From the NCBI GenBank assembly GCA_035635635.1, contig DASQAS010000108.1, positions 42,843 through 106,842 on the forward strand: a DNA stretch of 64,000 bases, given 5' to 3'. The stretch is from Myxococcales bacterium (lineage in GTDB: Bacteria > Myxococcota > Myxococcia > Myxococcales > 40CM-4-68-19). Position numbers and translations under genes: made by a program. The notes beneath the pieces were generated by a model. The model ran no database searches. It had not been told where the DNA came from and saw only the letters and a list, made by a program, of their open reading frames with translations. Below are positions 1-64,000 of the stretch, piece by piece (the first letter of the stretch is position 1; every line of letters starts with the position of its first letter).

Positions 1-1
1 G

Positions 2-202
2 GAAGTGGGCGTGATCAAGGGGAAGCCGCCCACGCTGACCAAGCGGGGCGAGTTCGTTCCCAACGGGCGGCAGATCTCGATCTTCTTCCGTGGGGTCGGT
101 GGAGTTACCGAGGAGCGGGTGTTCGAGGCGAATCCCGATCACTCCGAGCTGCGCGAGGCCGGATCGGCTCCGGCCTCGTACCGTCGCGGCTCACCCCCGT
201 GA
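2..202 (+). CDS. 3' end of an unidentified protein-coding gene (partial, continues upstream of the window)
   Basis: The frame is open from the window edge to TGA at 200-202. Third positions are GC-rich like neighbouring genes. The 66 residues give no recognisable family. Confidence 0.3.
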   Translation, partial: EVGVIKGKPPTLTKRGEFVPNGRQISIFFRGVGGVTEERVFEANPDHSELREAGSAPASYRRGSPP

Positions 203-205
203 TAG

Positions 206-1504
<1,299 letters not shown>

Positions 1505-1666
1505 GTCTGGCCCCGCCCGCCGCAGGCGGGTTACGGGCGCTACGCAGTAGAGGTTGACATGAGCCCCAGGCCTGCATGGAAAGGTGGGGGAGGGCTCGCT
1601 GAAGGCATCGGTATCCGGTTCGCCGGGGTCGCGACCCGGCGGGCAGGGCCGAAGGAGGAGGTTCCC

Positions 1667-2815
1667 ATGGGTGAAGCGATCATCGTCGATGCGTTCCGGA
1701 CCGCCCGCGGCAAGCGCAAGGGGGCGCTCTCCTCGTTGCATCCGGTGGATCTGTTGGCGCGCACGCTGGTCGGGACGCTCGACCGCGCCAACGTGAAGGC
1801 CCACGACGTCGAGGACGTGATCATGGGTTGCGTCACGCAGGTGGGCGAGCAAGGGATGAACATCGCCCGCGGCGCAGTGCTGGCGGCCGGGCTGCCCATC
1901 GAGATCCCCGGGACCACCGTGAACCGGTTCTGCGGCTCGGGCCTGCAGGCGGTGAACTTCGGCGCCCAGGCGGTGCTGAGCGGCGCGGCGCAGCTGGTGG
2001 TGGCGGGCGGGGTGGAGCACATGACGCGGGTGCCGATGGGCTCGGACGCGGCAGGCGGCGAGGGACCGGCGTCGCCTGGTCTTCTGGAGCACTGGCCGGA
2101 CCTCGTGCCGCAAGGGCTCTCGGCGGAGATGATCGCAGCGAAGTGGGGCTACTCGCGCCGCAAGCTCGACGAGTTTGCCGCCTCGTCGCAGGAGAAGGCC
2201 ACCAACGCGATCGAGCGCGGGTACTTCACGCGGGAGATCCTGTCCTTGAACATCGGGGATCGTCCGTTCGACCGGGACGAGCACCCGCGCCTCGGCACCA
2301 CCGCAGATACCCTCGCGGTGCTGAAGCCGTCGTTCAAGGAGGACGGGGTGCTGCACGCCGGCAACTCGTCGGGGATCGTCGACGGCGCGGCGGCCGTGGT
2401 GATCGCCTCCAAGGGTCGGGCGCGGTCGCTCGGGCTCAAGCCGAGGGCGCGGATCGTCTCGATGGCGGTGACGGGCAGCGATCCGGTGCTGATGCTCACC
2501 GGGCCGATCCCGGCCACGCGGAAGGCCCTGGCGCAGGCGGACCTCAAGGTCGACGACATCGACCTGTTCGAGATCAACGAGGCGTTCGCGCCCGTGCCGC
2601 TGGTGGTGGCGCAGGAGCTGGGGATTCCCCTGGAGAAGGTGAACCCGAACGGCGGGGCCATCGCGCTCGGGCATCCGCTCGGAGCGACGGGAGCGATGCT
2701 GCTGGCGACGGCGCTGCACGAGCTGGAGCGCACCGGGCAGAGGCGGGCGCTGATCACGCTCTGCATCGGGTATGGGATGGGGATTGCGACGATCATCGAC
2801 CGGAAGGTCGATTAG
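1667..2815 (+). CDS. Acetyl-CoA C-acyltransferase (thiolase)
   Basis: Thiolase motifs 'NRFCGSG' (active Cys), 'GHPLGATG' and 'CIGYGMG'. ATG at 1667 is preceded by a GAAGGAGGAG RBS. The track start at 1559 is judged an upstream extension. Confidence 0.9.
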   Translation: MGEAIIVDAFRTARGKRKGALSSLHPVDLLARTLVGTLDRANVKAHDVEDVIMGCVTQVGEQGMNIARGAVLAAGLPIEIPGTTVNRFCGSGLQAVNFGAQAVLSGAAQLVVAGGVEHMTRVPMGSDAAGGEGPASPGLLEHWPDLVPQGLSAEMIAAKWGYSRRKLDEFAASSQEKATNAIERGYFTREILSLNIGDRPFDRDEHPRLGTTADTLAVLKPSFKEDGVLHAGNSSGIVDGAAAVVIASKGRARSLGLKPRARIVSMAVTGSDPVLMLTGPIPATRKALAQADLKVDDIDLFEINEAFAPVPLVVAQELGIPLEKVNPNGGAIALGHPLGATGAMLLATALHELERTGQRRALITLCIGYGMGIATIIDRKVD

Positions 2816-2947
2816 CAGGGATCGGGTCTCGCGCCTCTCGGCCCGCGAAGGCGGCGAGCCCCTGGCCCAGGCCGCCGCAAGTGCGGTGTGCGCCTCACGC
2901 CTTCGCCGGTTTCTGGCGCGTAGACCGGGCGGAGGTATCCTCCCGAC

Positions 2948-3667
2948 ATGTCTCTGTTGCTCGCGTTGCTCCTGGCCGACGCGGCGTCCTTGATGGCCGC
3001 CGGCGACAAGGCCGTCGCGGCCAAGGATTTCCGCACCGCCCTGTTCGCCTACCAGGACGCGACCCGGGAGGACCCGACCAGCGCGGTCGTGATGGTGAAG
3101 CTGGCGGACACGTACTCGCGGATGGGGCATGACTCCGAGGCGATCGAGTACTACTTGCGCGCGCTCAAGATCGATCCGAAGAACACCGAGGCGGCGCAGG
3201 GAATCTCGACCTCGCGCGAGCGGCTGGCGGTGCTCGCTCCGGCCAGGCCGGCCGAGCCGCCGCCCAAGCCGGTGGAGGCGCCCAAGGTCGACGAGGCCGG
3301 CGCCCGGGAGCGGTACACGGCCGCGGTGAAGCTGATCCACGAGCGCAAGTACGCCGAGGCGATCCCGGTGCTCGAAGAGGCCCTGCAGAAGAAGCCCGGC
3401 TACGGCGTGGCATTGGTCGCCCGCGGCTCGGCGCACATGGGTCTGTCGCAATACGAAGCCGCCGCGGCCGACTACTCGGCGGCGCGCGCGTCGGACCCCT
3501 CGCTCGCCTCCCCGCTGTTCGGCCTGGCCGAGGCCTACCGCGCGATGGGACAAGCGGGGAAAGCGGCGCAGATGTACAAGGAATACGCGGCGAGCACCGC
3601 GTCGGACGTACAGCCGCAGCTTCGTGACTACGCGGCGAAGAACGCGCAAGCATTGGCAAATCCGTAG
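2948..3667 (+). CDS. TPR-repeat protein with a hydrophobic N-terminus (probably exported)
   Basis: 239-aa ORF with a signal-like 'MSLLLALLLADAASL' and repeated TPR-like helices ('AIEYYLRALKIDPKN', 'AAADYSAARASDPS', 'AEAYRAMGQAGKAAQMYKEY'). Confidence 0.7.
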   Translation: MSLLLALLLADAASLMAAGDKAVAAKDFRTALFAYQDATREDPTSAVVMVKLADTYSRMGHDSEAIEYYLRALKIDPKNTEAAQGISTSRERLAVLAPARPAEPPPKPVEAPKVDEAGARERYTAAVKLIHERKYAEAIPVLEEALQKKPGYGVALVARGSAHMGLSQYEAAAADYSAARASDPSLASPLFGLAEAYRAMGQAGKAAQMYKEYAASTASDVQPQLRDYAAKNAQALANP

Positions 3668-3777
3668 TTCAACGCAGTTGTCGCGGCAGCGACTCGGCAA
3701 CCGCCGGAATCGTTGCGCCGAGGCGGGGAGCGATCTATGTCTCCCGCGCAGTCGAGTCCCCCTGAGCCGCCCCCTCG

Positions 3778-4635
3778 ATGCCCAACAGGCCGCCCAAATC
3801 CAGCACCGGGTCTCCGCTCAGCCCGAGTGCAACGCCGGACCTTCCTGGGCCGATGGCTGCCACGCCCAAGGCGGCCGTCTCGCCGCCGAAGAACGGGCAG
3901 GAGGCGGGACGGACGCAGGATCAACACCCCGGCGAACCGGTGCATCCCGGCGTACCGCTGGCGCCGCCGGGCATCGTCCCCGAGTCGGACGTGCGGGTCC
4001 ACACGCCGGCGGCCGCCAGGCCTCCCCCGGAGCACGGGCAGGTCAACGAGGGGCTCGGAGAGCTGCCCTGGGCCTACGGGGACGCGCGCCTCGTCGGGCT
4101 GGTCCGCGATCCGACCACGCTGTTCGTCTACTGGGATTTCTCGCCGCTGCAGATCGAGCAGGCCTTCGTGGGTCTCGGAGCGGCCCGCGCCGTGCTGCGG
4201 CTCTGGAACGCCCGCAACGGCAGCGCGGGCGGCGAGATGTTGCGCGAGACCGAAGTGCACCTCGACGCCCGCGGGTGGTACCTGCGCGAGCTGCCGTCGA
4301 ACAGCGAGATCCGCGCAGAGCTGTGGGCGGTGGGCGAGCGCGGTTCGCGGCTGATGCGCGCCGGCCGTCCCATCCGGCTACCTCCGGCGCAGCCATCCGA
4401 CCAGCTCGAGGCGTTCTACCTCAACCTCACGCTGGGGCAGGCGATCTCGGGCGGCATCTCCACCGGGCGGCCCCTCAACTACGGAGGCTCGGCGCCGGCG
4501 GGGTGGGAGCGCCGGCTGCAGCCGCGGGCGTTCAGCGGTTCGAGCATGGGCGGGCCGTTCGGATGGAGCCCGGGCGGGAAGCTGCCCTGGAGCATGACCC
4601 ACCTGATGCCCGATCTCGACGAGGGCGATGAATGA
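3778..4635 (+). CDS. DUF4912-like protein (Pro-rich N-terminus)
   Basis: 'LPWAYGDARLVGLVRDPTTLFVYWDF' resembles the DUF4912 domain that commonly precedes GH57 genes. Its stop overlaps the next start (ATGA at 4632-4635). The start codon is uncertain. Confidence 0.6.
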   Translation: MPNRPPKSSTGSPLSPSATPDLPGPMAATPKAAVSPPKNGQEAGRTQDQHPGEPVHPGVPLAPPGIVPESDVRVHTPAAARPPPEHGQVNEGLGELPWAYGDARLVGLVRDPTTLFVYWDFSPLQIEQAFVGLGAARAVLRLWNARNGSAGGEMLRETEVHLDARGWYLRELPSNSEIRAELWAVGERGSRLMRAGRPIRLPPAQPSDQLEAFYLNLTLGQAISGGISTGRPLNYGGSAPAGWERRLQPRAFSGSSMGGPFGWSPGGKLPWSMTHLMPDLDEGDE

Positions 4636-6227
4636 ACCACGGCGCCCTCTGCATCGTGCTCCACGCGCACCTGCCCTACGTGCGCCACCCCGAGTACCCC
4701 GAGTTCCTCGAGGAGGACTGGCTCTACGAGGCGATCACCGAGACGTACCTGCCGCTCCTGGAGGTGTTCGACCGCTGCGTCGAGGACGGGATCCCCTTCC
4801 GCATCACCATGACCCTGACGCCGCCCCTGGTCGGCATGCTGCGCGACGAGCTCCTCATGTCGCGCTACGCGCGGCGTCTCGATCTGCTCTGCGAGCTCTG
4901 CGACAAGGAAGTGGAGCGCACGCGATCGGATCCGAAGTTCGGCCCGCTCGCCTGGCACTACCGCGAGCACCTCTACCACCTGAGGCGGCTGTTCCACGAC
5001 CGGTACCGCCGGGACCTGATCGCCGCGTTCAAGCGGCTCCAGGATGCGGGAGCGCTGGAGATCATTACCTGTGGCGCGACCCACGGCTTCTTGCCGTTGA
5101 TGGTCCACCAGGAGGCGATCCGGGCGCAGATCCAGGTGGCCAGCATGCACTACCGCATGCACTTCGGGCGCGACCCCCGCGGCATCTGGCTGCCGGAGTG
5201 CGGCTACGCGCCGGGGATCGACCGGTACCTCGCGGCGGAGAACATCCGCTTCTTCTTCGTGGACTCGCACGCGCTGGCCAACGCCGTCCCACGCCCGCGC
5301 CGCGGCGTGTACGCGCCGGTGTACACGCCGAGCGGCGTGGCGGCCTTCGCGCGGGACCCGGAGAGCTCGATGCAGGTCTGGAGCGCCGAGCACGGGTACC
5401 CGGGAGATCAGGTCTACCGGGAGTTCTACCGGGACATCGGATGGGACCTCGACTACGAGTACGTCCGGCCCTACATCCAGGCCACCGGGGATCGGAAGAA
5501 CACCGGGATCAAGTACTACCGGATCACCGGCAACGTCCCGCTCGGCGAGAAGGAGCCGTACGATCCCGCCGCAGCGCGCGCGCGGGCCGAGATGCACGCC
5601 GGGAATTTCCTGTTCAACCGGACCAAGCAGATCGAGTTCCTGCAGGGGGCGTTCCGCGACGGCCCGCCGCCCATCGTGATCGCGCCCTACGACGCCGAGC
5701 TGTACGGGCACTGGTGGTACGAGGGGCCCATCTTCCTGGATTACCTCATCCGCAAGGCGGTGCGCGACCAGGACGTGCTGAAGCTCCAGTCGCCGATCGA
5801 CTACCTCGCGGAGCATCCGGAGCAGCAGCTCGCGCAGCTCCCGATGTCCTCGTGGGGCGCGGGAGGGTACGCGGAGGTCTGGCTGGACGAAGGGAACGAC
5901 TGGATCTACCGCTACCTGCACAAGGCGTCGGAGCGGATGATCGAGCTGGCGCGGATGCACCAGGACGCGAGCGGGGTGACGCGAAGGGCGCTGAACCAGG
6001 CGGCGCGGGAGCTCTTGCTGGCGCAGTCGTCGGACTGGGCGTTCATCATCAAGACGGGGACGATGGTGGACTACGCCGTCCGGAGGACGCGGGAGCACCT
6101 GCTGCGGTTCTCGCGGCTATATGACCAGCTGAAGGCGAACGGAGTGGACGAGTCGTGGTTGTCCAGCGTGGAGGGGCGGGACAATCTGTTTCCGGAGATT
6201 GATTACAGGGTGTATCGGCCGGCGTAG
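4632..6227 (+). CDS. GH57-family 1,4-alpha-glucan branching enzyme
   Basis: N-terminal 'LCIVLHAHLPYVRHPEYPEF' and 'APYDAELYGHWWYEGP' are typical of GH57 branching enzymes. 531 aa. Confidence 0.85.
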   Translation: MNHGALCIVLHAHLPYVRHPEYPEFLEEDWLYEAITETYLPLLEVFDRCVEDGIPFRITMTLTPPLVGMLRDELLMSRYARRLDLLCELCDKEVERTRSDPKFGPLAWHYREHLYHLRRLFHDRYRRDLIAAFKRLQDAGALEIITCGATHGFLPLMVHQEAIRAQIQVASMHYRMHFGRDPRGIWLPECGYAPGIDRYLAAENIRFFFVDSHALANAVPRPRRGVYAPVYTPSGVAAFARDPESSMQVWSAEHGYPGDQVYREFYRDIGWDLDYEYVRPYIQATGDRKNTGIKYYRITGNVPLGEKEPYDPAAARARAEMHAGNFLFNRTKQIEFLQGAFRDGPPPIVIAPYDAELYGHWWYEGPIFLDYLIRKAVRDQDVLKLQSPIDYLAEHPEQQLAQLPMSSWGAGGYAEVWLDEGNDWIYRYLHKASERMIELARMHQDASGVTRRALNQAARELLLAQSSDWAFIIKTGTMVDYAVRRTREHLLRFSRLYDQLKANGVDESWLSSVEGRDNLFPEIDYRVYRPA

Positions 6228-6228
6228 T

Positions 6229-6415
6229 GTCGCAGACTGGGCTTCAGCCTGTTGCTGACCTGATCGCAGAGGAATTTCACATCGCTGCCGCACATCTCGA
6301 GCGACAGGAGCTGCTTCTGGCCGTCCGCCAGGACCGCCACCGCGACGAGCACTGGCGAGCTCACCACTTTGCCGGCGGTGCGAACCCTTAGCGCGATGGC
6401 GTCAAGGTAGATAGA
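6229..6415 (-). pseudogene. Internal fragment of an IS256/Mutator-family transposase (remnant)
   Basis: My minus-strand translation reads 'SIYLDAIALRVRTAGKVVSSPVLVAVAVLADGQKQLLSLEMCGS...', which matches the conserved core block of IS256-type transposases. It has no start and no remaining gene body, and it abuts the GH57 stop codon. Confidence 0.5.
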
Positions 6416-6459
6416 CGACCTCGAGTTCCTCTAGCGAGAGGAAGCGGTCGATCAGGAGC

Positions 6460-7092
6460 TCATGCGGAGTATCCCCTGTCTCGACTCGCCGTTCGTGGCA
6501 CACCCACCCGAAGCATCCACCATTCCGCCTGCGCGACGAGAGGCGGTCCATGCTCCCGCCACGCGGACGAGCAGAACGGATCGACGCCGGAGGGCGGTGG
6601 CTCCCCTGCGCGCGCCGCGTGGATTGCCCAGTTCTCCAGCACGTAGCGGATCGCCTGGAACGCCTCGCGCGGCGACTTCAGGATGTGCGCGTGGTACCGG
6701 TCCGCGAACACCGGTCCGCGGCGGCCCATCAGGTTGTTGAGCGCCCGTGCCATGCGGACCTCGAGGCCCTTCATGGCCCGCCCGAGTGCGACCGCGTCCG
6801 GCGCCTCGACGATGAGGTGCAGGTGGTGGCCCTGCACCGAGAACTCCACGAGGCGGTAGCCGAACCGCTCGCATCCCCGTGCGAAGGCGCGCTTGAGCGC
6901 CCGGAAGCAGCGATGCGTGCGGAGGTTCCAGACCTCGCGGCGCAACCGCAAGGTGACGTGGAGGGTGGCGCGGCGGAATTTCTCTCGCGGGACGTGGGGC
7001 ACGTTCTTGCGCGGCGACTTCCGCTTGCGACCGGCACCACGGCGGGCGCCTCCCCATTGGGGTAAAGGGAGATCCTGCTGGATTGCGTTCAT
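6460..7092 (-). CDS. IS200-like / REP-associated tyrosine transposase (Y1 HUH family)
   Basis: 210 aa with the HUH motif 'GHHLHLIV', a catalytic-Tyr motif 'IRYVLENW', and 'GPVFADRYHAH', typical of the Y1_Tnp/RAYT family. A 7-bp stem hairpin (TTCCTCT-AGCG-AGAGGAA, 6426-6443) lies just past its stop. Confidence 0.75.
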   Translation of the reverse strand: MNAIQQDLPLPQWGGARRGAGRKRKSPRKNVPHVPREKFRRATLHVTLRLRREVWNLRTHRCFRALKRAFARGCERFGYRLVEFSVQGHHLHLIVEAPDAVALGRAMKGLEVRMARALNNLMGRRGPVFADRYHAHILKSPREAFQAIRYVLENWAIHAARAGEPPPSGVDPFCSSAWREHGPPLVAQAEWWMLRVGVPRTASRDRGYSA

Positions 7093-7318
7093 GCTGGCAG
7101 CGTACGGGAGGGGTCTGACATTTCCTGGCGGGTGCGCTCGAGGCTGGGAGAGTTCGGTCGCGGCTTGTCCGCCGATTCATCTTGATTGAGCGGACATCGC
7201 CGCCCCGAGACCGCCGGGTGCATCGGAGAGATCGCTGGCGCCGCAGTCCCCAGGGGGCAGCCAACGCCAACTCCCGTCGCGCAGTGCAACCCGCCCGCGG
7301 CGGCGGTAGCCTCGGCTC

Positions 7319-7972
7319 ATGCGCCTCCTCGCCTTCGCCGCCTCCCTCCGCTCCGCATCGCTGAACCACAAGCTCGTGTCGCTCGCGGCTCGTCTCGCCG
7401 CCCAGGAAGGGGCAGACGTCGACCTTGCCCGCTTCCGCGAATTCGAGATGCCGCTCTACGACGGCGATGAGGATGCCGCGCACGGCTTGCCGGACGGCGC
7501 GCGAAAGCTGAAGGAGCGCATCGAGCGCGCCGCCGGGCTGATGATCGCCGTCCCCGAGTACAACTACTCCATCCCCGGCCCGCTCAAGAACGCCATCGAC
7601 TGGGTCTCCCGCGCGCGCCCGATGCCCTGGCGGGGCCGCGCCGTGTATCTAATGTCAACCGCGCCTTCGGCGGTGGGCGGCGTCCGCGGGCTCTGGCAGA
7701 CCCGCATCCCGCTCGAGGGCTGCGGCGCGATCGTCTTCCCCGACATGTTCGCGCTGCCCCATGGCAACACCGCCTTCGACGAGCGCGGGTTCCTCCGCGA
7801 CCACGCGCCCTTCGAGCGGCTGCTCAAGGAAGTGCGCGGATTCGTCCGCTTCGCGGAGGCCGTCGAGCCGCTCTGCTGCGCGCCGCCTCCGGCGGCCGAC
7901 GCGAAGCAGCGGGCGGAGCAGATTGCGGCGGCGCTGGAGGAGGAGAGCGAGCTCCAGCCCGCCGCTCCGTAG
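7319..7972 (+). CDS. NAD(P)H-dependent FMN reductase family oxidoreductase
   Basis: 'MRLLAFAASLRSASLNHKL...' and 'VPEYNYSIPGPLKNAIDW' are hallmarks of the FMN_red family. 217 aa. Confidence 0.8.
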   Translation: MRLLAFAASLRSASLNHKLVSLAARLAAQEGADVDLARFREFEMPLYDGDEDAAHGLPDGARKLKERIERAAGLMIAVPEYNYSIPGPLKNAIDWVSRARPMPWRGRAVYLMSTAPSAVGGVRGLWQTRIPLEGCGAIVFPDMFALPHGNTAFDERGFLRDHAPFERLLKEVRGFVRFAEAVEPLCCAPPPAADAKQRAEQIAAALEEESELQPAAP

Positions 7973-8081
7973 GGCGCAAGGAGGCGCCCGCCCGTCAGAC
8001 GGGCGCGCGAGCCCACGCCCTCTCTGCCCGTCCGTAACGCAGTGCACATCCTTCCCTCGTTCTTTTCTCGTCGGAGGAGGG

Positions 8082-9149
8082 ATGACCCTGAGGGTCGCGC
8101 TCGTATCCACACCCTTCGTGTCCGTTCCTCCCCGAGGGTACGGAGGGACCGAGTTGGTGGTCGGCGAGCTGGCCAAGGCGCTGGCGGCGCGCGGGATCGA
8201 CGTGGTGGTCTATGCGACGGGCGATTCGGATCTGCCCGGGATCGAGATCCGGTCGTATTTCCCCGCGGCGCAGTGGCCGCCGGATCGCGACATCGAGCGC
8301 GTGCACGCCACCTGGTCGCTGCGCGATGCGGCGCGGGACCCGCGCGGGTTCGACGTGATCCACGTCCACTCCCCCTGCGCGGTGGAGATGGCGCGGCTCT
8401 CGCCCTATCCGGTGATCTACACGCTGCACCACGACTTCGACGCCGAGCTCACCGACCTCTACCGGCGGGCGCCGCAGGTGAAGCTGGTCGCGATCAGCCG
8501 GTCGCAGGCCCGGCGGGAGCCGGCGCCGGTGGCCGCCGTGGTGCACCACGGTCTCGATCCGAGGCGGTTCGCTCCGATGGCGGAGCAGGGCTATCTGCTG
8601 TTCCTCGGCCGCTACGACCGGGTCAAGGGGGTCCGCCAGGCCATCGAGGTGGCCGTCCGGGCCGGGCTGCCGCTGGTGATGGCGGGCGCGCCCCACCAGC
8701 ACGAATACTTCGAGTACGACGTGAAGCCGCTGATCGAGCAGCACGGGGTGCTCGAGGTGGGTCCGGTCGGAGGCAGCCGCAAGGTGGCGCTGATCGCGAG
8801 GGCCCGGGCGCTGCTCTTTCCCATCGAGTGGGAAGAGCCGTTCGGGCTGGTGATGATCGAGGCCATGCTGAGCGGCGTTCCGGTCCTCGGGACTTCCCGG
8901 GGCGCGGTTCCCGAAGTGGTGGACGACGGCATCACGGGGGTCGTCTGCGACGACGCTACCGAGATGGTGGCCGCCGCCCGGATCGCGGACAAGCTCTTCG
9001 ACCGGAAGCGGATCCGGCAGCAGGCGATGGAGCGATGGTCGGCGGACCGGATGGCCGACGAGTACCTGGCGCTCTACCGGGCGGCGCAGGTGCAGCAGTT
9101 CGTGGCGGAGGAGGAAGAAGAAAAGCCGGACGCCGCCGCGGAGGCGTGA
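8082..9149 (+). CDS. GT4-family glycosyltransferase (glycogen-synthase-like)
   Basis: ATG at 8082 follows GGAGGAGGG. 'VALVSTPFVSVPPRGYGGTELVV' and the EX7E region 'EPFGLVMIEAMLSGVPVLG' match GT4. The track ORF start at 7761 is an artefactual extension. Confidence 0.85.
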   Translation: MTLRVALVSTPFVSVPPRGYGGTELVVGELAKALAARGIDVVVYATGDSDLPGIEIRSYFPAAQWPPDRDIERVHATWSLRDAARDPRGFDVIHVHSPCAVEMARLSPYPVIYTLHHDFDAELTDLYRRAPQVKLVAISRSQARREPAPVAAVVHHGLDPRRFAPMAEQGYLLFLGRYDRVKGVRQAIEVAVRAGLPLVMAGAPHQHEYFEYDVKPLIEQHGVLEVGPVGGSRKVALIARARALLFPIEWEEPFGLVMIEAMLSGVPVLGTSRGAVPEVVDDGITGVVCDDATEMVAAARIADKLFDRKRIRQQAMERWSADRMADEYLALYRAAQVQQFVAEEEEEKPDAAAEA

Positions 9150-9150
9150 C

Positions 9151-11487
9151 GTGCCTTCTGGCCGCTCCCTGATTACCGCTCCCGCGCAGGAGCTTCTCGG
9201 GTACGAGGACCTGGCCTCGCTGCCGGAGTCGACCGGCACGGACAAGCTGGTGCTCAAGCGCGGCAATCTCTTCGCGGTCGCGGGGCGGCTCGGCGACATC
9301 TGGCCCGCGGGAGCCCGCGACCAGGGCGCCTATTTCGAGGACACGCGGTTCCTCAGCAAGCTGCGGCTGACTGTCGCCGGCGGCCCTCCGGTGGTGCTCT
9401 CGACGCAGACGCGCGCCGAGTACACCTCCCAGGTCGACCTCACCGTGACCAGCACGCACTTCGGCGGCGTGTTCCAGGACCCGGTGAACTTCCTGCACCT
9501 GCGCCGGGAGCAGGTGATCGACGACCAATTCGCGGAGCGGCTGACGCTCACCAACTACCTGGTGCGCGACATCGACTACTGGGTCGAGTACGAGTTCGCC
9601 TCGGACTTCGCCGACCAGTTCGAGGTGCGCGGGGCGAAGCGGCCGATGCGGGGAACCTACTTTCGCCCCCTCGTCGACGATCGCCGGGTCGTCTGCTGCT
9701 ACCAGGGCCGCGACGGCGTCCTCTACCGGGCCGAGGTGCTCTTTCCCACCCGGGCGCCCGACCAGATCGACGGCGGTCGCGCGCGCTTTCACTTCCACCT
9801 CGGCCCCAATGAGAGCGCCTCGCTGGAGTTGCACGCGATCCCCTCGCTCTACGCCGTCCGCTCGGGCACCTCGGTGCGCGAAGCGGCGGATGCGGCGCGC
9901 CAGCCGGGTTTCAAGGCTCCGCCGATCCTGGCCGAAGAGCCGGAGGGCGGCTGGCTGTATCCCGGCTCGCACCCCGCCACGCAGCCGCCTGCGCCCCGCC
10001 GGTTCGAGGAGCGGACGTCCCGCGCGCGCGCCGACTACCGGCATTGGGCCGAGGTCTGCTCGAAGGTGGACACCGACGAGGAGGCGTTCGACTTCGCGAC
10101 CGCCCAGTCGACCGCGGACCTGAAAGCCCTCAGCGTCTACTGGGACGGACGCCGCATCATCTCCGCCGGCGTCCCGTGGTACGCGAGCCCCTTCGGGCGC
10201 GACGCGCTGATCACCGGATTCCAGGCGCTGCTGGTGAATCCGGAGGTGGCGCGCGAGGCGCTGCTCTTCCTGGCCGCGCACCAGGGCCGCAGGGTGGACG
10301 ACTTCCGGGAGGAGGAGCCGGGAAAGATCATGCACGAGATCCGGCGCGGCGAGCTCGCCCGCACCGGGGACGTGCCGCACACGCCCTACTACGGCAGCGT
10401 CGACTCCACGCCTCTTTTCATTATCCTCTACACAGAATATCTACGCTGGACCAACGATCGCGTCACGGGCGAGCAGCTCCTTCCCGCGGCCGAGTCCGCG
10501 CTGCGCTGGATCGAGCAATACGGCGACAAGGACGGGGATGGATTCGTCGAGTACCAGCGCAAGTCCGAACGGGGCCTGCGGAACCAGGGCTGGAAGGACT
10601 CCTGGGACGGCGTTCCGCACCTCGACGGCACGCCGGCCGACCCGCCCATCGCCCTGGTCGAGGTCCAGGGCTATTGCATCGACGCGCGGCGCCGGATGGC
10701 CCGTCTCTACCGCCAGATCGGGCGCCGCGAGGACGCCATCCGCTGCACCTCTGCCGCGCAGATGCTCTCCCGCCGTCTGGAGGAAGCGTTCTGGATGGAG
10801 AAATCGGGTACGTACGCCCTGGCGCTCGACGGCGCGAAGCGCCAGGTCCAGAGCATCACCTCCAATGCCGGGCACCTGCTCTTCTCGCGGGTGATCCCAG
10901 ACCAGCGCGCCCGGCGCGTCGCCCGCACGCTGATGTCGCCGGACAGCTTCTCCGGGTTCGGCATCCGCACCCTGGCGCGGGGGCAGGGGCCGTACAATCC
11001 GCTCAGCTACCACAACGGCACCGTCTGGCCTCACGACAACTCGCTGATCGCCATGGGCTTCTCGAACTATGGAATGCAGAAGCTGGCTGCCCAGGTGTTG
11101 TCGGGCGAGTACGACGCCTGTCGTCAATTCCGACACTACCGCCTGCCGGAGCTGTTCTGCGGGATGGGCCGCGGCGAGGGCGACCTGGTGGTCAGCTACC
11201 CGGTCTCGTGCTCGCCGCAGGCGTGGGCCTCGGGCGCGCTGTTCCTCATGCTCCGGGCCTGCCTGGGCCTGTATCCGGACGCCCCGCGCAAGGCGATCAA
11301 GATCGTCAATCCCGTGCTCCCGGACGCGATCCAGCGCCTGACGCTGGAGCGGCTGCGCGTCGGAGACACCCGCCTGACCCTGCAGTTCACGCGCACTGGC
11401 GAGGGCTGCTTTGCGGCGGTGCGCAAGATGGAAGGGGATCCGCTGGCGATCCGGATCGAGGTGGGCGCCCAGAGCGAGGAAACCTAG
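9151..11487 (+). CDS. Amylo-alpha-1,6-glucosidase / glycogen debranching enzyme family protein
   Basis: 778 aa with GDE_C-type motifs 'GSVDSTPLFIIL', 'NQGWKDSWDG', 'YHNGTVWPHDNS' and 'SCSPQAWASGA'. GTG start lies 1 nt after the GT4 stop. Confidence 0.85.
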   Translation: MPSGRSLITAPAQELLGYEDLASLPESTGTDKLVLKRGNLFAVAGRLGDIWPAGARDQGAYFEDTRFLSKLRLTVAGGPPVVLSTQTRAEYTSQVDLTVTSTHFGGVFQDPVNFLHLRREQVIDDQFAERLTLTNYLVRDIDYWVEYEFASDFADQFEVRGAKRPMRGTYFRPLVDDRRVVCCYQGRDGVLYRAEVLFPTRAPDQIDGGRARFHFHLGPNESASLELHAIPSLYAVRSGTSVREAADAARQPGFKAPPILAEEPEGGWLYPGSHPATQPPAPRRFEERTSRARADYRHWAEVCSKVDTDEEAFDFATAQSTADLKALSVYWDGRRIISAGVPWYASPFGRDALITGFQALLVNPEVAREALLFLAAHQGRRVDDFREEEPGKIMHEIRRGELARTGDVPHTPYYGSVDSTPLFIILYTEYLRWTNDRVTGEQLLPAAESALRWIEQYGDKDGDGFVEYQRKSERGLRNQGWKDSWDGVPHLDGTPADPPIALVEVQGYCIDARRRMARLYRQIGRREDAIRCTSAAQMLSRRLEEAFWMEKSGTYALALDGAKRQVQSITSNAGHLLFSRVIPDQRARRVARTLMSPDSFSGFGIRTLARGQGPYNPLSYHNGTVWPHDNSLIAMGFSNYGMQKLAAQVLSGEYDACRQFRHYRLPELFCGMGRGEGDLVVSYPVSCSPQAWASGALFLMLRACLGLYPDAPRKAIKIVNPVLPDAIQRLTLERLRVGDTRLTLQFTRTGEGCFAAVRKMEGDPLAIRIEVGAQSEET

Positions 11488-11516
11488 GAAAACTTTGCCC
11501 AGAGAAGCGGATTGCC

Positions 11517-11708
11517 CTACGCCGCTTGCTCACCCATCATCGACGCTCCGAAGGACTGCAGGGCCGGCACGCGCCGCTTCGCCAGGTCGACGACCCTGCG
11601 TCCGCGCTCGGTCTGTGTCAGCGCCTTGAACAACATGGCGCCAAACAGTGCAATGAGTCCTCCGGGAAGAATGATGGCTACGACGATCAGTGCGAGTTTC
11701 CGATTCAC
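11517..11708 (-). CDS. Small single-pass membrane protein (hypothetical)
   Basis: 63-aa ORF (GTG start) with one clear TM helix 'LALIVVAIILPGGLIALFGAMLF' followed by a basic tail. It lies in a locally lower-GC patch and its codon usage is atypical for the window. Confidence 0.35.
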   Translation of the reverse strand: MNRKLALIVVAIILPGGLIALFGAMLFKALTQTERGRRVVDLAKRRVPALQSFGASMMGEQAA

Positions 11709-11782
11709 GTCAAAGCATCAGTGCATGTACGGTGCCAGTGCGAAACTCCCTGCGCGGTGCGCGGCGTGTTACACAACCCGCC

Positions 11783-12709
11783 GTGGCCCAAGCCCTCCAG
11801 AGCGTCCAGGACGCCGCGGACCGCCTGCGGGCAGCCGGCTACCTGCCCTCGCCGGAGATCGCCTCGAGCGCCTTTCTGGCCGACCGGCTGGAGAAGCCCA
11901 TCCTGGTGGAAGGGCCGGCCGGGGTCGGCAAGACGGAGTTGGCGCGGGCCCTCGCGCACGCTACGGGGCGCACGCTCCTCCGCCTGCAGTGCTACGAGGG
12001 CCTCGACGAGTCCAAGGCGCTCTACGAGTGGGAGTATGCCAAGCAGCTGCTTTATACCCAGCTGCTCAAGGACAAGATCGCCGAGACCATCGCCGACGCG
12101 GGCACGCTGGCCGAGGCCGCGGAACGGATCGCGGGCTCCGAGGACTTGTTCTTCAGCGAGCGGTTCCTCTTGCCCCGGCCGGTCCTCGCGGCCATCCGCT
12201 CCAAGGACCCGGCCCTGCTGCTCGTCGACGAGATCGACAAGGCGGACCCGGAGTTCGAGGCTTTCCTGCTCGAGGTCCTTGCGGACAACGCGGTCACCGT
12301 TCCCGAGCTTGGCACGATCCGCGCCATCCATTCCCCGCGCGTGGTCCTCACCTCGAACGCCGCCCGCGAGCTCTCCGACGCCTTGAAGCGCCGGTGCCTG
12401 CATCTCTACATCGACTTTCCCACCGCGCAGCGGGAGCTGGAGATCGTCCGCTCTCGCGTGCCCGGCGTTTCCGAGCAGCTCGCGCGCAAGGTGGTGGCGG
12501 CGGTGCAGGCCGTGCGGAAGCTGGACCTCAAGAAGGCGCCGTCGATCAGCGAGACGCTGGACTGGGTGCGCGCGCTCACGCTGCTCAACGCGGCGACGCT
12601 GGATGCCCAGCTCGTCTCGGACACCCTCTCCGTCATCCTGAAGTACGAGGCGGACATCGCGAAGGCGAAAGATCACGTCGCGTATATCGCGGGCGCAGAG
12701 CTCAGGTGA
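11783..12709 (+). CDS. MoxR-like AAA+ ATPase
   Basis: Walker A 'EGPAGVGKTELA', Walker B 'LLLVDEIDKA' and 'LQCYEGLDESKALYEWEY'. Start is ambiguous: GTG at 11783 is preferred, and the track ORF opens at 11690. Confidence 0.8.
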   Translation: MAQALQSVQDAADRLRAAGYLPSPEIASSAFLADRLEKPILVEGPAGVGKTELARALAHATGRTLLRLQCYEGLDESKALYEWEYAKQLLYTQLLKDKIAETIADAGTLAEAAERIAGSEDLFFSERFLLPRPVLAAIRSKDPALLLVDEIDKADPEFEAFLLEVLADNAVTVPELGTIRAIHSPRVVLTSNAARELSDALKRRCLHLYIDFPTAQRELEIVRSRVPGVSEQLARKVVAAVQAVRKLDLKKAPSISETLDWVRALTLLNAATLDAQLVSDTLSVILKYEADIAKAKDHVAYIAGAELR

Positions 12710-12724
12710 CGTCCACGAGCATGG

Positions 12725-13300
12725 TTATCTGTGGCGACCGTCGAAGAGCGCCGGTTCCCGGCGCGCCTGCGCTTGCACCTGCTGGTCGAGATACCCCGGA
12801 TACCCGATCCGCACCGAGTGATCGCTCACCTCGGCCAGCTCGACGCCAGCCTTCTTGTCGGCGAGCAGGAAGCCTCCCCGCGACTTGAAGAGCAGGTAGA
12901 CCGCCGGGTCGTCCACCGACATGCCCTGCTCCTCGGTCCGGTAGGTGTCCTCGCCGACCTGGACCAGCACGACTCCGGGCGACACCTGCCGGGTGGCGAC
13001 GAACTTGAACGTCTTGAGCTGGACACCGGCATTGGCCCAGGGAGCCAGGTTGTGCCGCTCCACACCTGTCCGCTTCTTGAGGTGGGCAATGACGCCCAGC
13101 GTCCTCGGGTGCGTCAGACGCCGTGCGCCGTCCCAGTCCTTGCGGACCACGCGCGACAGGTATTGTTGCAAAGTCGCCTTTGCCAGGAAGACGTCGGGCG
13201 ATTCCTCGTCGAGCATGGACTGCACGCCCCGATCGCTCGAGGAATGCGCCAGCGACGCCGTGGCCATCGTTGCACAGACAAGCAAAGCTGCCAGAAACAT
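12725..13300 (-). CDS. Secreted hypothetical protein
   Basis: ATG at 13300 is preceded by GGGGAGGAAG. Signal peptide 'MFLAALLVCATMATASLA'. No family recognised. Confidence 0.55.
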   Translation of the reverse strand: MFLAALLVCATMATASLAHSSSDRGVQSMLDEESPDVFLAKATLQQYLSRVVRKDWDGARRLTHPRTLGVIAHLKKRTGVERHNLAPWANAGVQLKTFKFVATRQVSPGVVLVQVGEDTYRTEEQGMSVDDPAVYLLFKSRGGFLLADKKAGVELAEVSDHSVRIGYPGYLDQQVQAQARREPALFDGRHR

Positions 13301-13436
13301 TCGGGCTTCCTCCCCCAGACCCCGTCCCACGCAACCCCGCAGCCGCCGGGAAGCCGGCTGCCCCGCCTGAGCGACGGTGCACATCGCATGCCGGTGCGGC
13401 AAGAACCGGCGGTCCGGATCGGACCGCCAGGCGACA

Positions 13437-14996
13437 TCAGGCCGTGGCCCGATGGAGCGGGATCGCCTGCACGACGCGGTCGCGGCCGAGGCGTTTGGCT
13501 TCGTACAAAGCGCCGTCCGCCTTTTCGATCAGGCCGGCGACGTCCTCGGCGTCCACGCCGATGGTCGCCACTCCCACCGAGATGGTCACCGAGAGGGGTT
13601 CGTGCCCCTCCGGTCCGGGCATCGAGGTCCCGGCGACGATGCGGCGGAGCTTTTCCCCCACATCCAACGCCTCCGGCTTGCCCACGCGGGGCAGGACCAC
13701 GCAGAACTCCTCGCCGCCGTAGCGGGCGACGATGTCGATCTTGCGCACGTTCCGCCGGAGCGCGACCGCGACCCCGCGCAACACTCCGTCGCCCACGGTA
13801 TGGCCGTGCGCGTCGTTGATCCGCTTGAAGAGATCCAGATCGATCATCAGGAGCGAGACCGGTTCCGCGAATCGGAGAGAGCGGGAGAGCTCGTTCTCCA
13901 GCCGCAGGAAGAGCTGGCGCCGATTGGGGACTCCGGTGAGCGGGTCGGTGAACGACAGCTCCAGCGTCTGCTGGTAGAGGCGCGCGTTGGCGATGGCCAG
14001 GGCGGCCAGCGCGGCGATGGCCTCCGCCATGCGGATCTCCTGCGGCTTGAACGAGTCCAGTCGCGGCCGGTTGAAGTTCATCACGCCCAGCAGCCGGCCC
14101 TTGGCGCGCAGCGGAACGGAGAGGAACGAGCCGATGCTGCGCGTCTGTCCCTTGTAGTGGAGGTACCGCGGCTCTTGCGACACGTCCGGCACGTAGAGGG
14201 TCTCGCCGCGCGAGGCCGCCTCGCCGGAAATCCCTTCGCCCAGGTGGAAGCGCATCCCCCGCGCGTTCCTGGGTGCGCTGCCGGCGACGGCCTCGATCAC
14301 GAGCTGGTGCGAGGCCTCGTCCGACAGCATCACCGAGAACTCGCTGATCCCGAACCGCTCGCAGACCTGGTGACCGAGCAGCTCGAGCTGCTCGGGGAGA
14401 TCCAGCGTGCCCGAGACCGACTTCGAGACGTCGAGCAACAGCTCCATCTCGCGGACGTGGGCCTCGAGCCGCGTGTTGACCGACTTCAGCTCCTCCTGCA
14501 GCGAGAGGTCGTGGGTGAGCTTGGCGAGAGACTCCTTCGCCTCGATGTCCGCCACCGCCATGTCCGTGATCCGCGAGAGCATGGTGTTGAAGCTCCGCGA
14601 GAGGCGGCCCAGCTCGTCGTCGCTCTGCACCCGCGCCCGGACCAGGAACTCTCCCAGCTCGGCCCGGGCCATCACGCGCGAGAGGTGCTGGATCGGCTTG
14701 ATCAGGAAGTGCCGCGCGGCGAGCGCGATGGTCATGCCGGCGAACGTGAGGGCCAGCAAGGTGCCGAGGATGGCCCCGGTGCGCAGCTCCTGCAACGCCA
14801 GCGCGGCGTCCTTGAGCGCCAGCCGGTGGCTGTGCATCACCAAAGCGAGCAGCCCGACCAGCAGCACCACCGCCGAGGGAATGGCGGACGCGAGGATCAG
14901 CTTGAGAGCGAGCGACCGGCGGATGCGCGAGAGCACAACCGCCCGATTGTAGCGCCTCTGCGACGGACTGGCTTCAGGTGGGTTCGGAACCCACAT
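13437..14996 (-). CDS. Membrane HAMP-GAF-GGDEF diguanylate cyclase
   Basis: TM helices and a HAMP region ('DELGRLSRSFNTMLSRI'). GAF region ('GEGISGEAASRGETLYVPDV'). GGDEF domain with 'RYGGEEF' and an RxxD I-site ('RKID') five residues upstream. The start may instead be an internal GTG near 14936. Confidence 0.85.
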   Translation of the reverse strand: MWVPNPPEASPSQRRYNRAVVLSRIRRSLALKLILASAIPSAVVLLVGLLALVMHSHRLALKDAALALQELRTGAILGTLLALTFAGMTIALAARHFLIKPIQHLSRVMARAELGEFLVRARVQSDDELGRLSRSFNTMLSRITDMAVADIEAKESLAKLTHDLSLQEELKSVNTRLEAHVREMELLLDVSKSVSGTLDLPEQLELLGHQVCERFGISEFSVMLSDEASHQLVIEAVAGSAPRNARGMRFHLGEGISGEAASRGETLYVPDVSQEPRYLHYKGQTRSIGSFLSVPLRAKGRLLGVMNFNRPRLDSFKPQEIRMAEAIAALAALAIANARLYQQTLELSFTDPLTGVPNRRQLFLRLENELSRSLRFAEPVSLLMIDLDLFKRINDAHGHTVGDGVLRGVAVALRRNVRKIDIVARYGGEEFCVVLPRVGKPEALDVGEKLRRIVAGTSMPGPEGHEPLSVTISVGVATIGVDAEDVAGLIEKADGALYEAKRLGRDRVVQAIPLHRATA

Positions 14997-15018
14997 TCAG
15001 GGTCTTCAAGGAGGTCGC

Positions 15019-15096
15019 ATGCGCGTCTCAGGGATCATGACCAGGAATCCCGTCACCGTCTCGGTGGATACGACCGTCCTCGAGGTGGCGCGGCAG
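15019..15096 (+). pseudogene. Truncated CBS-domain gene start (remnant)
   Basis: 'MRVSGIMTRNPVTVSVDTTVLEVARQ' is a textbook start of a CBS domain. The frame then degenerates into Arg/Ala-rich shadow sequence. A T6 run at about 15113-15118 follows. Confidence 0.35.
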
Positions 15097-15166
15097 ACTT
15101 CGAAGCCAAGCGGCTTTTTTGCCCGCGCCGAGCCGATGCGGCACCCTGCAGTCCGTGCGTGCCGCC

Positions 15167-16183
15167 ATGGTCGTGCTCCTGATCTGCTGCGCCGCGCGCG
15201 CCGAGGAGATCCGCATCGAGGTTGCCCGCGGACGGCGGGCCGCGCGCATCGAGGCCGGCGGCCGCATGCACGCCGTGTCGGTGCGCGGGGCCGGTCTCTC
15301 CGTCAGCGGCAAGGAGGCCGAGTCGGTCGAGTTCGAGGGACCGCTTCGGCTCGACGGCCGCGAGCTGCCCGGCCGCCTGCGCGTCTTCGCCGATCACGGC
15401 GTGCTGGTGGCCGTGAACGCCGTGGACCTCGAGCAGTACGTGGCCGCGGTCGTGGCGAGCGAAGTCCCGCCGGGCTGGCCGCGCGAGGCCTTGCGGGCGC
15501 AAGCCGTCGCGGCGCGGACGTTCGCTGTGGTGCAGAAGATCTCCCAAGGGCCCGGCGCGCGCGCACACCTGGGCGCGTCCGTGATCGACCAAGTCTACCG
15601 GAACGCGGCGCACCCCCCGGCTTCCGCGCTGGAAGCCGCGCGAGCCACGGCCGGCGAGGTGCTCACCTGGGGCGCTGCGCCGATCGCCGCTTACTTCAGC
15701 GCGTCCTGTGGCGGCAAGAGCGAGAGCGCGGAGGCCGCGTTCCGGCTGCCGCCCGGGGCCACGCCGTACATCCGGGGCGGGGAAGAGGACGAGGACGCGC
15801 GGGAATGGACGGTGCGGATCCCGCTGGCGGAGATCACGCGCGCGCTGCGCAAGGCGCATCGGATGGAGGCGGAGGTCCGCGGCGTGTCGGTGCAGTCGCG
15901 GACCGCCAGCGGCAGGGCCGAGATGCTGGAGCTGGCGACGGCGGCGGGGGCGCGGCCCTTGCCGGCGGTCGAGCTGCGGCAGCTCCTCGGCTACACCCGG
16001 CTGCCGTCCCTTCAGTTCGAGGCGAGCAGCGAAGACGGGACCGCCGTCTTCCACGGCCGGGGCAGCGGGCACGGAGTGGGGCTCTGCCAGTGGGGGGCGA
16101 GAGGCCGGGCGATCAGGGGGGCGGACTATCGGGAGATTCTCGCGCACTACTATCCCGGAGCCGAGATCCGGCGGATGTATTGA
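15167..16183 (+). CDS. SpoIID/LytB-domain protein
   Basis: 'AYFSASCGGKSE' and 'GHGVGLCQWGA' are SpoIID motifs. ATG at 15167 gives the signal-like 'MVVLLICCAARA'. The track start is a TTG at 15119. Confidence 0.8.
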   Translation: MVVLLICCAARAEEIRIEVARGRRAARIEAGGRMHAVSVRGAGLSVSGKEAESVEFEGPLRLDGRELPGRLRVFADHGVLVAVNAVDLEQYVAAVVASEVPPGWPREALRAQAVAARTFAVVQKISQGPGARAHLGASVIDQVYRNAAHPPASALEAARATAGEVLTWGAAPIAAYFSASCGGKSESAEAAFRLPPGATPYIRGGEEDEDAREWTVRIPLAEITRALRKAHRMEAEVRGVSVQSRTASGRAEMLELATAAGARPLPAVELRQLLGYTRLPSLQFEASSEDGTAVFHGRGSGHGVGLCQWGARGRAIRGADYREILAHYYPGAEIRRMY

Positions 16184-16997
16184 GCGAGCGGCAGTAGAGC
16201 AGCACCAGGCCCGTCAGCGGCAGCGGGTACAGCACCATCCGGAGGACCGTGGAGATGATCGGCCGCCAGGGGCCGGCCGGCGCCCGCGCGGACGCGGCCG
16301 ATGCGAGCACGGTGAAGGCGAGGATCAGGATCCAGAGCAAAAGGGTTTCGCCCCAGTGGCAGCGCAACAGGGCCCAGGATCTCTCCAGCGCCGCCCGCCC
16401 CGAGATGCGTTCCACGACTACGATGGGCGCGGCCAGCGAGAACCCGGCGGCGAGCACCACGCCGGGGACGATGAAGAACAACGCGCCCAGCGCGACCAAT
16501 GCCGCCGCGAGCATCCCCGTCCACAGCAGCGCCCCGAGGCGCGAGGCCACGACCGCCCAGGCGTGCGCCGGGCCTGTCCTCTTGCCTCGTTCGAGGTGCA
16601 GCACCAGCGGCACCAGCGCGGCGTGGGCCAGGAACAGCCCGGCCAGGAGGATGGCGGCGATGATCGCAGTGGCGTACGCGATCGGGATCAGGTTGCGGAA
16701 GTAGGTCCGCACGTCGAAGGCCGAGCGGCCTTCGAGCGCCTCGCGGCCGATCTGCTGGACGCGGGCATCGCGATCCGCGTCCGAGGTGGGCGGCTTTTCT
16801 TGCAGGTCGCGCTGCTTCTTCTGCACCTGCTCCGCATGCGTGGTCTGCGCTTCCGCCACTCCGGCCGAGCCGAGCGAGGCGATCCCGAACAGGACCGCGC
16901 CCGCGGCCAGCAGATTCGCGGGCACCAGCGCGAGCGCGCAGGTGAGCACCAGCGCTCCGAAGTGCCTGCGGTAGAGTGCGAAGGCCTCGGCGAGCAT
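16113..16997 (-). CDS. Polytopic membrane protein (hypothetical)
   Basis: 294 aa with several hydrophobic helices ('ALVLTCALALVPANLLAAGAVLF', 'AIIAAILLAGLFLAHAALV', 'ALFFIVPGVVLAAGF'). Its start lies 5 nt after the stop of the upstream GT4 gene. Its 3' end overlaps the SpoIID 3' end by 71 nt (convergent). Confidence 0.6.
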   Translation of the reverse strand: MLAEAFALYRRHFGALVLTCALALVPANLLAAGAVLFGIASLGSAGVAEAQTTHAEQVQKKQRDLQEKPPTSDADRDARVQQIGREALEGRSAFDVRTYFRNLIPIAYATAIIAAILLAGLFLAHAALVPLVLHLERGKRTGPAHAWAVVASRLGALLWTGMLAAALVALGALFFIVPGVVLAAGFSLAAPIVVVERISGRAALERSWALLRCHWGETLLLWILILAFTVLASAASARAPAGPWRPIISTVLRMVLYPLPLTGLVLLYCRSLNTSAGSRLRDSSARESPDSPPP

Positions 16998-17002
16998 CCG
17001 GC

Positions 17003-18169
17003 TCAGGCCGCCCGAAGCTGCTGCTCGCGCAGCAGCGGGGCGCTGCCCAGGGCGCGCCGATACAGCGCGCCGTGGCCTTCGGCCATCCGGTCCAGCGACA
17101 GCTCGGCCTCCACTCGCCTCCGGCCGTGCGCTCCCATCTCGCGCGCCCGGTCCGGCGCGGAGAGCAGCGCGCCGAGCTTGTCCGCGAACGCCGCGGCATC
17201 GCCGTAGGGAACCAGAAAGCCGTTCTCGCCGTCGCGGATCAGCTCGGGGTTCCCGCCGACGCGGGCGGCGACCACCGGCAGCCGCGCCGCCATGGCCTCC
17301 ATCAGGGCATTCGAGAGGCCCTCCGCGCTGGAGCAGAGGCAGGCGGCCGTCGCGAGCCTCAAAATCGCCGGCACATCGAACCGTTGGCCGATCAGATGGA
17401 CGCGCTCCGACAGCCCGAGCTCCGCGATCCGGATCGACAGGTACTCGCGCTCAGGGCCTTCGCCGGCGCAAAGGAAGCGCACTTTCTGGAGGTCGGCCGG
17501 CAGGCGGGCTACAGCCTCGACCAGCGTGCGGTGCCCCTTCACCGGCCAGAGGTTTCCGATGACCGCCACGATCGGCGCGCCTTCCGGCACTGGCAGCGGT
17601 GCCTGCAGCTCCGCCGCCGCCGAGGCGTCGAAGTGCTGCAGGTCGATCCCGTTGCGCACGACCACGCAGTTCTCCGGCTTCACGCCCTCCTCGCGGATGC
17701 ACACCTCGCGCACCGCCTCGGCGTTGGCGACCACCAGGTCCGCCAGCCGCGCGTTGAGCTTCTCCGCCTGCCGGTGCCAACGGCCGAATCCGGCCCGGAG
17801 GTGTCCGAGGTCGACCCGGCTGACGATGGCCTTCGCGCCGGCCAGCCGCGCCGCGGCCTGCCCGAGCAGGTTGGTGTTGAAGTCCGTGGCGTGGACCACC
17901 CGGATGCCTTCCGCCCGGATCAGCGCCGCCATGCGTCCGATCTGGACCGCCGTGTTGGGCTGCAGCATCGAGCCCTTGAGGGAAAAGATCTCCGGCTCGT
18001 ACCCCAGCGCCCGGACTGGCTCCAGCATGGGGCCGGAGGCCTCCAGGCAGCCCACCACCGCACGGAACCCCGGAGGGTGCCGCCGCAGGCGCTCCACGAA
18101 CTGGCGCTCCGCGCCGCCGATCCAGAAACGGTTGACGAGGTGCAACACCGGAATGTCGGTCGAGAACAT
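17003..18169 (-). CDS. GT4-family glycosyltransferase
   Basis: 'IPVLHLVNRFWIGGAERQ' and the EX7E region 'SSAEGLSNALMEAMAARLPVVAARVGGNPELI'. Alternative ATG starts exist at 18190 and 18202. The track ORF extends artefactually to 18709. Confidence 0.8.
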   Translation of the reverse strand: MFSTDIPVLHLVNRFWIGGAERQFVERLRRHPPGFRAVVGCLEASGPMLEPVRALGYEPEIFSLKGSMLQPNTAVQIGRMAALIRAEGIRVVHATDFNTNLLGQAAARLAGAKAIVSRVDLGHLRAGFGRWHRQAEKLNARLADLVVANAEAVREVCIREEGVKPENCVVVRNGIDLQHFDASAAAELQAPLPVPEGAPIVAVIGNLWPVKGHRTLVEAVARLPADLQKVRFLCAGEGPEREYLSIRIAELGLSERVHLIGQRFDVPAILRLATAACLCSSAEGLSNALMEAMAARLPVVAARVGGNPELIRDGENGFLVPYGDAAAFADKLGALLSAPDRAREMGAHGRRRVEAELSLDRMAEGHGALYRRALGSAPLLREQQLRAA

Positions 18170-18250
18170 GGTCCCCCGCAGGGTGTGCATCCGAGTTCCC
18201 ATGCGCGAGTCCCTTGACAGCGGGCAGCGTTTCGCAGACGACACCGCGCC

Positions 18251-19483
18251 ATGCTTTCCAGCACGATCGGTCCCGCTCCGATGACACAAGCTCCGGTGAT
18301 CGCGGCCATCGACATGGGGTACGGGCACTTGCGGCCGGCGGCTGCCCTGGCAGACCACCTGGGCATCCAGGTCCTGGAGATGGACCGGCCTCCGCTGGGC
18401 CACGCCCGGGATCGGGCGTTCTGGAACCCGGTGCGCAACCTCTACGAGCCGCTCACCCGGCTCTCGCAGATTCCGGCCATCGGGCTGCCGATCCGCCCGA
18501 TCCTGAACACCATCACCTCCATCCCGCCGCTGTGGCCCTCCCGGGACCTCTCCGGGCCCACGCAAGGGACGCGCTGGATGAGGAGGGCCGCGAAGATCGG
18601 GGTGGGGCGCACGCTCGCCGAGCACCTGCGCGCGACCTCCGCGCCGCTGCTCTCGACCTTCTACGCCGCGCCCATCCTCGCCGAGATCCACGGGGCCGAG
18701 CGGCTGCACTGCGTGGTCACGGACAGCGACGTGAACCGCGTCTGGGCGCCGCCTGATTCGAAGGAGACGCGGATCACCTACTACGCGCCCACCGATCCGG
18801 CGCGGCGGCGGATCGCCTCGTACGGCGTCCCGCTCTCGCGCATCCGGGTCACCGGCTTCCCGCTGCCCGGCGAGTTGGTGGGCCGCGACCGCGCCGCCCT
18901 GAAGCGGAACTTCCGCGCGCGGATGGAGCGGATCTCACGCAAGGGCAGGCCGCCCCTGGTGGTGTTCGCCGTGGGCGGGGCGGGAGCGCAGGTGCCATTG
19001 GCGAAGAGCGTGATCCGGGGGCTCACCAGGCAGATCCTGGAGGGCAACCTGCGCCTGGCGATGGTGGCGGGCCGCCGCGACGACGTCGCTTCCGCCCTGC
19101 GGTCGGTTCTCGCCGCGCAGGATCTCACGGGGCACCCCGGGGCCGAGCTGCTCTACGAAAGCGACGTCTACGCGTACTTCCGCCGCTTCAACGAGCTTCT
19201 GGCGCGGGCGGACGCGCTCTGGAGCAAGCCGTCCGAGCTCACCTTCTTCGCCGCGCTCGGGCTGCCGTTCATCGCCGCGCCGCCGGTGGGCTCCCATGAG
19301 ATGTACAACCTGCGCTGGGCCACGGACCGCGGAGCGGCGCTTCCCCAGCACGATCCGGCGGTCGCGGGAGACTGGCTGCTCGAGTGGCTGGAGGACGGCG
19401 TGCTGGCCAGCGCGGCCGAGGCGGGCATGTGTCTGCCGCAGATGGGCCTCTACGACATCGTCGACCAGGTCCAGAACGCCTGA
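18251..19483 (+). CDS. Putative GT-B glycosyltransferase (MGDG-synthase/MurG-like)
   Basis: N-terminal 'AAIDMGYGHLRPAAALA' and C-terminal 'ADALWSKPSELTFFAALGLPFIAAPPVGSHEMYNLRW' resemble the GT28/MGDG-synthase layout. Divergent from the GT4 gene. The start may be ATG at 18281. Confidence 0.5.
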   Translation: MLSSTIGPAPMTQAPVIAAIDMGYGHLRPAAALADHLGIQVLEMDRPPLGHARDRAFWNPVRNLYEPLTRLSQIPAIGLPIRPILNTITSIPPLWPSRDLSGPTQGTRWMRRAAKIGVGRTLAEHLRATSAPLLSTFYAAPILAEIHGAERLHCVVTDSDVNRVWAPPDSKETRITYYAPTDPARRRIASYGVPLSRIRVTGFPLPGELVGRDRAALKRNFRARMERISRKGRPPLVVFAVGGAGAQVPLAKSVIRGLTRQILEGNLRLAMVAGRRDDVASALRSVLAAQDLTGHPGAELLYESDVYAYFRRFNELLARADALWSKPSELTFFAALGLPFIAAPPVGSHEMYNLRWATDRGAALPQHDPAVAGDWLLEWLEDGVLASAAEAGMCLPQMGLYDIVDQVQNA

Positions 19484-19625
19484 AGGCAGGCTGCCTCTTC
19501 AGGCGTGGTCGTGGCCGTGGTCGTGGTGGTCGTGGGTTTGGTGCTGGTGCTCATCCTGGTTTTGGTGCCCGGGACTTGTGCTGGTGCTGGTGCGGTGCGG
19601 CCTGGGCCCGTATAGAAGCGGCTGC

Positions 19626-21739
<2,114 letters not shown>

Positions 21740-21764
21740 GACACCCGGGGAGGTTGCAGCACGA

Positions 21765-22169
21765 TTGGACCACCGCACGTTCCATCTCGCCGCCGTCCAC
21801 GAGCTGATCGGCAAGGGCGATGGCTTCGTCCCCGTCGTCTGGGGCGATCTCTCGGGGCTCCCGCTCCCTGATCTACTCAGTGTACTTGCACACGGACGCC
21901 GCACCGGGCTGCTCCTGGTACGGGGCAAGGACGGAAGCGAGCGGGCGCTCGGGGTCGTGAAGGGGCAGGTGACCTGGGCCGCGTCGTCCACGCCCGCGGA
22001 GCACGACGTGTGGGAGATCGCCTTCGGGCTGGTCCGCCTCCACCACGGCAACTTCACGCTCCTGCGCGCGCCCGAGGGCGTGCTGCCTCAAGACGCCGGC
22101 GCCTCGGCGACCGAGCTGCTGCTGGAGGGCATGCGGCGCCTCGACGAGGAGACGCGAAAGCCCGAGTAG
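21765..22169 (+). CDS. DUF4388-domain protein
   Basis: 'GDLSGLPLPDLLSVLAHGRRTGLLLV' is the signature opening of DUF4388 (PatA-N-like). TTG start lies 11 nt after GGGGAGG. Confidence 0.6.
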   Translation: MDHRTFHLAAVHELIGKGDGFVPVVWGDLSGLPLPDLLSVLAHGRRTGLLLVRGKDGSERALGVVKGQVTWAASSTPAEHDVWEIAFGLVRLHHGNFTLLRAPEGVLPQDAGASATELLLEGMRRLDEETRKPE

Positions 22170-22244
22170 CAGCGGGCGGTTGCCGCTACCCCTCTCGGGT
22201 GCTAGAAAGTCCGGCCCCGTTTCGGGGCGAAACAGGAGAACGAC

Positions 22245-22589
22245 GTGCTCGCCTTGGTCGCCCAGGCCGCAGATCAGCAGCAGTCCCCGTTCGGCGCGTT
22301 CGGATTGCTCGTGCCCGCCGCGCTGTTCTTCGTGATCTTCTACTTCATCGTCATGCGCCCCCAGTCCCGCCAGCAGAACGCCCACAAGGCCTTCCTCGAC
22401 AAGCTCGGGAAGGGCGATGACGTAGTCACGACCGGCGGGGTGGTGGGCAAGGTCGATCGGGTGGCAGGCGACCTGGTGTTCGTCGAGGTGGCCAACAACG
22501 TCAAGCTGCGCGTGCTGAAGGCGCAGATCTCGGGGCCTTACAAGTCGGTGGCGGAAGAGAAGCCGGCGGAAGAGCCCGCGAAGAAGTAA
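22245..22589 (+). CDS. yajC: Preprotein translocase subunit YajC
   Basis: 'FFVIFYFIVMRPQSRQQ' and 'GDDVVTTGGVVGKV' are YajC hallmarks. Lies in the conserved position before secD. Confidence 0.9.
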   Translation: MLALVAQAADQQQSPFGAFGLLVPAALFFVIFYFIVMRPQSRQQNAHKAFLDKLGKGDDVVTTGGVVGKVDRVAGDLVFVEVANNVKLRVLKAQISGPYKSVAEEKPAEEPAKK

Positions 22590-22599
22590 CGGAGAGCGG

Positions 22600-24363
22600 A
22601 TGGATCGCGCGTGGTACTGGAAGGCCGGACTGATCCTGGCCGTCACCGTCTTGTCGATCTGGGCGCTGGTGCCCAGCTGGACCTACTTCCGGCTGCCGCC
22701 GGACCAGCGCAATGACTACACCGTGTTCAACGGCGCCCGGCCGAAGTGGGCGCCGGGCAAGCACCTGAACCTCGGGCTCGACCTGCAGGGTGGGATCCAC
22801 CTGGTGATGGGCGTCGAGGTGGACCGGGCCGTCCGCGAGAAGGCCGTCCGGCGCGCGGAGGAGATCGCGGCGGAGATGGACCGCAAGGGCGTGAAGGGCG
22901 TCGAGGTCCGGGGCGATCCCGAGACCGGCTACGTGACCGTCACGGCGACCGACGTCGGCAAGGCCAAGGAGGTCCTGGCCGAGTTCAGCGACATGTACAC
23001 GCGCCGCAGCTCCGGGACCACCGTCGAGCTGGGGATGCAGGACAGCGCGGTCAAGGCGCTCAAGGAGAGCGCGGTCGAGCAGGCCATCAAGGCCATCCGC
23101 AACCGCGTCGACCAGTGGGGCGTCTCCGAGCCCACCATCGCCAAGCGCGGCGACACGCAGATCCTCGTGCAGCTGCCCGGGTACTCCAACCCGGAGAAGG
23201 CCAAGGAGTTGATCGGCCGGACCGCGCAGCTCCAGTTCAAGATCGTCGACGACAACGACACCAGCCTGACCAAGCTGACCGACCTGCCCCAGGGCGTGAC
23301 TCTGAACTGGGACCGCTACAACGGCCCGGGGGACGCGCAGGTCTCCTCGCCCTATCTAGAGAGCAAGGACCGCAGGGTCCTGCAGGAGTACCTGAAGGGC
23401 AAAGCGCCTGCCGGCCGCACCTTCGCGATCGGCCTGGTGGAGGACCGGATCAAGCGCGAGAACAGCTACCGCTCCTGGATGCTCGATCAGAAGCAGGGGA
23501 TGAGCGGCGAGTACATCACCGAGGCGAACGTGGCCATCGACCAGTCGCCCGGCGAGGGCAACCGCCCCTACGTGCAGGTGAACTTCAACCGCACCGGCGC
23601 GGAGCTGTTCGGCAAGCTCACCCGCGAGAACGTCAAGCGCCGCATGGCCATCGTCCTCGACGACACGGTGGACTCGGCGCCGGTGATCCAGTCCGAGATC
23701 CCCGGCGGCATCTGCTCCATCCACCTCGGTGGCCTGAAGCCGGTCAACGAGATCCGCGAGGAGGCGAAGGCGCTGGTGATCGTCCTCAAGTCGGGCGCGC
23801 TGCCGGCCCCGGTGCGCATCCTCGAGGAGCGCAGCGTGGGCGCCTCGCTGGGGCCGGAGCTGATCCGCCGCGGCTCGATGGCGGCGCTGGTCGGGCTCCT
23901 CGCCGTGCTGGTGTTCATGGGGTTCTACTACCGGTTCTCGGGGGTGGTGGCCGACGTGGCGCTGGTGCTGAACGGCGTGGTGGTGCTGGCGATCATGGCG
24001 GCGATCAACTCGACGCTCACCTTGCCGGGAATCGCCGGATTCGTGCTCACGCTGGGAATGGCGGTGGACGCGAACGTGCTGATCAACGAGCGCATCCGCG
24101 AGGAGCTGAGGGCGGGCAAGAGCATCGGCCCCGCCATCAAGAACGGGTATGAGCGGGTCTTCTGGACCATCTTCGACGGGCACGTCACGGCGCTGGTGGC
24201 CGGCTTCGTGATCCGCGCCTACGGATCGGGTCCGGTGCGCGGCTTCGCCACCACGCTCATCATCGGACTGCTCGCATCGATGTTCACTTCCATCGTGGTC
24301 ACCCGCGCGATCGTCGAATGGTTCGCGTCGCATGGCCGCCTCCACAAGGCTGTTAGCTTCTAG
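22600..24363 (+). CDS. secD: Protein translocase subunit SecD
   Basis: 587 aa with a large periplasmic domain and a C-terminal six-helix bundle ('SLGPELIRRG', 'LTLPGIAGFVLTLGMAVDANVLINERIREE'). Confidence 0.95.
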   Translation: MDRAWYWKAGLILAVTVLSIWALVPSWTYFRLPPDQRNDYTVFNGARPKWAPGKHLNLGLDLQGGIHLVMGVEVDRAVREKAVRRAEEIAAEMDRKGVKGVEVRGDPETGYVTVTATDVGKAKEVLAEFSDMYTRRSSGTTVELGMQDSAVKALKESAVEQAIKAIRNRVDQWGVSEPTIAKRGDTQILVQLPGYSNPEKAKELIGRTAQLQFKIVDDNDTSLTKLTDLPQGVTLNWDRYNGPGDAQVSSPYLESKDRRVLQEYLKGKAPAGRTFAIGLVEDRIKRENSYRSWMLDQKQGMSGEYITEANVAIDQSPGEGNRPYVQVNFNRTGAELFGKLTRENVKRRMAIVLDDTVDSAPVIQSEIPGGICSIHLGGLKPVNEIREEAKALVIVLKSGALPAPVRILEERSVGASLGPELIRRGSMAALVGLLAVLVFMGFYYRFSGVVADVALVLNGVVVLAIMAAINSTLTLPGIAGFVLTLGMAVDANVLINERIREELRAGKSIGPAIKNGYERVFWTIFDGHVTALVAGFVIRAYGSGPVRGFATTLIIGLLASMFTSIVVTRAIVEWFASHGRLHKAVSF

Positions 24364-24373
24364 GAGTCGCGTC

Positions 24374-25588
24374 ATGGAGATGAAGTACTTCGACCTGATC
24401 AAGTCCGGCACGACGCACGACTTCGTGAAGTACCGCCGCGTCGCGGTGGTCGTGTCGCTGATCGTCAACGCCCTGGTGCTGCTCGGCGTCCTGGTCTGGC
24501 CCGGTCTCAACTACGGCGTGGACTTCGCCGGCGGCACCGAGATGCAGATCCACTTCAAGAAGAGCGTGGATCCGGGCGAGATCCGCGACCTGATCTCGCA
24601 CGTCGGCTTTGGCGAGCCCACCGTCCAGCGATACGGCAACGAGGCCGACAACCAGTTCCTCATCCGGGTGGAGCGGATCGCGCTGCTCACGCCGGAGAAG
24701 GCCCGGCAGATCGAGGACTCGGTCCGGCAGACCCTGCAGGGTCTGCAGAGCTTCCGCTTCGACCCGGAGGTCGGGGACAAGCTGGACTTCTTCTTCAAGC
24801 AGCCGGTCGACGAGAACGCGCTCAAGGCGACGGTGGAGAAGCTGGGCTCGCCGGTGAAGGAGGTCCGCAAGCTCGTCGCGCGCGAGGGCGAGGCGCAGGA
24901 GTACACGGTGATCACGCAGGGGACGGGGGACAAGATCGGCTCCGCCCTGCGCGAGAAGTACGGCCAGGACCAGGTGGAGGTGGTGCGCACCGACTACGTA
25001 GGACCGCAGGTCGGCAAGCAGCTGCGCATCGACGGGATCCTGGCGGTGGTCTACGCGATCGGGATGATCCTGATCTACGTCGGGTTCCGCTTCGACTTCC
25101 GGTTCTCGCCCGGCGTGGTGATCGCGCTGGTGCACGACGCGATCATCACCCTGGGCTTCTTCCTGGTCAGCCGGCACGAGTTCAACCTGACCTCGGTGAC
25201 GGTGATCCTGACGGTGGTGGGCTACTCGGTGAATGACACCATCGTCATCTACGACCGCATCCGCGAGAACGCGAAGAAGCACAAGGGCCGCGCGCTGCGC
25301 GACATCGTCAACCTCTCGATCAACGAGATGCTCGGGCGCACCATCCTCACATCCGGGGCCACCGCGCTCTCGCTGCTCGGGCTCCTCTTCTACGGCGTGG
25401 GGACCATCTGGGACTTCGCCGCCGCCATGCTGGTCGGCATCATCTCGGGAACGTACTCGACCTGGTACATCGCCAGCCCGATGACCATCTGGCTCGAGGA
25501 GCACGCCGACCAGCGCAAGGCGATTGCCGCGGCCCAGCCCAAGGCGAAGAAGCCGGAGCAGCCGCCGCGCGCAGCGGCGGCGCGCTGA
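24374..25588 (+). CDS. secF: Protein translocase subunit SecF
   Basis: ATG at 24374 follows AGGAG. 'YFDLIKSGTTHDF', 'GLNYGVDFAGGT' and 'VGYSVNDTIVIYDRIREN'. Confidence 0.95.
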   Translation: MEMKYFDLIKSGTTHDFVKYRRVAVVVSLIVNALVLLGVLVWPGLNYGVDFAGGTEMQIHFKKSVDPGEIRDLISHVGFGEPTVQRYGNEADNQFLIRVERIALLTPEKARQIEDSVRQTLQGLQSFRFDPEVGDKLDFFFKQPVDENALKATVEKLGSPVKEVRKLVAREGEAQEYTVITQGTGDKIGSALREKYGQDQVEVVRTDYVGPQVGKQLRIDGILAVVYAIGMILIYVGFRFDFRFSPGVVIALVHDAIITLGFFLVSRHEFNLTSVTVILTVVGYSVNDTIVIYDRIRENAKKHKGRALRDIVNLSINEMLGRTILTSGATALSLLGLLFYGVGTIWDFAAAMLVGIISGTYSTWYIASPMTIWLEEHADQRKAIAAAQPKAKKPEQPPRAAAAR

Positions 25589-25594
25589 GCCGCC

Positions 25595-26512
25595 ATGGCG
25601 AAGATCGCCCTCGTCCAGGATGCGCCGGCGTGGTTGGATCGCGCCGCCACCCTGGCCCGCTGCGCCGGGTTCGCCGCCAGGGCCGCCGGCGAAGGCGCGA
25701 AGCTGGTGGTCTTCCCCGAATCGTTCGTCAGCGGGTATCCGGACTGGATCTGGCGCCTGCGGCCCGGGCCGGACGCGAAGATCGTCTCCGATCTCCACCA
25801 GCGGCTGATCGACAGCGCGGTGGATCTCTCCCGGGGAGATCTCGATCCGCTGCGGGAGGCGGCGCGGGCCAGCGGCATCGCCATCGTCTGCGGCCTGAAC
25901 GAGCTCCACCCGAAGACGCGCGGCTCGCTCTACAACACGGTGGTCACCATCGGGGCGGACGGCACCCTCCTCAACAGCCACCGCAAGCTCGTTCCGACCA
26001 ATCCCGAGCGCATGGTCTGGGCCCAGGGCGACGGCGCCGGGCTCTCGGTGGTGGAGACGCCGGCGGGCAGGACTGCCGCGCTGATCTGCTGGGAGAACTA
26101 CATGCCGCTGGCGCGGGCGGCGCTCTACGCGCAGGGCGTCGACCTCTATCTCGCGCCCACCTGGGACCACGGCGAAGGCTGGCTGGCCTCCATGCAGCAC
26201 ATCGCCCGCGAGGCGCGCTGCTGGGTGGCGGCTCCCGCCTATTGCATCCAGGGGCGCGACATGCCGTCCTGGCTGCCAGGCCGCGAGCAGATCTATTCCG
26301 ATCCGGAGGAGTGGGTGCACCCGGGCGATAGCGTGGTGGTCGACCCGATGGGAAAGATCGCGGCCGGTCCGTTGCGCCGCGAGCGCGGGATCCTCTACGC
26401 GGACTGCGACCTGGAGCGCGTCCAGCAGGCGCGCAGGACCCTGGACGTCGCGGGTCATTACTCGCGTCCGGACGTGTTCAGCCTGCAGATCCGCCGGTTC
26501 GACGGGAAGTGA
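25595..26512 (+). CDS. Nitrilase / carbon-nitrogen hydrolase family protein
   Basis: Catalytic-triad contexts 'VVFPESF' and 'ALICWENYMP'. 305 aa. Starts 6 nt after the secF stop. Confidence 0.85.
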   Translation: MAKIALVQDAPAWLDRAATLARCAGFAARAAGEGAKLVVFPESFVSGYPDWIWRLRPGPDAKIVSDLHQRLIDSAVDLSRGDLDPLREAARASGIAIVCGLNELHPKTRGSLYNTVVTIGADGTLLNSHRKLVPTNPERMVWAQGDGAGLSVVETPAGRTAALICWENYMPLARAALYAQGVDLYLAPTWDHGEGWLASMQHIAREARCWVAAPAYCIQGRDMPSWLPGREQIYSDPEEWVHPGDSVVVDPMGKIAAGPLRRERGILYADCDLERVQQARRTLDVAGHYSRPDVFSLQIRRFDGK

Positions 26513-26778
26513 GCGAGGGCGGGCGCGCCCGCTCTCCGCGCCTGCGGCGTCAACGGCGAGATCGTCGGCTCCGGGCCGACGGACGCGGTAGGTCCACGGG
26601 CCGCGCGCGTTCAGATCCGCGGGATCTCGCGGGATCTGGAAAAATCCGCCCACAGCGGCCGGCTCCGACCAACAGCCTGTGGGCGGACGCGCCGATCGCC
26701 TCCGTTGCTGCGCAAAGAACGTGGATGCTACCCCCTCTGAAGAGACCGGCGCAGACTGCCGGATTGGGGGGAGTCCAA

Positions 26779-27015
26779 ATGACCGCCTTGAAAATTGCCG
26801 CCGCGACGGCGCTCGTGCTGGCTTTGCTGAACGGGCCCGCGAGGGCCGAGGCTTCGGATCGCGCGCCCGCGCGGGTGAGCGTGGCCCACGGGGGGCCTGC
26901 ACGCACCGCCGTTCCGTCGAAGAGCTCGCGCGCGACCCGGGCGCCGAAGACACCGCTGCGGCGCATGCCGTCGCGGGACCGGAGCACGGACCTCGAGCTT
27001 CCGCAGCTGGGCTGA
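26779..27015 (+). CDS. Small secreted hypothetical protein
   Basis: ATG at 26779 follows GGGGGGAG. Signal peptide 'MTALKIAAATALVLALLNGPARA', then a basic low-complexity tail. Confidence 0.35.
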   Translation: MTALKIAAATALVLALLNGPARAEASDRAPARVSVAHGGPARTAVPSKSSRATRAPKTPLRRMPSRDRSTDLELPQLG

Positions 27016-27017
27016 GC

Positions 27018-27225
27018 TCACCTGGTCCGTCCCGAGGTCCGACGGGCGCTCCGGAAGGCCGCCGGCGACTCGCCGGTGTGCCGCTTGAACGCGCGGCTGA
27101 AGGCAGCCTCCGAAGCATAGCCGACCCGCTCGCCGATCGTGGCGAGCGGGTCGCTGGTGTCCCCGTGCAGCTCGGACGCCAGCAGATCGAGGCTGGCGTC
27201 CGCCGCGTACCCTTGCGGGCCATCG
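27018..27225 (-). pseudogene. C-terminal remnant of an AraC-family transcriptional regulator
   Basis: My minus-frame translation reads '...LDLLASELHGDTSDPLATIGERVGYASEAAFSRAFKRHTGESPAAFRSARR*', the second HTH of an AraC domain. The frame opens directly after the stop of the neighbouring gene and has no plausible start. Confidence 0.6.
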
Positions 27226-27227
27226 GG

Positions 27228-28382
27228 TTAGAGGACCATCCGCTCGTGAATGAGGGCGCCGCGCCCGAAGCGCTCGATCGACAGCGCCGAGATGTCCACG
27301 CTGTGGCTCCGGCCGGAGACGATCAGCTCTGCGATTGCCCTGCCGGCCGCGGGAGCGTGCATCACGCCGTGGCCGGAGAAACCGTTGGCGAGGAAGAAGC
27401 CGGGAACCGAGGGGACGGCGCCCAGCACCGCGTGGTGGTCAGGAGTGACTTCGTAGAGGCCCGCCCAGCTCCGCCGGCGATCGATGCCGGCGTCCGACAC
27501 CGCCGGGAACCGCTCTTGCAGCGGGTCCACGATCCGCTCGGCAAAGTCGGGATCGAACGCGGTGTTGAAGCCGGGCGGCTCGTCCGGGTTGGACCAGGCG
27601 ATCAGGATCCGCTCGCCCTCGCGGCGGATCAGCACCCCGCTGTCGGCGTCGATGGTCATGGGGATGAGCGGGGGCAGGGCAGGGCAGGGCCCGGTCATCA
27701 GAAGGTGGCGGCGCACGGGCTGCACGGGGAGATCGATCCCCAGCATGCCGGCAACCCGTCTCGCCCAGGGTCCGCCGGCGTTCACCACCGCGCGGGCCGT
27801 CATCTCGCCCGAAGCGGTGCGCAGGGTGAAAGCGCCCGATGCGCTCCGCTCGATGGCCTCGACTTCCGCTCCGTAGCGGATCTGCACTCCGGCTCGCGTC
27901 GCCTCGCGGAGGAAGAAGTTGCAGAGCCCGCCCGGGTCGATGAACCCGTCGCGCGCGCCGAAGGTCCCGCCGGCGATGGGACCTCCCAGCCAGGGCGCTC
28001 GCGCCCGGACGCCGGCCGGGTCGAGCACCTCCACCGCGACGCCGCGCTCGCGCTGCCAGGCCGCCGCCGATTCCATGGCTTGCAGCTTTGCGGGCTGGCC
28101 CGTGACGAACAGATAACCCGCCTTCCGGTAGATCGGCGGCTGCCCGATCTCCGGCGCGAGCGCGTCGAGGATCTCCATCGAGGCCAGCGAGATCGCGACG
28201 TTCACCTCGGTGGTGAACTGGGCGCGGATGCCGCCGTTCGCCTTGGAGGTGGACCCGGCGCCGGGCAGCGGTTCGCGCTCCAGGATGCGCACTCCGCGCT
28301 GGCCCATCCGGGCGAGGTGGAAGGCGACGCTGCAGCCGATCACGCCGGCGCCGACGATCGCGACCTCGCAGGGTTCGGGCAT
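27228..28382 (-). CDS. FAD-dependent oxidoreductase (DAO / sarcosine-oxidase-beta-like)
   Basis: N-terminal dinucleotide fold 'VAIVGAGVIGCSVAFHLA', 'GGIRAQF' and C-terminal 'GFSGHGVMHAPAAG'. 384 aa. Confidence 0.85.
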   Translation of the reverse strand: MPEPCEVAIVGAGVIGCSVAFHLARMGQRGVRILEREPLPGAGSTSKANGGIRAQFTTEVNVAISLASMEILDALAPEIGQPPIYRKAGYLFVTGQPAKLQAMESAAAWQRERGVAVEVLDPAGVRARAPWLGGPIAGGTFGARDGFIDPGGLCNFFLREATRAGVQIRYGAEVEAIERSASGAFTLRTASGEMTARAVVNAGGPWARRVAGMLGIDLPVQPVRRHLLMTGPCPALPPLIPMTIDADSGVLIRREGERILIAWSNPDEPPGFNTAFDPDFAERIVDPLQERFPAVSDAGIDRRRSWAGLYEVTPDHHAVLGAVPSVPGFFLANGFSGHGVMHAPAAGRAIAELIVSGRSHSVDISALSIERFGRGALIHERMVL

Positions 28383-28540
28383 GGTGGCGCCTTCCTATCA
28401 TTCCGGGCGTGGATTTTCCGGCACCCCCGCAGCGTCTCCGGACACCAAAACGAGGACGAACACGACCTCCAGCACCCGCTCGACTCCGTTCACGGCCTCG
28501 GTCACGGCCACGATCACGCTTCCGCCTCAACGCCCGGCCC

Positions 28541-28580
28541 AAAACGCGAGAAGCGCGGGCCGCAACCGGGCGGACCGCGC
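28541..28580 (-). terminator. Candidate intrinsic terminator downstream of the YHS gene
   Basis: The minus strand reads GCGCGGTCCGC-CCGGTT-GCGGCCCGCGC followed by TTCTCGCGTTTT. This is an 11-bp stem with one mismatch plus a U-rich tail, about 70 nt after the stop at 28652. Confidence 0.45.
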
Positions 28581-28651
28581 TCCTCTCTCACTTCCCGATT
28601 CGGAAGCCGCCGGCGCTGGCCCGCCGGCGCCCCCATTTCCCCGCCGACCCC

Positions 28652-28885
28652 CTAGGCCAGCCCCCACTTCACCTTGCCGTGCGTGAACAGCGCGCCCGCG
28701 CGCGCCGCCTCCTGCATGCGGATCCGCTCCGCGGCCCGCTCGAATTCGTGTTTGCACTTCTGCGAACAGAAGAAGTACCGGCGCTTCTTGTACTCGCTGC
28801 TGGGAGTGGCATCGCCGTTCTCCACCGCCACTCCGCAGATGGGGTCGTACGACCGCCCCTTGGTCCTGCTGTCGCCCGAGTTCAC
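28652..28885 (-). CDS. YHS-domain protein (TRASH-type metal-binding)
   Basis: 'YDPICGVAVENGDATPSSEYKKRRYFFCSQKCKHEF' fits the YHS pattern (DPVCGM...Y.FCS..C...F). GTG start follows GGGGGGAAGG. Confidence 0.75.
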   Translation of the reverse strand: MNSGDSRTKGRSYDPICGVAVENGDATPSSEYKKRRYFFCSQKCKHEFERAAERIRMQEAARAGALFTHGKVKWGLA

Positions 28886-28901
28886 GTGCCTTCCCCCCGC
28901 C

Positions 28902-29219
28902 CTACCCGCACTGGAATCCGCGTTTTGCGAGCGCGACGCCGCACTTGCGCACGCGTTGACGCCTGTCGCGCTGCGTGAAGCCCTTCCTCGTGTGGGAATT
29001 CTTCTGGACAGTCCGGGTGGTCGGCGCCCTCTCGGGAACCGCCGTGCCCACCGTCCGCGGGGGACGGACGCCGCGCTCGCCGGTCATTTCCGCGGGGCGG
29101 GTCTTCGCGTCCACCGGGGAGGGTTCCGCAGAGCGGAGCGCGGCCTGGGCGCGCAAGAGCAGCCCGGCGCCCAGCAGCAGCGCACAGGTGGTCTGTCCGG
29201 AGAGGAACAACCGTCCCAT
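28902..29219 (-). CDS. Small secreted basic protein (hypothetical)
   Basis: ATG at 29219. Signal-like 'MGRLFLSGQTTCALLLGAGLLLRAQA'. Ends 16 nt before the YHS gene start. No family recognised. Confidence 0.3.
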   Translation of the reverse strand: MGRLFLSGQTTCALLLGAGLLLRAQAALRSAEPSPVDAKTRPAEMTGERGVRPPRTVGTAVPERAPTTRTVQKNSHTRKGFTQRDRRQRVRKCGVALAKRGFQCG

Positions 29220-29372
29220 GCGCCACACAATCTGCAACGCCACGGCCAAACGGCAGCAGAGGTGCGACCGCCCGCCTGCCTGGAGGCTCGCTCCACATGT
29301 CGTTTCGTGTTAGGCCCGGCCGCCGCAGGCGGCTCAGCCTGCTTCTGAGTCAAGCCCCGGAAGGAGCGAGGA

Positions 29373-31208
29373 GTGGCCGAGTTCATCCGCGACCTGAAGC
29401 GCACCCATTCTTGTGGGGAGCTGACTGCCAAGGACGTCGGCAAGGAAGTGATCCTCTTCGGCTGGGTGCACAACCGGCGCGACCACGGGGGGGCGGTGTT
29501 CATCGACCTGCGCGACCGCGTTGGCCTGACCCAGGTCGTCTTCGAAGCCGACGCGGGCAAGGAGCTGCACGACCTGGCCCAGGAGCTGCGCTACGAGTAC
29601 TGCATCGGCGTGCGCGGAAAGGTCGTCTCGCGGGGCGAGAACGTCAACCCGCGCCTGGTCACCGGCCAGATCGAGGTGCACGCGGACAAGCTCACCATCT
29701 TCAACCGGAGCGAGACACCGCCGTTCCTGATCGAGGACAAGATCGACACTGCGGAGGAAAAGCGCCTCCATTACCGGTACCTCGACCTCCGGCGGCCTCC
29801 GCTGCAGCAGACCTTGATCAAGCGCAGCCAGATGAACGCGGTCACGCGGCAAACGCTCAATCGGCTCGGCTTCCTCGAGTTGGAGACGCCCTACCTGGTC
29901 AAGTACACCCCAGGTGGGGCGCGGAACTTCCTGGTGCCGGCCCGGCTCAGCCTGGGGAAGTTCTACGCGCTGGCGGAGAGCCCCCAGCTCTTCAAGCAGC
30001 TCTTCATGGTGGCCGGCTTCGAGCGCTATTTCCAGATCGTCAAGTGCTTTCGCGACGAGGACCTGCGCCTGGACCGGCAGCCCGAGTTCACGCAGATCGA
30101 CCTGGAGATGTCGTTCGTCACCCAGGACGACGTGTTCACGGCGGTGGAGGAGCTGATCACGGCGCTCTGGCGCGAGGTGCTGGGCGTTCCGATTCCCCGG
30201 CCGTTCCCGCGCATGAAGTACGAGCAGTCGATGCGCGAGTACGGCAACGACAAGCCCGATTTGCGCTTCGGGATGCCGCATACCGAACTGACGCGCCTGA
30301 TCGCCGAGCACGGCGGCGGCGGCGTTCCCATGTGGCAGTCCTTCGCCACCGTCACTCCCGGCCAGATCGTCAAGGCTTTGCGCGTGCCCGCCAGCGCGAA
30401 CTTCTCCCGCACCGAGGTGGACAAGCTGGAGGAGATCGCCAAGGGCATGGGCGCGCGCGGGCTGGCGCGCGCGAAGGTCGGCGAGAGCGGCGAGTGGACG
30501 CAGAGCCCGCTGGCCAAGTCGATCACGAACGAGGCGCGCGCGGCGATCAACGCGGCCACGGGCGCAAAGCCGGGCGACATCCTGCTCTTCCAGTTCGGCA
30601 AGGAGAGCATGGTCCACACCGTGCTCGCCAATCTGCGGCTCCATCTCGGCAAGCGGCTGGGGCTGATCCCGGAGTACGGCACGCCGGATCCGAAGAACCC
30701 CGACTCCTGGAAGTTCCTCTGGGTGGTGGACCCGCCGCTCTTCGAGTACGACGAGGAGCACAAGCGCTGGGTGGCGGCGCACCACGCCTTCACCCGCCCG
30801 CACGACGAGTCGATCGAGTTCATCGACAAGGACCCGGGCAAGGTCCTCTGCTACCGCTACGACCTGGTGCTCAACGGGTTCGAGATCGCCGGCGGTTCCA
30901 TCCGGCTTCACGATCCCAAGGTGCAGGAGAAGGTGTTCGCGGCGATGGGCATCTCGCCGGAGGAGGCGCAGCAGAAGTTCGGCTTCCTCCTGCAGGCGCT
31001 TCGCTTCGGCGCTCCGCCGCACGGAGGGATCGCGCTGGGGATGGATCGGCTCGCCTTCCTGCTCACCGGGGCCGAGTCGCTGCGCGACGTGATCCCGTTC
31101 CCGAAGACGCAGAAGGGGACGGACCTCATGACCGACGCGCCGGGCGAGGCCGATCCCCAGCAGCTTCGCGAGCTGCACATCGCGGTCACCGACAAGCCGC
31201 AGGCTTGA
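29373..31208 (+). CDS. aspS: Aspartate--tRNA ligase
   Basis: 611 aa with 'GGAVFIDLRDR', 'AESPQLFKQL', 'FRDEDLRLDRQPEFTQID' and 'GGSIRLHD'. Confidence 0.95.
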   Translation: MAEFIRDLKRTHSCGELTAKDVGKEVILFGWVHNRRDHGGAVFIDLRDRVGLTQVVFEADAGKELHDLAQELRYEYCIGVRGKVVSRGENVNPRLVTGQIEVHADKLTIFNRSETPPFLIEDKIDTAEEKRLHYRYLDLRRPPLQQTLIKRSQMNAVTRQTLNRLGFLELETPYLVKYTPGGARNFLVPARLSLGKFYALAESPQLFKQLFMVAGFERYFQIVKCFRDEDLRLDRQPEFTQIDLEMSFVTQDDVFTAVEELITALWREVLGVPIPRPFPRMKYEQSMREYGNDKPDLRFGMPHTELTRLIAEHGGGGVPMWQSFATVTPGQIVKALRVPASANFSRTEVDKLEEIAKGMGARGLARAKVGESGEWTQSPLAKSITNEARAAINAATGAKPGDILLFQFGKESMVHTVLANLRLHLGKRLGLIPEYGTPDPKNPDSWKFLWVVDPPLFEYDEEHKRWVAAHHAFTRPHDESIEFIDKDPGKVLCYRYDLVLNGFEIAGGSIRLHDPKVQEKVFAAMGISPEEAQQKFGFLLQALRFGAPPHGGIALGMDRLAFLLTGAESLRDVIPFPKTQKGTDLMTDAPGEADPQQLRELHIAVTDKPQA

Positions 31209-31250
31209 TCCCATTCGACGCGCTCGCCCCGGGGCGAGCGCAGAATGGGA
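31209..31250 (+). terminator. Long GC hairpin after aspS (terminator-like, no U-tract)
   Basis: The outer stem is TCCCATTC...GAATGGGA. It encloses the perfect 22-nt palindrome GCGCTCGCCCC/GGGGCGAGCGC (31220-31241). Confidence 0.45.
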
Positions 31251-31363
31251 CTGGCCGGTTCGGACGCTGGTACGAGAATGGACCGGCCGGGCCTGGTTCA
31301 ACCGGTCGAGCTGCGCTCTCTCCTCTCAGGCACCGGGCTGATCAGCTCCTCCGCAGGGCCGGG

Positions 31364-31384
31364 CCTGAATCGGTCCGATTCAGG
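31364..31384. promoter_or_regulatory. Perfect 10-1-10 inverted repeat (candidate operator)
   Basis: CCTGAATCGG-T-CCGATTCAGG lies 35 nt upstream of the ATG at 31419 of the FAD-oxidase operon. Confidence 0.4.
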
Positions 31385-31418
31385 TGGCTGCCCGAATTCC
31401 ATTGCGACGCGCAGCGTC

Positions 31419-32999
31419 ATGCGCGAGCATGTGGGCGTGACCGGGCGGCTTCCGAACGCGACCGCTCTTGGCAAGGCATTGCGGCGCGAGATCGCCGCGC
31501 TCGAGATCGCGGCTTCCTGCGATGCTACGGACCTGTGGGCGGCGTCGCGCGACTGCTCTTCCGCCGGATTGCTCTGGACCAAGGCGCGCGTCTCTCCGCA
31601 TCCGCCGGACGTCGTCGCCTGGCCCGAGAGCGCGGAGCAGGTGGCGGCGCTCGTGCGCCTCGCGGGGAAGCAGCGGGTCCCGGTCGTGCCGGTCGGGGGC
31701 GGAACCGGAACGGCCGGCGGCGCCGTGCCGCTGCGGGGCGGCATCGTGCTGGACACCAAGCGGCTGACAAGGCCGCTGCGGATCGACGCCGGGCGCGGCG
31801 CGGTGGACGCCGGCGCGGGCACCAACGGCAAGCGGCTCGACGAGCTGCTCTCGAAGGAGCGGTTGACGCTGGGCCACGGTCCGCCCTCCCTGCGCACGGC
31901 AACCGTGGGCGGCTGGCTGGCGACGCGCAGCGCGGGTCTCTTGTCCAGCCGGTACGGCACGGTGGCGGACATGGTCTTGTCGCTCACCGCGGTGGACGGC
32001 TCCGGCGAGATCCTCCGCACGCTGGAAGGCCCGAGCGCCGGGCCGGATCTGTGCAAGCTGCTCCTCGGCAGCGAGGGTACGTTGGCCATCTTCACCGAGG
32101 TGAGGCTGCGCATCTGGCGCCGCCCCCGCGAGCGTTGGCTGCGCGCGGTCCGCTTCGGATCGCTGCAGGACGCGCTGGCCGCGGTCCGCGAGGTGCTGCG
32201 GTCGGGGCTGAGGCCGCACATCGCCAGCCTGCACGATCCGCTCGACACGCTCTTCGCGGGAACCGATCCGCTGCGCGTTCCGCAGCCGCTGAAGTGGCTG
32301 GCGGAAGGCGCGCAAGCCGAGGCGCTGCGGCTCGCGCTGCGCGCCCCCCTGCTGCTGAACCGCCTGATCGATGCGCTCCCGGGCTCGTCGCTGGTCGTGC
32401 TCGGCTTCGAAGGCGACACCGAGGACGATACGGCGCAGGAAGGCGAAGCGGCGCTGGTCATCTGCGGCAAGGAACGCGGAGAGGACCTGGGCGCGGCCCC
32501 TGCGGAGTGGTGGCTCGCCTCCGCCCACCGCGCCCCGTGGCGGCAGGCGCCGCTCTTCGCTGCGGGCGCCTTCGTGGAGACTCTGGACGTGGCCACCACC
32601 TGGCCGCGCGCCGAGGCGCTGTACCACGCCGTCCGGAGGGCGGCGGAAGGGCAGGCGCTGGTGCGGGCGCATTTCGCGCACGCCGCGCCGGAGGGCTGCG
32701 GCATCGAGTTCACGCTGCTCGGGCTTGCGGGCGGCACGGCCGCCGAGGTCTCGAGCGTCCCGAGGGACGAGGCGGAGTCCGACCTCGAGCGGGCGCAGGA
32801 GGCGCGCGATGCGGTCTGGAACGCCGCGCTAACGGCGGTGGCGGACGAAGGAGCGACGATCTCGCACCACTCGGGCGTCGGCTCCTCGCGGCAGGCCTTC
32901 CTCCACCGCGAGCTGGGCGACGGCATGCGCGCCCTGCGCGCGCTGAAGCAGGCGTTCGATCCCCACGGCATCCTGAATCCCGGGAAGCTGCTTTCGTGA
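31419..32999 (+). CDS. FAD-linked oxidase (GlcD/alkyl-DHAP-synthase superfamily)
   Basis: FAD_binding_4 region 'VVPVGGGTGTAGGAVPLRGGIVLD'. 'VGGWLATRSAGLLSSRYG' resembles the AGPS-type variant. C-terminal 'LKQAFDPHGILNPGKL'. ATG at 31419. Confidence 0.8.
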   Translation: MREHVGVTGRLPNATALGKALRREIAALEIAASCDATDLWAASRDCSSAGLLWTKARVSPHPPDVVAWPESAEQVAALVRLAGKQRVPVVPVGGGTGTAGGAVPLRGGIVLDTKRLTRPLRIDAGRGAVDAGAGTNGKRLDELLSKERLTLGHGPPSLRTATVGGWLATRSAGLLSSRYGTVADMVLSLTAVDGSGEILRTLEGPSAGPDLCKLLLGSEGTLAIFTEVRLRIWRRPRERWLRAVRFGSLQDALAAVREVLRSGLRPHIASLHDPLDTLFAGTDPLRVPQPLKWLAEGAQAEALRLALRAPLLLNRLIDALPGSSLVVLGFEGDTEDDTAQEGEAALVICGKERGEDLGAAPAEWWLASAHRAPWRQAPLFAAGAFVETLDVATTWPRAEALYHAVRRAAEGQALVRAHFAHAAPEGCGIEFTLLGLAGGTAAEVSSVPRDEAESDLERAQEARDAVWNAALTAVADEGATISHHSGVGSSRQAFLHRELGDGMRALRALKQAFDPHGILNPGKLLS

Positions 33000-34096
33000 T
33001 CGCGCGCGAGGACCTGGCGGCGACTGGCGTGGCGGTGGTCGAGGAGGGCGAAGGCCTGCGGCTGACGCCACCCAGCGCGGCGGCGTTGGCCCGCGCGGTG
33101 GCGGTGGTGCGCGCCTACCGGCTTCCCCTGCACGTGCGCGGCAGCGGCGACGCGCCGGCCAACGCTCCCGCGGGCGGGGTGCTCTTCGATCTCGGATCGC
33201 TCGATCGCATCGCTTCGGTCGATCCTGCGGCCGGCATCGGCCGGGTGGAGGCCGGCTGCAGCGTGGCGGCGCTGGAGTCGGCGGTGCGCCGCTCGGGGTG
33301 CACGCTCGGTCCACTCTTGCCTTCGGTGCGCGCCGGCTCCGTCGGAGCGTGGCTCGCCGGCCCGACGCGCGGCGAGCGCGGCATTCCGGGAGCGCGGCGC
33401 CAGACGGCGGCGCTGACCGTGGCCGCCGTGCTGCCGGACGGGCGGATCGCGGAAGGTCGCGCCGCGCCCGCCAAGGCCGTGGGCCCTGACCTCGATCAGC
33501 TCGCGCTCGGCGGTGGCGGCCGCCTCTGCATCGTGGCAACGGCCGGCATCCGGCTGTTTCCGGCGACGCTCGCCATGCCGTCCGCGTGGCGGTTCCCCGA
33601 CGTGTCGGCCGCGGTTGCCGCGCTCGAGCGCCTCTGCGAGCACCGCCTCGCGCCTGCTCGAGCGCGCATCCGAGCGGGCGCGGACGGAGCGACGCTCGGC
33701 ATGGTCTGGGAGGGCATCCAGAGCGCCGCCATCGAGCGGGATCGGGCCGGACGGATCCTCCTCGAGTTTTGCACGCCCGCCCCCGAGGTGCCGCCGAACT
33801 TCGTTCGCGAGCCGCCCGACGGCCATCCGGTGGAGGTGGACGCGCGCTGGGCCAGCCTGCGGGCCTGGTCGCCGCACGGCGACCTGATCTTCTTCGGCCT
33901 GCACGGCGGCGGCGCGTTCGCGGTTCTCTCTCTTCCCGAGGCAGGGGCCGCCGAGCAGTGCGCCGCGCTGGCTCGCGCGGCCGGGGCGCGCGTGATCGCG
34001 CCGCGGCGCCTCCGGGACTCCGGCCCGGGATGGGAAGCGGCGGGCGCAGGGTCGGTCTGGGAGAGGCTGGTGGTGGCGCTGGGAGCCCCGCCGTGA
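32996..34096 (+). CDS. FAD-binding oxidase subunit (GlcE-like)
   Basis: GTG at 32996 overlaps the previous stop (GTGA). 'PLHVRGSGD', 'VEAGCSVAALESAV' and 'GPDLDQLALGGGGRLCIV'. It occupies only the last part of the 1599-aa track ORF. Confidence 0.7.
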   Translation: MIAREDLAATGVAVVEEGEGLRLTPPSAAALARAVAVVRAYRLPLHVRGSGDAPANAPAGGVLFDLGSLDRIASVDPAAGIGRVEAGCSVAALESAVRRSGCTLGPLLPSVRAGSVGAWLAGPTRGERGIPGARRQTAALTVAAVLPDGRIAEGRAAPAKAVGPDLDQLALGGGGRLCIVATAGIRLFPATLAMPSAWRFPDVSAAVAALERLCEHRLAPARARIRAGADGATLGMVWEGIQSAAIERDRAGRILLEFCTPAPEVPPNFVREPPDGHPVEVDARWASLRAWSPHGDLIFFGLHGGGAFAVLSLPEAGAAEQCAALARAAGARVIAPRRLRDSGPGWEAAGAGSVWERLVVALGAPP

Positions 34097-35151
34097 GCGG
34101 CCTGCGCCACGCCCACGAGCTCTGCGAGTTCTGTCCGAAGATGTGCCGCTTCGCATGCCCGGTGAGCGAGATCACCGGGCGCGAGGCGCTCACGCCCTGG
34201 GCCAAGGTCTCGATCGCCGCCCTCTGCGGCCGCGAGCCGGACGCGTCGGCGGCGCTGGCGTTCGCCGGCTGCACCGGCTGCGATCGCTGCGTCCATCACT
34301 GCGCGCACGACAACGACGTGTCCGGGATGCTCTTTGCCGCCCGCGCCACCGCAGTCCGCGCCGGAGTGGCCCCGCGTCCCTGGGCTGACCTGGCCCTGCG
34401 CTTCTCCGCGCAGGGACACGGGGAGGGGCGCGACCTCGCGGCGGTGCGCGCCGGGCTGCCCGAGACCACGGGCGAAGCCGTGCTCTTTCCAGGCTGCGAG
34501 GCGCTGGCGCAGGGCGGGGAGGAAGTGCGGCAGGCGCTCTTCGTCGCGGAGAAGATGGGCGTGCCGTTGCGGCTCGCGCCGCCCGGGGCGCTCTGCTGCG
34601 GGCGCAAGCTGCTCGAAGGCGGCCATCCCGAGTTGCACCGGGCGCACGCCGGGCGGGTGCGCGGTCAGGTGATCCGCGGACGCAGGCCGCTGCACCTGGT
34701 CTTCCTCGATCCGGGCTGCGCCCAGGACGTCCTCGACGGCTGGGAGTTGCCGGCGGGGTCACGCGTGGAGCACATCACCACCTACCTTGCGCGGCTCCTG
34801 GTCGCGATGCCCGAGGGCCAGCGGCCGCCCCGGCTGGAGGAGACGGTCACACTGCACGACCCATGCGCGCTGGCGCGCAAGCTGCGCGAGACGGTGGCTC
34901 CGCGCGCGCTGCTCGCGGCCGCCGTGAGCGATCTCCGCGATCCGCCCCGCTGCGGGGTGGAGACGAGCTGTTGCGGCGCGTCCGGCCTTCTGCCGGCCTC
35001 GCTGCCGGAGGTGGCGAGGCAGATCGCCGACGAGCGCAAGGCCGAGCTGGGAGGCCCCGCCGTCACCTCCAGCCCCGCCTGCGCGGCCGCGCTCGGCGCG
35101 GCTGAGGTAGTCTCCGTTCTCGCGCGCTGGTTCGCGCAGGGGACGCAGTGA
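34093..35151 (+). CDS. (Fe-S)-binding protein with CCG domains (GlcF / HdrD-like)
   Basis: GTG at 34093 overlaps the previous stop (GTGA). Cys clusters 'CEFCPKMCRFACP' and 'CTGCDRCVHHC'. CCG-type 'FPGCEA', 'CCG' and 'HDPCA'. Confidence 0.75.
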   Translation: MSGLRHAHELCEFCPKMCRFACPVSEITGREALTPWAKVSIAALCGREPDASAALAFAGCTGCDRCVHHCAHDNDVSGMLFAARATAVRAGVAPRPWADLALRFSAQGHGEGRDLAAVRAGLPETTGEAVLFPGCEALAQGGEEVRQALFVAEKMGVPLRLAPPGALCCGRKLLEGGHPELHRAHAGRVRGQVIRGRRPLHLVFLDPGCAQDVLDGWELPAGSRVEHITTYLARLLVAMPEGQRPPRLEETVTLHDPCALARKLRETVAPRALLAAAVSDLRDPPRCGVETSCCGASGLLPASLPEVARQIADERKAELGGPAVTSSPACAAALGAAEVVSVLARWFAQGTQ

Positions 35152-36086
35152 AGCCCTTTCTGGTGGTCAATCCGCGGTCGGCCAACGGCGCGACCGCGCG
35201 GCACTTCGACGGAATCGCGCAGGCGGTGCGGGGCGTCGTCGGGGACGTCGACCACGCCTTCACCGAGAGCGCGATGCACGCGACCGACCTCACCCGGGAG
35301 GCGCTCCGCGCAGGATACGACCGGATCATCGCCGTCGGCGGCGACGGTACCGTCAACGAGGTGCTGAACGGGTTCTTCCAGCCGGCCCGGGCCGGGGAGC
35401 CGGCGAGGCCGATCCGGCCGGGAGCCGAGCTCGCGGTGTTGCCCCGGGGGACGGGAGGAGATTTCCGCCGCTCGATCGGCCTGGACGGAGATCTGGGACG
35501 CTGCGCCTCACGTCTGAAGGGCCAGTGCGGCGCGGTGGACGTCGGGCGCGTCGACTACCTCACCGATCAGGGCGAGGTGGCGAGCCGGTATTTCATCAAC
35601 GTCGGCGAGGTCGGCGTGGGCGCGCGGGTGGTGGAGATCGCCAACCGCTCCAGCAAGCGGCTCGGCGGCAAGATGACGTTCGTGCTCGCGTCGCTGCGCG
35701 CATTGGCGGGCTGGCGCGACCTGCGCATCCGGGCCTCGTTCGATGACGAGCCGGCGGAGGAGCTGTCGGTGACGGCGCTCGCGATCGCCAACGGGAAGTA
35801 CTTCGGCGGAGGGATGATGGTGGCGCCCGAGGCGCGCCTCGACGACGGGCTCTTCCACGTCACCATCTGGAGCGGCTACGGGCTCTCCGACTTCGTCCTC
35901 AAGAGTGGGTCGATGTATGACGGCTCCCACGTCAACCTGAAAGGAACGCGGACGCGGACCGCGCGCACGGTCCGCGTCGAGGCGGCGGGGACGGACGCCG
36001 CGGGCATCGAGGTGGACGGAGAGCGCCTGGGGCGCCTGCCGGCGTCATTCACGCTGCTGCCGAAGGCCCTGCTCCTGGTCCGATAG
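35148..36086 (+). CDS. Diacylglycerol-kinase-family lipid kinase (YegS-like)
   Basis: 'IIAVGGDGTVNEVLNG' and 'LPRGTGGDF'. GTG start overlaps the previous stop (GTGA). Confidence 0.85.
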   Translation: MKPFLVVNPRSANGATARHFDGIAQAVRGVVGDVDHAFTESAMHATDLTREALRAGYDRIIAVGGDGTVNEVLNGFFQPARAGEPARPIRPGAELAVLPRGTGGDFRRSIGLDGDLGRCASRLKGQCGAVDVGRVDYLTDQGEVASRYFINVGEVGVGARVVEIANRSSKRLGGKMTFVLASLRALAGWRDLRIRASFDDEPAEELSVTALAIANGKYFGGGMMVAPEARLDDGLFHVTIWSGYGLSDFVLKSGSMYDGSHVNLKGTRTRTARTVRVEAAGTDAAGIEVDGERLGRLPASFTLLPKALLLVR

Positions 36087-36168
36087 CCGCTGCGGCCGAG
36101 GGCCGCTCTGCGGCTACGCAGTTGCGACTACGCCTTTCCGGCTGTCCCGCAGCGCCGCGGGAGTCCGG
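36084..36168 (+). repeat. REP-like composite hairpin element, copy 1
   Basis: TAGCCGC-T-GCGGCC-GAG-GGCCGC-TCT-GCGGCTA (nested 7-bp and 6-bp stems), followed by CGCAGTTGCGACTACGCCTTTC and a second hairpin (TCCCGC-AGCGCC-GCGGGA). The first three nt are the stop codon of the lipid-kinase gene. Confidence 0.8.
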
Positions 36169-36222
36169 GCACTGCTGGGCCCCTTTTTGGCGGGCAGGCG
36201 CGGCCGGCTTTATCCTCGGGGA

Positions 36223-37077
36223 ATGCCTCTCCTCGCGATCCTCGTTCTCGCCGCTGCGTCGAACCAGGACGCCGTGCAGCTCACCGACAAGTCCCAGATC
36301 AAGGAGCTCTGCGAAGCGCTTCGCGCCCAGCCCTCGGAGGCGGATCTCGATCCGGCGCAGGTGGCCGCCGCGCGCAAGGCAGCGCAGACCCGGCGCGAGG
36401 AGTTCGCCTCGCAGTGGTACCGGGTGGAGGTGCCGTCGAAGGGTTTCTCGTTCGGCAGGTACCGCTCGCACGATCAGCAGATCGAGCTGGACGGAGACCG
36501 GCCGCTGCGCGCGCTCGACGACACGCTGGCGATCGATCTGGACGTCACCAACGAAGTGGCGTTCAACGCCCGCCCCGAGCAGGTGACGGCCTGGAGCGGG
36601 GAGAAGAGGTCCAAGACGCTGCGCCTGGTGGTGGTGTTCAAGCCGAGCGGGGAGCGCTGCGCCGGCAACGACGCCGCGGAGTCCTGGCGGATCGCGGGGC
36701 ACGCCCGATCCTGGGAGCTGGTCGGCGCTCGCGGATCGCTCGCCGCCGCGAACGAGGAGGGCGAGCCGGTAGGCGGCGGGCCCCGGCGCATGCAGGTGGA
36801 GAAGGTGTCGCTGGAGTCGGACGGCGCGCCGCAGGAGAACGAAGGGCGCGCGCGCCTGTCCTCCGCGAAGGCAGCCCTGGACCGCTGCGCCTTCGGCGCC
36901 CAGCGCAGCGGCAAGCTGGTCCTGACGTTCTCGGTCCAGGACGGCCACGTGCGCGATCCCCAGGTGGTGTTGGACTCGGTCCGGGACGAAGGCGTCTCCG
37001 CTTGCGTGGCGCGCGCGATCAACGGCGCCGACGTGGGCGGCAGCGGCCACGGAACGGCGTCGATCGCCGTGCAGTAG
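36223..37077 (+). CDS. Secreted protein with AgmX/PglI-like C-terminal domain
   Basis: ATG at 36223. Signal-like 'MPLLAILVLAAAS'. The C-terminal 'LDRCAFGAQRSGKLVLTFSVQDGHVRDPQVVLDSVRDEGVSACVARAI' resembles the myxobacterial AgmX/PglI C-terminal fold. Confidence 0.55.
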   Translation: MPLLAILVLAAASNQDAVQLTDKSQIKELCEALRAQPSEADLDPAQVAAARKAAQTRREEFASQWYRVEVPSKGFSFGRYRSHDQQIELDGDRPLRALDDTLAIDLDVTNEVAFNARPEQVTAWSGEKRSKTLRLVVVFKPSGERCAGNDAAESWRIAGHARSWELVGARGSLAAANEEGEPVGGGPRRMQVEKVSLESDGAPQENEGRARLSSAKAALDRCAFGAQRSGKLVLTFSVQDGHVRDPQVVLDSVRDEGVSACVARAINGADVGGSGHGTASIAVQ

Positions 37078-37160
37078 CCGCGCCGACCGAAGGCCCGATA
37101 GCCGCTGCCGCGCCGGAAGGCGCGGCTTTGCGGCTACCTCTGGGAACAACCATTGCGAGT
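37075..37160 (+). repeat. REP-like composite hairpin element, copy 2 (duplicated head)
   Basis: TAGCCGC occurs at the stop codon (37075) and again at 37099. The second is followed by T-GCCGCGCC-GGAA-GGCGCGGC-TTT-GCGGCTA, then ...CATTGCGAG. The inner stem is a variant, and the outer stem and CTAC end are conserved. Confidence 0.7.
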
Positions 37161-37936
37161 CATTTCCCTGCGCACACTCCGGCGTCCGTCGAGGTGATCA
37201 CGCACCTGCACTGCATCCCCGCGTCCGCGGGCCCGCTGTCCGGCGTCTCGCAGACCGCGGCGGAGGCGCAATCCGCGGCGCCCGCGCAGGAGTCGCCGGT
37301 GATTCCGAGCTGGCAGGTTCCATAGGTCACAGCGCTGGATGCGTGTGCGCAGAGGGCGCCGACCTTGCAGTCGGAGGCGACTCCGCACTCGCTGAGGAGG
37401 CAGACGGCGCCCTTGCCCTGGACGATGTGGCCCCCGTCGGGCTGGCGGTTGCAGGCGAGGCTGATCCCGCCCGCGGCGCAGCCGCCGTCCTGTCCGCAGG
37501 AAGGCAGCCCGATGCAGCCGGCTGTCCCGACCAGGTCGTAGCAGACGGCGTCGGGCGCACACTTGTCGTTTGCAACGCCCTTGGTGCAGAGCTCGACACC
37601 GCCGTCGCCGATGCCCTCCTGCGAGATGCAGCGGCCCTGGTAGCAGGTCTGCGCTTCCGGGCAGTCGCTGGTGAAGTTGCAGCCGGCTGACGCTGCCGGG
37701 GAGCAGACGTCGTCCGGGAAGGTCGGGCCGGGGCAGTACATGCCGGCTGGACAGGCCGCGCCGCCCGTGCAGGTGGGGACGCAGTAGGAGTTCACGCAGC
37801 GGGTCCCGGAAGGGCAGGTGTGGCTGCCGGCGGTGCAGAACTGGCCGCCGTCAGGACGCTGCACCGGCGTGGTGGTGTCCTCTCCGCTGCAGGAGATGGC
37901 GGCGAACACCAGCGCGATCAGTGTGCTTCTGCCCAT
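37160..37936 (-). CDS. Cysteine-rich repeat lipoprotein
   Basis: ATG at 37936 follows GGAGAAGGAGAGAC. Lipobox 'LVFAAISC'. About 30 Cys lie in repeated C-x-C-rich modules ('CPSGTRCVNSYCVPTC', 'CPEAQTCYQGRC'), as in myxobacterial disulfide-repeat proteins. Confidence 0.75.
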   Translation of the reverse strand: MGRSTLIALVFAAISCSGEDTTTPVQRPDGGQFCTAGSHTCPSGTRCVNSYCVPTCTGGAACPAGMYCPGPTFPDDVCSPAASAGCNFTSDCPEAQTCYQGRCISQEGIGDGGVELCTKGVANDKCAPDAVCYDLVGTAGCIGLPSCGQDGGCAAGGISLACNRQPDGGHIVQGKGAVCLLSECGVASDCKVGALCAHASSAVTYGTCQLGITGDSCAGAADCASAAVCETPDSGPADAGMQCRCVITSTDAGVCAGK

Positions 37937-40605
37937 GTCTCTCCTTCTCCGAGCTCGACCACCAGGGGAACGGCAAGATCCGCTGCGGCGCCCATCTGCG
38001 CCTTGACGATCGGCTTGACCTCCGCGACCTCCGCGGGGGGTGCTTCGAGCACCAACTCGTCGTGGACCTGCAGCAACATGCGCGCCTGGTATTTCCCGCG
38101 CAGGGCGGCGTCGACTTTCAGCATGGCGCGCTTGACCAGGTCGGCGGCGGTGCCCTGGATGGGCGTATTGACCGCCGTCCGCTCCGCGGCGCTGCGCGCG
38201 GCCGGGTTCTTGCTGTTGATGTCGGGCAGGTAGCGGCGGCGGCCGAAGAGCGTCTTCACCATCCCGGTGCTGCGCGCGGTGGCGATGGTGTCGTCCAGCC
38301 ACTGCTTCACCTTCGCGTAGCGCACGAAGTACCGCTCGATGATGTTCGCCGCCTCGCTCTTCTCCAGCCCGAGCCGGTGCGCGAGGCCGAAGGCGGACAG
38401 CCCGTAGGCGATGCCGTAGTTGATCATCTTGGCGATGTCGCGCTGCTGCCGGGTCACCTGGGCGGGCGGCACGCCGAACGTCTCGCCGGCGATGCGGGCG
38501 TGCAGGTCCTCGCCGGACTCGAAGCTCGCGCGCAGGACGGGGTCGCCGGAGATGTGCGCCAGGACCCGCAGCTCGATCTGCGAGTAGTCGGCGCTCAGCA
38601 GCTTCCAGCCCGGCTCGGGAATGAAGGCCTCGCGGATCTTCGCCCCCACCGCGGTGCGGATGGGGATGTTCTGCAGGTTCGGGTTGACGCTGGAGAGGCG
38701 GCCGGTGGCGGCGACGGCCTGGTCGAAGGTGGTGTGCAGGCGGCCGTCGCGGCCGATCACTTCGGGGAGCGCGTCCAGGTACGTGTTCTTCAGCTTGGTG
38801 AGCTGCCGGTGCTCCAGCACCTTCGCGGGCAGCGGGTGCTGCTGGGCCAGCTCCTCGAGGACCTCCTGGTCGGTGGAGGGCCCGGTCTTGCCCCGCTTGA
38901 GGACCGGCAGGTTCAGCTTCTTGTAGAGGACCTCGGCGAGCTGCTGCGTGGACCCGGGCAAGAACTCGCCGCCCGCGAGCTGGAAGATCTCCAGGAGCAG
39001 GGCGTCGATCTGCCGGCCCAGCTCATCCCCGAGATGCCGCAAGCGTGGCACGTCGATGCGGATCCCCGTCACCTCCAGGCTGGCGAGCACCTCGATCAAG
39101 GGCTTTTCGATGGTCGTATAGAGCTCCAGCAGCTCGGGATCCTGGCGCAGGTCGTCCCCGAGCGCCTCCGTCAAGCGTCGGGCGCCCTCGACCAGGGCGG
39201 CAGCGGCGGCGCCGGTCTCGTCCACGGGAAGCTCGGGCAGGGGCGTGGCCTTCTTTCCCTTCCCGGTACGCTCGCAGAGCTCCTTCAGGATCGGGAGCTC
39301 GCAGGAGATCCGCTCGCGCGCGGTCTGGACTAGCGAGTGGTCGCGGCCGGTGGGATCGATCAGGTAGGAGGCGATGCGCGAGTCGATCCCGAGCCCGGCG
39401 AGGTTGACGCCGGCGCGGCGCCAGGCGTCGAGGTCGCGCTTGAGGTCGTGGCCGTCCTTGACGACGGCGGGATCCTCGAGGAGGGGCTTGAGGATGGGAA
39501 TGGCCTTTTGCGCGTTGAGCTCGGCCGGTGCGAACAGGGCGCCTGCGCCCCCCTGCGGGCGGTGTCCGAGCGGCACGTAGACGGATTCGTCCGGCAGCGA
39601 GATGGCGAGCCCGAGCAGGTCGTCGCGGAGCGGTTCGTCCTCGCTGGTGAGCGTCAGGATCGCGATCCGCTTCGCCGCGCGCGCCTTGTCCACCAGGCGC
39701 TGCACGTCCTCGGCGCTGGTGGCGATCGACCGGGCGCCGGTCGGCGGGGTCGGAGGCGGGCGGGGCAGGTCGGTGACCAGGCGGACGAACTCGAGCTCGG
39801 TGAAGAGCTTGCGGGCGCGAGGCTCGTCGATGCTCTTGCGCTCGAGGTCCTCGAGCTGGACCGGCAGCGGGAGGTCGTCGTAGAGCGCGATCAGCTTGCG
39901 CCCGCGCCGGACGTTGTCCAGGCTGGCGAGCAGGTTCTCGCGCAGCTTCGGCTTCTTCACATTCGCGGCGTTCGCCAGCACGTTCTCCAGACTGCCATAG
40001 TCCTTGAGCAGGCCGGCGGCCGTCTTCTCGCCCACGCCGGGGACGCCGGGGATGTTGTCGATCTTGTCCCCGGTGAGCGCCAGCAGGTCGGGGAGAGACG
40101 CTGGAGGCACGCCCCACTTCTCCTCGACCTCCGCCGGGCCGTACCACTTCTCGTACATCGAGTCGTAGCAGCGGATGCCGTTGACCACCAGCTGCATCAG
40201 GTCCTTGTCGCCCGAGACGATCACCACTTCCCATCCCTGCGCCCGCGCGCGCCGCGCCAGCGTGGCGATCACGTCGTCCGCCTCATAGCCGGTGAAGCCG
40301 ATGGCCGGGACCCGCATGACCTCGAGCACCTTGCGCACCAGCGGGAACTGCGGCGTCAGGTCCTCGGGCGGAGCGCCCCGCGTCGCCTTGTAGGCGTCGT
40401 AGATCTCGCTGCGCCTGGCCTTGGCCTCCTCGTCGAAGGCGACGGCCAGGTGGGTGGGATTCCCCTCGCGGATGGCGCGCAGGAGCATGGTGGTGAAGCC
40501 GTAGACGGCGTTGGTGGGGACGCCCTGGCGCGTGGAGAGGTGGGGCAGTGCGTGGTAGGCGCGGAAGATGGTGTGGGAACCGTCCACCAGCCAGAGCGAG
40601 GGCAT
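37918..40605 (-). CDS. polA: DNA polymerase I
   Basis: 895 aa with a 5'-nuclease N-terminus ('LVDGSHTIFRAYHA'), 'DYSQIELRVLAH' and 'QVHDELVLE'. Confidence 0.95.
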   Translation of the reverse strand: MPSLWLVDGSHTIFRAYHALPHLSTRQGVPTNAVYGFTTMLLRAIREGNPTHLAVAFDEEAKARRSEIYDAYKATRGAPPEDLTPQFPLVRKVLEVMRVPAIGFTGYEADDVIATLARRARAQGWEVVIVSGDKDLMQLVVNGIRCYDSMYEKWYGPAEVEEKWGVPPASLPDLLALTGDKIDNIPGVPGVGEKTAAGLLKDYGSLENVLANAANVKKPKLRENLLASLDNVRRGRKLIALYDDLPLPVQLEDLERKSIDEPRARKLFTELEFVRLVTDLPRPPPTPPTGARSIATSAEDVQRLVDKARAAKRIAILTLTSEDEPLRDDLLGLAISLPDESVYVPLGHRPQGGAGALFAPAELNAQKAIPILKPLLEDPAVVKDGHDLKRDLDAWRRAGVNLAGLGIDSRIASYLIDPTGRDHSLVQTARERISCELPILKELCERTGKGKKATPLPELPVDETGAAAAALVEGARRLTEALGDDLRQDPELLELYTTIEKPLIEVLASLEVTGIRIDVPRLRHLGDELGRQIDALLLEIFQLAGGEFLPGSTQQLAEVLYKKLNLPVLKRGKTGPSTDQEVLEELAQQHPLPAKVLEHRQLTKLKNTYLDALPEVIGRDGRLHTTFDQAVAATGRLSSVNPNLQNIPIRTAVGAKIREAFIPEPGWKLLSADYSQIELRVLAHISGDPVLRASFESGEDLHARIAGETFGVPPAQVTRQQRDIAKMINYGIAYGLSAFGLAHRLGLEKSEAANIIERYFVRYAKVKQWLDDTIATARSTGMVKTLFGRRRYLPDINSKNPAARSAAERTAVNTPIQGTAADLVKRAMLKVDAALRGKYQARMLLQVHDELVLEAPPAEVAEVKPIVKAQMGAAADLAVPLVVELGEGETWAEAH

Positions 40606-40641
40606 TGGGGGCGGGTTTTAACACCGGAACGGCTACGCGGC

Positions 40642-42438
40642 TCACTCTTCCTGGAAGACTTCCATGTCGACCGGGATGCCCCGCCGCTGCAGGTCGTCGT
40701 AGAAGGAGGGCACCAGTCCGGTGGCCATGAAGCGGCCCACCACGCCCCCCTGCTCGTCGAACCCTTCCTGCTTGAACTGGAAGATGTCCTGCAGGGTGAT
40801 GACGTCGCCCTCCATGTCGGCGACCTCGCTGACGGCGATCACCTTCCGCGACCCGTCCGCGAATCGCGCCTGCTGCAAGACCAGATTCACCGCGCTGGCG
40901 ATCTGCTCCCGGATGGCCCGGATCGGAAGCTCCATCCCGCTCATCAGCACCATGGTCTCCAGGCGGGCGAGCGCATCGCGCGGTGAGTTCGCGTGCAGGG
41001 TGGTGAGCGACCCGTCGTGGCCGGTGTTCATGGCCTGGAGCATGTCGAGCGCCTCGCCGCCGCGGCATTCGCCCACCACGATGCGGTCGGGGCGCATCCG
41101 CAGCGCGTTCCGCACCAGGTCGCGGATGGTGATCTGCCCCTTGCCTTCGATGTTCGCCGGCCGGGCCTCGAGCTGGATCCAGTGCTCCTGGGGAAGCTGC
41201 AGCTCTGCGGCGTCCTCGATGGTGACGATCCGCTCCTGCTCGGGGATGTAGCCGGAGAGGACGTTGAGCAACGTGGTCTTGCCGGAGCCGGTCCCGCCGG
41301 AGATCACGATGTTGCGTCGCACCTTCACGCAGGTCTCGAGGAAGTGCGCCATCCGCGGCGTGAGCGTTCCGAATCCGATCAGGCTGTCGGCGCCCAGCAG
41401 CTCCCGCTTGAACTTGCGGATGGTGATGCAGGGCCCCTTGAGGGCGAGCGGGTGGATGATCGCGTTCATCCGGCTGCCGTCGGGCAGCCGCGCGTCGACC
41501 AGCGGGGAGGACTCGTCGATGTGCCGCCCGAGCGGCGCCACGATGCGCTCGATCACCCCCATCACCGCCTGGGCCGAGCTGAAGGTCCTCTCTCCCTTCT
41601 CCAGCCGCCCCTCGCGCTCCACGTAGACCTGCGAGGGGCCGTTGACCATGATCTCGGTGACCGTGTCGTCGGCGAGGTACGTCTCGAGCGGCCCGAGGCC
41701 CAGCGCCTCGTTGAGCACGTCCTCGATCAGTGCCTCGCGATCGAGGTGCGCATCGAGCTCTCCCGTCTGGTCCATCCGCGTGACGATCTGCCGGAGGGTC
41801 GTCTCGGCCTTGTTCCACAGCTCCTCGGAGCCCAGGGCGTCGAGATCCAGCCGGCGCAGGTCGAGGGCCTCGATCAGCCGGAGGTGCACCAGCTCCACGG
41901 CGTCGCCGTGGTCGGCCATCGCGGCCGCGGGGGCGGGCGCCTTGGCCTGCGGCCTGGAGATCGGCGCGGCCGCCTCTGGCGGCGGCGAAGGCGGGGGAGG
42001 GGGCTGCAACGGTTGCGGAGGCGGGGTGGACCGCTTCGACGGCGCATCCCGCCGGGTGGCCTCGCCCCCGAGGTAGTGGGGCACGGCGGGGGTCATGGTC
42101 GGCAGATCGGCGAGCTCGTCTCCGTCGGAGGGGACCGGCTCCAGATCGGGCGGCTCGACGTTGAGGATGAAGTCGCCGATGTAGACCTTGTCGGCCGGCG
42201 AGATCAGCTGCGGCCCCGCGAGCTTGCGCCCGTTCACGTAGGTGCCGTTGGTGCTCTTCAGGTCGAGGACGATGATCTTCCCGTCCTTCACGACGATCTT
42301 GGTGTGCTTCTTGGAGATGTTCCCCTTGGGCAGGCAGATGTCGTTCTCGTCGACCCGGCCGATGGTGATCTCTTCCGACTCGAAGTCGAGCCGCTGGGTG
42401 GCGCCACCCTTTTCGGTCAGGATGATGCTGAAAGACAT
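40642..42438 (-). CDS. FHA-domain-fused CpaF/TadA-type secretion ATPase
   Basis: N-terminal FHA ('[47 protein letters not shown]'). A Pro-rich linker. Then the CpaF-type ATPase with Walker A '[12 protein letters not shown]' and '[32 protein letters not shown]'. Confidence 0.9.
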
Positions 42439-42521
42439 GGAATTGATCCCCCTGCTTTCCGCAGTATCGCATACGTCGGGGCTGGGATTGAGGGCCTACG
42501 CCGGGCTTCCCAATCCCCCGC

Positions 42522-43979
42522 TCAATCGAACCAGGAAAATCCGACCGAGCCCTCCGCCCCCTCGTGAATCTTCCTCGCCTCATCCAGCAGCTGCCGCGCC
42601 CCCTCGTTCGCCGGCCAGATCACCCGCGGCGTGATGTAGATCGCCAGCTCCGTCTTGTGCTCCATGAAGCTGCGGCTCTTGAACAGCTCGCCCAGGATCG
42701 GGATGTGCCCGAGCAGCGGGACCTTGGACACTTCCTTCTCCTCGCTGGAGTTGTAGAGCCCGCTCAGGACGATGGTCTCCCCGTCCCTGACGATCACGGT
42801 GGTCTTCACCTCCCTCACCCGGAAGCCGGGCACGTCGAATCCGTTCGCCCGCACCGAGGCGCTGCGGTCCACGTCGCTGACCTCCGCGTGGATCGCGGTG
42901 GAGATGTTTCCGCTCTGGTCCGCCGAGGGAGTCACGTGCAGCAGGATCCCGAACTTCTTGAACTCCACCCCGAACTGGTTCTGGGTGGCGATCAGCACCG
43001 GCACCTCGCCGCCGGCCTGGAACTCCGCCTTCTCGCCGCTGGCGCAGACCAGCCGCGGCTGGCTCAGGATGCGGACGGCGCCGTGATCGAAGCGGGCCGT
43101 CGCCGAAAAGTCGCTCGCGACGCTGGCCTTGACCGTCACGCTCCCGCTCCTCTGCGTCTGACCACTGTCCAGACCGCGCAGCGGCTGCACGACGTCGACG
43201 CTCGCCGTCAGGCCGTCGCCAGTGGAAACGAACGACGCCGGAGGCTTGATCCCGACCTGCTTGCTGCTGCCGGAGCTGGCCTCCACGAAGTCCACCTCCA
43301 CCAGCACCATCCGGTGTGCCCCCACCGTCACCAGGCTCTCCGGCTTCTCGGCGCTCCCGCGGGTGAGGAGCTCCAGCTTGCGCAGCTCCTCCTTCGATTC
43401 CACCCAGCCCTCGAGGACCAGCGTGCCGCCCAGCACGCTGGCCGTGACGCCGCGGAGGCCGTTGCGCTGCAGCGCCTTGTTCAGCGCCTCGGCCGCCAGC
43501 CGCCTCGAGTTTCCGCTCGGGCGCACGAAGGAGCGGACCGAAGGGTAGAGCTTCAGGATCTGCGCGACGCGCTCCGCGTCGTCCGCGTTGAGCGTCTCGC
43601 CCTCGAGGTAGACGCGATCCCCCACCACCCGCACCTGCACGCCTTCGCGGTCTCCGAGCAGCGCTCGGACCTCGCTCACCAGCTCCTTCGGGTCCTGCTT
43701 TCGGACCACCACCGTGTAGCTCAGCCGCGCTCCGCCGCTGCGCCACACCAGCAGGGAGGTCCGCCCTTCGCCCACGCCGGTGAGCAAGAGCTCGCCGGAG
43801 GTGCCCACCTGCTTGACGTCGGCGACCTCGGGCTCGCCGATGGCGACGCGCGCCACGTCTCCGGCCTGGAGGATCTTCTGCTGGCCCACGCCGAGCGCGA
43901 TCACGCCGCCGTCGGGCTGGCTCGGCGCCGGCGCGGCAACCAGCGTGAGCGCGAAGGCCAGGGATCGCATCCGCAGCAT
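42522..43979 (-). CDS. CpaC/RcpA-type secretin
   Basis: N-terminal pilus-secretin region 'LGVGQQKILQAGDVARVAIGEPEVADVKQV...LLLTGVGEGRTSLLVW'. C-terminal secretin motif 'VPLLGHIPILGELFKS'. Confidence 0.85.
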   Translation of the reverse strand: MLRMRSLAFALTLVAAPAPSQPDGGVIALGVGQQKILQAGDVARVAIGEPEVADVKQVGTSGELLLTGVGEGRTSLLVWRSGGARLSYTVVVRKQDPKELVSEVRALLGDREGVQVRVVGDRVYLEGETLNADDAERVAQILKLYPSVRSFVRPSGNSRRLAAEALNKALQRNGLRGVTASVLGGTLVLEGWVESKEELRKLELLTRGSAEKPESLVTVGAHRMVLVEVDFVEASSGSSKQVGIKPPASFVSTGDGLTASVDVVQPLRGLDSGQTQRSGSVTVKASVASDFSATARFDHGAVRILSQPRLVCASGEKAEFQAGGEVPVLIATQNQFGVEFKKFGILLHVTPSADQSGNISTAIHAEVSDVDRSASVRANGFDVPGFRVREVKTTVIVRDGETIVLSGLYNSSEEKEVSKVPLLGHIPILGELFKSRSFMEHKTELAIYITPRVIWPANEGARQLLDEARKIHEGAEGSVGFSWFD

Positions 43980-44019
43980 GCGCGGCAGCGTCGCAGGGTC
44001 CAGGCGAGCCGACCATCGG

Positions 44020-44508
44020 TCAGAAGAGCGCTGTTCCGGAGCCGAAAGCCCAGATAACGCCGGCCGCGATGGCCAGGGCGTAGGGGACGGCCCGGGGCCG
44101 GGGGCGGCCGCGAACCCGGGCAGCCGCGATCAAGAGCAAGGCCTGGATCCCGCCCGCGACCGCCACGTCGGCCAGGACGGTCAGGGCAAACGGCCAGCCC
44201 GCCGCCGCGCCCGCGGTCAAGCCCGCAAGCGCCATCAGCTTCACGTCGCCGGCGCCCATCCAGCCGCGCCAGGTCGCGACCGCCAGAGGCACCGCGCAAA
44301 CCAGCGCGCCCAGGACGGCCTCGAGCAGCAGCGAGACGCCTCCCAGCCACGCCACGCAGCCCACCGACAAAAGCAGCGCCGGGTAGGTCACCGCGTTGAG
44401 GATCCGCCTCTCGCGCAGGTCGGTGACGACGCTGACGGCGAGAGCGACGCCGAGCGCCAGCAGCGCGATCCTCGCCTGGAACGGCGCGGCTGCCCACGCC
44501 TCGATCAA
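44020..44508 (-). CDS. A24-family prepilin peptidase (CpaA/TadV-like)
   Basis: 162 aa, polytopic. The two Asp contexts are 'VVTDLRERRILN' and 'GAGDVKLMALAG'. Confidence 0.8.
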   Translation of the reverse strand: MIEAWAAAPFQARIALLALGVALAVSVVTDLRERRILNAVTYPALLLSVGCVAWLGGVSLLLEAVLGALVCAVPLAVATWRGWMGAGDVKLMALAGLTAGAAAGWPFALTVLADVAVAGGIQALLLIAAARVRGRPRPRAVPYALAIAAGVIWAFGSGTALF

Positions 44509-44509
44509 A

Positions 44510-45229
44510 TCAACGGAACGCGCAGCTCAGCTTCTCCGAGCTGATGTAGTACTCGTCCCCGTCGTGGATCTGGCGGCGCGTGATGCGGCGCGCGTCGAAC
44601 CAGGTGCCGTTGGACGACCCGAGATCCTCGATGAACCACGCCTGTCCCTCGCGGACGATGGCGGCGTGCTCGCGGCTGACCTTTCCGGAGTTGATCACCA
44701 GGTCGCAGTGCTTTCCCCGGCCGATCACGAACCGGTCCTTGACCACCCGCTCCAACTCAACGCCCTCGGGATTGAGCAGCACAAGCTCCGGCGTGGGCCC
44801 CGTGGCGACCCTCGGCAGATCGGAGTTGGTCGCCTCTTCCAGCGCGTCGTTTGCGACCACGGGAGGCGGGGTGGGCACCGCCTGGGGAGGGGCGCGCCGC
44901 GCGATTCCGCCCGCCGCCGTGAGGTGCGCCGTCTGCCCTACGCGCTCCTCGGAACGAGGAATGGCGCCCTGATCGGCGACCAGGGTCGGCGCGGCGGGGG
45001 GCGCGACGCGCAGGCGGCCCGAGTCGGTGAGCGCGGCTTTCGGGACCACGCCCAGGGTCATGAGATCAGAGGGGATGAGAAAGCCGTTGAGGCGGGCGAA
45101 CGTGTACAGCGCCTGGTTGACGAGCGCGTCGCGCTCGGTTCCCATCTCGGCCGCCATCGACGAGATGGCGTCCCAGATGTGGTCGGCAATCAGCACCGTC
45201 CGCGGGTTCTTCGCGCGCTCATCGCTCAT
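44510..45229 (-). CDS. FHA-domain protein
   Basis: C-terminal FHA 'FVIGRGKHCDLVINSGKVSREHAAIVREGQAWFIEDLGSSNGTWFD'. The N-terminal about 60 aa is unassigned. Confidence 0.8.
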   Translation of the reverse strand: MSDERAKNPRTVLIADHIWDAISSMAAEMGTERDALVNQALYTFARLNGFLIPSDLMTLGVVPKAALTDSGRLRVAPPAAPTLVADQGAIPRSEERVGQTAHLTAAGGIARRAPPQAVPTPPPVVANDALEEATNSDLPRVATGPTPELVLLNPEGVELERVVKDRFVIGRGKHCDLVINSGKVSREHAAIVREGQAWFIEDLGSSNGTWFDARRITRRQIHDGDEYYISSEKLSCAFR

Positions 45230-45276
45230 GTTGCACCCGACCGCAGCTTAACGGACCCGGGCGCCCCGGAGAAGGC

Positions 45277-47574
45277 CTATCGGAAGAACTGCAGGCCCAG
45301 GACGTTGGAGAAGAGGAGCAGCGGGTCGGCCTGCACCACCTCGTTGTTGCCGGTGATCGAGGTGAAGATCAGCATCTGCCGGCGCGGTGAGCTGTAGGGA
45401 TGGACGGCGGTCGCGAACCCGGCGAGGAAGGTCTGGTCGGAATAGGTGAGCGGCAACTGGCCGCTGCCGATCGCCCAGGTGAATCCCGACTTGGGCGCGG
45501 TTGGCTCGGGCCCCGTGATGTTGAAGGTAAAGGAGACGTCGTTGGCGGCGCTGGGCAGCGGTTGGCAGGGACTCGTGGCGCCTGTGCAGTCGGCGGCGTA
45601 TAGGTTGTGCGGGTAGTCGAAGCGCTGCTCGTGCACGGTGAAGGTTCGATCGGGCAGCATGCGTCCGCGGACCGTATAGACCTGGGACGCCGTCACGCTC
45701 GGAGGATTTCCCGCGAAGATCACCCACGGTTGCGTGCCGGCCGCCCGGAATTCCGCCACGGTGCCGAACTCGTTGCAGCCGTCCGGATGGAATCCGCGCA
45801 CGGCGTTCGTATCGGGCAATTCCGCGAGCTCGACGGTCGTCGGGTCCGGAATGGCCGTGATCGGAAGCTCGAAGCGGTAGGGGGCTTCGTTCAGCAGGAT
45901 GTTGCAGGGTGGCGTGCTCGCCGGAGTCAGGTCGTACGCTCCGAGCGAGACCACGTCGCCGACCCCCAGTGCGACGGCCGGATCCTGCTGCCACGGTTGC
46001 AGGCTGGCCGGCAGGCTCAGGACCAACGTCCCGGGGTTGGTGGTTTTGGGGCGAATCGTCCCGCCGCGGCGCTCCAGACCCGGAATGGTCGAGTGCCAGA
46101 CGGCCCGCCAGGAAGCCTTGCGCGTCAGTCCCGACGTCAGGCCCGACTGGAAGAACGTCGGCGTGTCGATGTTCAGCGCCGGGATGATCGGCGTCACCGG
46201 GCTGTAGGTCGGCGGCTGGTCGACGGTCGGGACGATCCCCAGCTCGCCGGGCACCGAGTAGAGGTTCTCGTTCACGAACCTGCGCGCCGGGAGCTCGATG
46301 AACGCCGTCGATCCATCGGTCGCGGTCACCGCGGCGATCAGCAAGAACGAATGGAGCGGGGCGTTGGTGGGCTGCGAGACGAAGAGCGGAGTGCAGGGCG
46401 TGGCCGTGCAGGTGGTGAGATCCGGAGGCGTCGGTGAGGCCCGCGGCTTGACCGCCCTCAGGAATGCTCCCTCTCGCAGCAAGCCGGGCACCGGCAGCCC
46501 CAAGGGTTGCATCGGCTCCTGGTTCGTCTCCATCAGTCCAAACGGCGGAATGGGAACGAGGCCCTTCGTCCCGCCCCCAAGCCCCGTCCATGCGAACAGC
46601 ACGCCACCGGAGTCCAACTCCCGGCCCGGGACCACCGTGGTCGAAGGCTCGACCACCATGAGGAGGAGCTCGCCCGGAACATGCGTGACGAGGGGGCCAG
46701 GGCCGGCGGCGTCGCCCTCGTACCAGCGCGGGCTGAGAGCCAGCGATCGCACGCTGCGGCCGCCCGCGCTGATGCGGTTGGTGGTGTCGCAAGCTCCCCC
46801 GATGGTGGTTGGTTTCGGGATGACGACGACGCCGTCGCCCGCGCCGTCCGCCACGTAGACCTGCGCGTCGCTTCCCGGCACCAGGGCCAGCTGGATGGGT
46901 GTGACCGAACCCAGCGTGCAGCTCGCGATCGGAGCCGTCGGGACGATCGGCCGGCCCGTGGCGGGATCCAGGATGATGCTGAAGACTTGGAGGTCCGTCT
47001 CGGTGGCGACGAACGCTGTAACGCCAGGAACGCCCGCCGGCGTCGCGACTTCCAGATCCAGGTCGGGGTCGATCTTGTTCGCTGCCACGACATCCACGGT
47101 CCGGGCGCCCGCGTCGATCTGATCGACCCGCGGCGCCGCGGTCGGATTCGTCACGGACTGTACCAGGCTGAGGCCGTCCACCATCGCGACGGAGTTGGCG
47201 GCGCCGGCCACCAGCGCTACGCCCGACGCGCCGCCGTCCGGCTGGCCCAGCCGCACGCCGGCCACCCGCACCGGCCGGTCGCCGGTCTCGATCGCCGCCG
47301 CGAAGACGCGGACGGGAGCGGGGATGAACTGTCCGTTGATGGCGCTGGGGCAGGTGTCCGCCGGATCGACGCCACCGTCCAGGAGCAGCGCGCGGTTGCA
47401 GAGCTGCAGGGCGCGCACGCTGTCGCGGCCGGAGTTGGCGATGAACACCAGGTCGCGGTCCCCTGCTCCCGTTGCTCCGATGCCGGTCGGAGAGCTGAAC
47501 TCGCCGATGGCGGTGTTGGGGTTGGTGGTGTTGCAGGCTGCCAGAAGAACCAGCAGCGCGAGCCCGAGCCTCAT
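45277..47574 (-). CDS. Large lipoprotein, probable beta-propeller repeats (hypothetical)
   Basis: ATG at 47574. Lipobox 'LLVLLAACNTT'. Repeated strand-like segments ('DLVFIANSGRDSVRAL', 'VALVAGAANSVAMVD', 'AQVYVADGAGDGVVVI'). The track ORF extension to 48963 is a shadow frame. Confidence 0.7.
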   Translation of the reverse strand: MRLGLALLVLLAACNTTNPNTAIGEFSSPTGIGATGAGDRDLVFIANSGRDSVRALQLCNRALLLDGGVDPADTCPSAINGQFIPAPVRVFAAAIETGDRPVRVAGVRLGQPDGGASGVALVAGAANSVAMVDGLSLVQSVTNPTAAPRVDQIDAGARTVDVVAANKIDPDLDLEVATPAGVPGVTAFVATETDLQVFSIILDPATGRPIVPTAPIASCTLGSVTPIQLALVPGSDAQVYVADGAGDGVVVIPKPTTIGGACDTTNRISAGGRSVRSLALSPRWYEGDAAGPGPLVTHVPGELLLMVVEPSTTVVPGRELDSGGVLFAWTGLGGGTKGLVPIPPFGLMETNQEPMQPLGLPVPGLLREGAFLRAVKPRASPTPPDLTTCTATPCTPLFVSQPTNAPLHSFLLIAAVTATDGSTAFIELPARRFVNENLYSVPGELGIVPTVDQPPTYSPVTPIIPALNIDTPTFFQSGLTSGLTRKASWRAVWHSTIPGLERRGGTIRPKTTNPGTLVLSLPASLQPWQQDPAVALGVGDVVSLGAYDLTPASTPPCNILLNEAPYRFELPITAIPDPTTVELAELPDTNAVRGFHPDGCNEFGTVAEFRAAGTQPWVIFAGNPPSVTASQVYTVRGRMLPDRTFTVHEQRFDYPHNLYAADCTGATSPCQPLPSAANDVSFTFNITGPEPTAPKSGFTWAIGSGQLPLTYSDQTFLAGFATAVHPYSSPRRQMLIFTSITGNNEVVQADPLLLFSNVLGLQFFR

Positions 47575-49004
47575 GGGCAGGTCCCCGCCAGCGCGCGGAG
47601 CTTCGCCTGCGAAGGACTGAGGAGTGGGACCTCGATCAGCGCGACCCGGCAGGCGCCGAAAACGGTGGTGGCGAGGCACGCCGAATTGCTGAATAGCGCG
47701 GCGGCGGGGCAGTCGATCTGCTTGACGAGGAATGGCGAGTCCCCCAACCGACCGACCTCCGCCACCACCTCGTCGGTGGTGGTGTCCACGATGACCACGC
47801 TGTTCTGCTTCTCGGCCACCACCGCGATCAGGTCGGGCGCGCCGGGGCGCGGGATGCGCGTCATGTCGGCGGGCGAGATGGGCAGCGGGATGACCTTGCG
47901 CACGCGCGGGAGGACGGAGGGACTGGTGGGAAGCTCGATCCGGACCAGCGTGTCGGGCAGCCGCATCGTCGCCCACAGCGTCTGGGGAGCCTTGGTCGCA
48001 GGGTCCGGGTCGCCGAGCATGAGCTGCACCGTGTAGATGCTGAGCACGTCGGAGCGGAGATCGATCAGCGTCGGATCGGTCGCATCCCTGGCGTCGACGC
48101 CGAGGATGCGCAGGTAGTTGGTGGAGATGCCCCCGCAGAGCGTGCTGCCGGGCTCTCCCGCGCCGAGCGCCGAGGAGCGCACGTAGCAGCCGGCGAGATA
48201 GAGCTGGCGCCGGACCCCGTCGAACACCATCGGGCCCACGCCGGTGCCGCCGCCCACGAATTGCGAGCCTGCCCGCATCGAGTAGAGCAGCGGAGAAGGC
48301 GCCGACGCGGCGAGCGCAAGCATGTCGACGACCGCCACATGAGTGCTGGAGGTGATCACGCCCGAGCTGATCGAATCGATGTGCGGAACGATCGAGGAGA
48401 TGAAGAACACGTCCTTCGGTGTGCTCTCGCCCGGCAGGAACGTGTTGCCGGCCACGACGGTGAACGGCCCGTCGACGCCCGCGTCCGGGAGGTCCAGGGT
48501 GCGGACGCCGTTGCGGCAGTCCTGGCTGCTCACGCCGCCCGAGTTCTCCGTGCAATGCAGCTTGCCGTTCGCGCCGATCGCGACCTCGTTCAGGCTCCCG
48601 TTGTCGCGCGAAGCGCTGTAGACGATGCCGGCGTCGGCGTTGAGGACGAGCGGGCCCGCGTAGCTGCCGATCATCGCGGCGCTGGTATCTCCGGGGATCG
48701 GCTGGGTGCAGTCCAAGGACGCGTCGGGGACGTCGCAATCGAGCGGGCCTGCGTCGGGCAGGAAGCGGCTGTCCAGATAGCTGCGCGTGAGGTTGACGAC
48801 CGTGCCGGTCTCGAACAAGCGGTCGAAGTTGCCGTTCGCGATCAAGAGACCTGCGTCCGGCCCCGGAGCTTGCACCAGCCCGGTGGGGAAGAAGAGGCGG
48901 GCGGGCTGCGGCCCTTCGGGACCGAACGGCGGCGGCAGGAACTGAGGCGGGGTCGTATTGCACGCCGCCAGGAGCGCCGCGATCGCCATCCCGCTCTTCT
49001 TCAT
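47571..49004 (-). CDS. Lipoprotein, paralogous N-terminus to the downstream lipoprotein (hypothetical)
   Basis: ATG at 49004. Lipobox 'IAALLAACNTT'. 'GLLIANGNFDRLFETGTVVNL'. Its stop overlaps the next start (ATGA at 47571-47574). Confidence 0.7.
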   Translation of the reverse strand: MKKSGMAIAALLAACNTTPPQFLPPPFGPEGPQPARLFFPTGLVQAPGPDAGLLIANGNFDRLFETGTVVNLTRSYLDSRFLPDAGPLDCDVPDASLDCTQPIPGDTSAAMIGSYAGPLVLNADAGIVYSASRDNGSLNEVAIGANGKLHCTENSGGVSSQDCRNGVRTLDLPDAGVDGPFTVVAGNTFLPGESTPKDVFFISSIVPHIDSISSGVITSSTHVAVVDMLALAASAPSPLLYSMRAGSQFVGGGTGVGPMVFDGVRRQLYLAGCYVRSSALGAGEPGSTLCGGISTNYLRILGVDARDATDPTLIDLRSDVLSIYTVQLMLGDPDPATKAPQTLWATMRLPDTLVRIELPTSPSVLPRVRKVIPLPISPADMTRIPRPGAPDLIAVVAEKQNSVVIVDTTTDEVVAEVGRLGDSPFLVKQIDCPAAALFSNSACLATTVFGACRVALIEVPLLSPSQAKLRALAGTCP

Positions 49005-49039
49005 GCGAGCGGCCTTCCTAGGGCCAGCTGCTCCGCCGG

Positions 49040-51127
49040 TCAAGCCGTTTTCTCGACCTGCAATCTGGAAAAATCCGCCAGCGGCGCGAAGAGCTCGTGC
49101 AAGGCGCGCAAGAGCGCCAGCCGGTTGTCGCGGAGGGCCGCGTCCGGGTCCATCACCATGACCTCGTCGAAGAAGCGATCGACCACAGGCCGCAGCTCGG
49201 CCAGCGTGGCATAGGCGGCGAGGTAGTCCTCCTTCTCGGTCAGCGCGGTGGAGACCCGCTCGCGGCTCTGCTCGAGCGCGGCCGCCAGCGCCTTCTCGGC
49301 AGGGGTCTTGCACAGGCTGGCGTGGAAGCCGACCGGCTTGATCCCCTTCTGCTGCGCCTGGAGGAGGATGTTCCCGATGCGCTTGAAGGCCGCCGCGGTC
49401 GCCTCGAATTGAGCGCGGCTCTTCTCCCGCACGGTCTGCAGCGCGTTGAGCCGCTTCTCCAGCGCGATCAGGTCGCGCGCGCCGGTGTGGAGCACCGCCT
49501 GGATCGAGTCGGGCTGGCCTTTCTCGCGGAGCAGCACCTCCAGCCGGCCCAGCAAGAATTGCCAGACGCGCTCGCGCACGGCGGGGTCGTCCTTGCGGTG
49601 GAGCTTCTGCGCCGCCTGCAGGGCCTCCTCCACGTCGAACCGGTACCCGCGGGCCAGCGTCACGCGCAAGAGCCCGAGGGCGGCGCGGCGCAGCCCGAAT
49701 GGATCGGCGGTGCCGGTGGGCTCCTTGCCCAGGCCGAAGAGGCCGGTGAGGAGGTCGAGCCGGTCGGCCATGCCGAGCAGGGCGCCGATGTCGCCCGACG
49801 GCAGCCGGTCCTCCGCGCCGCGCGGCAGGTAGTGCTCGAAGATGGCGTCGGCGACGGGGGGAGCGACGCCTTCCTGCAGCGCGTAGACGCGACCCATGGT
49901 TCCCTGCAGCTCGGGGAACTCGCCCACCATCCCGGTGGTGAGGTCCGCCTTGCACAGCTCCGCGGCGTCGGCGAGCTGCCGCGGCTCGCCGCGGCCGGTG
50001 GCGCCGTGCAGCCAGAGCGCCAGCTCGCGCAGGCGCTGCACGCGCTCAAGCTCGCTCCCCAGTCCCTGCAGGAACGTGCGGCGGCCCAGCTTCTCCAGCC
50101 TGGACCGCAGCGGCACCTTGCGGTCCTCGTCGAAGAAGAACTTCCCGTCGGAGAGCCGCGCCCGCAGCACCCGCTCGTATCCCTTGCGGCTCACCCCCGG
50201 ATCGCGCACCTTGGTGTTCGAGACTGCGACGAAGGCCGGGAGCAACTCGCCCTTGTCGGTCTGGACGGCGAAGTACTTCTGGTGCCCGCGCATCTCCGAG
50301 ACCAGCACCTCCGGAGGGAGCTGCAAGAACTCCTTCTCGAAATAGCCGGCGACGGCGAAGGGCTCCTCGACCAGACCCGTGACGGTCTCCAGCAGCTCCG
50401 GGTCGGGCCTCGGGACGCCGCCCGCCTCGCGCGCCGCGCGCGCGACCTCCTCCGAGATGCGCCTGCTGCGCTCCGCCCAGTCGGCCAGCACGTGCAGCTT
50501 GCGCAAGGTCGGGAGGTATTCCCGGGCGGCCGGGACGGGGATCTCTTGTGGAGCCGCGAACCGGTGGCCCCTGGTCTTCGGCGCGCTGGTCACGTCTGCG
50601 AACTTCACCGAGAGCGGCTTGCCGTCGAGCGTCGCCGCGATCCAGTGGACGGGCCGGGCGAAAGCGTCGGTCTGAAGCCAGTCCCAGCGCATCGACTTCC
50701 TGAAGGGGATGCCGCGGACGATCTGCTCGAGGATGGGCGGCAGCGCTTCCAGTGCGGTCTGCCCCCGCAGGTTCTGCTCGACCACCACCCGGTCGCCCTC
50801 GACCTTCAGCGCGTCGGGCGAGACGCCGGCCTTGCGCGCGAAGCCCTCCGCGGCCTTGGTCCACTTGCCGTCCTGCAAGGCCTGCTTCGCCGGCGGACCC
50901 GACAGCTTGCGCCGCAGGTCGGGCGCCCTCTCGGCGATGGCGGTGACCACCAGCGTGAGCCGGCGCGGGGTGGCGTAGGTGGCGATGTTCGCGCGCTGTC
51001 CTTCACCCTCGCCGTTCAGGCGCGCGTCGTCCAGCGCCTTGTCCATCTGCGCCGCCATCCATTCCACGGCGGGCTGCTGGAAGCTCGCGGGCAGCTCCTC
51101 GGTGCCGATCTCGAACAGCAGATCCAT
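49040..51127 (-). CDS. glyS: Glycine--tRNA ligase beta subunit
   Basis: 'MDLLFEIGTEELPASF' start at 51127, with a single nt between the glyQ stop and this ATG. Length and C-terminal anticodon-binding region are typical. Confidence 0.95.
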   Translation of the reverse strand: MDLLFEIGTEELPASFQQPAVEWMAAQMDKALDDARLNGEGEGQRANIATYATPRRLTLVVTAIAERAPDLRRKLSGPPAKQALQDGKWTKAAEGFARKAGVSPDALKVEGDRVVVEQNLRGQTALEALPPILEQIVRGIPFRKSMRWDWLQTDAFARPVHWIAATLDGKPLSVKFADVTSAPKTRGHRFAAPQEIPVPAAREYLPTLRKLHVLADWAERSRRISEEVARAAREAGGVPRPDPELLETVTGLVEEPFAVAGYFEKEFLQLPPEVLVSEMRGHQKYFAVQTDKGELLPAFVAVSNTKVRDPGVSRKGYERVLRARLSDGKFFFDEDRKVPLRSRLEKLGRRTFLQGLGSELERVQRLRELALWLHGATGRGEPRQLADAAELCKADLTTGMVGEFPELQGTMGRVYALQEGVAPPVADAIFEHYLPRGAEDRLPSGDIGALLGMADRLDLLTGLFGLGKEPTGTADPFGLRRAALGLLRVTLARGYRFDVEEALQAAQKLHRKDDPAVRERVWQFLLGRLEVLLREKGQPDSIQAVLHTGARDLIALEKRLNALQTVREKSRAQFEATAAAFKRIGNILLQAQQKGIKPVGFHASLCKTPAEKALAAALEQSRERVSTALTEKEDYLAAYATLAELRPVVDRFFDEVMVMDPDAALRDNRLALLRALHELFAPLADFSRLQVEKTA

Positions 51128-51128
51128 C

Positions 51129-52085
<957 letters not shown>

Positions 52086-52244
52086 CGGGCGCCCGAACGT
52101 AGACGCAGTGCGGCGGTTGCGCAAGCGCGAGCTTGCAGGAGTGGGAGGTTCCGGTTCTACTCGGAGCGCAACGCGACCATCGGGTCGACGCGCGTGGCTT
52201 TGAGCGCTGGCAGGAGCGTGGCCAGCGCGGCCGCCCCGACTCCC

Positions 52245-52772
52245 TTACTTCTTCTTCGTCACCGGCGGCGCCAGGAACGACACGTTGTCCGCCCCCGACC
52301 CGGCGGGCTCCGCCGGCTGCGGTTCTCCCCGCAGGTTGTCCAGCAACGACTTGTGCGACTCGAGCAGCGACTGCAGCTGCTGCATGAACGAGCTCCGCGC
52401 GCGCTTCAGCTCCTCGATCTCCCCGACCAGCGCCATCCGCCGCGCCTGCGCGTTCGCGATGATCTTCTCTCCCTGCAGCTCCGCGTCGGAGAGGATGATG
52501 TCCGCCTCCTTGCGCGCGTTGGCCCGCATCTCCTCGGCCACCTTCTGCGTGGTGGTCAGCGTTTGTTGCAAGAGTTGCTCCCGATCCTTGAAATCGTTGA
52601 TCCGCGCCTCGCGTCGCCGGAGCTCCTCGTCCTGCCGGTTGATCTTGCGGACCAATTCCTCCAGCTGCGCGGCGACCATGTCGAGGTAGGAGCGCACCTC
52701 GCGGTCGTCCAAGCCTCCGAGCGTGACCTTGCGGAAGGTCTTCTGCTGCAGGTCGAGGGGTGTGAGCCTCAT
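52245..52772 (-). CDS. DivIVA-domain protein
   Basis: 'MRLTPLDLQQKTFRKVTLGGLDDREVRSYLDMVAAQLEEL' is the canonical DivIVA N-terminus, followed by coiled coil. Confidence 0.85.
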   Translation of the reverse strand: MRLTPLDLQQKTFRKVTLGGLDDREVRSYLDMVAAQLEELVRKINRQDEELRRREARINDFKDREQLLQQTLTTTQKVAEEMRANARKEADIILSDAELQGEKIIANAQARRMALVGEIEELKRARSSFMQQLQSLLESHKSLLDNLRGEPQPAEPAGSGADNVSFLAPPVTKKK

Positions 52773-53884
52773 GGGTCGGAGGGTACAACCTCGGTCAAGG
52801 TTCCGGACCGCTCGGGATCACGGCCGTCCGGCCCTGGGCTCACCGCAGCGAAGACGCCGCCGCGGCGTTCCGCCTTCACCCGGTACATCGACTCGTCGGC
52901 GCGGCGGATCAGGTTGTCGGGATCGCGGGCGTCGTCGGGGAACGCGGCCACGCCCAGGCTGGCGGTCAGCCGCACCGGGCCGAACGGCTTGTCGGCCAGG
53001 AAGGGCTGACGCGCGATCTCGCCGCCGATCCGGCGCGCGGCGGCCACCGCCTGGTCCTTGCTGGTCTCCGGCATCAGGATCACGAACTCGTCGCCGCCGT
53101 AGCGGACCGGCACGTCGGTCGAGCGCAGCGTCTTGAGCAGCAGCCGGCCGATCTCGTGGAGCACCTGCGATCCCGCCTGGTGGCCGTGCGTGTCGTTCAC
53201 CTTCTTGAAGTGGTCGAGGTCGAAGAAGATCACCGACACCGGGTGCCCGAAGCGCGTGGCGCGGACCACCTCCTGCTCCAGCGAGCGCTTCAAATGCCGC
53301 GAGTTGAAGAGCCCCGTGTGATCGTCGAGGACGGTCAGCTCCTGCACCTTGTGGAAGTTGCGCGCGTTCTCGATGGCGATGGCGCTGAACTCGGCCACCG
53401 TCCCGAGGATCCTGAGATCCTCCTCCTGGAACGCGCCGTCGTTGGGGCCGTTCACCAGCTCGATCACGCCGAGGGTGAGGTCCTTGAAGGTCAACGGAAC
53501 GCAGAGGATCGACTTGGTGTGGAAGCGCGAAGCCTTGTCGAAGCGGCTGGCGAAGCGCGGGTCGGCGTGCACGTTCTTCACCAGGAGGGGCTGGTTGTTC
53601 TGCGAGACCCAGCCGGCGATCCCTTCGCCCGGCTGCAGCCGCATGCCCAGCAGCCGATCCGAGCCGGCGCCCACCGCCGCGTGGAAGTAGAGCTCTCCGG
53701 TGGCCTGATCCTTGAGGAGCAGCGACCAGTTGCTGGGCTTGAGCAGCTCGCTGACCTTGGCGAGGATGACGTGCATCACCTCGCCGATGTCCAAAGACGA
53801 GGTCAGGGCCTTCCCGATCTCGTTGAGGACGGCGAGCTCGTCGACGGTGCGCTGCAGCTCCCGGAGGAGATCCTTCCCCCTCAT
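52769..53884 (-). CDS. GAF-GGDEF diguanylate cyclase
   Basis: ATG at 53884. GAF ('GEGIAGWVSQNNQPLLVKNV'). GGDEF with 'RYGGDEF' and an RxxD I-site ('RSTD'). Its stop overlaps the DivIVA start (ATGA). Confidence 0.85.
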   Translation of the reverse strand: MRGKDLLRELQRTVDELAVLNEIGKALTSSLDIGEVMHVILAKVSELLKPSNWSLLLKDQATGELYFHAAVGAGSDRLLGMRLQPGEGIAGWVSQNNQPLLVKNVHADPRFASRFDKASRFHTKSILCVPLTFKDLTLGVIELVNGPNDGAFQEEDLRILGTVAEFSAIAIENARNFHKVQELTVLDDHTGLFNSRHLKRSLEQEVVRATRFGHPVSVIFFDLDHFKKVNDTHGHQAGSQVLHEIGRLLLKTLRSTDVPVRYGGDEFVILMPETSKDQAVAAARRIGGEIARQPFLADKPFGPVRLTASLGVAAFPDDARDPDNLIRRADESMYRVKAERRGGVFAAVSPGPDGRDPERSGTLTEVVPSDP

Positions 53885-53940
53885 TTCGCAGAGTGTACGT
53901 GAGGTTGTCGCGACGCGCCAAATCCTGTAGAGGCGGCGCG

Positions 53941-54498
53941 ATGAAGCTTCTTCTCTGCTCCGCGTCGCCGCGCCGGCGCGAATTTCTCGAGCGGATCGGG
54001 GTGCGTTTTGCTGCTGCCCCCGCCCACATCGACGAGGGTCGCAGGCCCGGGGAACGTCCACTCGACTACGTGCGCAGGATGGCCCGCGAGAAGGCCGAGG
54101 CGTGTGGGCGCAGCGGCCACGTGGCCCTCGCGGCGGACACGGTGGTGGTGGTGGGAGATGAGGTCCTGGGCAAGCCGCGCGATCGCGAGGATGCCGCCCG
54201 GATGCTGCGGACGTTGTCCGGCATCGAGCATCGCGTGATCACGGCGGTGTGCGTGCCGCCGGAGATCCAGGCCGTGGAGACGACCGTGAAGTTCGCCCCG
54301 CTCTCCGAAGCGCAAATCCGCTGGCTCTCGGATTCCGGCGACGGGGACGACAAGGCGGGCGCATACGCCGTGCAGGGCCTCGCCGGCGCGTTCGTGGAGC
54401 GCATCGACGGAAGCTTCACCAACGTGGTGGGGCTCCCGATGGTCGAGACGCTGCAGATGCTCGCCCGGGCGGGCGTGGAGCTGCCGTGGGCGACGTAG
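53941..54498 (+). CDS. maf: Maf-family nucleoside-triphosphate pyrophosphatase
   Basis: 'LLLCSASPRRREFL', 'VLGKPRD' and 'DKAGAYAVQG'. ATG at 53941. Confidence 0.9.
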   Translation: MKLLLCSASPRRREFLERIGVRFAAAPAHIDEGRRPGERPLDYVRRMAREKAEACGRSGHVALAADTVVVVGDEVLGKPRDREDAARMLRTLSGIEHRVITAVCVPPEIQAVETTVKFAPLSEAQIRWLSDSGDGDDKAGAYAVQGLAGAFVERIDGSFTNVVGLPMVETLQMLARAGVELPWAT

Positions 54499-55142
54499 CC
54501 GAAGGGCTCGCGCGCGTCCGGGAACGCATCGCTGCAGCCTGCGCGAGGTCGGGCCGCGACCCTTCATCGGTCCACCTGGTCGCGGTGAGCAAGACCAAGC
54601 CGGTGGAGATGCTGCGCGAGGCGCAGGCGGCGGGCCAGCGCATCTTCGCAGAGAACTACGCGCAGGAGCTGCGAGAGAAGGCCGACGCGCTGGCCGGCGT
54701 GGAGTGGCACTTCATCGGAGCGCTGCAGACGAACAAGGCGAAGCTGGTGGTCGGGCGCGCGGCGTTGATCCACACCTGCGACCGGCTGGCGCTCGCCCAG
54801 GAGCTGTCGAAACGGGCGAAGGCGGCGGGGATCACGCAGCGGGTGCTGATCGAGGTGAACGTCGGGCGCGAGGCGCAGAAGGCGGGAGTGCTCCCGGAGG
54901 ACGTGCCGGAGCTGCTGGCCCAGGTGCGCGCCCTCCCCGCGCTCGCCGGCGAGGGCCTGATGTGCATCCCTCCGGCAGAAGGGGACCGGCGGCCCCATTT
55001 TCGATCGCTGCAGAGCCTTGGGCAGGCGTTGGGCCTGCCCGAGCTGTCCATGGGCATGACGGCTGATTTCGAGATCGCCATCGAGGAAGGGGCCACGCTG
55101 GTGCGCGTGGGCACGGCCATCTTCGGAGAGCGCAACCCATGA
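54486..55142 (+). CDS. yggS: YggS-family pyridoxal-phosphate homeostasis protein
   Basis: 'LVAVSKTKP', 'HFIGALQTNKA' and 'LSMGMTADFEIAIEEGATLVRVGTAIFG'. GTG at 54486 overlaps the maf 3' end by 13 nt. Confidence 0.85.
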   Translation: MGDVAEGLARVRERIAAACARSGRDPSSVHLVAVSKTKPVEMLREAQAAGQRIFAENYAQELREKADALAGVEWHFIGALQTNKAKLVVGRAALIHTCDRLALAQELSKRAKAAGITQRVLIEVNVGREAQKAGVLPEDVPELLAQVRALPALAGEGLMCIPPAEGDRRPHFRSLQSLGQALGLPELSMGMTADFEIAIEEGATLVRVGTAIFGERNP

Positions 55143-55190
55143 ACGGCTGTTCCGCGCGCTGAAGCGCGCGGTGCTAATGTAGGCCGCGCC

Positions 55191-56909
55191 ATGGCAGCCT
55201 TCGTCGACGAAAAGCTCAAGGCCTCGATCCGTTCCTTCAACGACCGCGGTCAGCTGGCCCAAGACCCGCTTGCCGCGCGCTACGCGGATCGCCGCGCCGG
55301 GTACTCGCTGTTCTCGCGCATGCTCGCCGACCAGGACATCGAGGCGCTGCGCCCGTACATCTTCTGCTACGGCGAGCTGCCGCCGAAACGGAAGCTGATC
55401 ATCCGCAACTTCATCGCCGGCGAGTGGAGGGCGCCCGCGTCCGGCGAGCACGCAACCATGACCTGCCCGGCCGACAAGCGGGTGCAGCTCTTCGACGTGC
55501 CGGCGTCGGGAAAGCAGGATGTGGAGGCGGCGGTCGCCTACGGCGACCAGGTCTGGAAGTCGCTGGCCTGGGCGGAGGAGGGCCTCGCGTACCGCAAGTA
55601 CGTGGTGCAGAACGTCTCGCGCATCCTCGCCTACTACACCGAGGAGTTCCTGCACGAGATCCGCCAGCAGATCCCCAAGACGAAGCTGGAGGCGGAGAAG
55701 GACTTCTTCGAGGCCAAGCGCGCCTGCGATCACCTCGAGGGAGGCGCCGAGTCGGCCATCCAGGGCGAGATGGTGCCGGACATGGTGGCCGGACAGCGCT
55801 TCTGGCGCGACGCGTGGATGCCCGGTGGCCTCTCCGCGATCATCACTCCGATGAACTTCATCTGGGGCATCCCGATGATCCACCTGGCAGGGGCGTACCT
55901 GATCGGCTGCCCGTGGATCCTCAAGGGGCATCCGTTCTCCGCCGCCACCAACACCTCGATGGTGCGCTGCTTCCTCGCCGCCGGAGCGGACCCGCGGTTC
56001 ATCCAGAAGGTGGAGGGCTTCGGAAAGGGCATCGCCCCGCTGGCCACCGACCGCCGGGTGGCCATCGTCGCCGTCACCGGCTCGTCGGAAACCGCGCGCT
56101 CGATCTCCGCGGGCCGGGGCCTCAACCGCACCCGTTTCGAGGGCGGTGGCTGCAACTGGTCGTGGGTGGACGACGGATACGACGACGCCGAGCTGGCGCG
56201 CATCGCCGAGCGCCTCACCTACGCGAAGCTCGGGCTCTCCTCGCACAAGTGCACCGGCCTGCACGGCGTCTCCGGATCCCGCGCCACTCTCGACCGCCTG
56301 GTCCCGCTGATCGCGGCCGAGATGGATCGCTGGCAGGTGGCCGATCCCCGCGCGGCGGACGCGTCCGACAAGACCCTGGGTCCGCTGATGGTGCACAAGG
56401 CGCAGACTGCTCTCGACCTGGTCGCCGAGGCGCGAAAGGCCGGGCTGAAGATCGTCCGCGAAGGGGGCCGCGCCGCCGGCGAGTACGGCGCCAACGCGGA
56501 GGCGGTGAAGCCCGCGCTGATCGACGGCGTCACACCGCAGACCACGCTGCGGCACGACTGGGACGGCAAGGGCGTACGCGACTACAAGCTCGCGACCACC
56601 GAGCTGTTCATGCCCGCCCTGGTGGCGATGCCGCTGCCCGGCTTCGAGGACTTCGTGAAGTTCTCGCTGTTCGAGAACCCGCACGATCTCGCCACCAGCA
56701 TCTGGACCCGCGACGACCGCAAGCTGACGCGGGCGCACCGCACCCTGGCCGGCATGCTGAAGGAGAACGACGGCACCGATTCCGCGCTGGAGTGGGAGGA
56801 GTTCGGCGCCTCGACCCTCGGCGAGAGCGGCAACATGGGCGTCGGCGAGATCCGGGCGACCCTGTCGATCTACGCGCGGCGCCAGAAGGGTCGCCATTTC
56901 GTCTTCTAG
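55191..56909 (+). CDS. Divergent aldehyde dehydrogenase family protein
   Basis: 572 aa with the ALDH layout. The catalytic Glu context is 'FEGGGCNW' (E-x-GG-x-N) and the Cys context is 'SSHKCTGL'. There is an about 90-aa N-terminal extension. Substrate is not assignable from sequence. Confidence 0.7.
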   Translation: MAAFVDEKLKASIRSFNDRGQLAQDPLAARYADRRAGYSLFSRMLADQDIEALRPYIFCYGELPPKRKLIIRNFIAGEWRAPASGEHATMTCPADKRVQLFDVPASGKQDVEAAVAYGDQVWKSLAWAEEGLAYRKYVVQNVSRILAYYTEEFLHEIRQQIPKTKLEAEKDFFEAKRACDHLEGGAESAIQGEMVPDMVAGQRFWRDAWMPGGLSAIITPMNFIWGIPMIHLAGAYLIGCPWILKGHPFSAATNTSMVRCFLAAGADPRFIQKVEGFGKGIAPLATDRRVAIVAVTGSSETARSISAGRGLNRTRFEGGGCNWSWVDDGYDDAELARIAERLTYAKLGLSSHKCTGLHGVSGSRATLDRLVPLIAAEMDRWQVADPRAADASDKTLGPLMVHKAQTALDLVAEARKAGLKIVREGGRAAGEYGANAEAVKPALIDGVTPQTTLRHDWDGKGVRDYKLATTELFMPALVAMPLPGFEDFVKFSLFENPHDLATSIWTRDDRKLTRAHRTLAGMLKENDGTDSALEWEEFGASTLGESGNMGVGEIRATLSIYARRQKGRHFVF

Positions 56910-56962
56910 CCGCTGCGGCCGAAGGCCGCTTTGCGGCTACGCTCTTGCGACTGCGCTTTGAG
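56907..56962 (+). repeat. REP-like composite hairpin element, copy 3
   Basis: TAGCCGC-T-GCGGCC-GAA-GGCCGC-TTT-GCGGCTA followed by CGCTCTTGCGACTGCGC. The first three nt are the ALDH stop codon. Confidence 0.8.
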
Positions 56963-57001
56963 TACGATCAACGCCGCAGTTTGAGCTATGAGAACCCTCC
57001 T

Positions 57002-58180
57002 GTGTTGCGTATTTTCCTCGACGGCGACCCGATCGATGCAGCTCCAGGGGACACCGTAGCGGCGGCGCTGCTGCGCGCCGGCGTCACCACCTTCACCCGC
57101 TCGATCAAGTACCACCGCCCGCGCGGTCCCTTCTGCCTGGCCGGCTCCTGCGGCCAATGCCTGATGCGCGTGGACGGCGTCCCCAGCCTGCCGGCTTGCC
57201 GCGTGCCCACCGCCGACGGCATGCGCTGCGAGCGCCAGAACGCGCCGCTCGGGGTGGAGCGCGACCTGTTCCGCGCCGCTGATTTCCTCTTCCACGAAGG
57301 CCTCGACCACCACCACCTCTTGACCGGCTCACGTCTGCTCGGGCGCGTCGCGCTGGAGATCGCGCGGCGGCTGGCGGGCCTGGGCGAGCTGCCCGACGCG
57401 GTCCGTCCGCGGCTCGCGGGAGAGCTGCGGTTCGCGAAGCTGGTGATCGTCGGCGCGGGACCGGCCGGGCTCGCCGCGGCGCGCGCATCGGGCGCGGGTA
57501 CGGTCGTGCTCGAGCGCGAGGCGCGCGCGGGAGGCGCCGCGCTGCTCTTCGGCCAACCGGTGGATGCCGACGTCGGAGCCGGGGAGCTGATGCTCCAGAC
57601 GGAATGCGCCGGTCTCTACGCCAACGACACCAACCTCCAGGGCAACGCGCTCCTGGCCGTTCGACAGCGGGATCGCGTGCTGGCGCTCCTGGCGGAGCGC
57701 GTGATCGTGGCGACGGGCGGCGTCTCGCAGCCGCTCACCTTTCCCGGGATGGATCGGCCCGGCGTCTACGCGGCGCGCGGTCTGCTCGGTCTCTCCGTGA
57801 TGGTGGGCCGGAAGCTCGCTGTGGTCGGCGAAGGCGAGGAGCAGCGCCGCTGCGCCGAGGCGCTCAGCCGCCGCGGCTACGAGATCGCGCTGGTCTCGGG
57901 CGTCCCGCGGCGCGCGCTGGGCAATCCGGTCAAGGCGCTGGACGCGGCGGACGGAACGCGCATCCGCTGCGACGCGGTGGCCATCGCGCTGCCGCCCGCG
58001 CCGCTGCACGAGCTGGCCAGCTCAGTCGGAGCGCAGGCCCACTTCGACGGCAACGGTTTTCCGGTCCAGACCGACGAGGAAGGGCGGACCAGCGTTCCCT
58101 GGCTCTTCGCGGCGGGCACCGTGGCCAATCAGCCGGGCGCGGCTTCGGGCGAGATCGCGGGGAGGGCCGCGTGGCGCTGA
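57002..58180 (+). CDS. Fused [2Fe-2S] (Fer2_4, SoxA/HcnA-like) and FAD/NAD(P) pyridine-nucleotide oxidoreductase (HcnB-like)
   Basis: 'LRIFLDGDPIDAAPGDTVAAALLRAG...RPRGPFCLAGSCGQCLMRVDG...PACR', then 'LVIVGAGPAGLAAA' and 'LFAAGTVA'. Start is GTG at 57002, or alternatively TTG at 56981. Confidence 0.75.
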   Translation: MLRIFLDGDPIDAAPGDTVAAALLRAGVTTFTRSIKYHRPRGPFCLAGSCGQCLMRVDGVPSLPACRVPTADGMRCERQNAPLGVERDLFRAADFLFHEGLDHHHLLTGSRLLGRVALEIARRLAGLGELPDAVRPRLAGELRFAKLVIVGAGPAGLAAARASGAGTVVLEREARAGGAALLFGQPVDADVGAGELMLQTECAGLYANDTNLQGNALLAVRQRDRVLALLAERVIVATGGVSQPLTFPGMDRPGVYAARGLLGLSVMVGRKLAVVGEGEEQRRCAEALSRRGYEIALVSGVPRRALGNPVKALDAADGTRIRCDAVAIALPPAPLHELASSVGAQAHFDGNGFPVQTDEEGRTSVPWLFAAGTVANQPGAASGEIAGRAAWR

Positions 58181-59670
58181 GCGAGAAGGCGATCGTCTGC
58201 GCCTGCGAGGACGTCAGCGTCCACGAGATCGACCTCGCCATCGCGCACGGATTCGCCGACATCGAGAGCCTCAAGCGGTACACCGGGCTCGGCACGGGGC
58301 CCTGCCAGGGGAAGAGCTGCGAGGTGTCCGCCATGCGCATCTGCGCCCAGCGCAAGGCGGTGCCGCCCGAGGCGCAGGTGCCGTTCCGCGCCCGTCCTCC
58401 GCTGCAGCCGACGCCGATCGCCGCGTACGCCGGGCTGCCGGACGCGGTGATCGGGTCGCGCGTTTCCACGCCGGGACTGCGACCCACCTGGGGCAAGGGA
58501 GCGCATCCCTTGCAGCCGCGGACGCCGCTGCCCGAGCGGGCGGACGTGGTGATCATCGGCGGCGGGATCATGGGTCTTGCGCTGGCCTGGAGCCTGGCGG
58601 GCCTGCACGCGGGGCGCATCCTGGTGCTCGAGCGCGGTTATCTCTGCGAAGGGGCCTCGGGGCGGAACGGCGGCGGCGTGCGCGCGCAGTGGACGACTCC
58701 GACCCTGATCGAGCTGGCGAAGGAGTCGATCGAGTTCATGGGCCGCTTCGCCCAGGAGCTCGGGATCAACGTCTGGCTGCGCAAGGGCGGATATCTCTTC
58801 CTCGCGCACGACGACGAGACGGTGCGCCGGATCGAGTACGGCGCCGAGCTGCAGAAGCGCCACGGCCTCCCCACCCGGGTGATCGGGCCGGAGGAGGCAG
58901 GCGGGATCGTCCCCCAGCTCGACACGTCGAAGTTCATCGCCGCCTCCTGGAATCCCGAGGACGGCGTGGTTTTCCCCTGGCCGTTCCTCTGGGGTTACGC
59001 CGACGGTGCCCGCAAGCGCGGCGCGCAGGTCGAGACCTTCACGCGCTGCACCGGGATCGAAGTGAGCGACGGGCGTGTCCGCGCCGTGGAGACGGACCGC
59101 GGGCGCGTGGCGGCGGACCGGGTGGTGATCGCGGCGGGCGCCTGGAGCCCCACCGTGGCGAGGCTCGCGGGAGTCGCGCTGCCCAACGTTCCGTTCCGCC
59201 ACGAGATCGTCTCCAGCGAGCCGTTGAAACCCTTCCTCGGGCCGCTGGTGTCGATGCTCGGAACCGGCCTCTACTTCTCGCAGTCGATGCGCGGCGAGAT
59301 CGTCGGCGGGATGGGCGACCCGGAGGAGCCGCCGGGACTGAACCAGGCCTCCTCGCTGCGCTTCATGACCCGGTACAGCCGCGCGCTCGGCGATCTCGTG
59401 CCGCAGCTCGGCGCGGTCAAGCTGCTGCGGCAATGGGCGGGCTGCTACGACGTGACCCCGGATCACTCCCCCGTCCTGGGCGAGACGCCGGGCGTCGCCG
59501 GCCTCTTGCAGATGAGCGGCTTCGTCGGCCACGGGTTCATGATGGCGCCGGCGGTCGCGCGCCGGATGGCGGAGTGGATGGGCGGCGCTCAGGACGAGAT
59601 CTTCGAGCGGTACAACGTGCGCCGGTTCGCGGAAGGGCGGCTGATCCAGGAGACGTTCATCATCGGTTAG
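58171..59670 (+). CDS. BFD-like [2Fe-2S] domain fused to a FAD-dependent oxidoreductase (DAO; SoxB/HcnC-like)
   Basis: N-terminal 'IVCACEDVSVHEIDLAIAHGFADIESLKRYTGLGTGPCQGKSC'. Then 'VVIIGGGIMGLALAWSLA', 'GASGRNGGGVRAQW' and 'GFVGHGFMMAPAVA'. GTG at 58171 overlaps the previous gene by 10 nt. Confidence 0.75.
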   Translation: MALSEKAIVCACEDVSVHEIDLAIAHGFADIESLKRYTGLGTGPCQGKSCEVSAMRICAQRKAVPPEAQVPFRARPPLQPTPIAAYAGLPDAVIGSRVSTPGLRPTWGKGAHPLQPRTPLPERADVVIIGGGIMGLALAWSLAGLHAGRILVLERGYLCEGASGRNGGGVRAQWTTPTLIELAKESIEFMGRFAQELGINVWLRKGGYLFLAHDDETVRRIEYGAELQKRHGLPTRVIGPEEAGGIVPQLDTSKFIAASWNPEDGVVFPWPFLWGYADGARKRGAQVETFTRCTGIEVSDGRVRAVETDRGRVAADRVVIAAGAWSPTVARLAGVALPNVPFRHEIVSSEPLKPFLGPLVSMLGTGLYFSQSMRGEIVGGMGDPEEPPGLNQASSLRFMTRYSRALGDLVPQLGAVKLLRQWAGCYDVTPDHSPVLGETPGVAGLLQMSGFVGHGFMMAPAVARRMAEWMGGAQDEIFERYNVRRFAEGRLIQETFIIG

Positions 59671-59760
59671 CCGCTGCGGCCGAAGGCCGCTTGCGGCTAC
59701 GCGGTTGCGACACTGCGCCTACGCCTTTCTGCGTGTTCCCGAAGGCGGGAACACCGGCGC
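59668..59760 (+). repeat. REP-like composite hairpin element, copy 4
   Basis: TAGCCGC-T-GCGGCC-GAA-GGCCGC-TT-GCGGCTA followed by CGCGGTTGCGACACTGCGCCTACGCCTTTC and a second hairpin GTGTTCCCG-AAGG-CGGGAACAC (59733-59754). The first three nt are the stop codon of the DAO gene. Confidence 0.8.
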
Positions 59761-59813
59761 GGAACAGAGGCAGCCTCGCGACTCTGCTTGAAGATGTGTG
59801 CTAGTCCGGTCCC

Positions 59814-60641
59814 ATGAGCACGGAAAAGAAGCTCGGGTTCATCGGCGCCGGCAACATTGGGGAAGCGCTTTTCAAGGGTCTGCTGAAGACCAAAGCCGCC
59901 CGCCCAGAGCAGATCTTCGTCAGCGCCCGCCGCCCCGAGCGCGTGCAGGAGCTGATCAAAGCCTACGGCGTCCGCGCCGGCAAGAACCCCGAGGTGGCCC
60001 GCGAGAGCGACGTGGTGGTGCTCTGCGTGAAGCCGCAGATCCTCGACCAGGTCCTCCGCGAGATCTCCCCCGATCTCTCCCGCGAGAAGCTGGTCATCAG
60101 CGTGGCGGCGGGCGTTCCCATCGCGGCCATCGAGCGCCGCCTGCACCCGCCCATGCGCATCGTCCGCGCCATGCCCAACACGCCGGCCACCGTGGGCGCC
60201 GGGGCCACGGCGCTCGCCCTGGGCGAGCACGCCACCGACGCCGACCTGGCCACCGCCAGGACCATCTTCGACAGCGTAGGCCTGAGCGTCGTCTTGGAAG
60301 AGTCGCAGCTCGACGCCGTCACCGGCCTGTCCGGCAGCGGTCCGGCGTACCTGTTCCTGATCATCGAGGCGCTGGCCGACGCGGGCGTGAAGGTCGGGCT
60401 CTCCCGGCGCGCCTCGCTGCAGCTCGCGGCCCAGACCGTCCTCGGCAGCGCGAAGCTGTTGATCGAGAGCGGCCAGCACCCGGGCATGCTCAAGGACGGG
60501 GTCACCAGCCCGGGCGGGACCGCCATTGCCGGCCTGCACACGCTGGAGGCCGGCGGGCTGCGCAACGTGCTGATGAACGCCGTCGAGGCCGCGACACGAC
60601 GGTCGCGCGAGCTGGGCGAGGAGTTCCTCCGCAAGCTATGA
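59814..60641 (+). CDS. proC: Pyrroline-5-carboxylate reductase
   Basis: 'LGFIGAGNIGEAL', 'VRAMPNTPA' and 'VTSPGGTAIAGL'. 275 aa. Confidence 0.95.
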   Translation: MSTEKKLGFIGAGNIGEALFKGLLKTKAARPEQIFVSARRPERVQELIKAYGVRAGKNPEVARESDVVVLCVKPQILDQVLREISPDLSREKLVISVAAGVPIAAIERRLHPPMRIVRAMPNTPATVGAGATALALGEHATDADLATARTIFDSVGLSVVLEESQLDAVTGLSGSGPAYLFLIIEALADAGVKVGLSRRASLQLAAQTVLGSAKLLIESGQHPGMLKDGVTSPGGTAIAGLHTLEAGGLRNVLMNAVEAATRRSRELGEEFLRKL

Positions 60642-60648
60642 GCGAGCC

Positions 60649-61026
60649 ATGGACCTTCCCGGCATGAAGCTCGCGCCCAAGGGCGCCTCGAAGCAGTCGC
60701 TGGATGCCATCCCCGGCCTGCCCGCGGACCTGCGCGCATTCCTCGAGCAGCACGACGGTGGCCGCGGCAAGGTGGGAAACCGCCCGCTGATCCTCTGGGG
60801 CGCGGAGCAGATCGCCAGCGAAGCGCAGTCGCTGGAGGTCTCGCTCTCCACGCCCGGCCTGCTGCTCTTCGGGACGGACGGCGGCGCGGAAGGATACGGG
60901 TACCTCTCGCGGCTGCGAGACCAGCGCTACGGCCGCATTCCGCTGATCGCCGCCGGAGCCCACGAGTTCGAGGCTCTGGGCGCCACGCTCAACGAGCTCT
61001 TGCAAGCCCTCCAGGAGGGCCGCTGA
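60649..61026 (+). CDS. SMI1/KNR4 (SUKH-1)-like protein
   Basis: '[15 protein letters not shown]', 'LILWGAEQI' and '[15 protein letters not shown]' fit the SMI1_KNR4 pattern. 125 aa. Its 3' end overlaps the convergent CoA-transferase by 38 nt. Confidence 0.5.
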
Positions 61027-63019
61027 CGGGGGCCACCCCGGCCTCGCCGATCTTCGCCAGGTATGTGCGCGCCTCGAGCGAGCTCTCGTAGATGTGCGGC
61101 GCGACGCCGCGCCCCGCCAGCGCCTCGCCCAGCTTGAGGCGGAGGAAGCCGTTGGTGGAGTACCGCGTCACGTGCGAGTAGCGCTCCTTCATCAGCGCGC
61201 CCACCATCGCGGTGTACGCGTCGATCAGCTCGGGGAGGATGCTGAAACCCTCGTAGTTGACGATGGCCGGCACCTTGCGCCCCAGGGGCGAGAGGAGCTG
61301 GTCGATTGTCGCGTAGACGCGATCGATCTGCCCGCGGCTGGTGATCGAGAGCCCGCTCAGGTTGACGAAGAAGAGATCCTGCTTCGGGTCGTAGACGAGG
61401 CGCTGCTCGAGCGGGACCTGGAGGATGTCGTCGCGCAGGCCCATCGGACCGGGCCGGAAGATGCGCGCGTCCATCGGCCGCGGGGTGCCGGAGACCAATG
61501 GCGTGAAGCTCATCTGGGCGAGGATGTGGTTCTGCAGATCGACGCCGGGCGCGATCTCGACCAACTCCAGACCCTCCGGCCGGAGGCGGAAGACGCACCG
61601 CTCGGTGACGTAGAGCACCGGCTTGTTCTTCCGCAGCGCCTGCTCGGCGCTGAACGTGAGGTGCTCCACCTTGTCCAGGAACTTCCGTTCCGTTCCCTCG
61701 CGAACGATGTGCAGCCGGCCGTCCTCGATCTTCACTTCCAGGCTGCAGGCGGTGAACGACCCCACGAACACGACCTTCTTCGCGTTCTGGCTGATGTTGA
61801 TGAACCCGCCCGCGCCGGCGAGCCGCGGGCCGAACTTGCTCACGTTCAGGTTGCCCTGCCGGTCGGCCTGGGCGAGCCCGAGGAACGCGACGTCCAGACC
61901 GCCGCCGTCGTAGAGGTCGAACTGGTAGGGCTGGTCGATCAGCGCGTCGAGGTTGGTCCCGGCCCCGAAGCTCAGCCCGCCGGCTGGCATCCCGCCGATC
62001 ACGCCGGGCTCGGTGGTCAGCGTCATTAGATCCAGGATGTGCTCCTCGTTCGCCACCGCCGCCACGCCCTCCGGCATGCCGATGCCCAGGTTCACCAGGC
62101 TGTTCGGCGTCAGCTCGAACGCCGCGCGGCGCGAGATGACCTTGCGCGCGCTCATCTCCATCGCCGGGATGCCCGCCATCTGCACCCGCAGCTCTCCGGA
62201 GAACGCCGGGTCGTAGCCGACCCCGAACGTTTGCTGGTGGTGCTCGGGGCGGTCCGCCATCACCACGCAGTCCACCAGCACGCCGGGGATCTTCACCTGG
62301 CGCGGATTCAGCCCGTGCCGGTCGGCGATCCTCTCCACCTGGACGATCACGATCCCGCCCGAGTTGTGGGCGGCGGTCGCGATCGAGAGGCCCTCCAAGG
62401 TCAGGGCTTCCTTCTCCATCGTGACGTTGCCATCCGGGTCGGCGGTGGTTCCGCGCAGGATGGCCACCTGGATGGGCAGCGCCTTGTAGAAGAGGTACTC
62501 GCGCCCGTGGATCTGCATCAGCTCGACGAACTCCTCGGTCGAGCGCTCGTTGAGCTTCCCACCGCCGTTGCGCGGGTCGACGAAGGTGCCCAGGCCGACG
62601 TGCGAGAGGTACCCGGGATTGCCGGCGGCGATCTCGCGATACAGGTGGCAGATGACGCCCTGCGGGAGGTTGTAGCCTTCGATCTTTCCCGCGTGCAGCA
62701 GCTTCTGGAGCTTGGGCGCGAGGCCCCAGTGGCCCCCGATGACCCGCTTGACCAATCCCTCGTGCGCGAAGTGATTGAGGCCGCGGTCCTTTCCGTCTCC
62801 CTGACCGGCCGCGTAGAGCAGGGTGAGATCGCGCGGGCCTCCGGTGGTGAGGAACCTCTGCTCCAGCGCGATCGCGATGCCCTCGGCGAAGCCGGTGCCG
62901 CAGAACCCGCCGGTGGCGACCGTGTCCCGGTCGCGGATCAGCCGGACCGCGTCGGCTGCGGAGACGACCTTGCCGGTGGCCGGACCATGCCCCTTGGAAA
63001 CTTGCGGATCGACGCGCAT
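60989..63019 (-). CDS. Acyl-CoA:acetate/3-ketoacid CoA-transferase (fused family-I type) with a C-terminal extension
   Basis: '[17 protein letters not shown]', 'GYNLPQGV' and a putative catalytic-Glu region '[15 protein letters not shown]'. An extra tail of about 150 aa has no assigned domain. Confidence 0.75.
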
Positions 63020-63076
63020 GGCGAAGCCTCTACGCCCGGGTCGCGCGGGAGGGCAAGGCGGGACCGAGGCCCTGTG

Positions 63077-63094
63077 GCTCGCCCCGGGGCGAGT
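63077..63094. terminator. GC palindrome between convergently ordered minus-strand genes (terminator-like)
   Basis: GCTCGCCCCGGGGCGAG is identical to the core of the hairpin after aspS (31222-31238). It lies 20 nt downstream of the peroxiredoxin-like gene stop. Confidence 0.35.
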
Positions 63095-63113
63095 TCAGTA
63101 TTCAACAATCGGT

Positions 63114-63662
63114 TCAACCGGCTGAACCGACCGCCTGAGCTTTCCGCAGTGCTTCCAGCAGCTTCCCGGGGCTTGGTTGATCTCCCGGCCCGAAGCCGAC
63201 GTACCGGTACGTCACTTTCCCCGATGGCGCTACCACGAGCGCGCCCCCCTGCTGCCAGGGATCCCCCGCCACCCGCCCTTGCCGGAATCCATGGAGGTTC
63301 GCCCGGACGAAGCGCGCGAGCGAAGCCGGATTGAACAGCGTCAGCACGACCGACCGCTTGAACCCGGCCAGGTCGTACGCTTTCCGGGAGGGATCGGTCA
63401 GCACCTGCACGCCGGGCGGGAACCCCACGTGCTCAGCCCAGGACTTCGCCGCCGCCGGCCAGCCGTTCCCCACGACCGCGAGCTTCCCGCCGCTCCGTTC
63501 GAACTCCTCCGCGTGCGGCCGCAACTCGGCCGCTTGCTCACGGCAGAGCGCTCACCCGTAATGTCGGACGAACACCAGGACCGCCGGCTTGTCCCGCCAG
63601 ACATCCCCGAGGCGCAGATCGCGCCCCTCGGTGTCCTTCACCACGGCGTCCGCAAGTTCCAC
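63114..63662 (-). CDS. Peroxiredoxin-like (AhpC/TSA_2, PRXL2/SelU-type) protein with an in-frame TGA at codon 37; candidate selenoprotein (alternatively a nonsense pseudogene)
   Basis: GTG at 63662 lies 4 nt after AGGAGAGG. The frame reads '...PAVLVFVRHYG[TGA]ALCREQAAEL...' and continues in frame into the track ORF 63114..63524. C-terminal 'GDPWQQGGALVVAPSGKVTYRYVGFGPGDQPS' is typical of the family. Total 182 codons. Confidence 0.6.
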
Positions 63663-63672
63663 GCCGCCTCTC

Positions 63673-64000
63673 CTAGAAATCGTCCGGCTGGAAGGCCTCG
63701 TGCCCGGCCCCGATGTCGTACGAGAGCATCTGCTCGTTCTCGACGATCTTCGCCTTCTTCCGCAGGACCTCGATCCACTTCGCGTAGAGCTCGCCCTGCT
63801 TCTGCCCGATCAAGCGGTCGCGCGCGGACTTCATCTCGTTGGCGTCCAGCTTGGACAAATCCGCCCGCTCGCGCGACTTCAGCTTGAACAGGTACCAGCT
63901 GTCGCCCTCCTCGATGGGCGCCTGCGGGACCGCTCCAACCTGGGTCTGCGCGAACACCGCCGCCGACAGCTTGGAGGCCTGCCCGATGCCCGGGACGTCG
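63673..64000 (-). CDS. C-terminal part of a probable PpiC/SurA-type peptidyl-prolyl isomerase/chaperone (partial, continues past the window end)
   Basis: The frame is open to the window edge. '...DSWYLFKLKSRERADLSKLDANEMKSARDRLIGQKQGELYAKWIEVLRKKAKIVENE' resembles the C-terminal helices of parvulin-type chaperones. Its TAG stop overlaps the RBS of the next gene. Confidence 0.35.
   Translation of the reverse strand, partial: DVPGIGQASKLSAAVFAQTQVGAVPQAPIEEGDSWYLFKLKSRERADLSKLDANEMKSARDRLIGQKQGELYAKWIEVLRKKAKIVENEQMLSYDIGAGHEAFQPDDF

Follow-up and report, generated by a model that had tools for sequence, protein, structure and literature searches.

A block of six genes in an uncultured Myxococcota bacterium, recorded solely in soil metagenomes, is very probably (we put it at about 0.8) the orthologue of kil cluster I, part of the Tad-like prey-killing machine known as Kil. 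Kil, one of the Tad-like type IV filament machines, is the central contact-dependent killing device of Myxococcus xanthus. It has been described as a Tad-like system for contact-dependent prey killing (Seef et al., eLife 2021, PMC8460266; Herrou et al., Nat Commun 2025, PMC12075869). Orthology is supported because three lines of evidence agree: the content and order of the genes, the genes that flank them, and an ATPase that belongs to the KilF clade. Throughout, the window refers to the whole stretch of DNA that was analysed (64,000 nucleotides).

The six-gene block and its flanks

Six intact, co-directional genes occupy positions 40642 to 49004 on the minus strand. They are listed here from the glyS side, followed by the flanking genes.

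lip1, 47571-49004, minus strand: 477-aa lipoprotein with lipobox LLAAC (MKKSGMAIAALLAAC followed by NTT); probably a beta-propeller
lip2, 45277-47574, minus strand: 765-aa lipoprotein with lipobox LLAAC (MRLGLALLVLLAAC followed by NTT); modelled as an N-terminal beta-propeller plus C-terminal beta-rich domains
Stand-alone FHA protein, 44510-45229, minus strand: 239 aa; FHA domain at residues 168-226 (Pfam, E=8.7e-19)
kilA-like prepilin peptidase (A24, TadV/CpaA type), 44020-44508, minus strand: 162 aa; Peptidase_A24, E=4.1e-12
kilC-like short secretin, 42522-43979, minus strand: 485 aa; signal peptide, T2SS-T3SS_pil_N, BON and Secretin domains, E=1.8e-43
kilF-like FHA-fused CpaF/TadA ATPase, 40642-42438, minus strand: 598 aa; FHA at 24-88 (E=1.4e-14), T2SSE at 246-523 (E=1e-66)
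glyS, 49040-51142, minus strand: upstream flank; Pfam tRNA_synt_2f, E=3e-182
glyQ, 51129-52124, minus strand: upstream flank; identified by tblastn synteny
polA, 37918-40605, minus strand: downstream flank; DNA_pol_A, E=1.9e-151

An earlier note on this DNA had described six packed minus-strand genes of these types over this span, and ORF calls together with Pfam and NCBIfam searches recovered every one of them. The distances that it gave, 35 nt between the end of glyS and lip1 and 36 nt between the ATPase gene and polA, are exact. Profile searches of the six proteins, a check that it had proposed, returned Pfam domains in the FHA protein, the peptidase, the secretin and the ATPase, and no Pfam family for lip1 or lip2. 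Gaps between genes within the block range from 1 to 83 nt, so there is no room there for a Flp-type pilin gene. A scan for promoters and terminators returned nothing beyond shuffled expectation: it gave 0 promoters, and its 9 terminator-like sites compare with an expected 6.3.

Correspondence with M. xanthus kil cluster I

In M. xanthus, cluster I comprises MXAN_3102-3108 (Seef et al., PMC8460266), and the genes of the region are arranged as glyQ-glyS-two unknowns-FHA-kilA-kilC-kilF-kilD-polA (bioRxiv 10.64898/2026.08.20.745974). The six window genes have the content and order of MXAN_3102-3107 as given in Supplementary file 1 of Seef et al. (PMC8460266), and they lie between the same flanks as cluster I, with glyQ and glyS on the upstream side and polA on the downstream side. 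The locus that had been proposed earlier, partial, Tad/Kil-like and with an FHA domain on its ATPase, agrees with kil cluster I in gene order, in flanks and in its KilF-clade ATPase. The suggested likeness to Kil can even be extended to orthology with M. xanthus cluster I, but the locus is an imperfect copy of it, because kilD is missing. The glyQS/polA setting, which had been regarded as an "unusual housekeeping context", is in fact a conserved feature of kil cluster I throughout the Myxococcota and is not peculiar to this genome.

The same glyQS-to-polA kil synteny was found in some 30 more metagenome loci from Myxococcota. The set consists of 16 species-level MAG loci (L001-L016), which were retrieved with a narrow lip2 alignment and are MAGs only, with no cultured Myxococcus among them, a JGI contig carrying the protein P0071, and about 15 long metagenome loci from one distant clade of Myxococcota. 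Two additional loci carry ATPases close to M. xanthus KilF, namely L017 (peptidase-secretin-ATPase) and L018 (ATPase-kilD-polA). In nearly all loci with enough flanking sequence polA lies downstream of the kil genes, L019 being the exception, and lip1 and lip2 are found between glyS and the FHA/kil genes in every locus examined.

The kil genes are under purifying selection, with dN/dS of 0.16 for kilF and 0.29 for the FHA protein (0.12 for glyS), and the lipoproteins evolve fastest (0.43 for lip1 and 0.52 for lip2).

The two lipoproteins

Both lipoproteins are probably located in the outer membrane, because Asn occupies position +2 after the lipid-modified Cys. For lip1, a weak YVTN beta-propeller repeat (E=0.002) and the match of a profile of 15 homologues to one NHL propeller blade of TRIM2/3 (E=1.7e-5) suggest that it is probably a beta-propeller; its single-sequence structure model, with a pLDDT of 31.6, is too poor to be of use. 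Like Pfam, NCBIfam has no family for lip2, and a lip2 profile compared with PDB sequences gave chance antibody matches only. The AlphaFold2 model of lip2 is all-beta (pLDDT 82.7, pTM 0.81), and Foldseek relates this model to WD40/beta-propeller proteins of the PDB (DDB1, Gemin5 and Ski8, TMt ~0.5); lip2 is thus confidently modelled as a beta-propeller protein.

In distant Myxococcota loci, lip1 homologues follow glyS directly (hmmsearch E from 1e-14 to 1e-28), and the position of lip2 is held by strongly diverged lip2-like lipoproteins. Among 1.84 billion proteins the lip2 family has 149 representatives, and all of the named ones come from Myxococcales/Deltaproteobacteria MAGs; the 30 representatives that were looked up by cluster include none from a cultured organism, Anaeromyxobacteraceae being the best label. 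In M. xanthus, MXAN_3102 is annotated as cytochrome cd1 nitrite-reductase-like, which is a propeller fold, and MXAN_3103 as a YWTD propeller (Seef et al. Supplementary file 1, PMC8460266). By position, lip1 is the counterpart of MXAN_3102 and lip2 that of MXAN_3103; the predicted propeller folds agree with these propeller-type InterPro labels.

Two other ideas about these proteins were set aside. A profile comparison of lip1 with lip2 aligns only the signal peptide and the first blade (probability 91%, 45 columns), which does not establish them as paralogues. The protein P0063, considered as a functional lip1-lip2 fusion, keeps the internal lipobox and may be the product of a frameshift or of an assembly artefact at the ATGA overlap.

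It is conceivable, although on balance unlikely, that lip1 and lip2 form the tail of the glyQ-glyS operon, do something unrelated in the envelope, and lie beside the kil genes only through a frozen glyQS-to-polA neighbourhood. The spacing fits this explanation: lip1 begins 35 nt after glyS and overlaps lip2 by 4 nt (ATGA), but 47 nt precede the FHA gene. In addition, an operon prediction based on co-expression in M. xanthus places glyQ, glyS and the two unknown genes in one unit, apart from kilA-kilC-kilF-kilD-polA (bioRxiv 10.64898/2026.08.20.745974), and glyQ and glyS are possibly co-transcribed with lip1 and lip2 here as well. Synteny is as strong for glyQS and polA as it is for the kil genes, so co-occurrence does not separate an operon tail from a part of the machine. 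However, the two genes never leave the interval between glyS and the FHA/kil genes in the loci examined, and in L014 an extra gene is inserted between glyS and lip1, which leaves the two lipoprotein genes together with the kil genes. The small size of the lip2 family and the restriction of its named members to Myxococcales/Deltaproteobacteria MAGs also speak against an operon tail, and the dN/dS values of both genes, far over that of glyS, are unlike those of housekeeping operon partners. Finally, both lipoprotein genes are counted as members of cluster I in M. xanthus (Seef et al., PMC8460266).

The stand-alone FHA protein

An alignment of 11 orthologues of the FHA protein reveals a near-invariant N-terminal domain of about 55 aa and the FHA domain, separated by a variable linker. 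The profile of the N-terminal domain has a weak CopG match (E=0.014), from which it may possibly be a ribbon-helix-helix domain. Full-length homologues hold the equivalent position in distant Myxococcota loci, and the protein is the positional counterpart of MXAN_3104.

ATPase, secretin and peptidase

The Walker A, Asp box, Walker B and His box motifs of the ATPase are all intact. Its best NCBIfam model is TIGR03819 (TadA family), with 340.6 bits, under the cut-off of 373.15 bits. Over 235 aa it is 67% identical to KilF of M. xanthus, Stigmatella and Cystobacter, versus 43-59% for the 22 further members of the CpaF family that were compared. In a neighbour-joining tree built on the 235-aa KilF block of the published supermatrix only, the ATPase and these three Myxococcales KilF proteins form one clade in 200 of 200 bootstraps. 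The best 120 protein matches to the window ATPase are MAG relatives only.

Along its full length the secretin shares 50% identity with the one in L017, where the ATPase is a close relative of M. xanthus KilF, and its domain list (pil_N, BON, Secretin) is that of KilC in Supplementary file 1 of Seef et al. (PMC8460266). No match to Secretin_N/N0 was obtained in the 485-aa protein, the absence of N0 being judged here by Pfam and not by structure. The peptidase, which is 32% identical to that of L017, has Asp30 and the GAGD motif (Asp88).

These three proteins also match generic Tad/CpaF, secretin and A24 models, as would be expected if the block were a fragment of an ordinary adhesive Tad/Flp pilus for surface attachment, resembling Kil through shared Tad ancestry only. 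We consider this very unlikely. The ATPase falls in the KilF clade in every bootstrap, with the CpaF proteins of Caulobacter and Agrobacterium well apart at 43-46% identity, and the block has exactly the flanking genes of M. xanthus cluster I. Moreover, the locus has traits specific to Kil: its ATPase bears an FHA domain, a further FHA protein and two lipoproteins accompany it, TadZ is missing, and the system is apparently split over separate loci.

Components absent from the locus

Pfam scans of about 50 window ORFs detected no T2SSF (TadB/C), CpaB, TadZ/CpaE or protein kinase domain, and the absence of TadB/TadC and TadZ/CpaE that the earlier note reported is borne out by them. Neither CpaE/ParA-like, SAF/RcpC nor Flp families were found in any scanned ORF, so that the content of a canonical Tad/Flp operon is not present; these scans took in ORFs of about 90 aa or more, and small Flp-type pilin genes are below their reach. 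Genes for a platform, CpaB or a Ser/Thr kinase are likewise absent from the 64-kb window and from the 10 kb past its left end, and a complete machine is therefore not demonstrated in this genome.

In M. xanthus, kilD encodes a cytoplasmic 2xFHA+TPR protein that is needed for killing (Seef et al. 2021, PMC8460266). At the present locus polA comes directly after the ATPase gene, with no kilD between them. The whole 64-kb window is without a gene for a 2xFHA+TPR protein, and tblastn against it with two KilD-like proteins produced single FHA-domain matches only. The gene is also missing from the nearest relatives (L002, L004-L007, L012, L013 and L057), and KilD-like genes are present in deeper ones (L008, L009, L018, L019 and the distant-clade loci). 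Either the genome carries kilD at another site, or this lineage does without the gene.

Genes that had lost their function would be expected to show frameshifts and dN/dS values close to 1. That the block is a decaying remnant, made non-functional by the loss of a gene on which M. xanthus killing depends and now turning into pseudogenes, is hardly credible, since its six ORFs are intact, orthologues of all six occur across the kilD-less MAG loci, catalytic and phosphopeptide-binding motifs are conserved, and dN/dS is well under 1 for each gene tested.

A possible mechanism

As an orthologue of cluster I, the locus would supply the outer-membrane and energising half of the machine, that is, an N0-less secretin, a prepilin peptidase and a hexameric CpaF/TadA-type motor ATPase bearing an FHA domain. 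The genes for the platform (KilG/KilH), for the CpaB homologue (KilB) and for the pilins, KilP being the major one in Kil, would lie elsewhere in the genome, as in M. xanthus, with a complementary cluster II as the second locus. Contact with prey could generate a Ser/Thr phosphorylation signal that the FHA domains in the ATPase and in the stand-alone protein would recognise, and this recognition would recruit or activate the ATPase at the contact site. A pilus would then be polymerised through the secretin and the prey cell lysed. The two lipoproteins may be accessory envelope proteins for the secretin, or parts of the machine that face the contact. The FHA modules suggest phospho-Thr control, as has also been proposed in the literature (PMC8460266).

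A more speculative and rather doubtful version holds that this lineage performs Kil-type killing without KilD, a protein of the contact site in M. xanthus, signalling only via the ATPase's own FHA domain and the small FHA protein, and that the outer-membrane lipoproteins face the prey and are not passengers of glyQS. The small FHA protein, possibly combining a ribbon-helix-helix with an FHA domain, might in that case couple phospho-Thr signalling to DNA binding.

Significance and comparison with known systems

Cluster I, including its embedding between glyQS and polA, appears to be ancient and widespread in uncultured soil Myxococcota. At this locus kilD seems to be dispensable in one subclade, which provides natural kilD-less variants, and the fastest-evolving members are two uncharacterised lipoproteins. 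These variants, the lipoproteins and the conserved N-terminal domain of the FHA protein bear on the distinction between prey-sensing and core parts of the machine.

The canonical Tad/Flp (Cpa) pilus of Caulobacter crescentus and Aggregatibacter actinomycetemcomitans shares with the locus a CpaF/TadA-family ATPase, a CpaC/RcpA-family secretin with pil_N, and a CpaA/TadV-type A24 peptidase. In contrast to that system, the window has no adjacent TadB/TadC, CpaB/RcpC, TadZ/CpaE, Flp pilin or TadD/TadG genes; an FHA domain is fused N-terminally to its ATPase, whose core block shares 43-46% identity with alphaproteobacterial CpaF, and an extra FHA protein and two propeller lipoproteins (the propellers being predicted) are added. 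The Tad system of Bdellovibrio bacteriovorus is predator-associated and genetically dispersed, and FHA and TPR regulatory genes adjoin it (bioRxiv 10.64898/2026.07.08.737194). Its ATPase is 49-53% identical to that of the window, a joint clade of the two was obtained in 0 of 200 bootstraps, and its genomic context is different.

The closest likeness is to kil cluster I of M. xanthus. Both have two lipoproteins, an FHA protein and KilA-, KilC- and KilF-like genes in a shared order within glyQS/polA flanks, both are without TadZ, and in both the platform and pilin genes lie outside the cluster, in the present genome presumably at a distance. The differences are those of a relative: identity to relatives of the M. 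xanthus proteins is about 67% for the ATPase and about 50% for the secretin, and the stand-alone FHA protein has 239 aa, whereas its counterpart in L017 exceeds 438 aa and has a repeat-rich region. The window organism is uncultured, and a predatory function is putative in it. The lack of kilD, which M. xanthus has, is the one notable difference, and the locus is a member of the known Kil system, not a new kind of system.

Gene block in the window

The window has a G+C content of about 70%, and ORF listing with start-site inspection identifies six minus-strand genes in the same direction, listed here from upstream to downstream:

47571-49004, minus: lipoprotein gene lip1, 477 aa, lipobox LLAAC|NTT
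45277-47574, minus: lipoprotein gene lip2, 765 aa, same lipobox (LLAAC|NTT), ATGA overlap with lip1
44510-45229, minus: stand-alone FHA protein, 239 aa
44020-44508, minus: A24 peptidase, 162 aa
42522-43979, minus: secretin, 485 aa
40642-42438, minus: ATPase, 598 aa

Pfam and NCBIfam searches assign an FHA domain to the stand-alone protein, Peptidase_A24 to the peptidase, and T2SS-T3SS_pil_N, BON and Secretin domains to the secretin; the ATPase combines an N-terminal FHA domain with T2SSE (top model, TadA family); lip1 and lip2 match no curated family in either database. An earlier note had described these six co-directional genes and their products, separated by 35 nt from the end of glyS upstream and by 36 nt from the start of polA downstream, and the ORF listing and start sites, the domains and lipoboxes, and the coordinates agree with it on each point. 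It had also claimed that the locus lacks the TadB/TadC platform and TadZ; indeed, Pfam scans of the other window ORFs of at least ~90 aa turn up only housekeeping and signalling genes. A platform protein (T2SSF), CpaB, TadZ and protein kinases are all absent from these hits, near the locus and in the rest of the window. A promoter and terminator scan gave nothing above shuffled expectation (0 promoters; 9 terminator-like sites against 6.3 expected).

Several other features lie in or beside the window. A 258-aa Cys-rich lipoprotein gene without a Pfam family (37163-37936, minus; MGRSTLIALVFAAISC...) shares 19 nt with the end of polA and is kept downstream of polA in five related loci (L004, L006, L007, L008, L012). 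Directly upstream of glyQ are genes for DivIVA (52245-52772, minus) and a GAF-GGDEF diguanylate cyclase (52769-54238, minus); many close relatives keep DivIVA in synteny, and in a distant clade it lies beyond polA on the opposite strand. A second HAMP-GAF-GGDEF gene is found at 13437-14996 (minus), and an IS200/Y1-transposase-like ORF (6460-7176, minus; Y1_Tnp E=9e-7) sits amid glycogen-metabolism genes and is predicted as well in L021, a near-identical JGI contig. About 6-9 kb past the left end of the window, contig L020 (873-4388) encodes a 351-aa AMIN-domain protein and an 816-aa protein without family. PilQ-type secretins also contain an AMIN domain.

Relatives and synteny

A lip2-based scan of species-representative genomes recovered 16 loci, every one from a MAG of uncultured Myxococcales/Deltaproteobacteria. 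These loci share, where the contig is long enough, the order glyQ-glyS-lip1-lip2-FHA-peptidase-secretin-ATPase-polA. The JGI contig encoding P0071, a distant lip2 homologue, has the window's gene order. Three contigs were reached via protein fragments that share 77-84% identity with KilF of M. xanthus; they carry peptidase-secretin-ATPase (L017), ATPase-KilD-like-two small genes-polA (L018) and ATPase-KilD-like (L019). With the L017 secretin as query, a metagenome scan yielded 34 loci, the long ones reading glyQ-glyS-lip1-like-lipoprotein-FHA-peptidase-secretin-ATPase-KilD-like-polA. The glyS and polA of this distant clade are only ~45-48% identical to their window counterparts; because its loci show the same order, the arrangement has been kept across deep Myxococcota divergence. 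Window DNA itself occurs in soil metagenomes and on a 136.5-kb ENA contig.

Local variants were also observed. Between secretin and ATPase, L004 carries an additional 165-aa secreted protein with Cys_rich_FGFR repeats (14996-15493), and L013 has ~0.8 kb of additional sequence at the same position. L011 is without the stand-alone FHA gene, its peptidase following directly after lip2 (2512-2554).

Selection and sequence integrity

The ATPase retains intact Walker A, Asp box, Walker B and His box motifs, the peptidase keeps its two catalytic Asp residues, and the FHA signature residues are invariant across orthologues of the stand-alone FHA protein. Computed against the close relatives L056 and L057, dN/dS is 0.07 for polA, 0.12 for glyS, 0.16 for kilF, 0.29 for the FHA protein, 0.43 for lip1 and 0.52 for lip2. 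Purifying selection thus acts on every gene measured; of these, the two lipoproteins evolve fastest or under the most relaxed constraint.

In the stand-alone FHA protein, a variable linker connects the FHA domain to a near-invariant N-terminal domain of ~55 residues (45065-45229, minus; MSDERAKNPRTVLIADHIWDA...ALYTFARLNGF). Distant-clade homologues (e.g., L025, L033) have the same N-terminus. Its profile weakly matches a CopG ribbon-helix-helix repressor (E=0.014), and a CopG-type fold is a lead rather than a finding.

The lipoproteins

The lip2 family is very small (149 representatives in 1.84 billion proteins), and its named representatives all derive from Myxococcales/Deltaproteobacteria MAGs. 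The AlphaFold2 model of lip2 is confident and all-beta (pLDDT 82.7, pTM 0.81), with Foldseek matches to WD40-type beta-propeller proteins. The lip1 profile matches one NHL propeller blade, and lip1 contains a weak YVTN repeat. The first two genes of M. xanthus kil cluster I, MXAN_3102 and MXAN_3103, encode predicted outer-membrane lipoproteins labelled by InterPro as cytochrome-cd1-like and YWTD, respectively (Seef et al., eLife 2021, PMC8460266). The modelled lip2 propeller is consistent with the YWTD label, as are the lip1 profile signals with a cd1-type propeller. In the distant clade, lip1 homologues come next after glyS, and the second-position lipoproteins resemble lip2 only remotely.

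Functionally, lip1 and lip2 may belong either to Kil or to the glyQS transcription unit. An operon prediction for M. xanthus favours the latter (bioRxiv 10.64898/2026.08.20.745974). Their narrow distribution and rapid evolution speak for Kil, as does L014, in which an inserted gene separates glyS from the lipoprotein genes and these remain on the kil side.

The 1211-aa protein P0063, encoded on an ENA contig of 389 kb, is one continuous ORF in which lip1 (46% identity over 466 aa) runs into lip2, with the lipobox of lip2 still present inside; this reflects a genuine fusion or else a frameshift where the two genes overlap at ATGA.

Comparison with kil cluster I of M. xanthus

In M. xanthus, kil cluster I (MXAN_3102-3108) continues after the two lipoprotein genes with the FHA protein MXAN_3104, the prepilin peptidase KilA, KilC (a short secretin without N0, with BON, pil_N and secretin domains), the FHA-ATPase fusion KilF and the FHA-TPR protein KilD; cluster II and further loci hold the genes for the platform, CpaB and the pilins (Seef et al., eLife 2021, PMC8460266). 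The window order is identical gene by gene, KilD excepted. The flanks of cluster I are also glyQ-glyS upstream and polA downstream (2026 preprint, bioRxiv 10.64898/2026.08.20.745974); the setting, which the earlier note had considered unusual, is therefore the native one and no genome-specific oddity.

For the ATPase, the comparison used the KilF block of the published supermatrix, cut to its first 240 alignment columns (235 residues of the window protein), with 25 taxa plus the window protein. Over this stretch the window ATPase shares 67% identity with the KilF proteins of M. xanthus, Stigmatella and Cystobacter, and 43-59% with every other CpaF-family ATPase in the set; neighbour-joining groups it with the three Myxococcales KilF in 200/200 bootstraps. 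Together with the MXAN_3102-3107 gene order and the shared flanks, this bears out the Kil resemblance proposed earlier.

The sole real departure is the missing kilD. KilD-like genes, which encode two FHA domains and weak TPR repeats, lie between ATPase and polA in the deeper relatives L008, L009 and L018 and in all long loci of the distant Myxococcota clade (range L023-L052); L019 likewise has kilD after the ATPase, but no polA follows. By contrast, polA comes straight after the ATPase in the window (gap 40606-40641), L002, L004-L007, L012, L013 and L057, and no KilD-like protein is encoded within the 64-kb window. Presence in deeper and distant relatives and absence in the closest ones indicate a derived, lineage-specific loss or relocation of kilD in the window's subclade. 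In L011, an unrelated periplasmic substrate-binding-protein-like gene (6324-7694) occupies the opposite strand between ATPase and polA.

By orthology, the window locus would equip a Kil-type Tad machine with its secretin, peptidase and FHA-regulated motor, with platform and pilins presumably encoded at other sites in the genome; as proposed in the literature, the FHA domains may confer phospho-Thr control. The block is a fresh instance of the known kil cluster I, in its conserved native context, from an uncultured soil lineage of Myxococcota.

Follow-up and report, generated by a model that had tools for sequence, protein, structure and literature searches.

Organization of the locus

The window (the whole 64-kb stretch of DNA that was analysed, 69.8% GC) carries on its minus strand a reading frame that opens at a GTG codon (63662) and runs to a stop codon at 63116..63114, with a TGA at 63554..63552 as its sole interruption. 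Read directly from the sequence, the frame continues after the GTG as VELADAVVKDTEGRDLRLGDVWRDKPAVLVFVRHYG, meets the TGA, and resumes as ALCREQAAELRPH on to the stop, so that the protein context of the interruption is R-H-Y-G-TGA-A-L-C-R-E. The joined frame comprises 182 sense-or-Sec codons, with the predicted selenocysteine (Sec) at codon 37 and a cysteine at codon 40, and its own terminator is a second TGA (63116..63114). A 136-aa open reading frame at 63114..63524 corresponds to the C-terminal part of this joined gene and begins at the first alternative start past the in-frame TGA (TTG 63524). The initial annotation had proposed the GTG start, a sequence element 4 nt upstream of it, the position of the TGA, and the length of 182 codons, and every one of its coordinates matches the sequence. 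The features of the locus are as follows.

63114..63662, minus strand: predicted complete selenoprotein gene (reading frame; PF13911 at 3.1e-17; NF040769 at 124 bits; PRXL2B aligned across the TGA)
63667..63674, minus strand: Shine-Dalgarno-like AGGAGAGG, 4 nt before the GTG (putative function, assigned from sequence only)
63660..63662, minus strand: GTG start codon (homologues start 35-41 codons before their TGA)
63552..63554, minus strand: in-frame TGA, predicted Sec codon U37, which opens the U-A-L-C redox motif
63543..63545, minus strand: TGC encoding Cys40, predicted resolving residue of the UxxC motif (second Cys in 80 of 80 loci)
63515..63533, minus strand: core SECIS-like hairpin GCGGCCG-AGUUG-CGGCCGC, also coding for A-A-E-L-R-P-H
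63509..63543, minus strand: possible extended SECIS with a lower helix (63543..63539 with 63513..63509), weakly supported
63673..64000, minus strand: 3' end of a PpiD/SurA-like peptidyl-prolyl isomerase gene, running off the window (assigned from the domains of its orthologue at locus L011)

A gap of 10 nt separates the gene from the TAG stop codon (63675..63673) of the peptidyl-prolyl isomerase gene, whose L011 orthologue encodes a SurA_N_3 domain and a PPIC rotamase domain and which is found directly upstream in 13 related Myxococcota loci. Since the Shine-Dalgarno-like AGGAGAGG (63674..63667) overlaps this upstream stop codon, the two genes are likely to be co-transcribed. On the other side, the downstream 676-aa CoA-transferase gene (60989..63019) has no counterpart in the related loci, where a homologue of 59963..60739 directly follows the selenoprotein gene instead.

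Base composition is of the coding type on both sides of the TGA. The GC fractions at codon positions 1, 2, and 3 are 0.83/0.33/0.81 before it and 0.75/0.52/0.82 after it, in agreement with the earlier claim, made from the sequence, that both halves retain a GC3-rich coding character. In a six-frame scan that required at least 30 open codons on each side, and whose thresholds were loosened after a stricter set had missed the target TGA itself, this was the only TGA in the 64-kb window with coding-type GC3 and GC2 on both sides.

Conservation of the in-frame TGA codon

The homologous codon was read in the DNA of 80 homologues, each from the genome of a distinct species, out of 249 relatives. It is TGA in 73 of these species and TGC or TGT in the other 7. 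The surrounding R-H-F/Y-G-[U/C]-x-x-C is conserved throughout the 80 loci, down to 38% identity to the window protein, and the second Cys of the motif is present in every one of them. TGA forms occur in Myxococcota, among them two Anaeromyxobacter (L029 and L063), in metagenome-assembled genomes labelled 'Deltaproteobacteria', and in Planctomycetota, Acidobacteriota, Binatia, SAR324, Gemmatimonadota, and Eisenbacteria. Homologous start codons are located 35-41 codons before the TGA, and in three loci (L011, L004, and L008) an ATG stands at the position of the window's GTG (M-E-L-...).

At the protein level, a search returned 135 homologue clusters, and about 112 of the best 120 are called at ~130 aa, with starts placed just after the TGA codon and coverage of only the C-terminal ~70% of the query. 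Another 8 of the best 120 span the full length (178-191 aa) and carry FGCxxCR, after which 7 have Glu (F-G-C-x-x-C-R-E) and P0104 has Ala. Cys occupies the position of the TGA in these 8 full-length database homologues, in the 7 genomic loci with TGC or TGT, and in human PRXL2B. The initial annotation had placed the TGA exactly at the first Cys of a CxxC motif, and the alignment of orthologues, with its mixture of TGA and Cys codons, bears this out.

Comparison with eight relatives gave pN/pS values of 0.21-0.49 for the 34 codons before the TGA and of 0.28-0.60 after it, and the segment before the TGA is thus both translated and constrained. These data bear on whether the TGA is a recent nonsense mutation that has inactivated a former CxxC gene. 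A single TGC-to-TGA change would suffice for such an event, and gene callers do split the gene into two open reading frames, yet a dead gene accords poorly with a TGA that persists in most of the species sampled and over such divergence, with purifying selection on both of its sides, with a conserved start codon, and with the co-varying hairpin described below; a pseudogene is accordingly very improbable. A sequencing or assembly error at one base is practically excluded because five independent JGI soil-metagenome assemblies (L083-L087) carry the exact gene of the window, including GGG-TGA-GCG, and the TGA recurs in 73 other genomes.

Protein family and predicted fold

The joined product, entered with C in place of U, matches the Pfam family PF13911 (AhpC/TSA_2) at 3.1e-17, its 63.4 bits standing well above the gathering threshold of 27, whereas AhpC-TSA (PF00578, 42 bits) and Redoxin are matched more weakly. 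It also matches the NCBIfam model NF040769, 'SelL-related redox protein', over model positions 6-172 of 173 at 124 bits, a score barely above the curated cut-off of 120. Among solved structures, that of human PRXL2B (9us9) is the nearest in sequence; it aligns over residues 12-172 (E = 1.9e-12), and its FGCVVCR is matched to the window's YGUALCR, across the TGA. The initial annotation had assigned the product to the AhpC/TSA_2 (PRXL2/SelU-type) proteins; with PF13911 passed and PRXL2B the best solved relative this assignment stands, and NF040769 names the family more precisely.

The fold was examined in a model of P0074, a full-length Cys homologue that is 45% identical to the window protein (mean pLDDT 88.5, pTM 0.85). 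The model runs from a strand (residues 32-36) to Cys42, the equivalent of U37, and into a helix (43-54), with the Cys capping helix α-1, and it thereby places the equivalent of U37 at the canonical active-site position of the thioredoxin fold. In a Foldseek search with this model, PRXL2B came first (TM 0.78/0.85), with PrxQ/BCP, AhpE, and ResA behind it; PrxQ and AhpE, at 14-20% identity, count only as secondary matches of the fold. Two motifs, G-F-R-Q-G and G-D-P-W-Q-Q-G-G, show little or no variation among the homologues. The window protein is without an N-terminal hydrophobic segment, which suggests that it is cytoplasmic. On these grounds the product is a predicted ~20-kDa thioredoxin-fold redox protein of the AhpC/TSA_2 (PRXL2/SelU-type) family with the motif U37-A-L-C40.

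A typical peroxiredoxin (Prx/BCP/AhpE) was considered and rejected, as the P-x-x-x-T/S-x-x-C motif is missing and the corresponding context is V-F-V-R-H-Y-G-U, with His at -3.

The JGI and NCBI pipelines would instead have the locus make two products, a 36-aa peptide terminated by the TGA and a 136-aa protein for which translation would restart at TTG 63524. Such a 136-aa protein would be without the whole active site and without the first β-strand of the fold, while the Cys homologues are single proteins of 178-191 aa. Moreover, the truncated calls open at different, non-homologous alternative codons in different species (LCREQ..., VHCREQ..., MRPH..., and MAELR...), and production of two separate polypeptides is thus improbable.

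A SECIS-like hairpin within the coding sequence

Minimum free energy (MFE) folding places a hairpin 18 nt after the TGA, with a stem of 7 bp (63533..63527 with 63521..63515) and a 5-nt loop, AGUUG. The core hairpin has a free energy of -13.8 kcal/mol (z = -3.56), and none of 200 shuffled sequences was as stable, whereas the broader stretch of 91 nt is about as stable as its GC content would lead one to expect (z = -0.25). A hairpin at this site and at this 18-nt offset had been pointed out in the initial annotation; both of these details hold, but the stem has 7 bp instead of the 6 then given, through one additional G-C pair, and the loop is not a 7-nt one opening with G but AGUUG, in which G occupies the second position and is followed by U.

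Bacterial SECIS elements have been modelled as stem-loops whose stem has 4-16 bp and whose loop has 3-9 nt, with a UGA-loop distance of 16-37 nt, an MFE of -7.5 kcal/mol or below, and a G in the first two loop positions that is usually followed by G or U (PMC13188914). The hairpin of the window agrees with this published model in every respect, having a 5-nt loop that begins A-G-U, a stem of 7 bp, a spacing of 25 nt, and an MFE of -13.8 kcal/mol, as is to be expected of the bacterial SECIS element for which it had been taken. A search of the whole window against Rfam at gathering thresholds gave no match, and at permissive E-values the site gave only chance-level hits (E = 2-8.5).

The hairpin was then compared between Sec and Cys forms in columns counted from the T of the TGA as column 1. 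An uninterrupted stem of 7 bp or more that closes at column 28 is found in 53 of 74 Sec forms, vs. 1 of 7 Cys forms (Fisher p = 0.005), and the one Cys form that keeps the hairpin at the conserved position is that of L024. Median local MFE values differ correspondingly, at -12.3 kcal/mol for Sec forms and -7.3 kcal/mol for Cys forms (Mann-Whitney p = 0.001).

Two registers of the stem, shifted by one nucleotide, can be distinguished. In register A, found in the window and in 18 relatives, the partners of columns 22-28 are columns 34-40 and the loop is AGUUG; in register B, found in 42 sequences of a sister clade, columns 22-28 pair with 33-39 around the loop AGUU or AGGU. The stems vary by clade (GCGGCCG/CGGCCGC, GUGGCCG/CGGCCAC, GUCGCGC/GCGCGAC, GUGGUGC/GCACCAC, and GUCACGC/GCGUGGC), and the loop G (column 30) and U (column 32) are invariant in both register alignments. 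In register B, 97.3% of cells form standard pairs, a share that falls to 84.3% if columns are shuffled and to 16-63% if the partner strand is displaced; 5 of the 7 pairs show compensatory changes (46 cells), and the observed covariation score is not attained in any of 500 shuffles. Register A is paired to a similar extent (97.0% of cells), with double changes in 2 of its 7 pairs and a covariation score reached by 3 of 500 shuffles. Since 4 of the 7 pairs never vary within the window's own clade, most of the evidence for covariation comes from the sister clade. The expectation that the hairpin would co-vary among orthologues is nevertheless borne out, in that it has a conserved position, shows compensatory changes, and is missing from 6 of the 7 Cys forms.

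About 13-21 of the 74 Sec forms are without a hairpin at this exact position. Most of these belong to a clade with the signature 'FCREQAARF' and have a hairpin GCGAGCA-GGC-UGCUCGC at columns 14-30, 8 nt further upstream. The lower helix of the possible extended SECIS is ~72% (71.6%) paired across the clade, with double changes in 3 pairs, which argues only weakly for an extended element. Synonymous sites have diverged less over the 34 codons that follow the TGA (0.28-0.54) than over the 34 that precede it (0.37-0.78), as an RNA structure overlapping the codons would produce.

Decoding of the UGA codon and selenocysteine machinery

These data directly support a single gene with a conserved UGA that aligns with Cys and is flanked on both sides by sequence under purifying selection, a co-varying hairpin, and the family and fold of the product. 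The explanation that best accounts for them is, in all likelihood, that the locus is one gene in which UGA37 is decoded as Sec with the help of a SECIS hairpin in the coding sequence, and that it encodes a redox enzyme of the PRXL2/SelU type.

Decoding of the UGA could in principle take another form, by near-cognate read-through (as Trp or Cys) or under a reassigned code, in either case without SelB or a SECIS element. UGA is indeed translated as Trp or Gly in some bacteria, and sel genes, which need not be linked to the genes that they serve, were not found in the window or in the homologue loci. The gene itself, however, ends at another TGA, and TGA is therefore not reassigned genome-wide; furthermore, the in-frame TGA aligns with the catalytic Cys of the CxxC motif, and the SECIS-type hairpin is mostly confined to TGA forms (53/74 vs. 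1/7 Cys). To our knowledge, neither code 4 nor code 25 is used in high-GC Myxococcota or in the other lineages represented here, which also counts against this explanation. Decoding of the UGA as anything other than Sec thus has little probability.

The selenocysteine machinery was sought directly. ARAGORN detected no tRNA of any kind in the 64-kb window and no tRNA-Sec in 60 homologue loci, and tblastn searches with E. coli SelA, SelB, and SelD gave no match at E ≤ 1e-5, either in the window or across the 80 homologue loci (1.1 Mb). Because selA, selB, selC, and selD need not be linked to this gene, their absence near the locus is uninformative. Two indirect observations favour Sec competence in these lineages. 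Anaeromyxobacter, from which two of the TGA forms derive, has been documented to use Sec and has SelD and 11 selenoproteins (PMC1794560), and at the Acidobacteriota locus L020 the homologue is preceded at a distance of 1.2 kb by a second gene with an in-frame TGA, here within a motif of the classical Prx-like type, FFRGSW-U-PYCR (PF00578, 1e-30).

The flanks of the homologues (1.03 Mb) were also scanned for recoded TGA codons. The scan returned 33 sites, nearly all of them normal gene termini with another gene downstream in frame, and among these 33 only the site at L020 8593 looks real.

Proposed mechanism

We infer the dependence on SelB, the incorporation of selenium, the substrate, and the reductant from the features of the gene and from comparison with characterised systems. 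Following the paradigm of E. coli fdhF, a SelB-GTP-Sec-tRNA(Sec) complex would bind the hairpin loop as the ribosome reaches UGA-37, and Sec would be put in at this codon in place of termination. The hairpin would then be melted and read as A-A-E-L-R-P-H, while the final TGA of the gene, which is without such a hairpin, would act as a terminator.

Fold and homology suggest that the selenolate of U37, located at the start of helix α-1, would attack an oxidised substrate, with a peroxide or endoperoxide as the likeliest candidate and a disulfide as a possible one. C40 would resolve the resulting intermediate to give an intramolecular selenenyl-sulfide, and a thioredoxin-type reductant would then recycle the enzyme. 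PRXL2B, the closest characterised relative, reduces an endoperoxide by means of its CxxC motif and thioredoxin, and for this reason a peroxide or endoperoxide reductase is favoured over a general disulfide reductase, with roughly even confidence.

Relationship to known selenoproteins and redox enzymes

The PRXL2/SelU family (PF13911), which includes the human prostamide/prostaglandin F synthase PRXL2B (PDB 9us9 and 9usa), provides the best Pfam, sequence, and fold relative of the window protein, and Foldseek gives 25-29% identity between PRXL2B and the model of the Cys homologue P0074. Sec/Cys exchange occurs in the SelU family (PMC3316567), as had been pointed out for this very position when the locus was first annotated. 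The two systems differ in the placement of the SECIS element, which is found in the 3' UTR in eukaryotic SelU, whereas the hairpin of the window gene is located in the coding sequence just after the UGA. They would also differ in substrate, as that of PRXL2B is of the prostaglandin type and none such is expected in a soil bacterium.

The name of NF040769, whose cut-off the window protein passes (124 vs. 120 bits), invites comparison with SelL. According to Shchedrina et al. 2007, SelL is reportedly a UxxU diselenide protein of fish, invertebrates, and marine bacteria, with bacterial forms that have an in-frame SECIS just downstream. It has been described as a Prx-like selenoprotein (PMC2398784) and likewise combines a Prx-like thioredoxin fold with Sec at the first position of an xx-spaced redox motif. 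The second position is Sec in SelL but Cys in the window protein (TGC, 63545..63543) and in all 80 loci, so that the predicted centre is a selenenyl-sulfide rather than a diselenide. An identification with SelL proper was rejected accordingly, the motif being UxxC and not UxxU.

Bacterial Prx-like 1/2/3, Trx-like, and DsbA-like UxxC selenoproteins with in-frame SECIS elements have been on record since 2005-2008 (PMC2398784; PMC1794560). Among such proteins, the Prx-like thiol:disulfide oxidoreductases of Geobacter, Syntrophus, and Desulfotalea (PF00578, UxxC/UxxU) are likewise small thioredoxin-fold proteins with an in-frame SECIS. Assignment of the window protein to this classical PF00578 family was rejected on account of its identity of only 26% to the L020 member and of the higher score of PF13911. 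The SECIS of E. coli fdhF is likewise a stem-loop in the coding sequence just after the UGA, although it has no sequence similarity to the window hairpin.

Implications

UxxC thioredoxin-fold bacterial selenoproteins have been an established class since about 2005, to which the window gene adds an example. Neither NF040769 nor PF13911 appears in a table of prokaryotic selenoprotein families from a 2026 review, where the entries closest to them are PF00578 (UxxC/UxxU), cd02970 (UxxS), and PF08534 (UxxC), and in public protein sets the Sec forms among the matches listed are all annotated as truncated proteins. It is conceivable, if on the whole doubtful, that the PF13911/NF040769 clade represents a prokaryotic selenoprotein family that has not yet been catalogued and that would be the bacterial counterpart of eukaryotic SelU/PRXL2, its Sec occupying the equivalent catalytic site. 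If so, this would be a clade that exists mainly in the Sec form (~90% of the 80 species) in soil Myxococcota and several other phyla. It would also document turnover of the SECIS element within one orthologous family, with two registers one nucleotide apart and a third clade in which the hairpin sits 8 nt upstream, and would thus offer a natural test case for the evolution of SECIS elements under coding constraint.

For annotation, the locus would be corrected to a single 182-codon selenoprotein gene (transl_except Sec at 63554..63552) in place of a 36-aa peptide and a 136-aa 'AhpC/TSA' fragment, and upwards of 100 homologue clusters from public protein sets would be corrected likewise. The gene and its relatives add a well-supported example with co-varying SECIS variants to the UxxC thioredoxin-fold selenoproteins, and the source organism, an uncultured, soil-derived, Myxococcota-like bacterium, is a probable selenium user.

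Public annotation and genomic context of the gene

TGA has two roles in the mRNA of the SelL-related gene, as the predicted selenocysteine (Sec) codon at 63552..63554 and as the terminator at 63114..63116, both on the minus strand; downstream of the terminator, no hairpin was observed. In the JGI annotation of five soil-metagenome assemblies that carry the exact gene (L083-L087), it is split into a 36-aa ORF and a 136-aa 'AhpC/TSA' ORF; NCBI-sourced records give products of 129-132 aa, named 'peroxiredoxin-like family protein' or 'AhpC/TSA family protein' (records cited for public annotation: L083-L087 and the homologue proteins P0044, P0067, and P0068). No Sec-annotated entry was seen among the 120 listed homologue clusters.

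Two neighboring genes, one in the window and one in a homologous locus of an Acidobacteriota MAG (L020), are of note:

Window 60989..63019, minus strand: CoA-transferase family gene (PF01144), 676 aa, directly downstream of the selenoprotein gene
L020 8254..8931, plus strand: second candidate selenoprotein gene of the locus, in-frame TGA at 8593

The CoA-transferase gene has no counterpart at the same position in related loci, and in L001 and L011 a homologue of window 59963..60739 directly follows the selenoprotein gene; the CoA-transferase gene looks like a lineage-specific insertion. The L020 candidate lies upstream of the locus's SelL-related gene, at a distance of ∼1.2 kb, and its TGA falls within the motif FFRGSW-U-PYCR. 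Its product, which matches AhpC/TSA (PF00578) at 1e-30 and appears to be secreted, shares only 26% identity with the window protein.

Variation and possible constraint in the SECIS-position hairpin

Relative to its relatives, silent-site divergence (pS) of the window gene is 0.28-0.54 over the 34 codons 3' of the TGA (63452..63551, minus strand) vs. 0.37-0.78 over the 34 codons 5' of it (63555..63656, minus strand), a difference that fits constraint of silent sites by RNA structure. Among Sec forms, the main hairpin occurs in two pairing registers, shifted by one nucleotide between two large clades, and is replaced in a clade with the motif FCREQAARF (L016, L019, L034, L035, L037, L042, L044, L071, and L073) by an alternative ∼8 nt nearer the UGA. 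A further hairpin occurs in a Cys form:

Columns 14-30 after the TGA (T as column 1), FCREQAARF clade: GCGAGCA-GGC-UGCUCGC
L024 3067..3114, plus strand: SECIS-position hairpin in a Cys form, GUGGCGG-AGAUG-CUGCCGC, 7 bp, -11.1 kcal/mol

This last locus, from a Phycisphaeraceae MAG, carries TGC yet keeps the hairpin at the SECIS position, and may be a recent Sec-to-Cys conversion.
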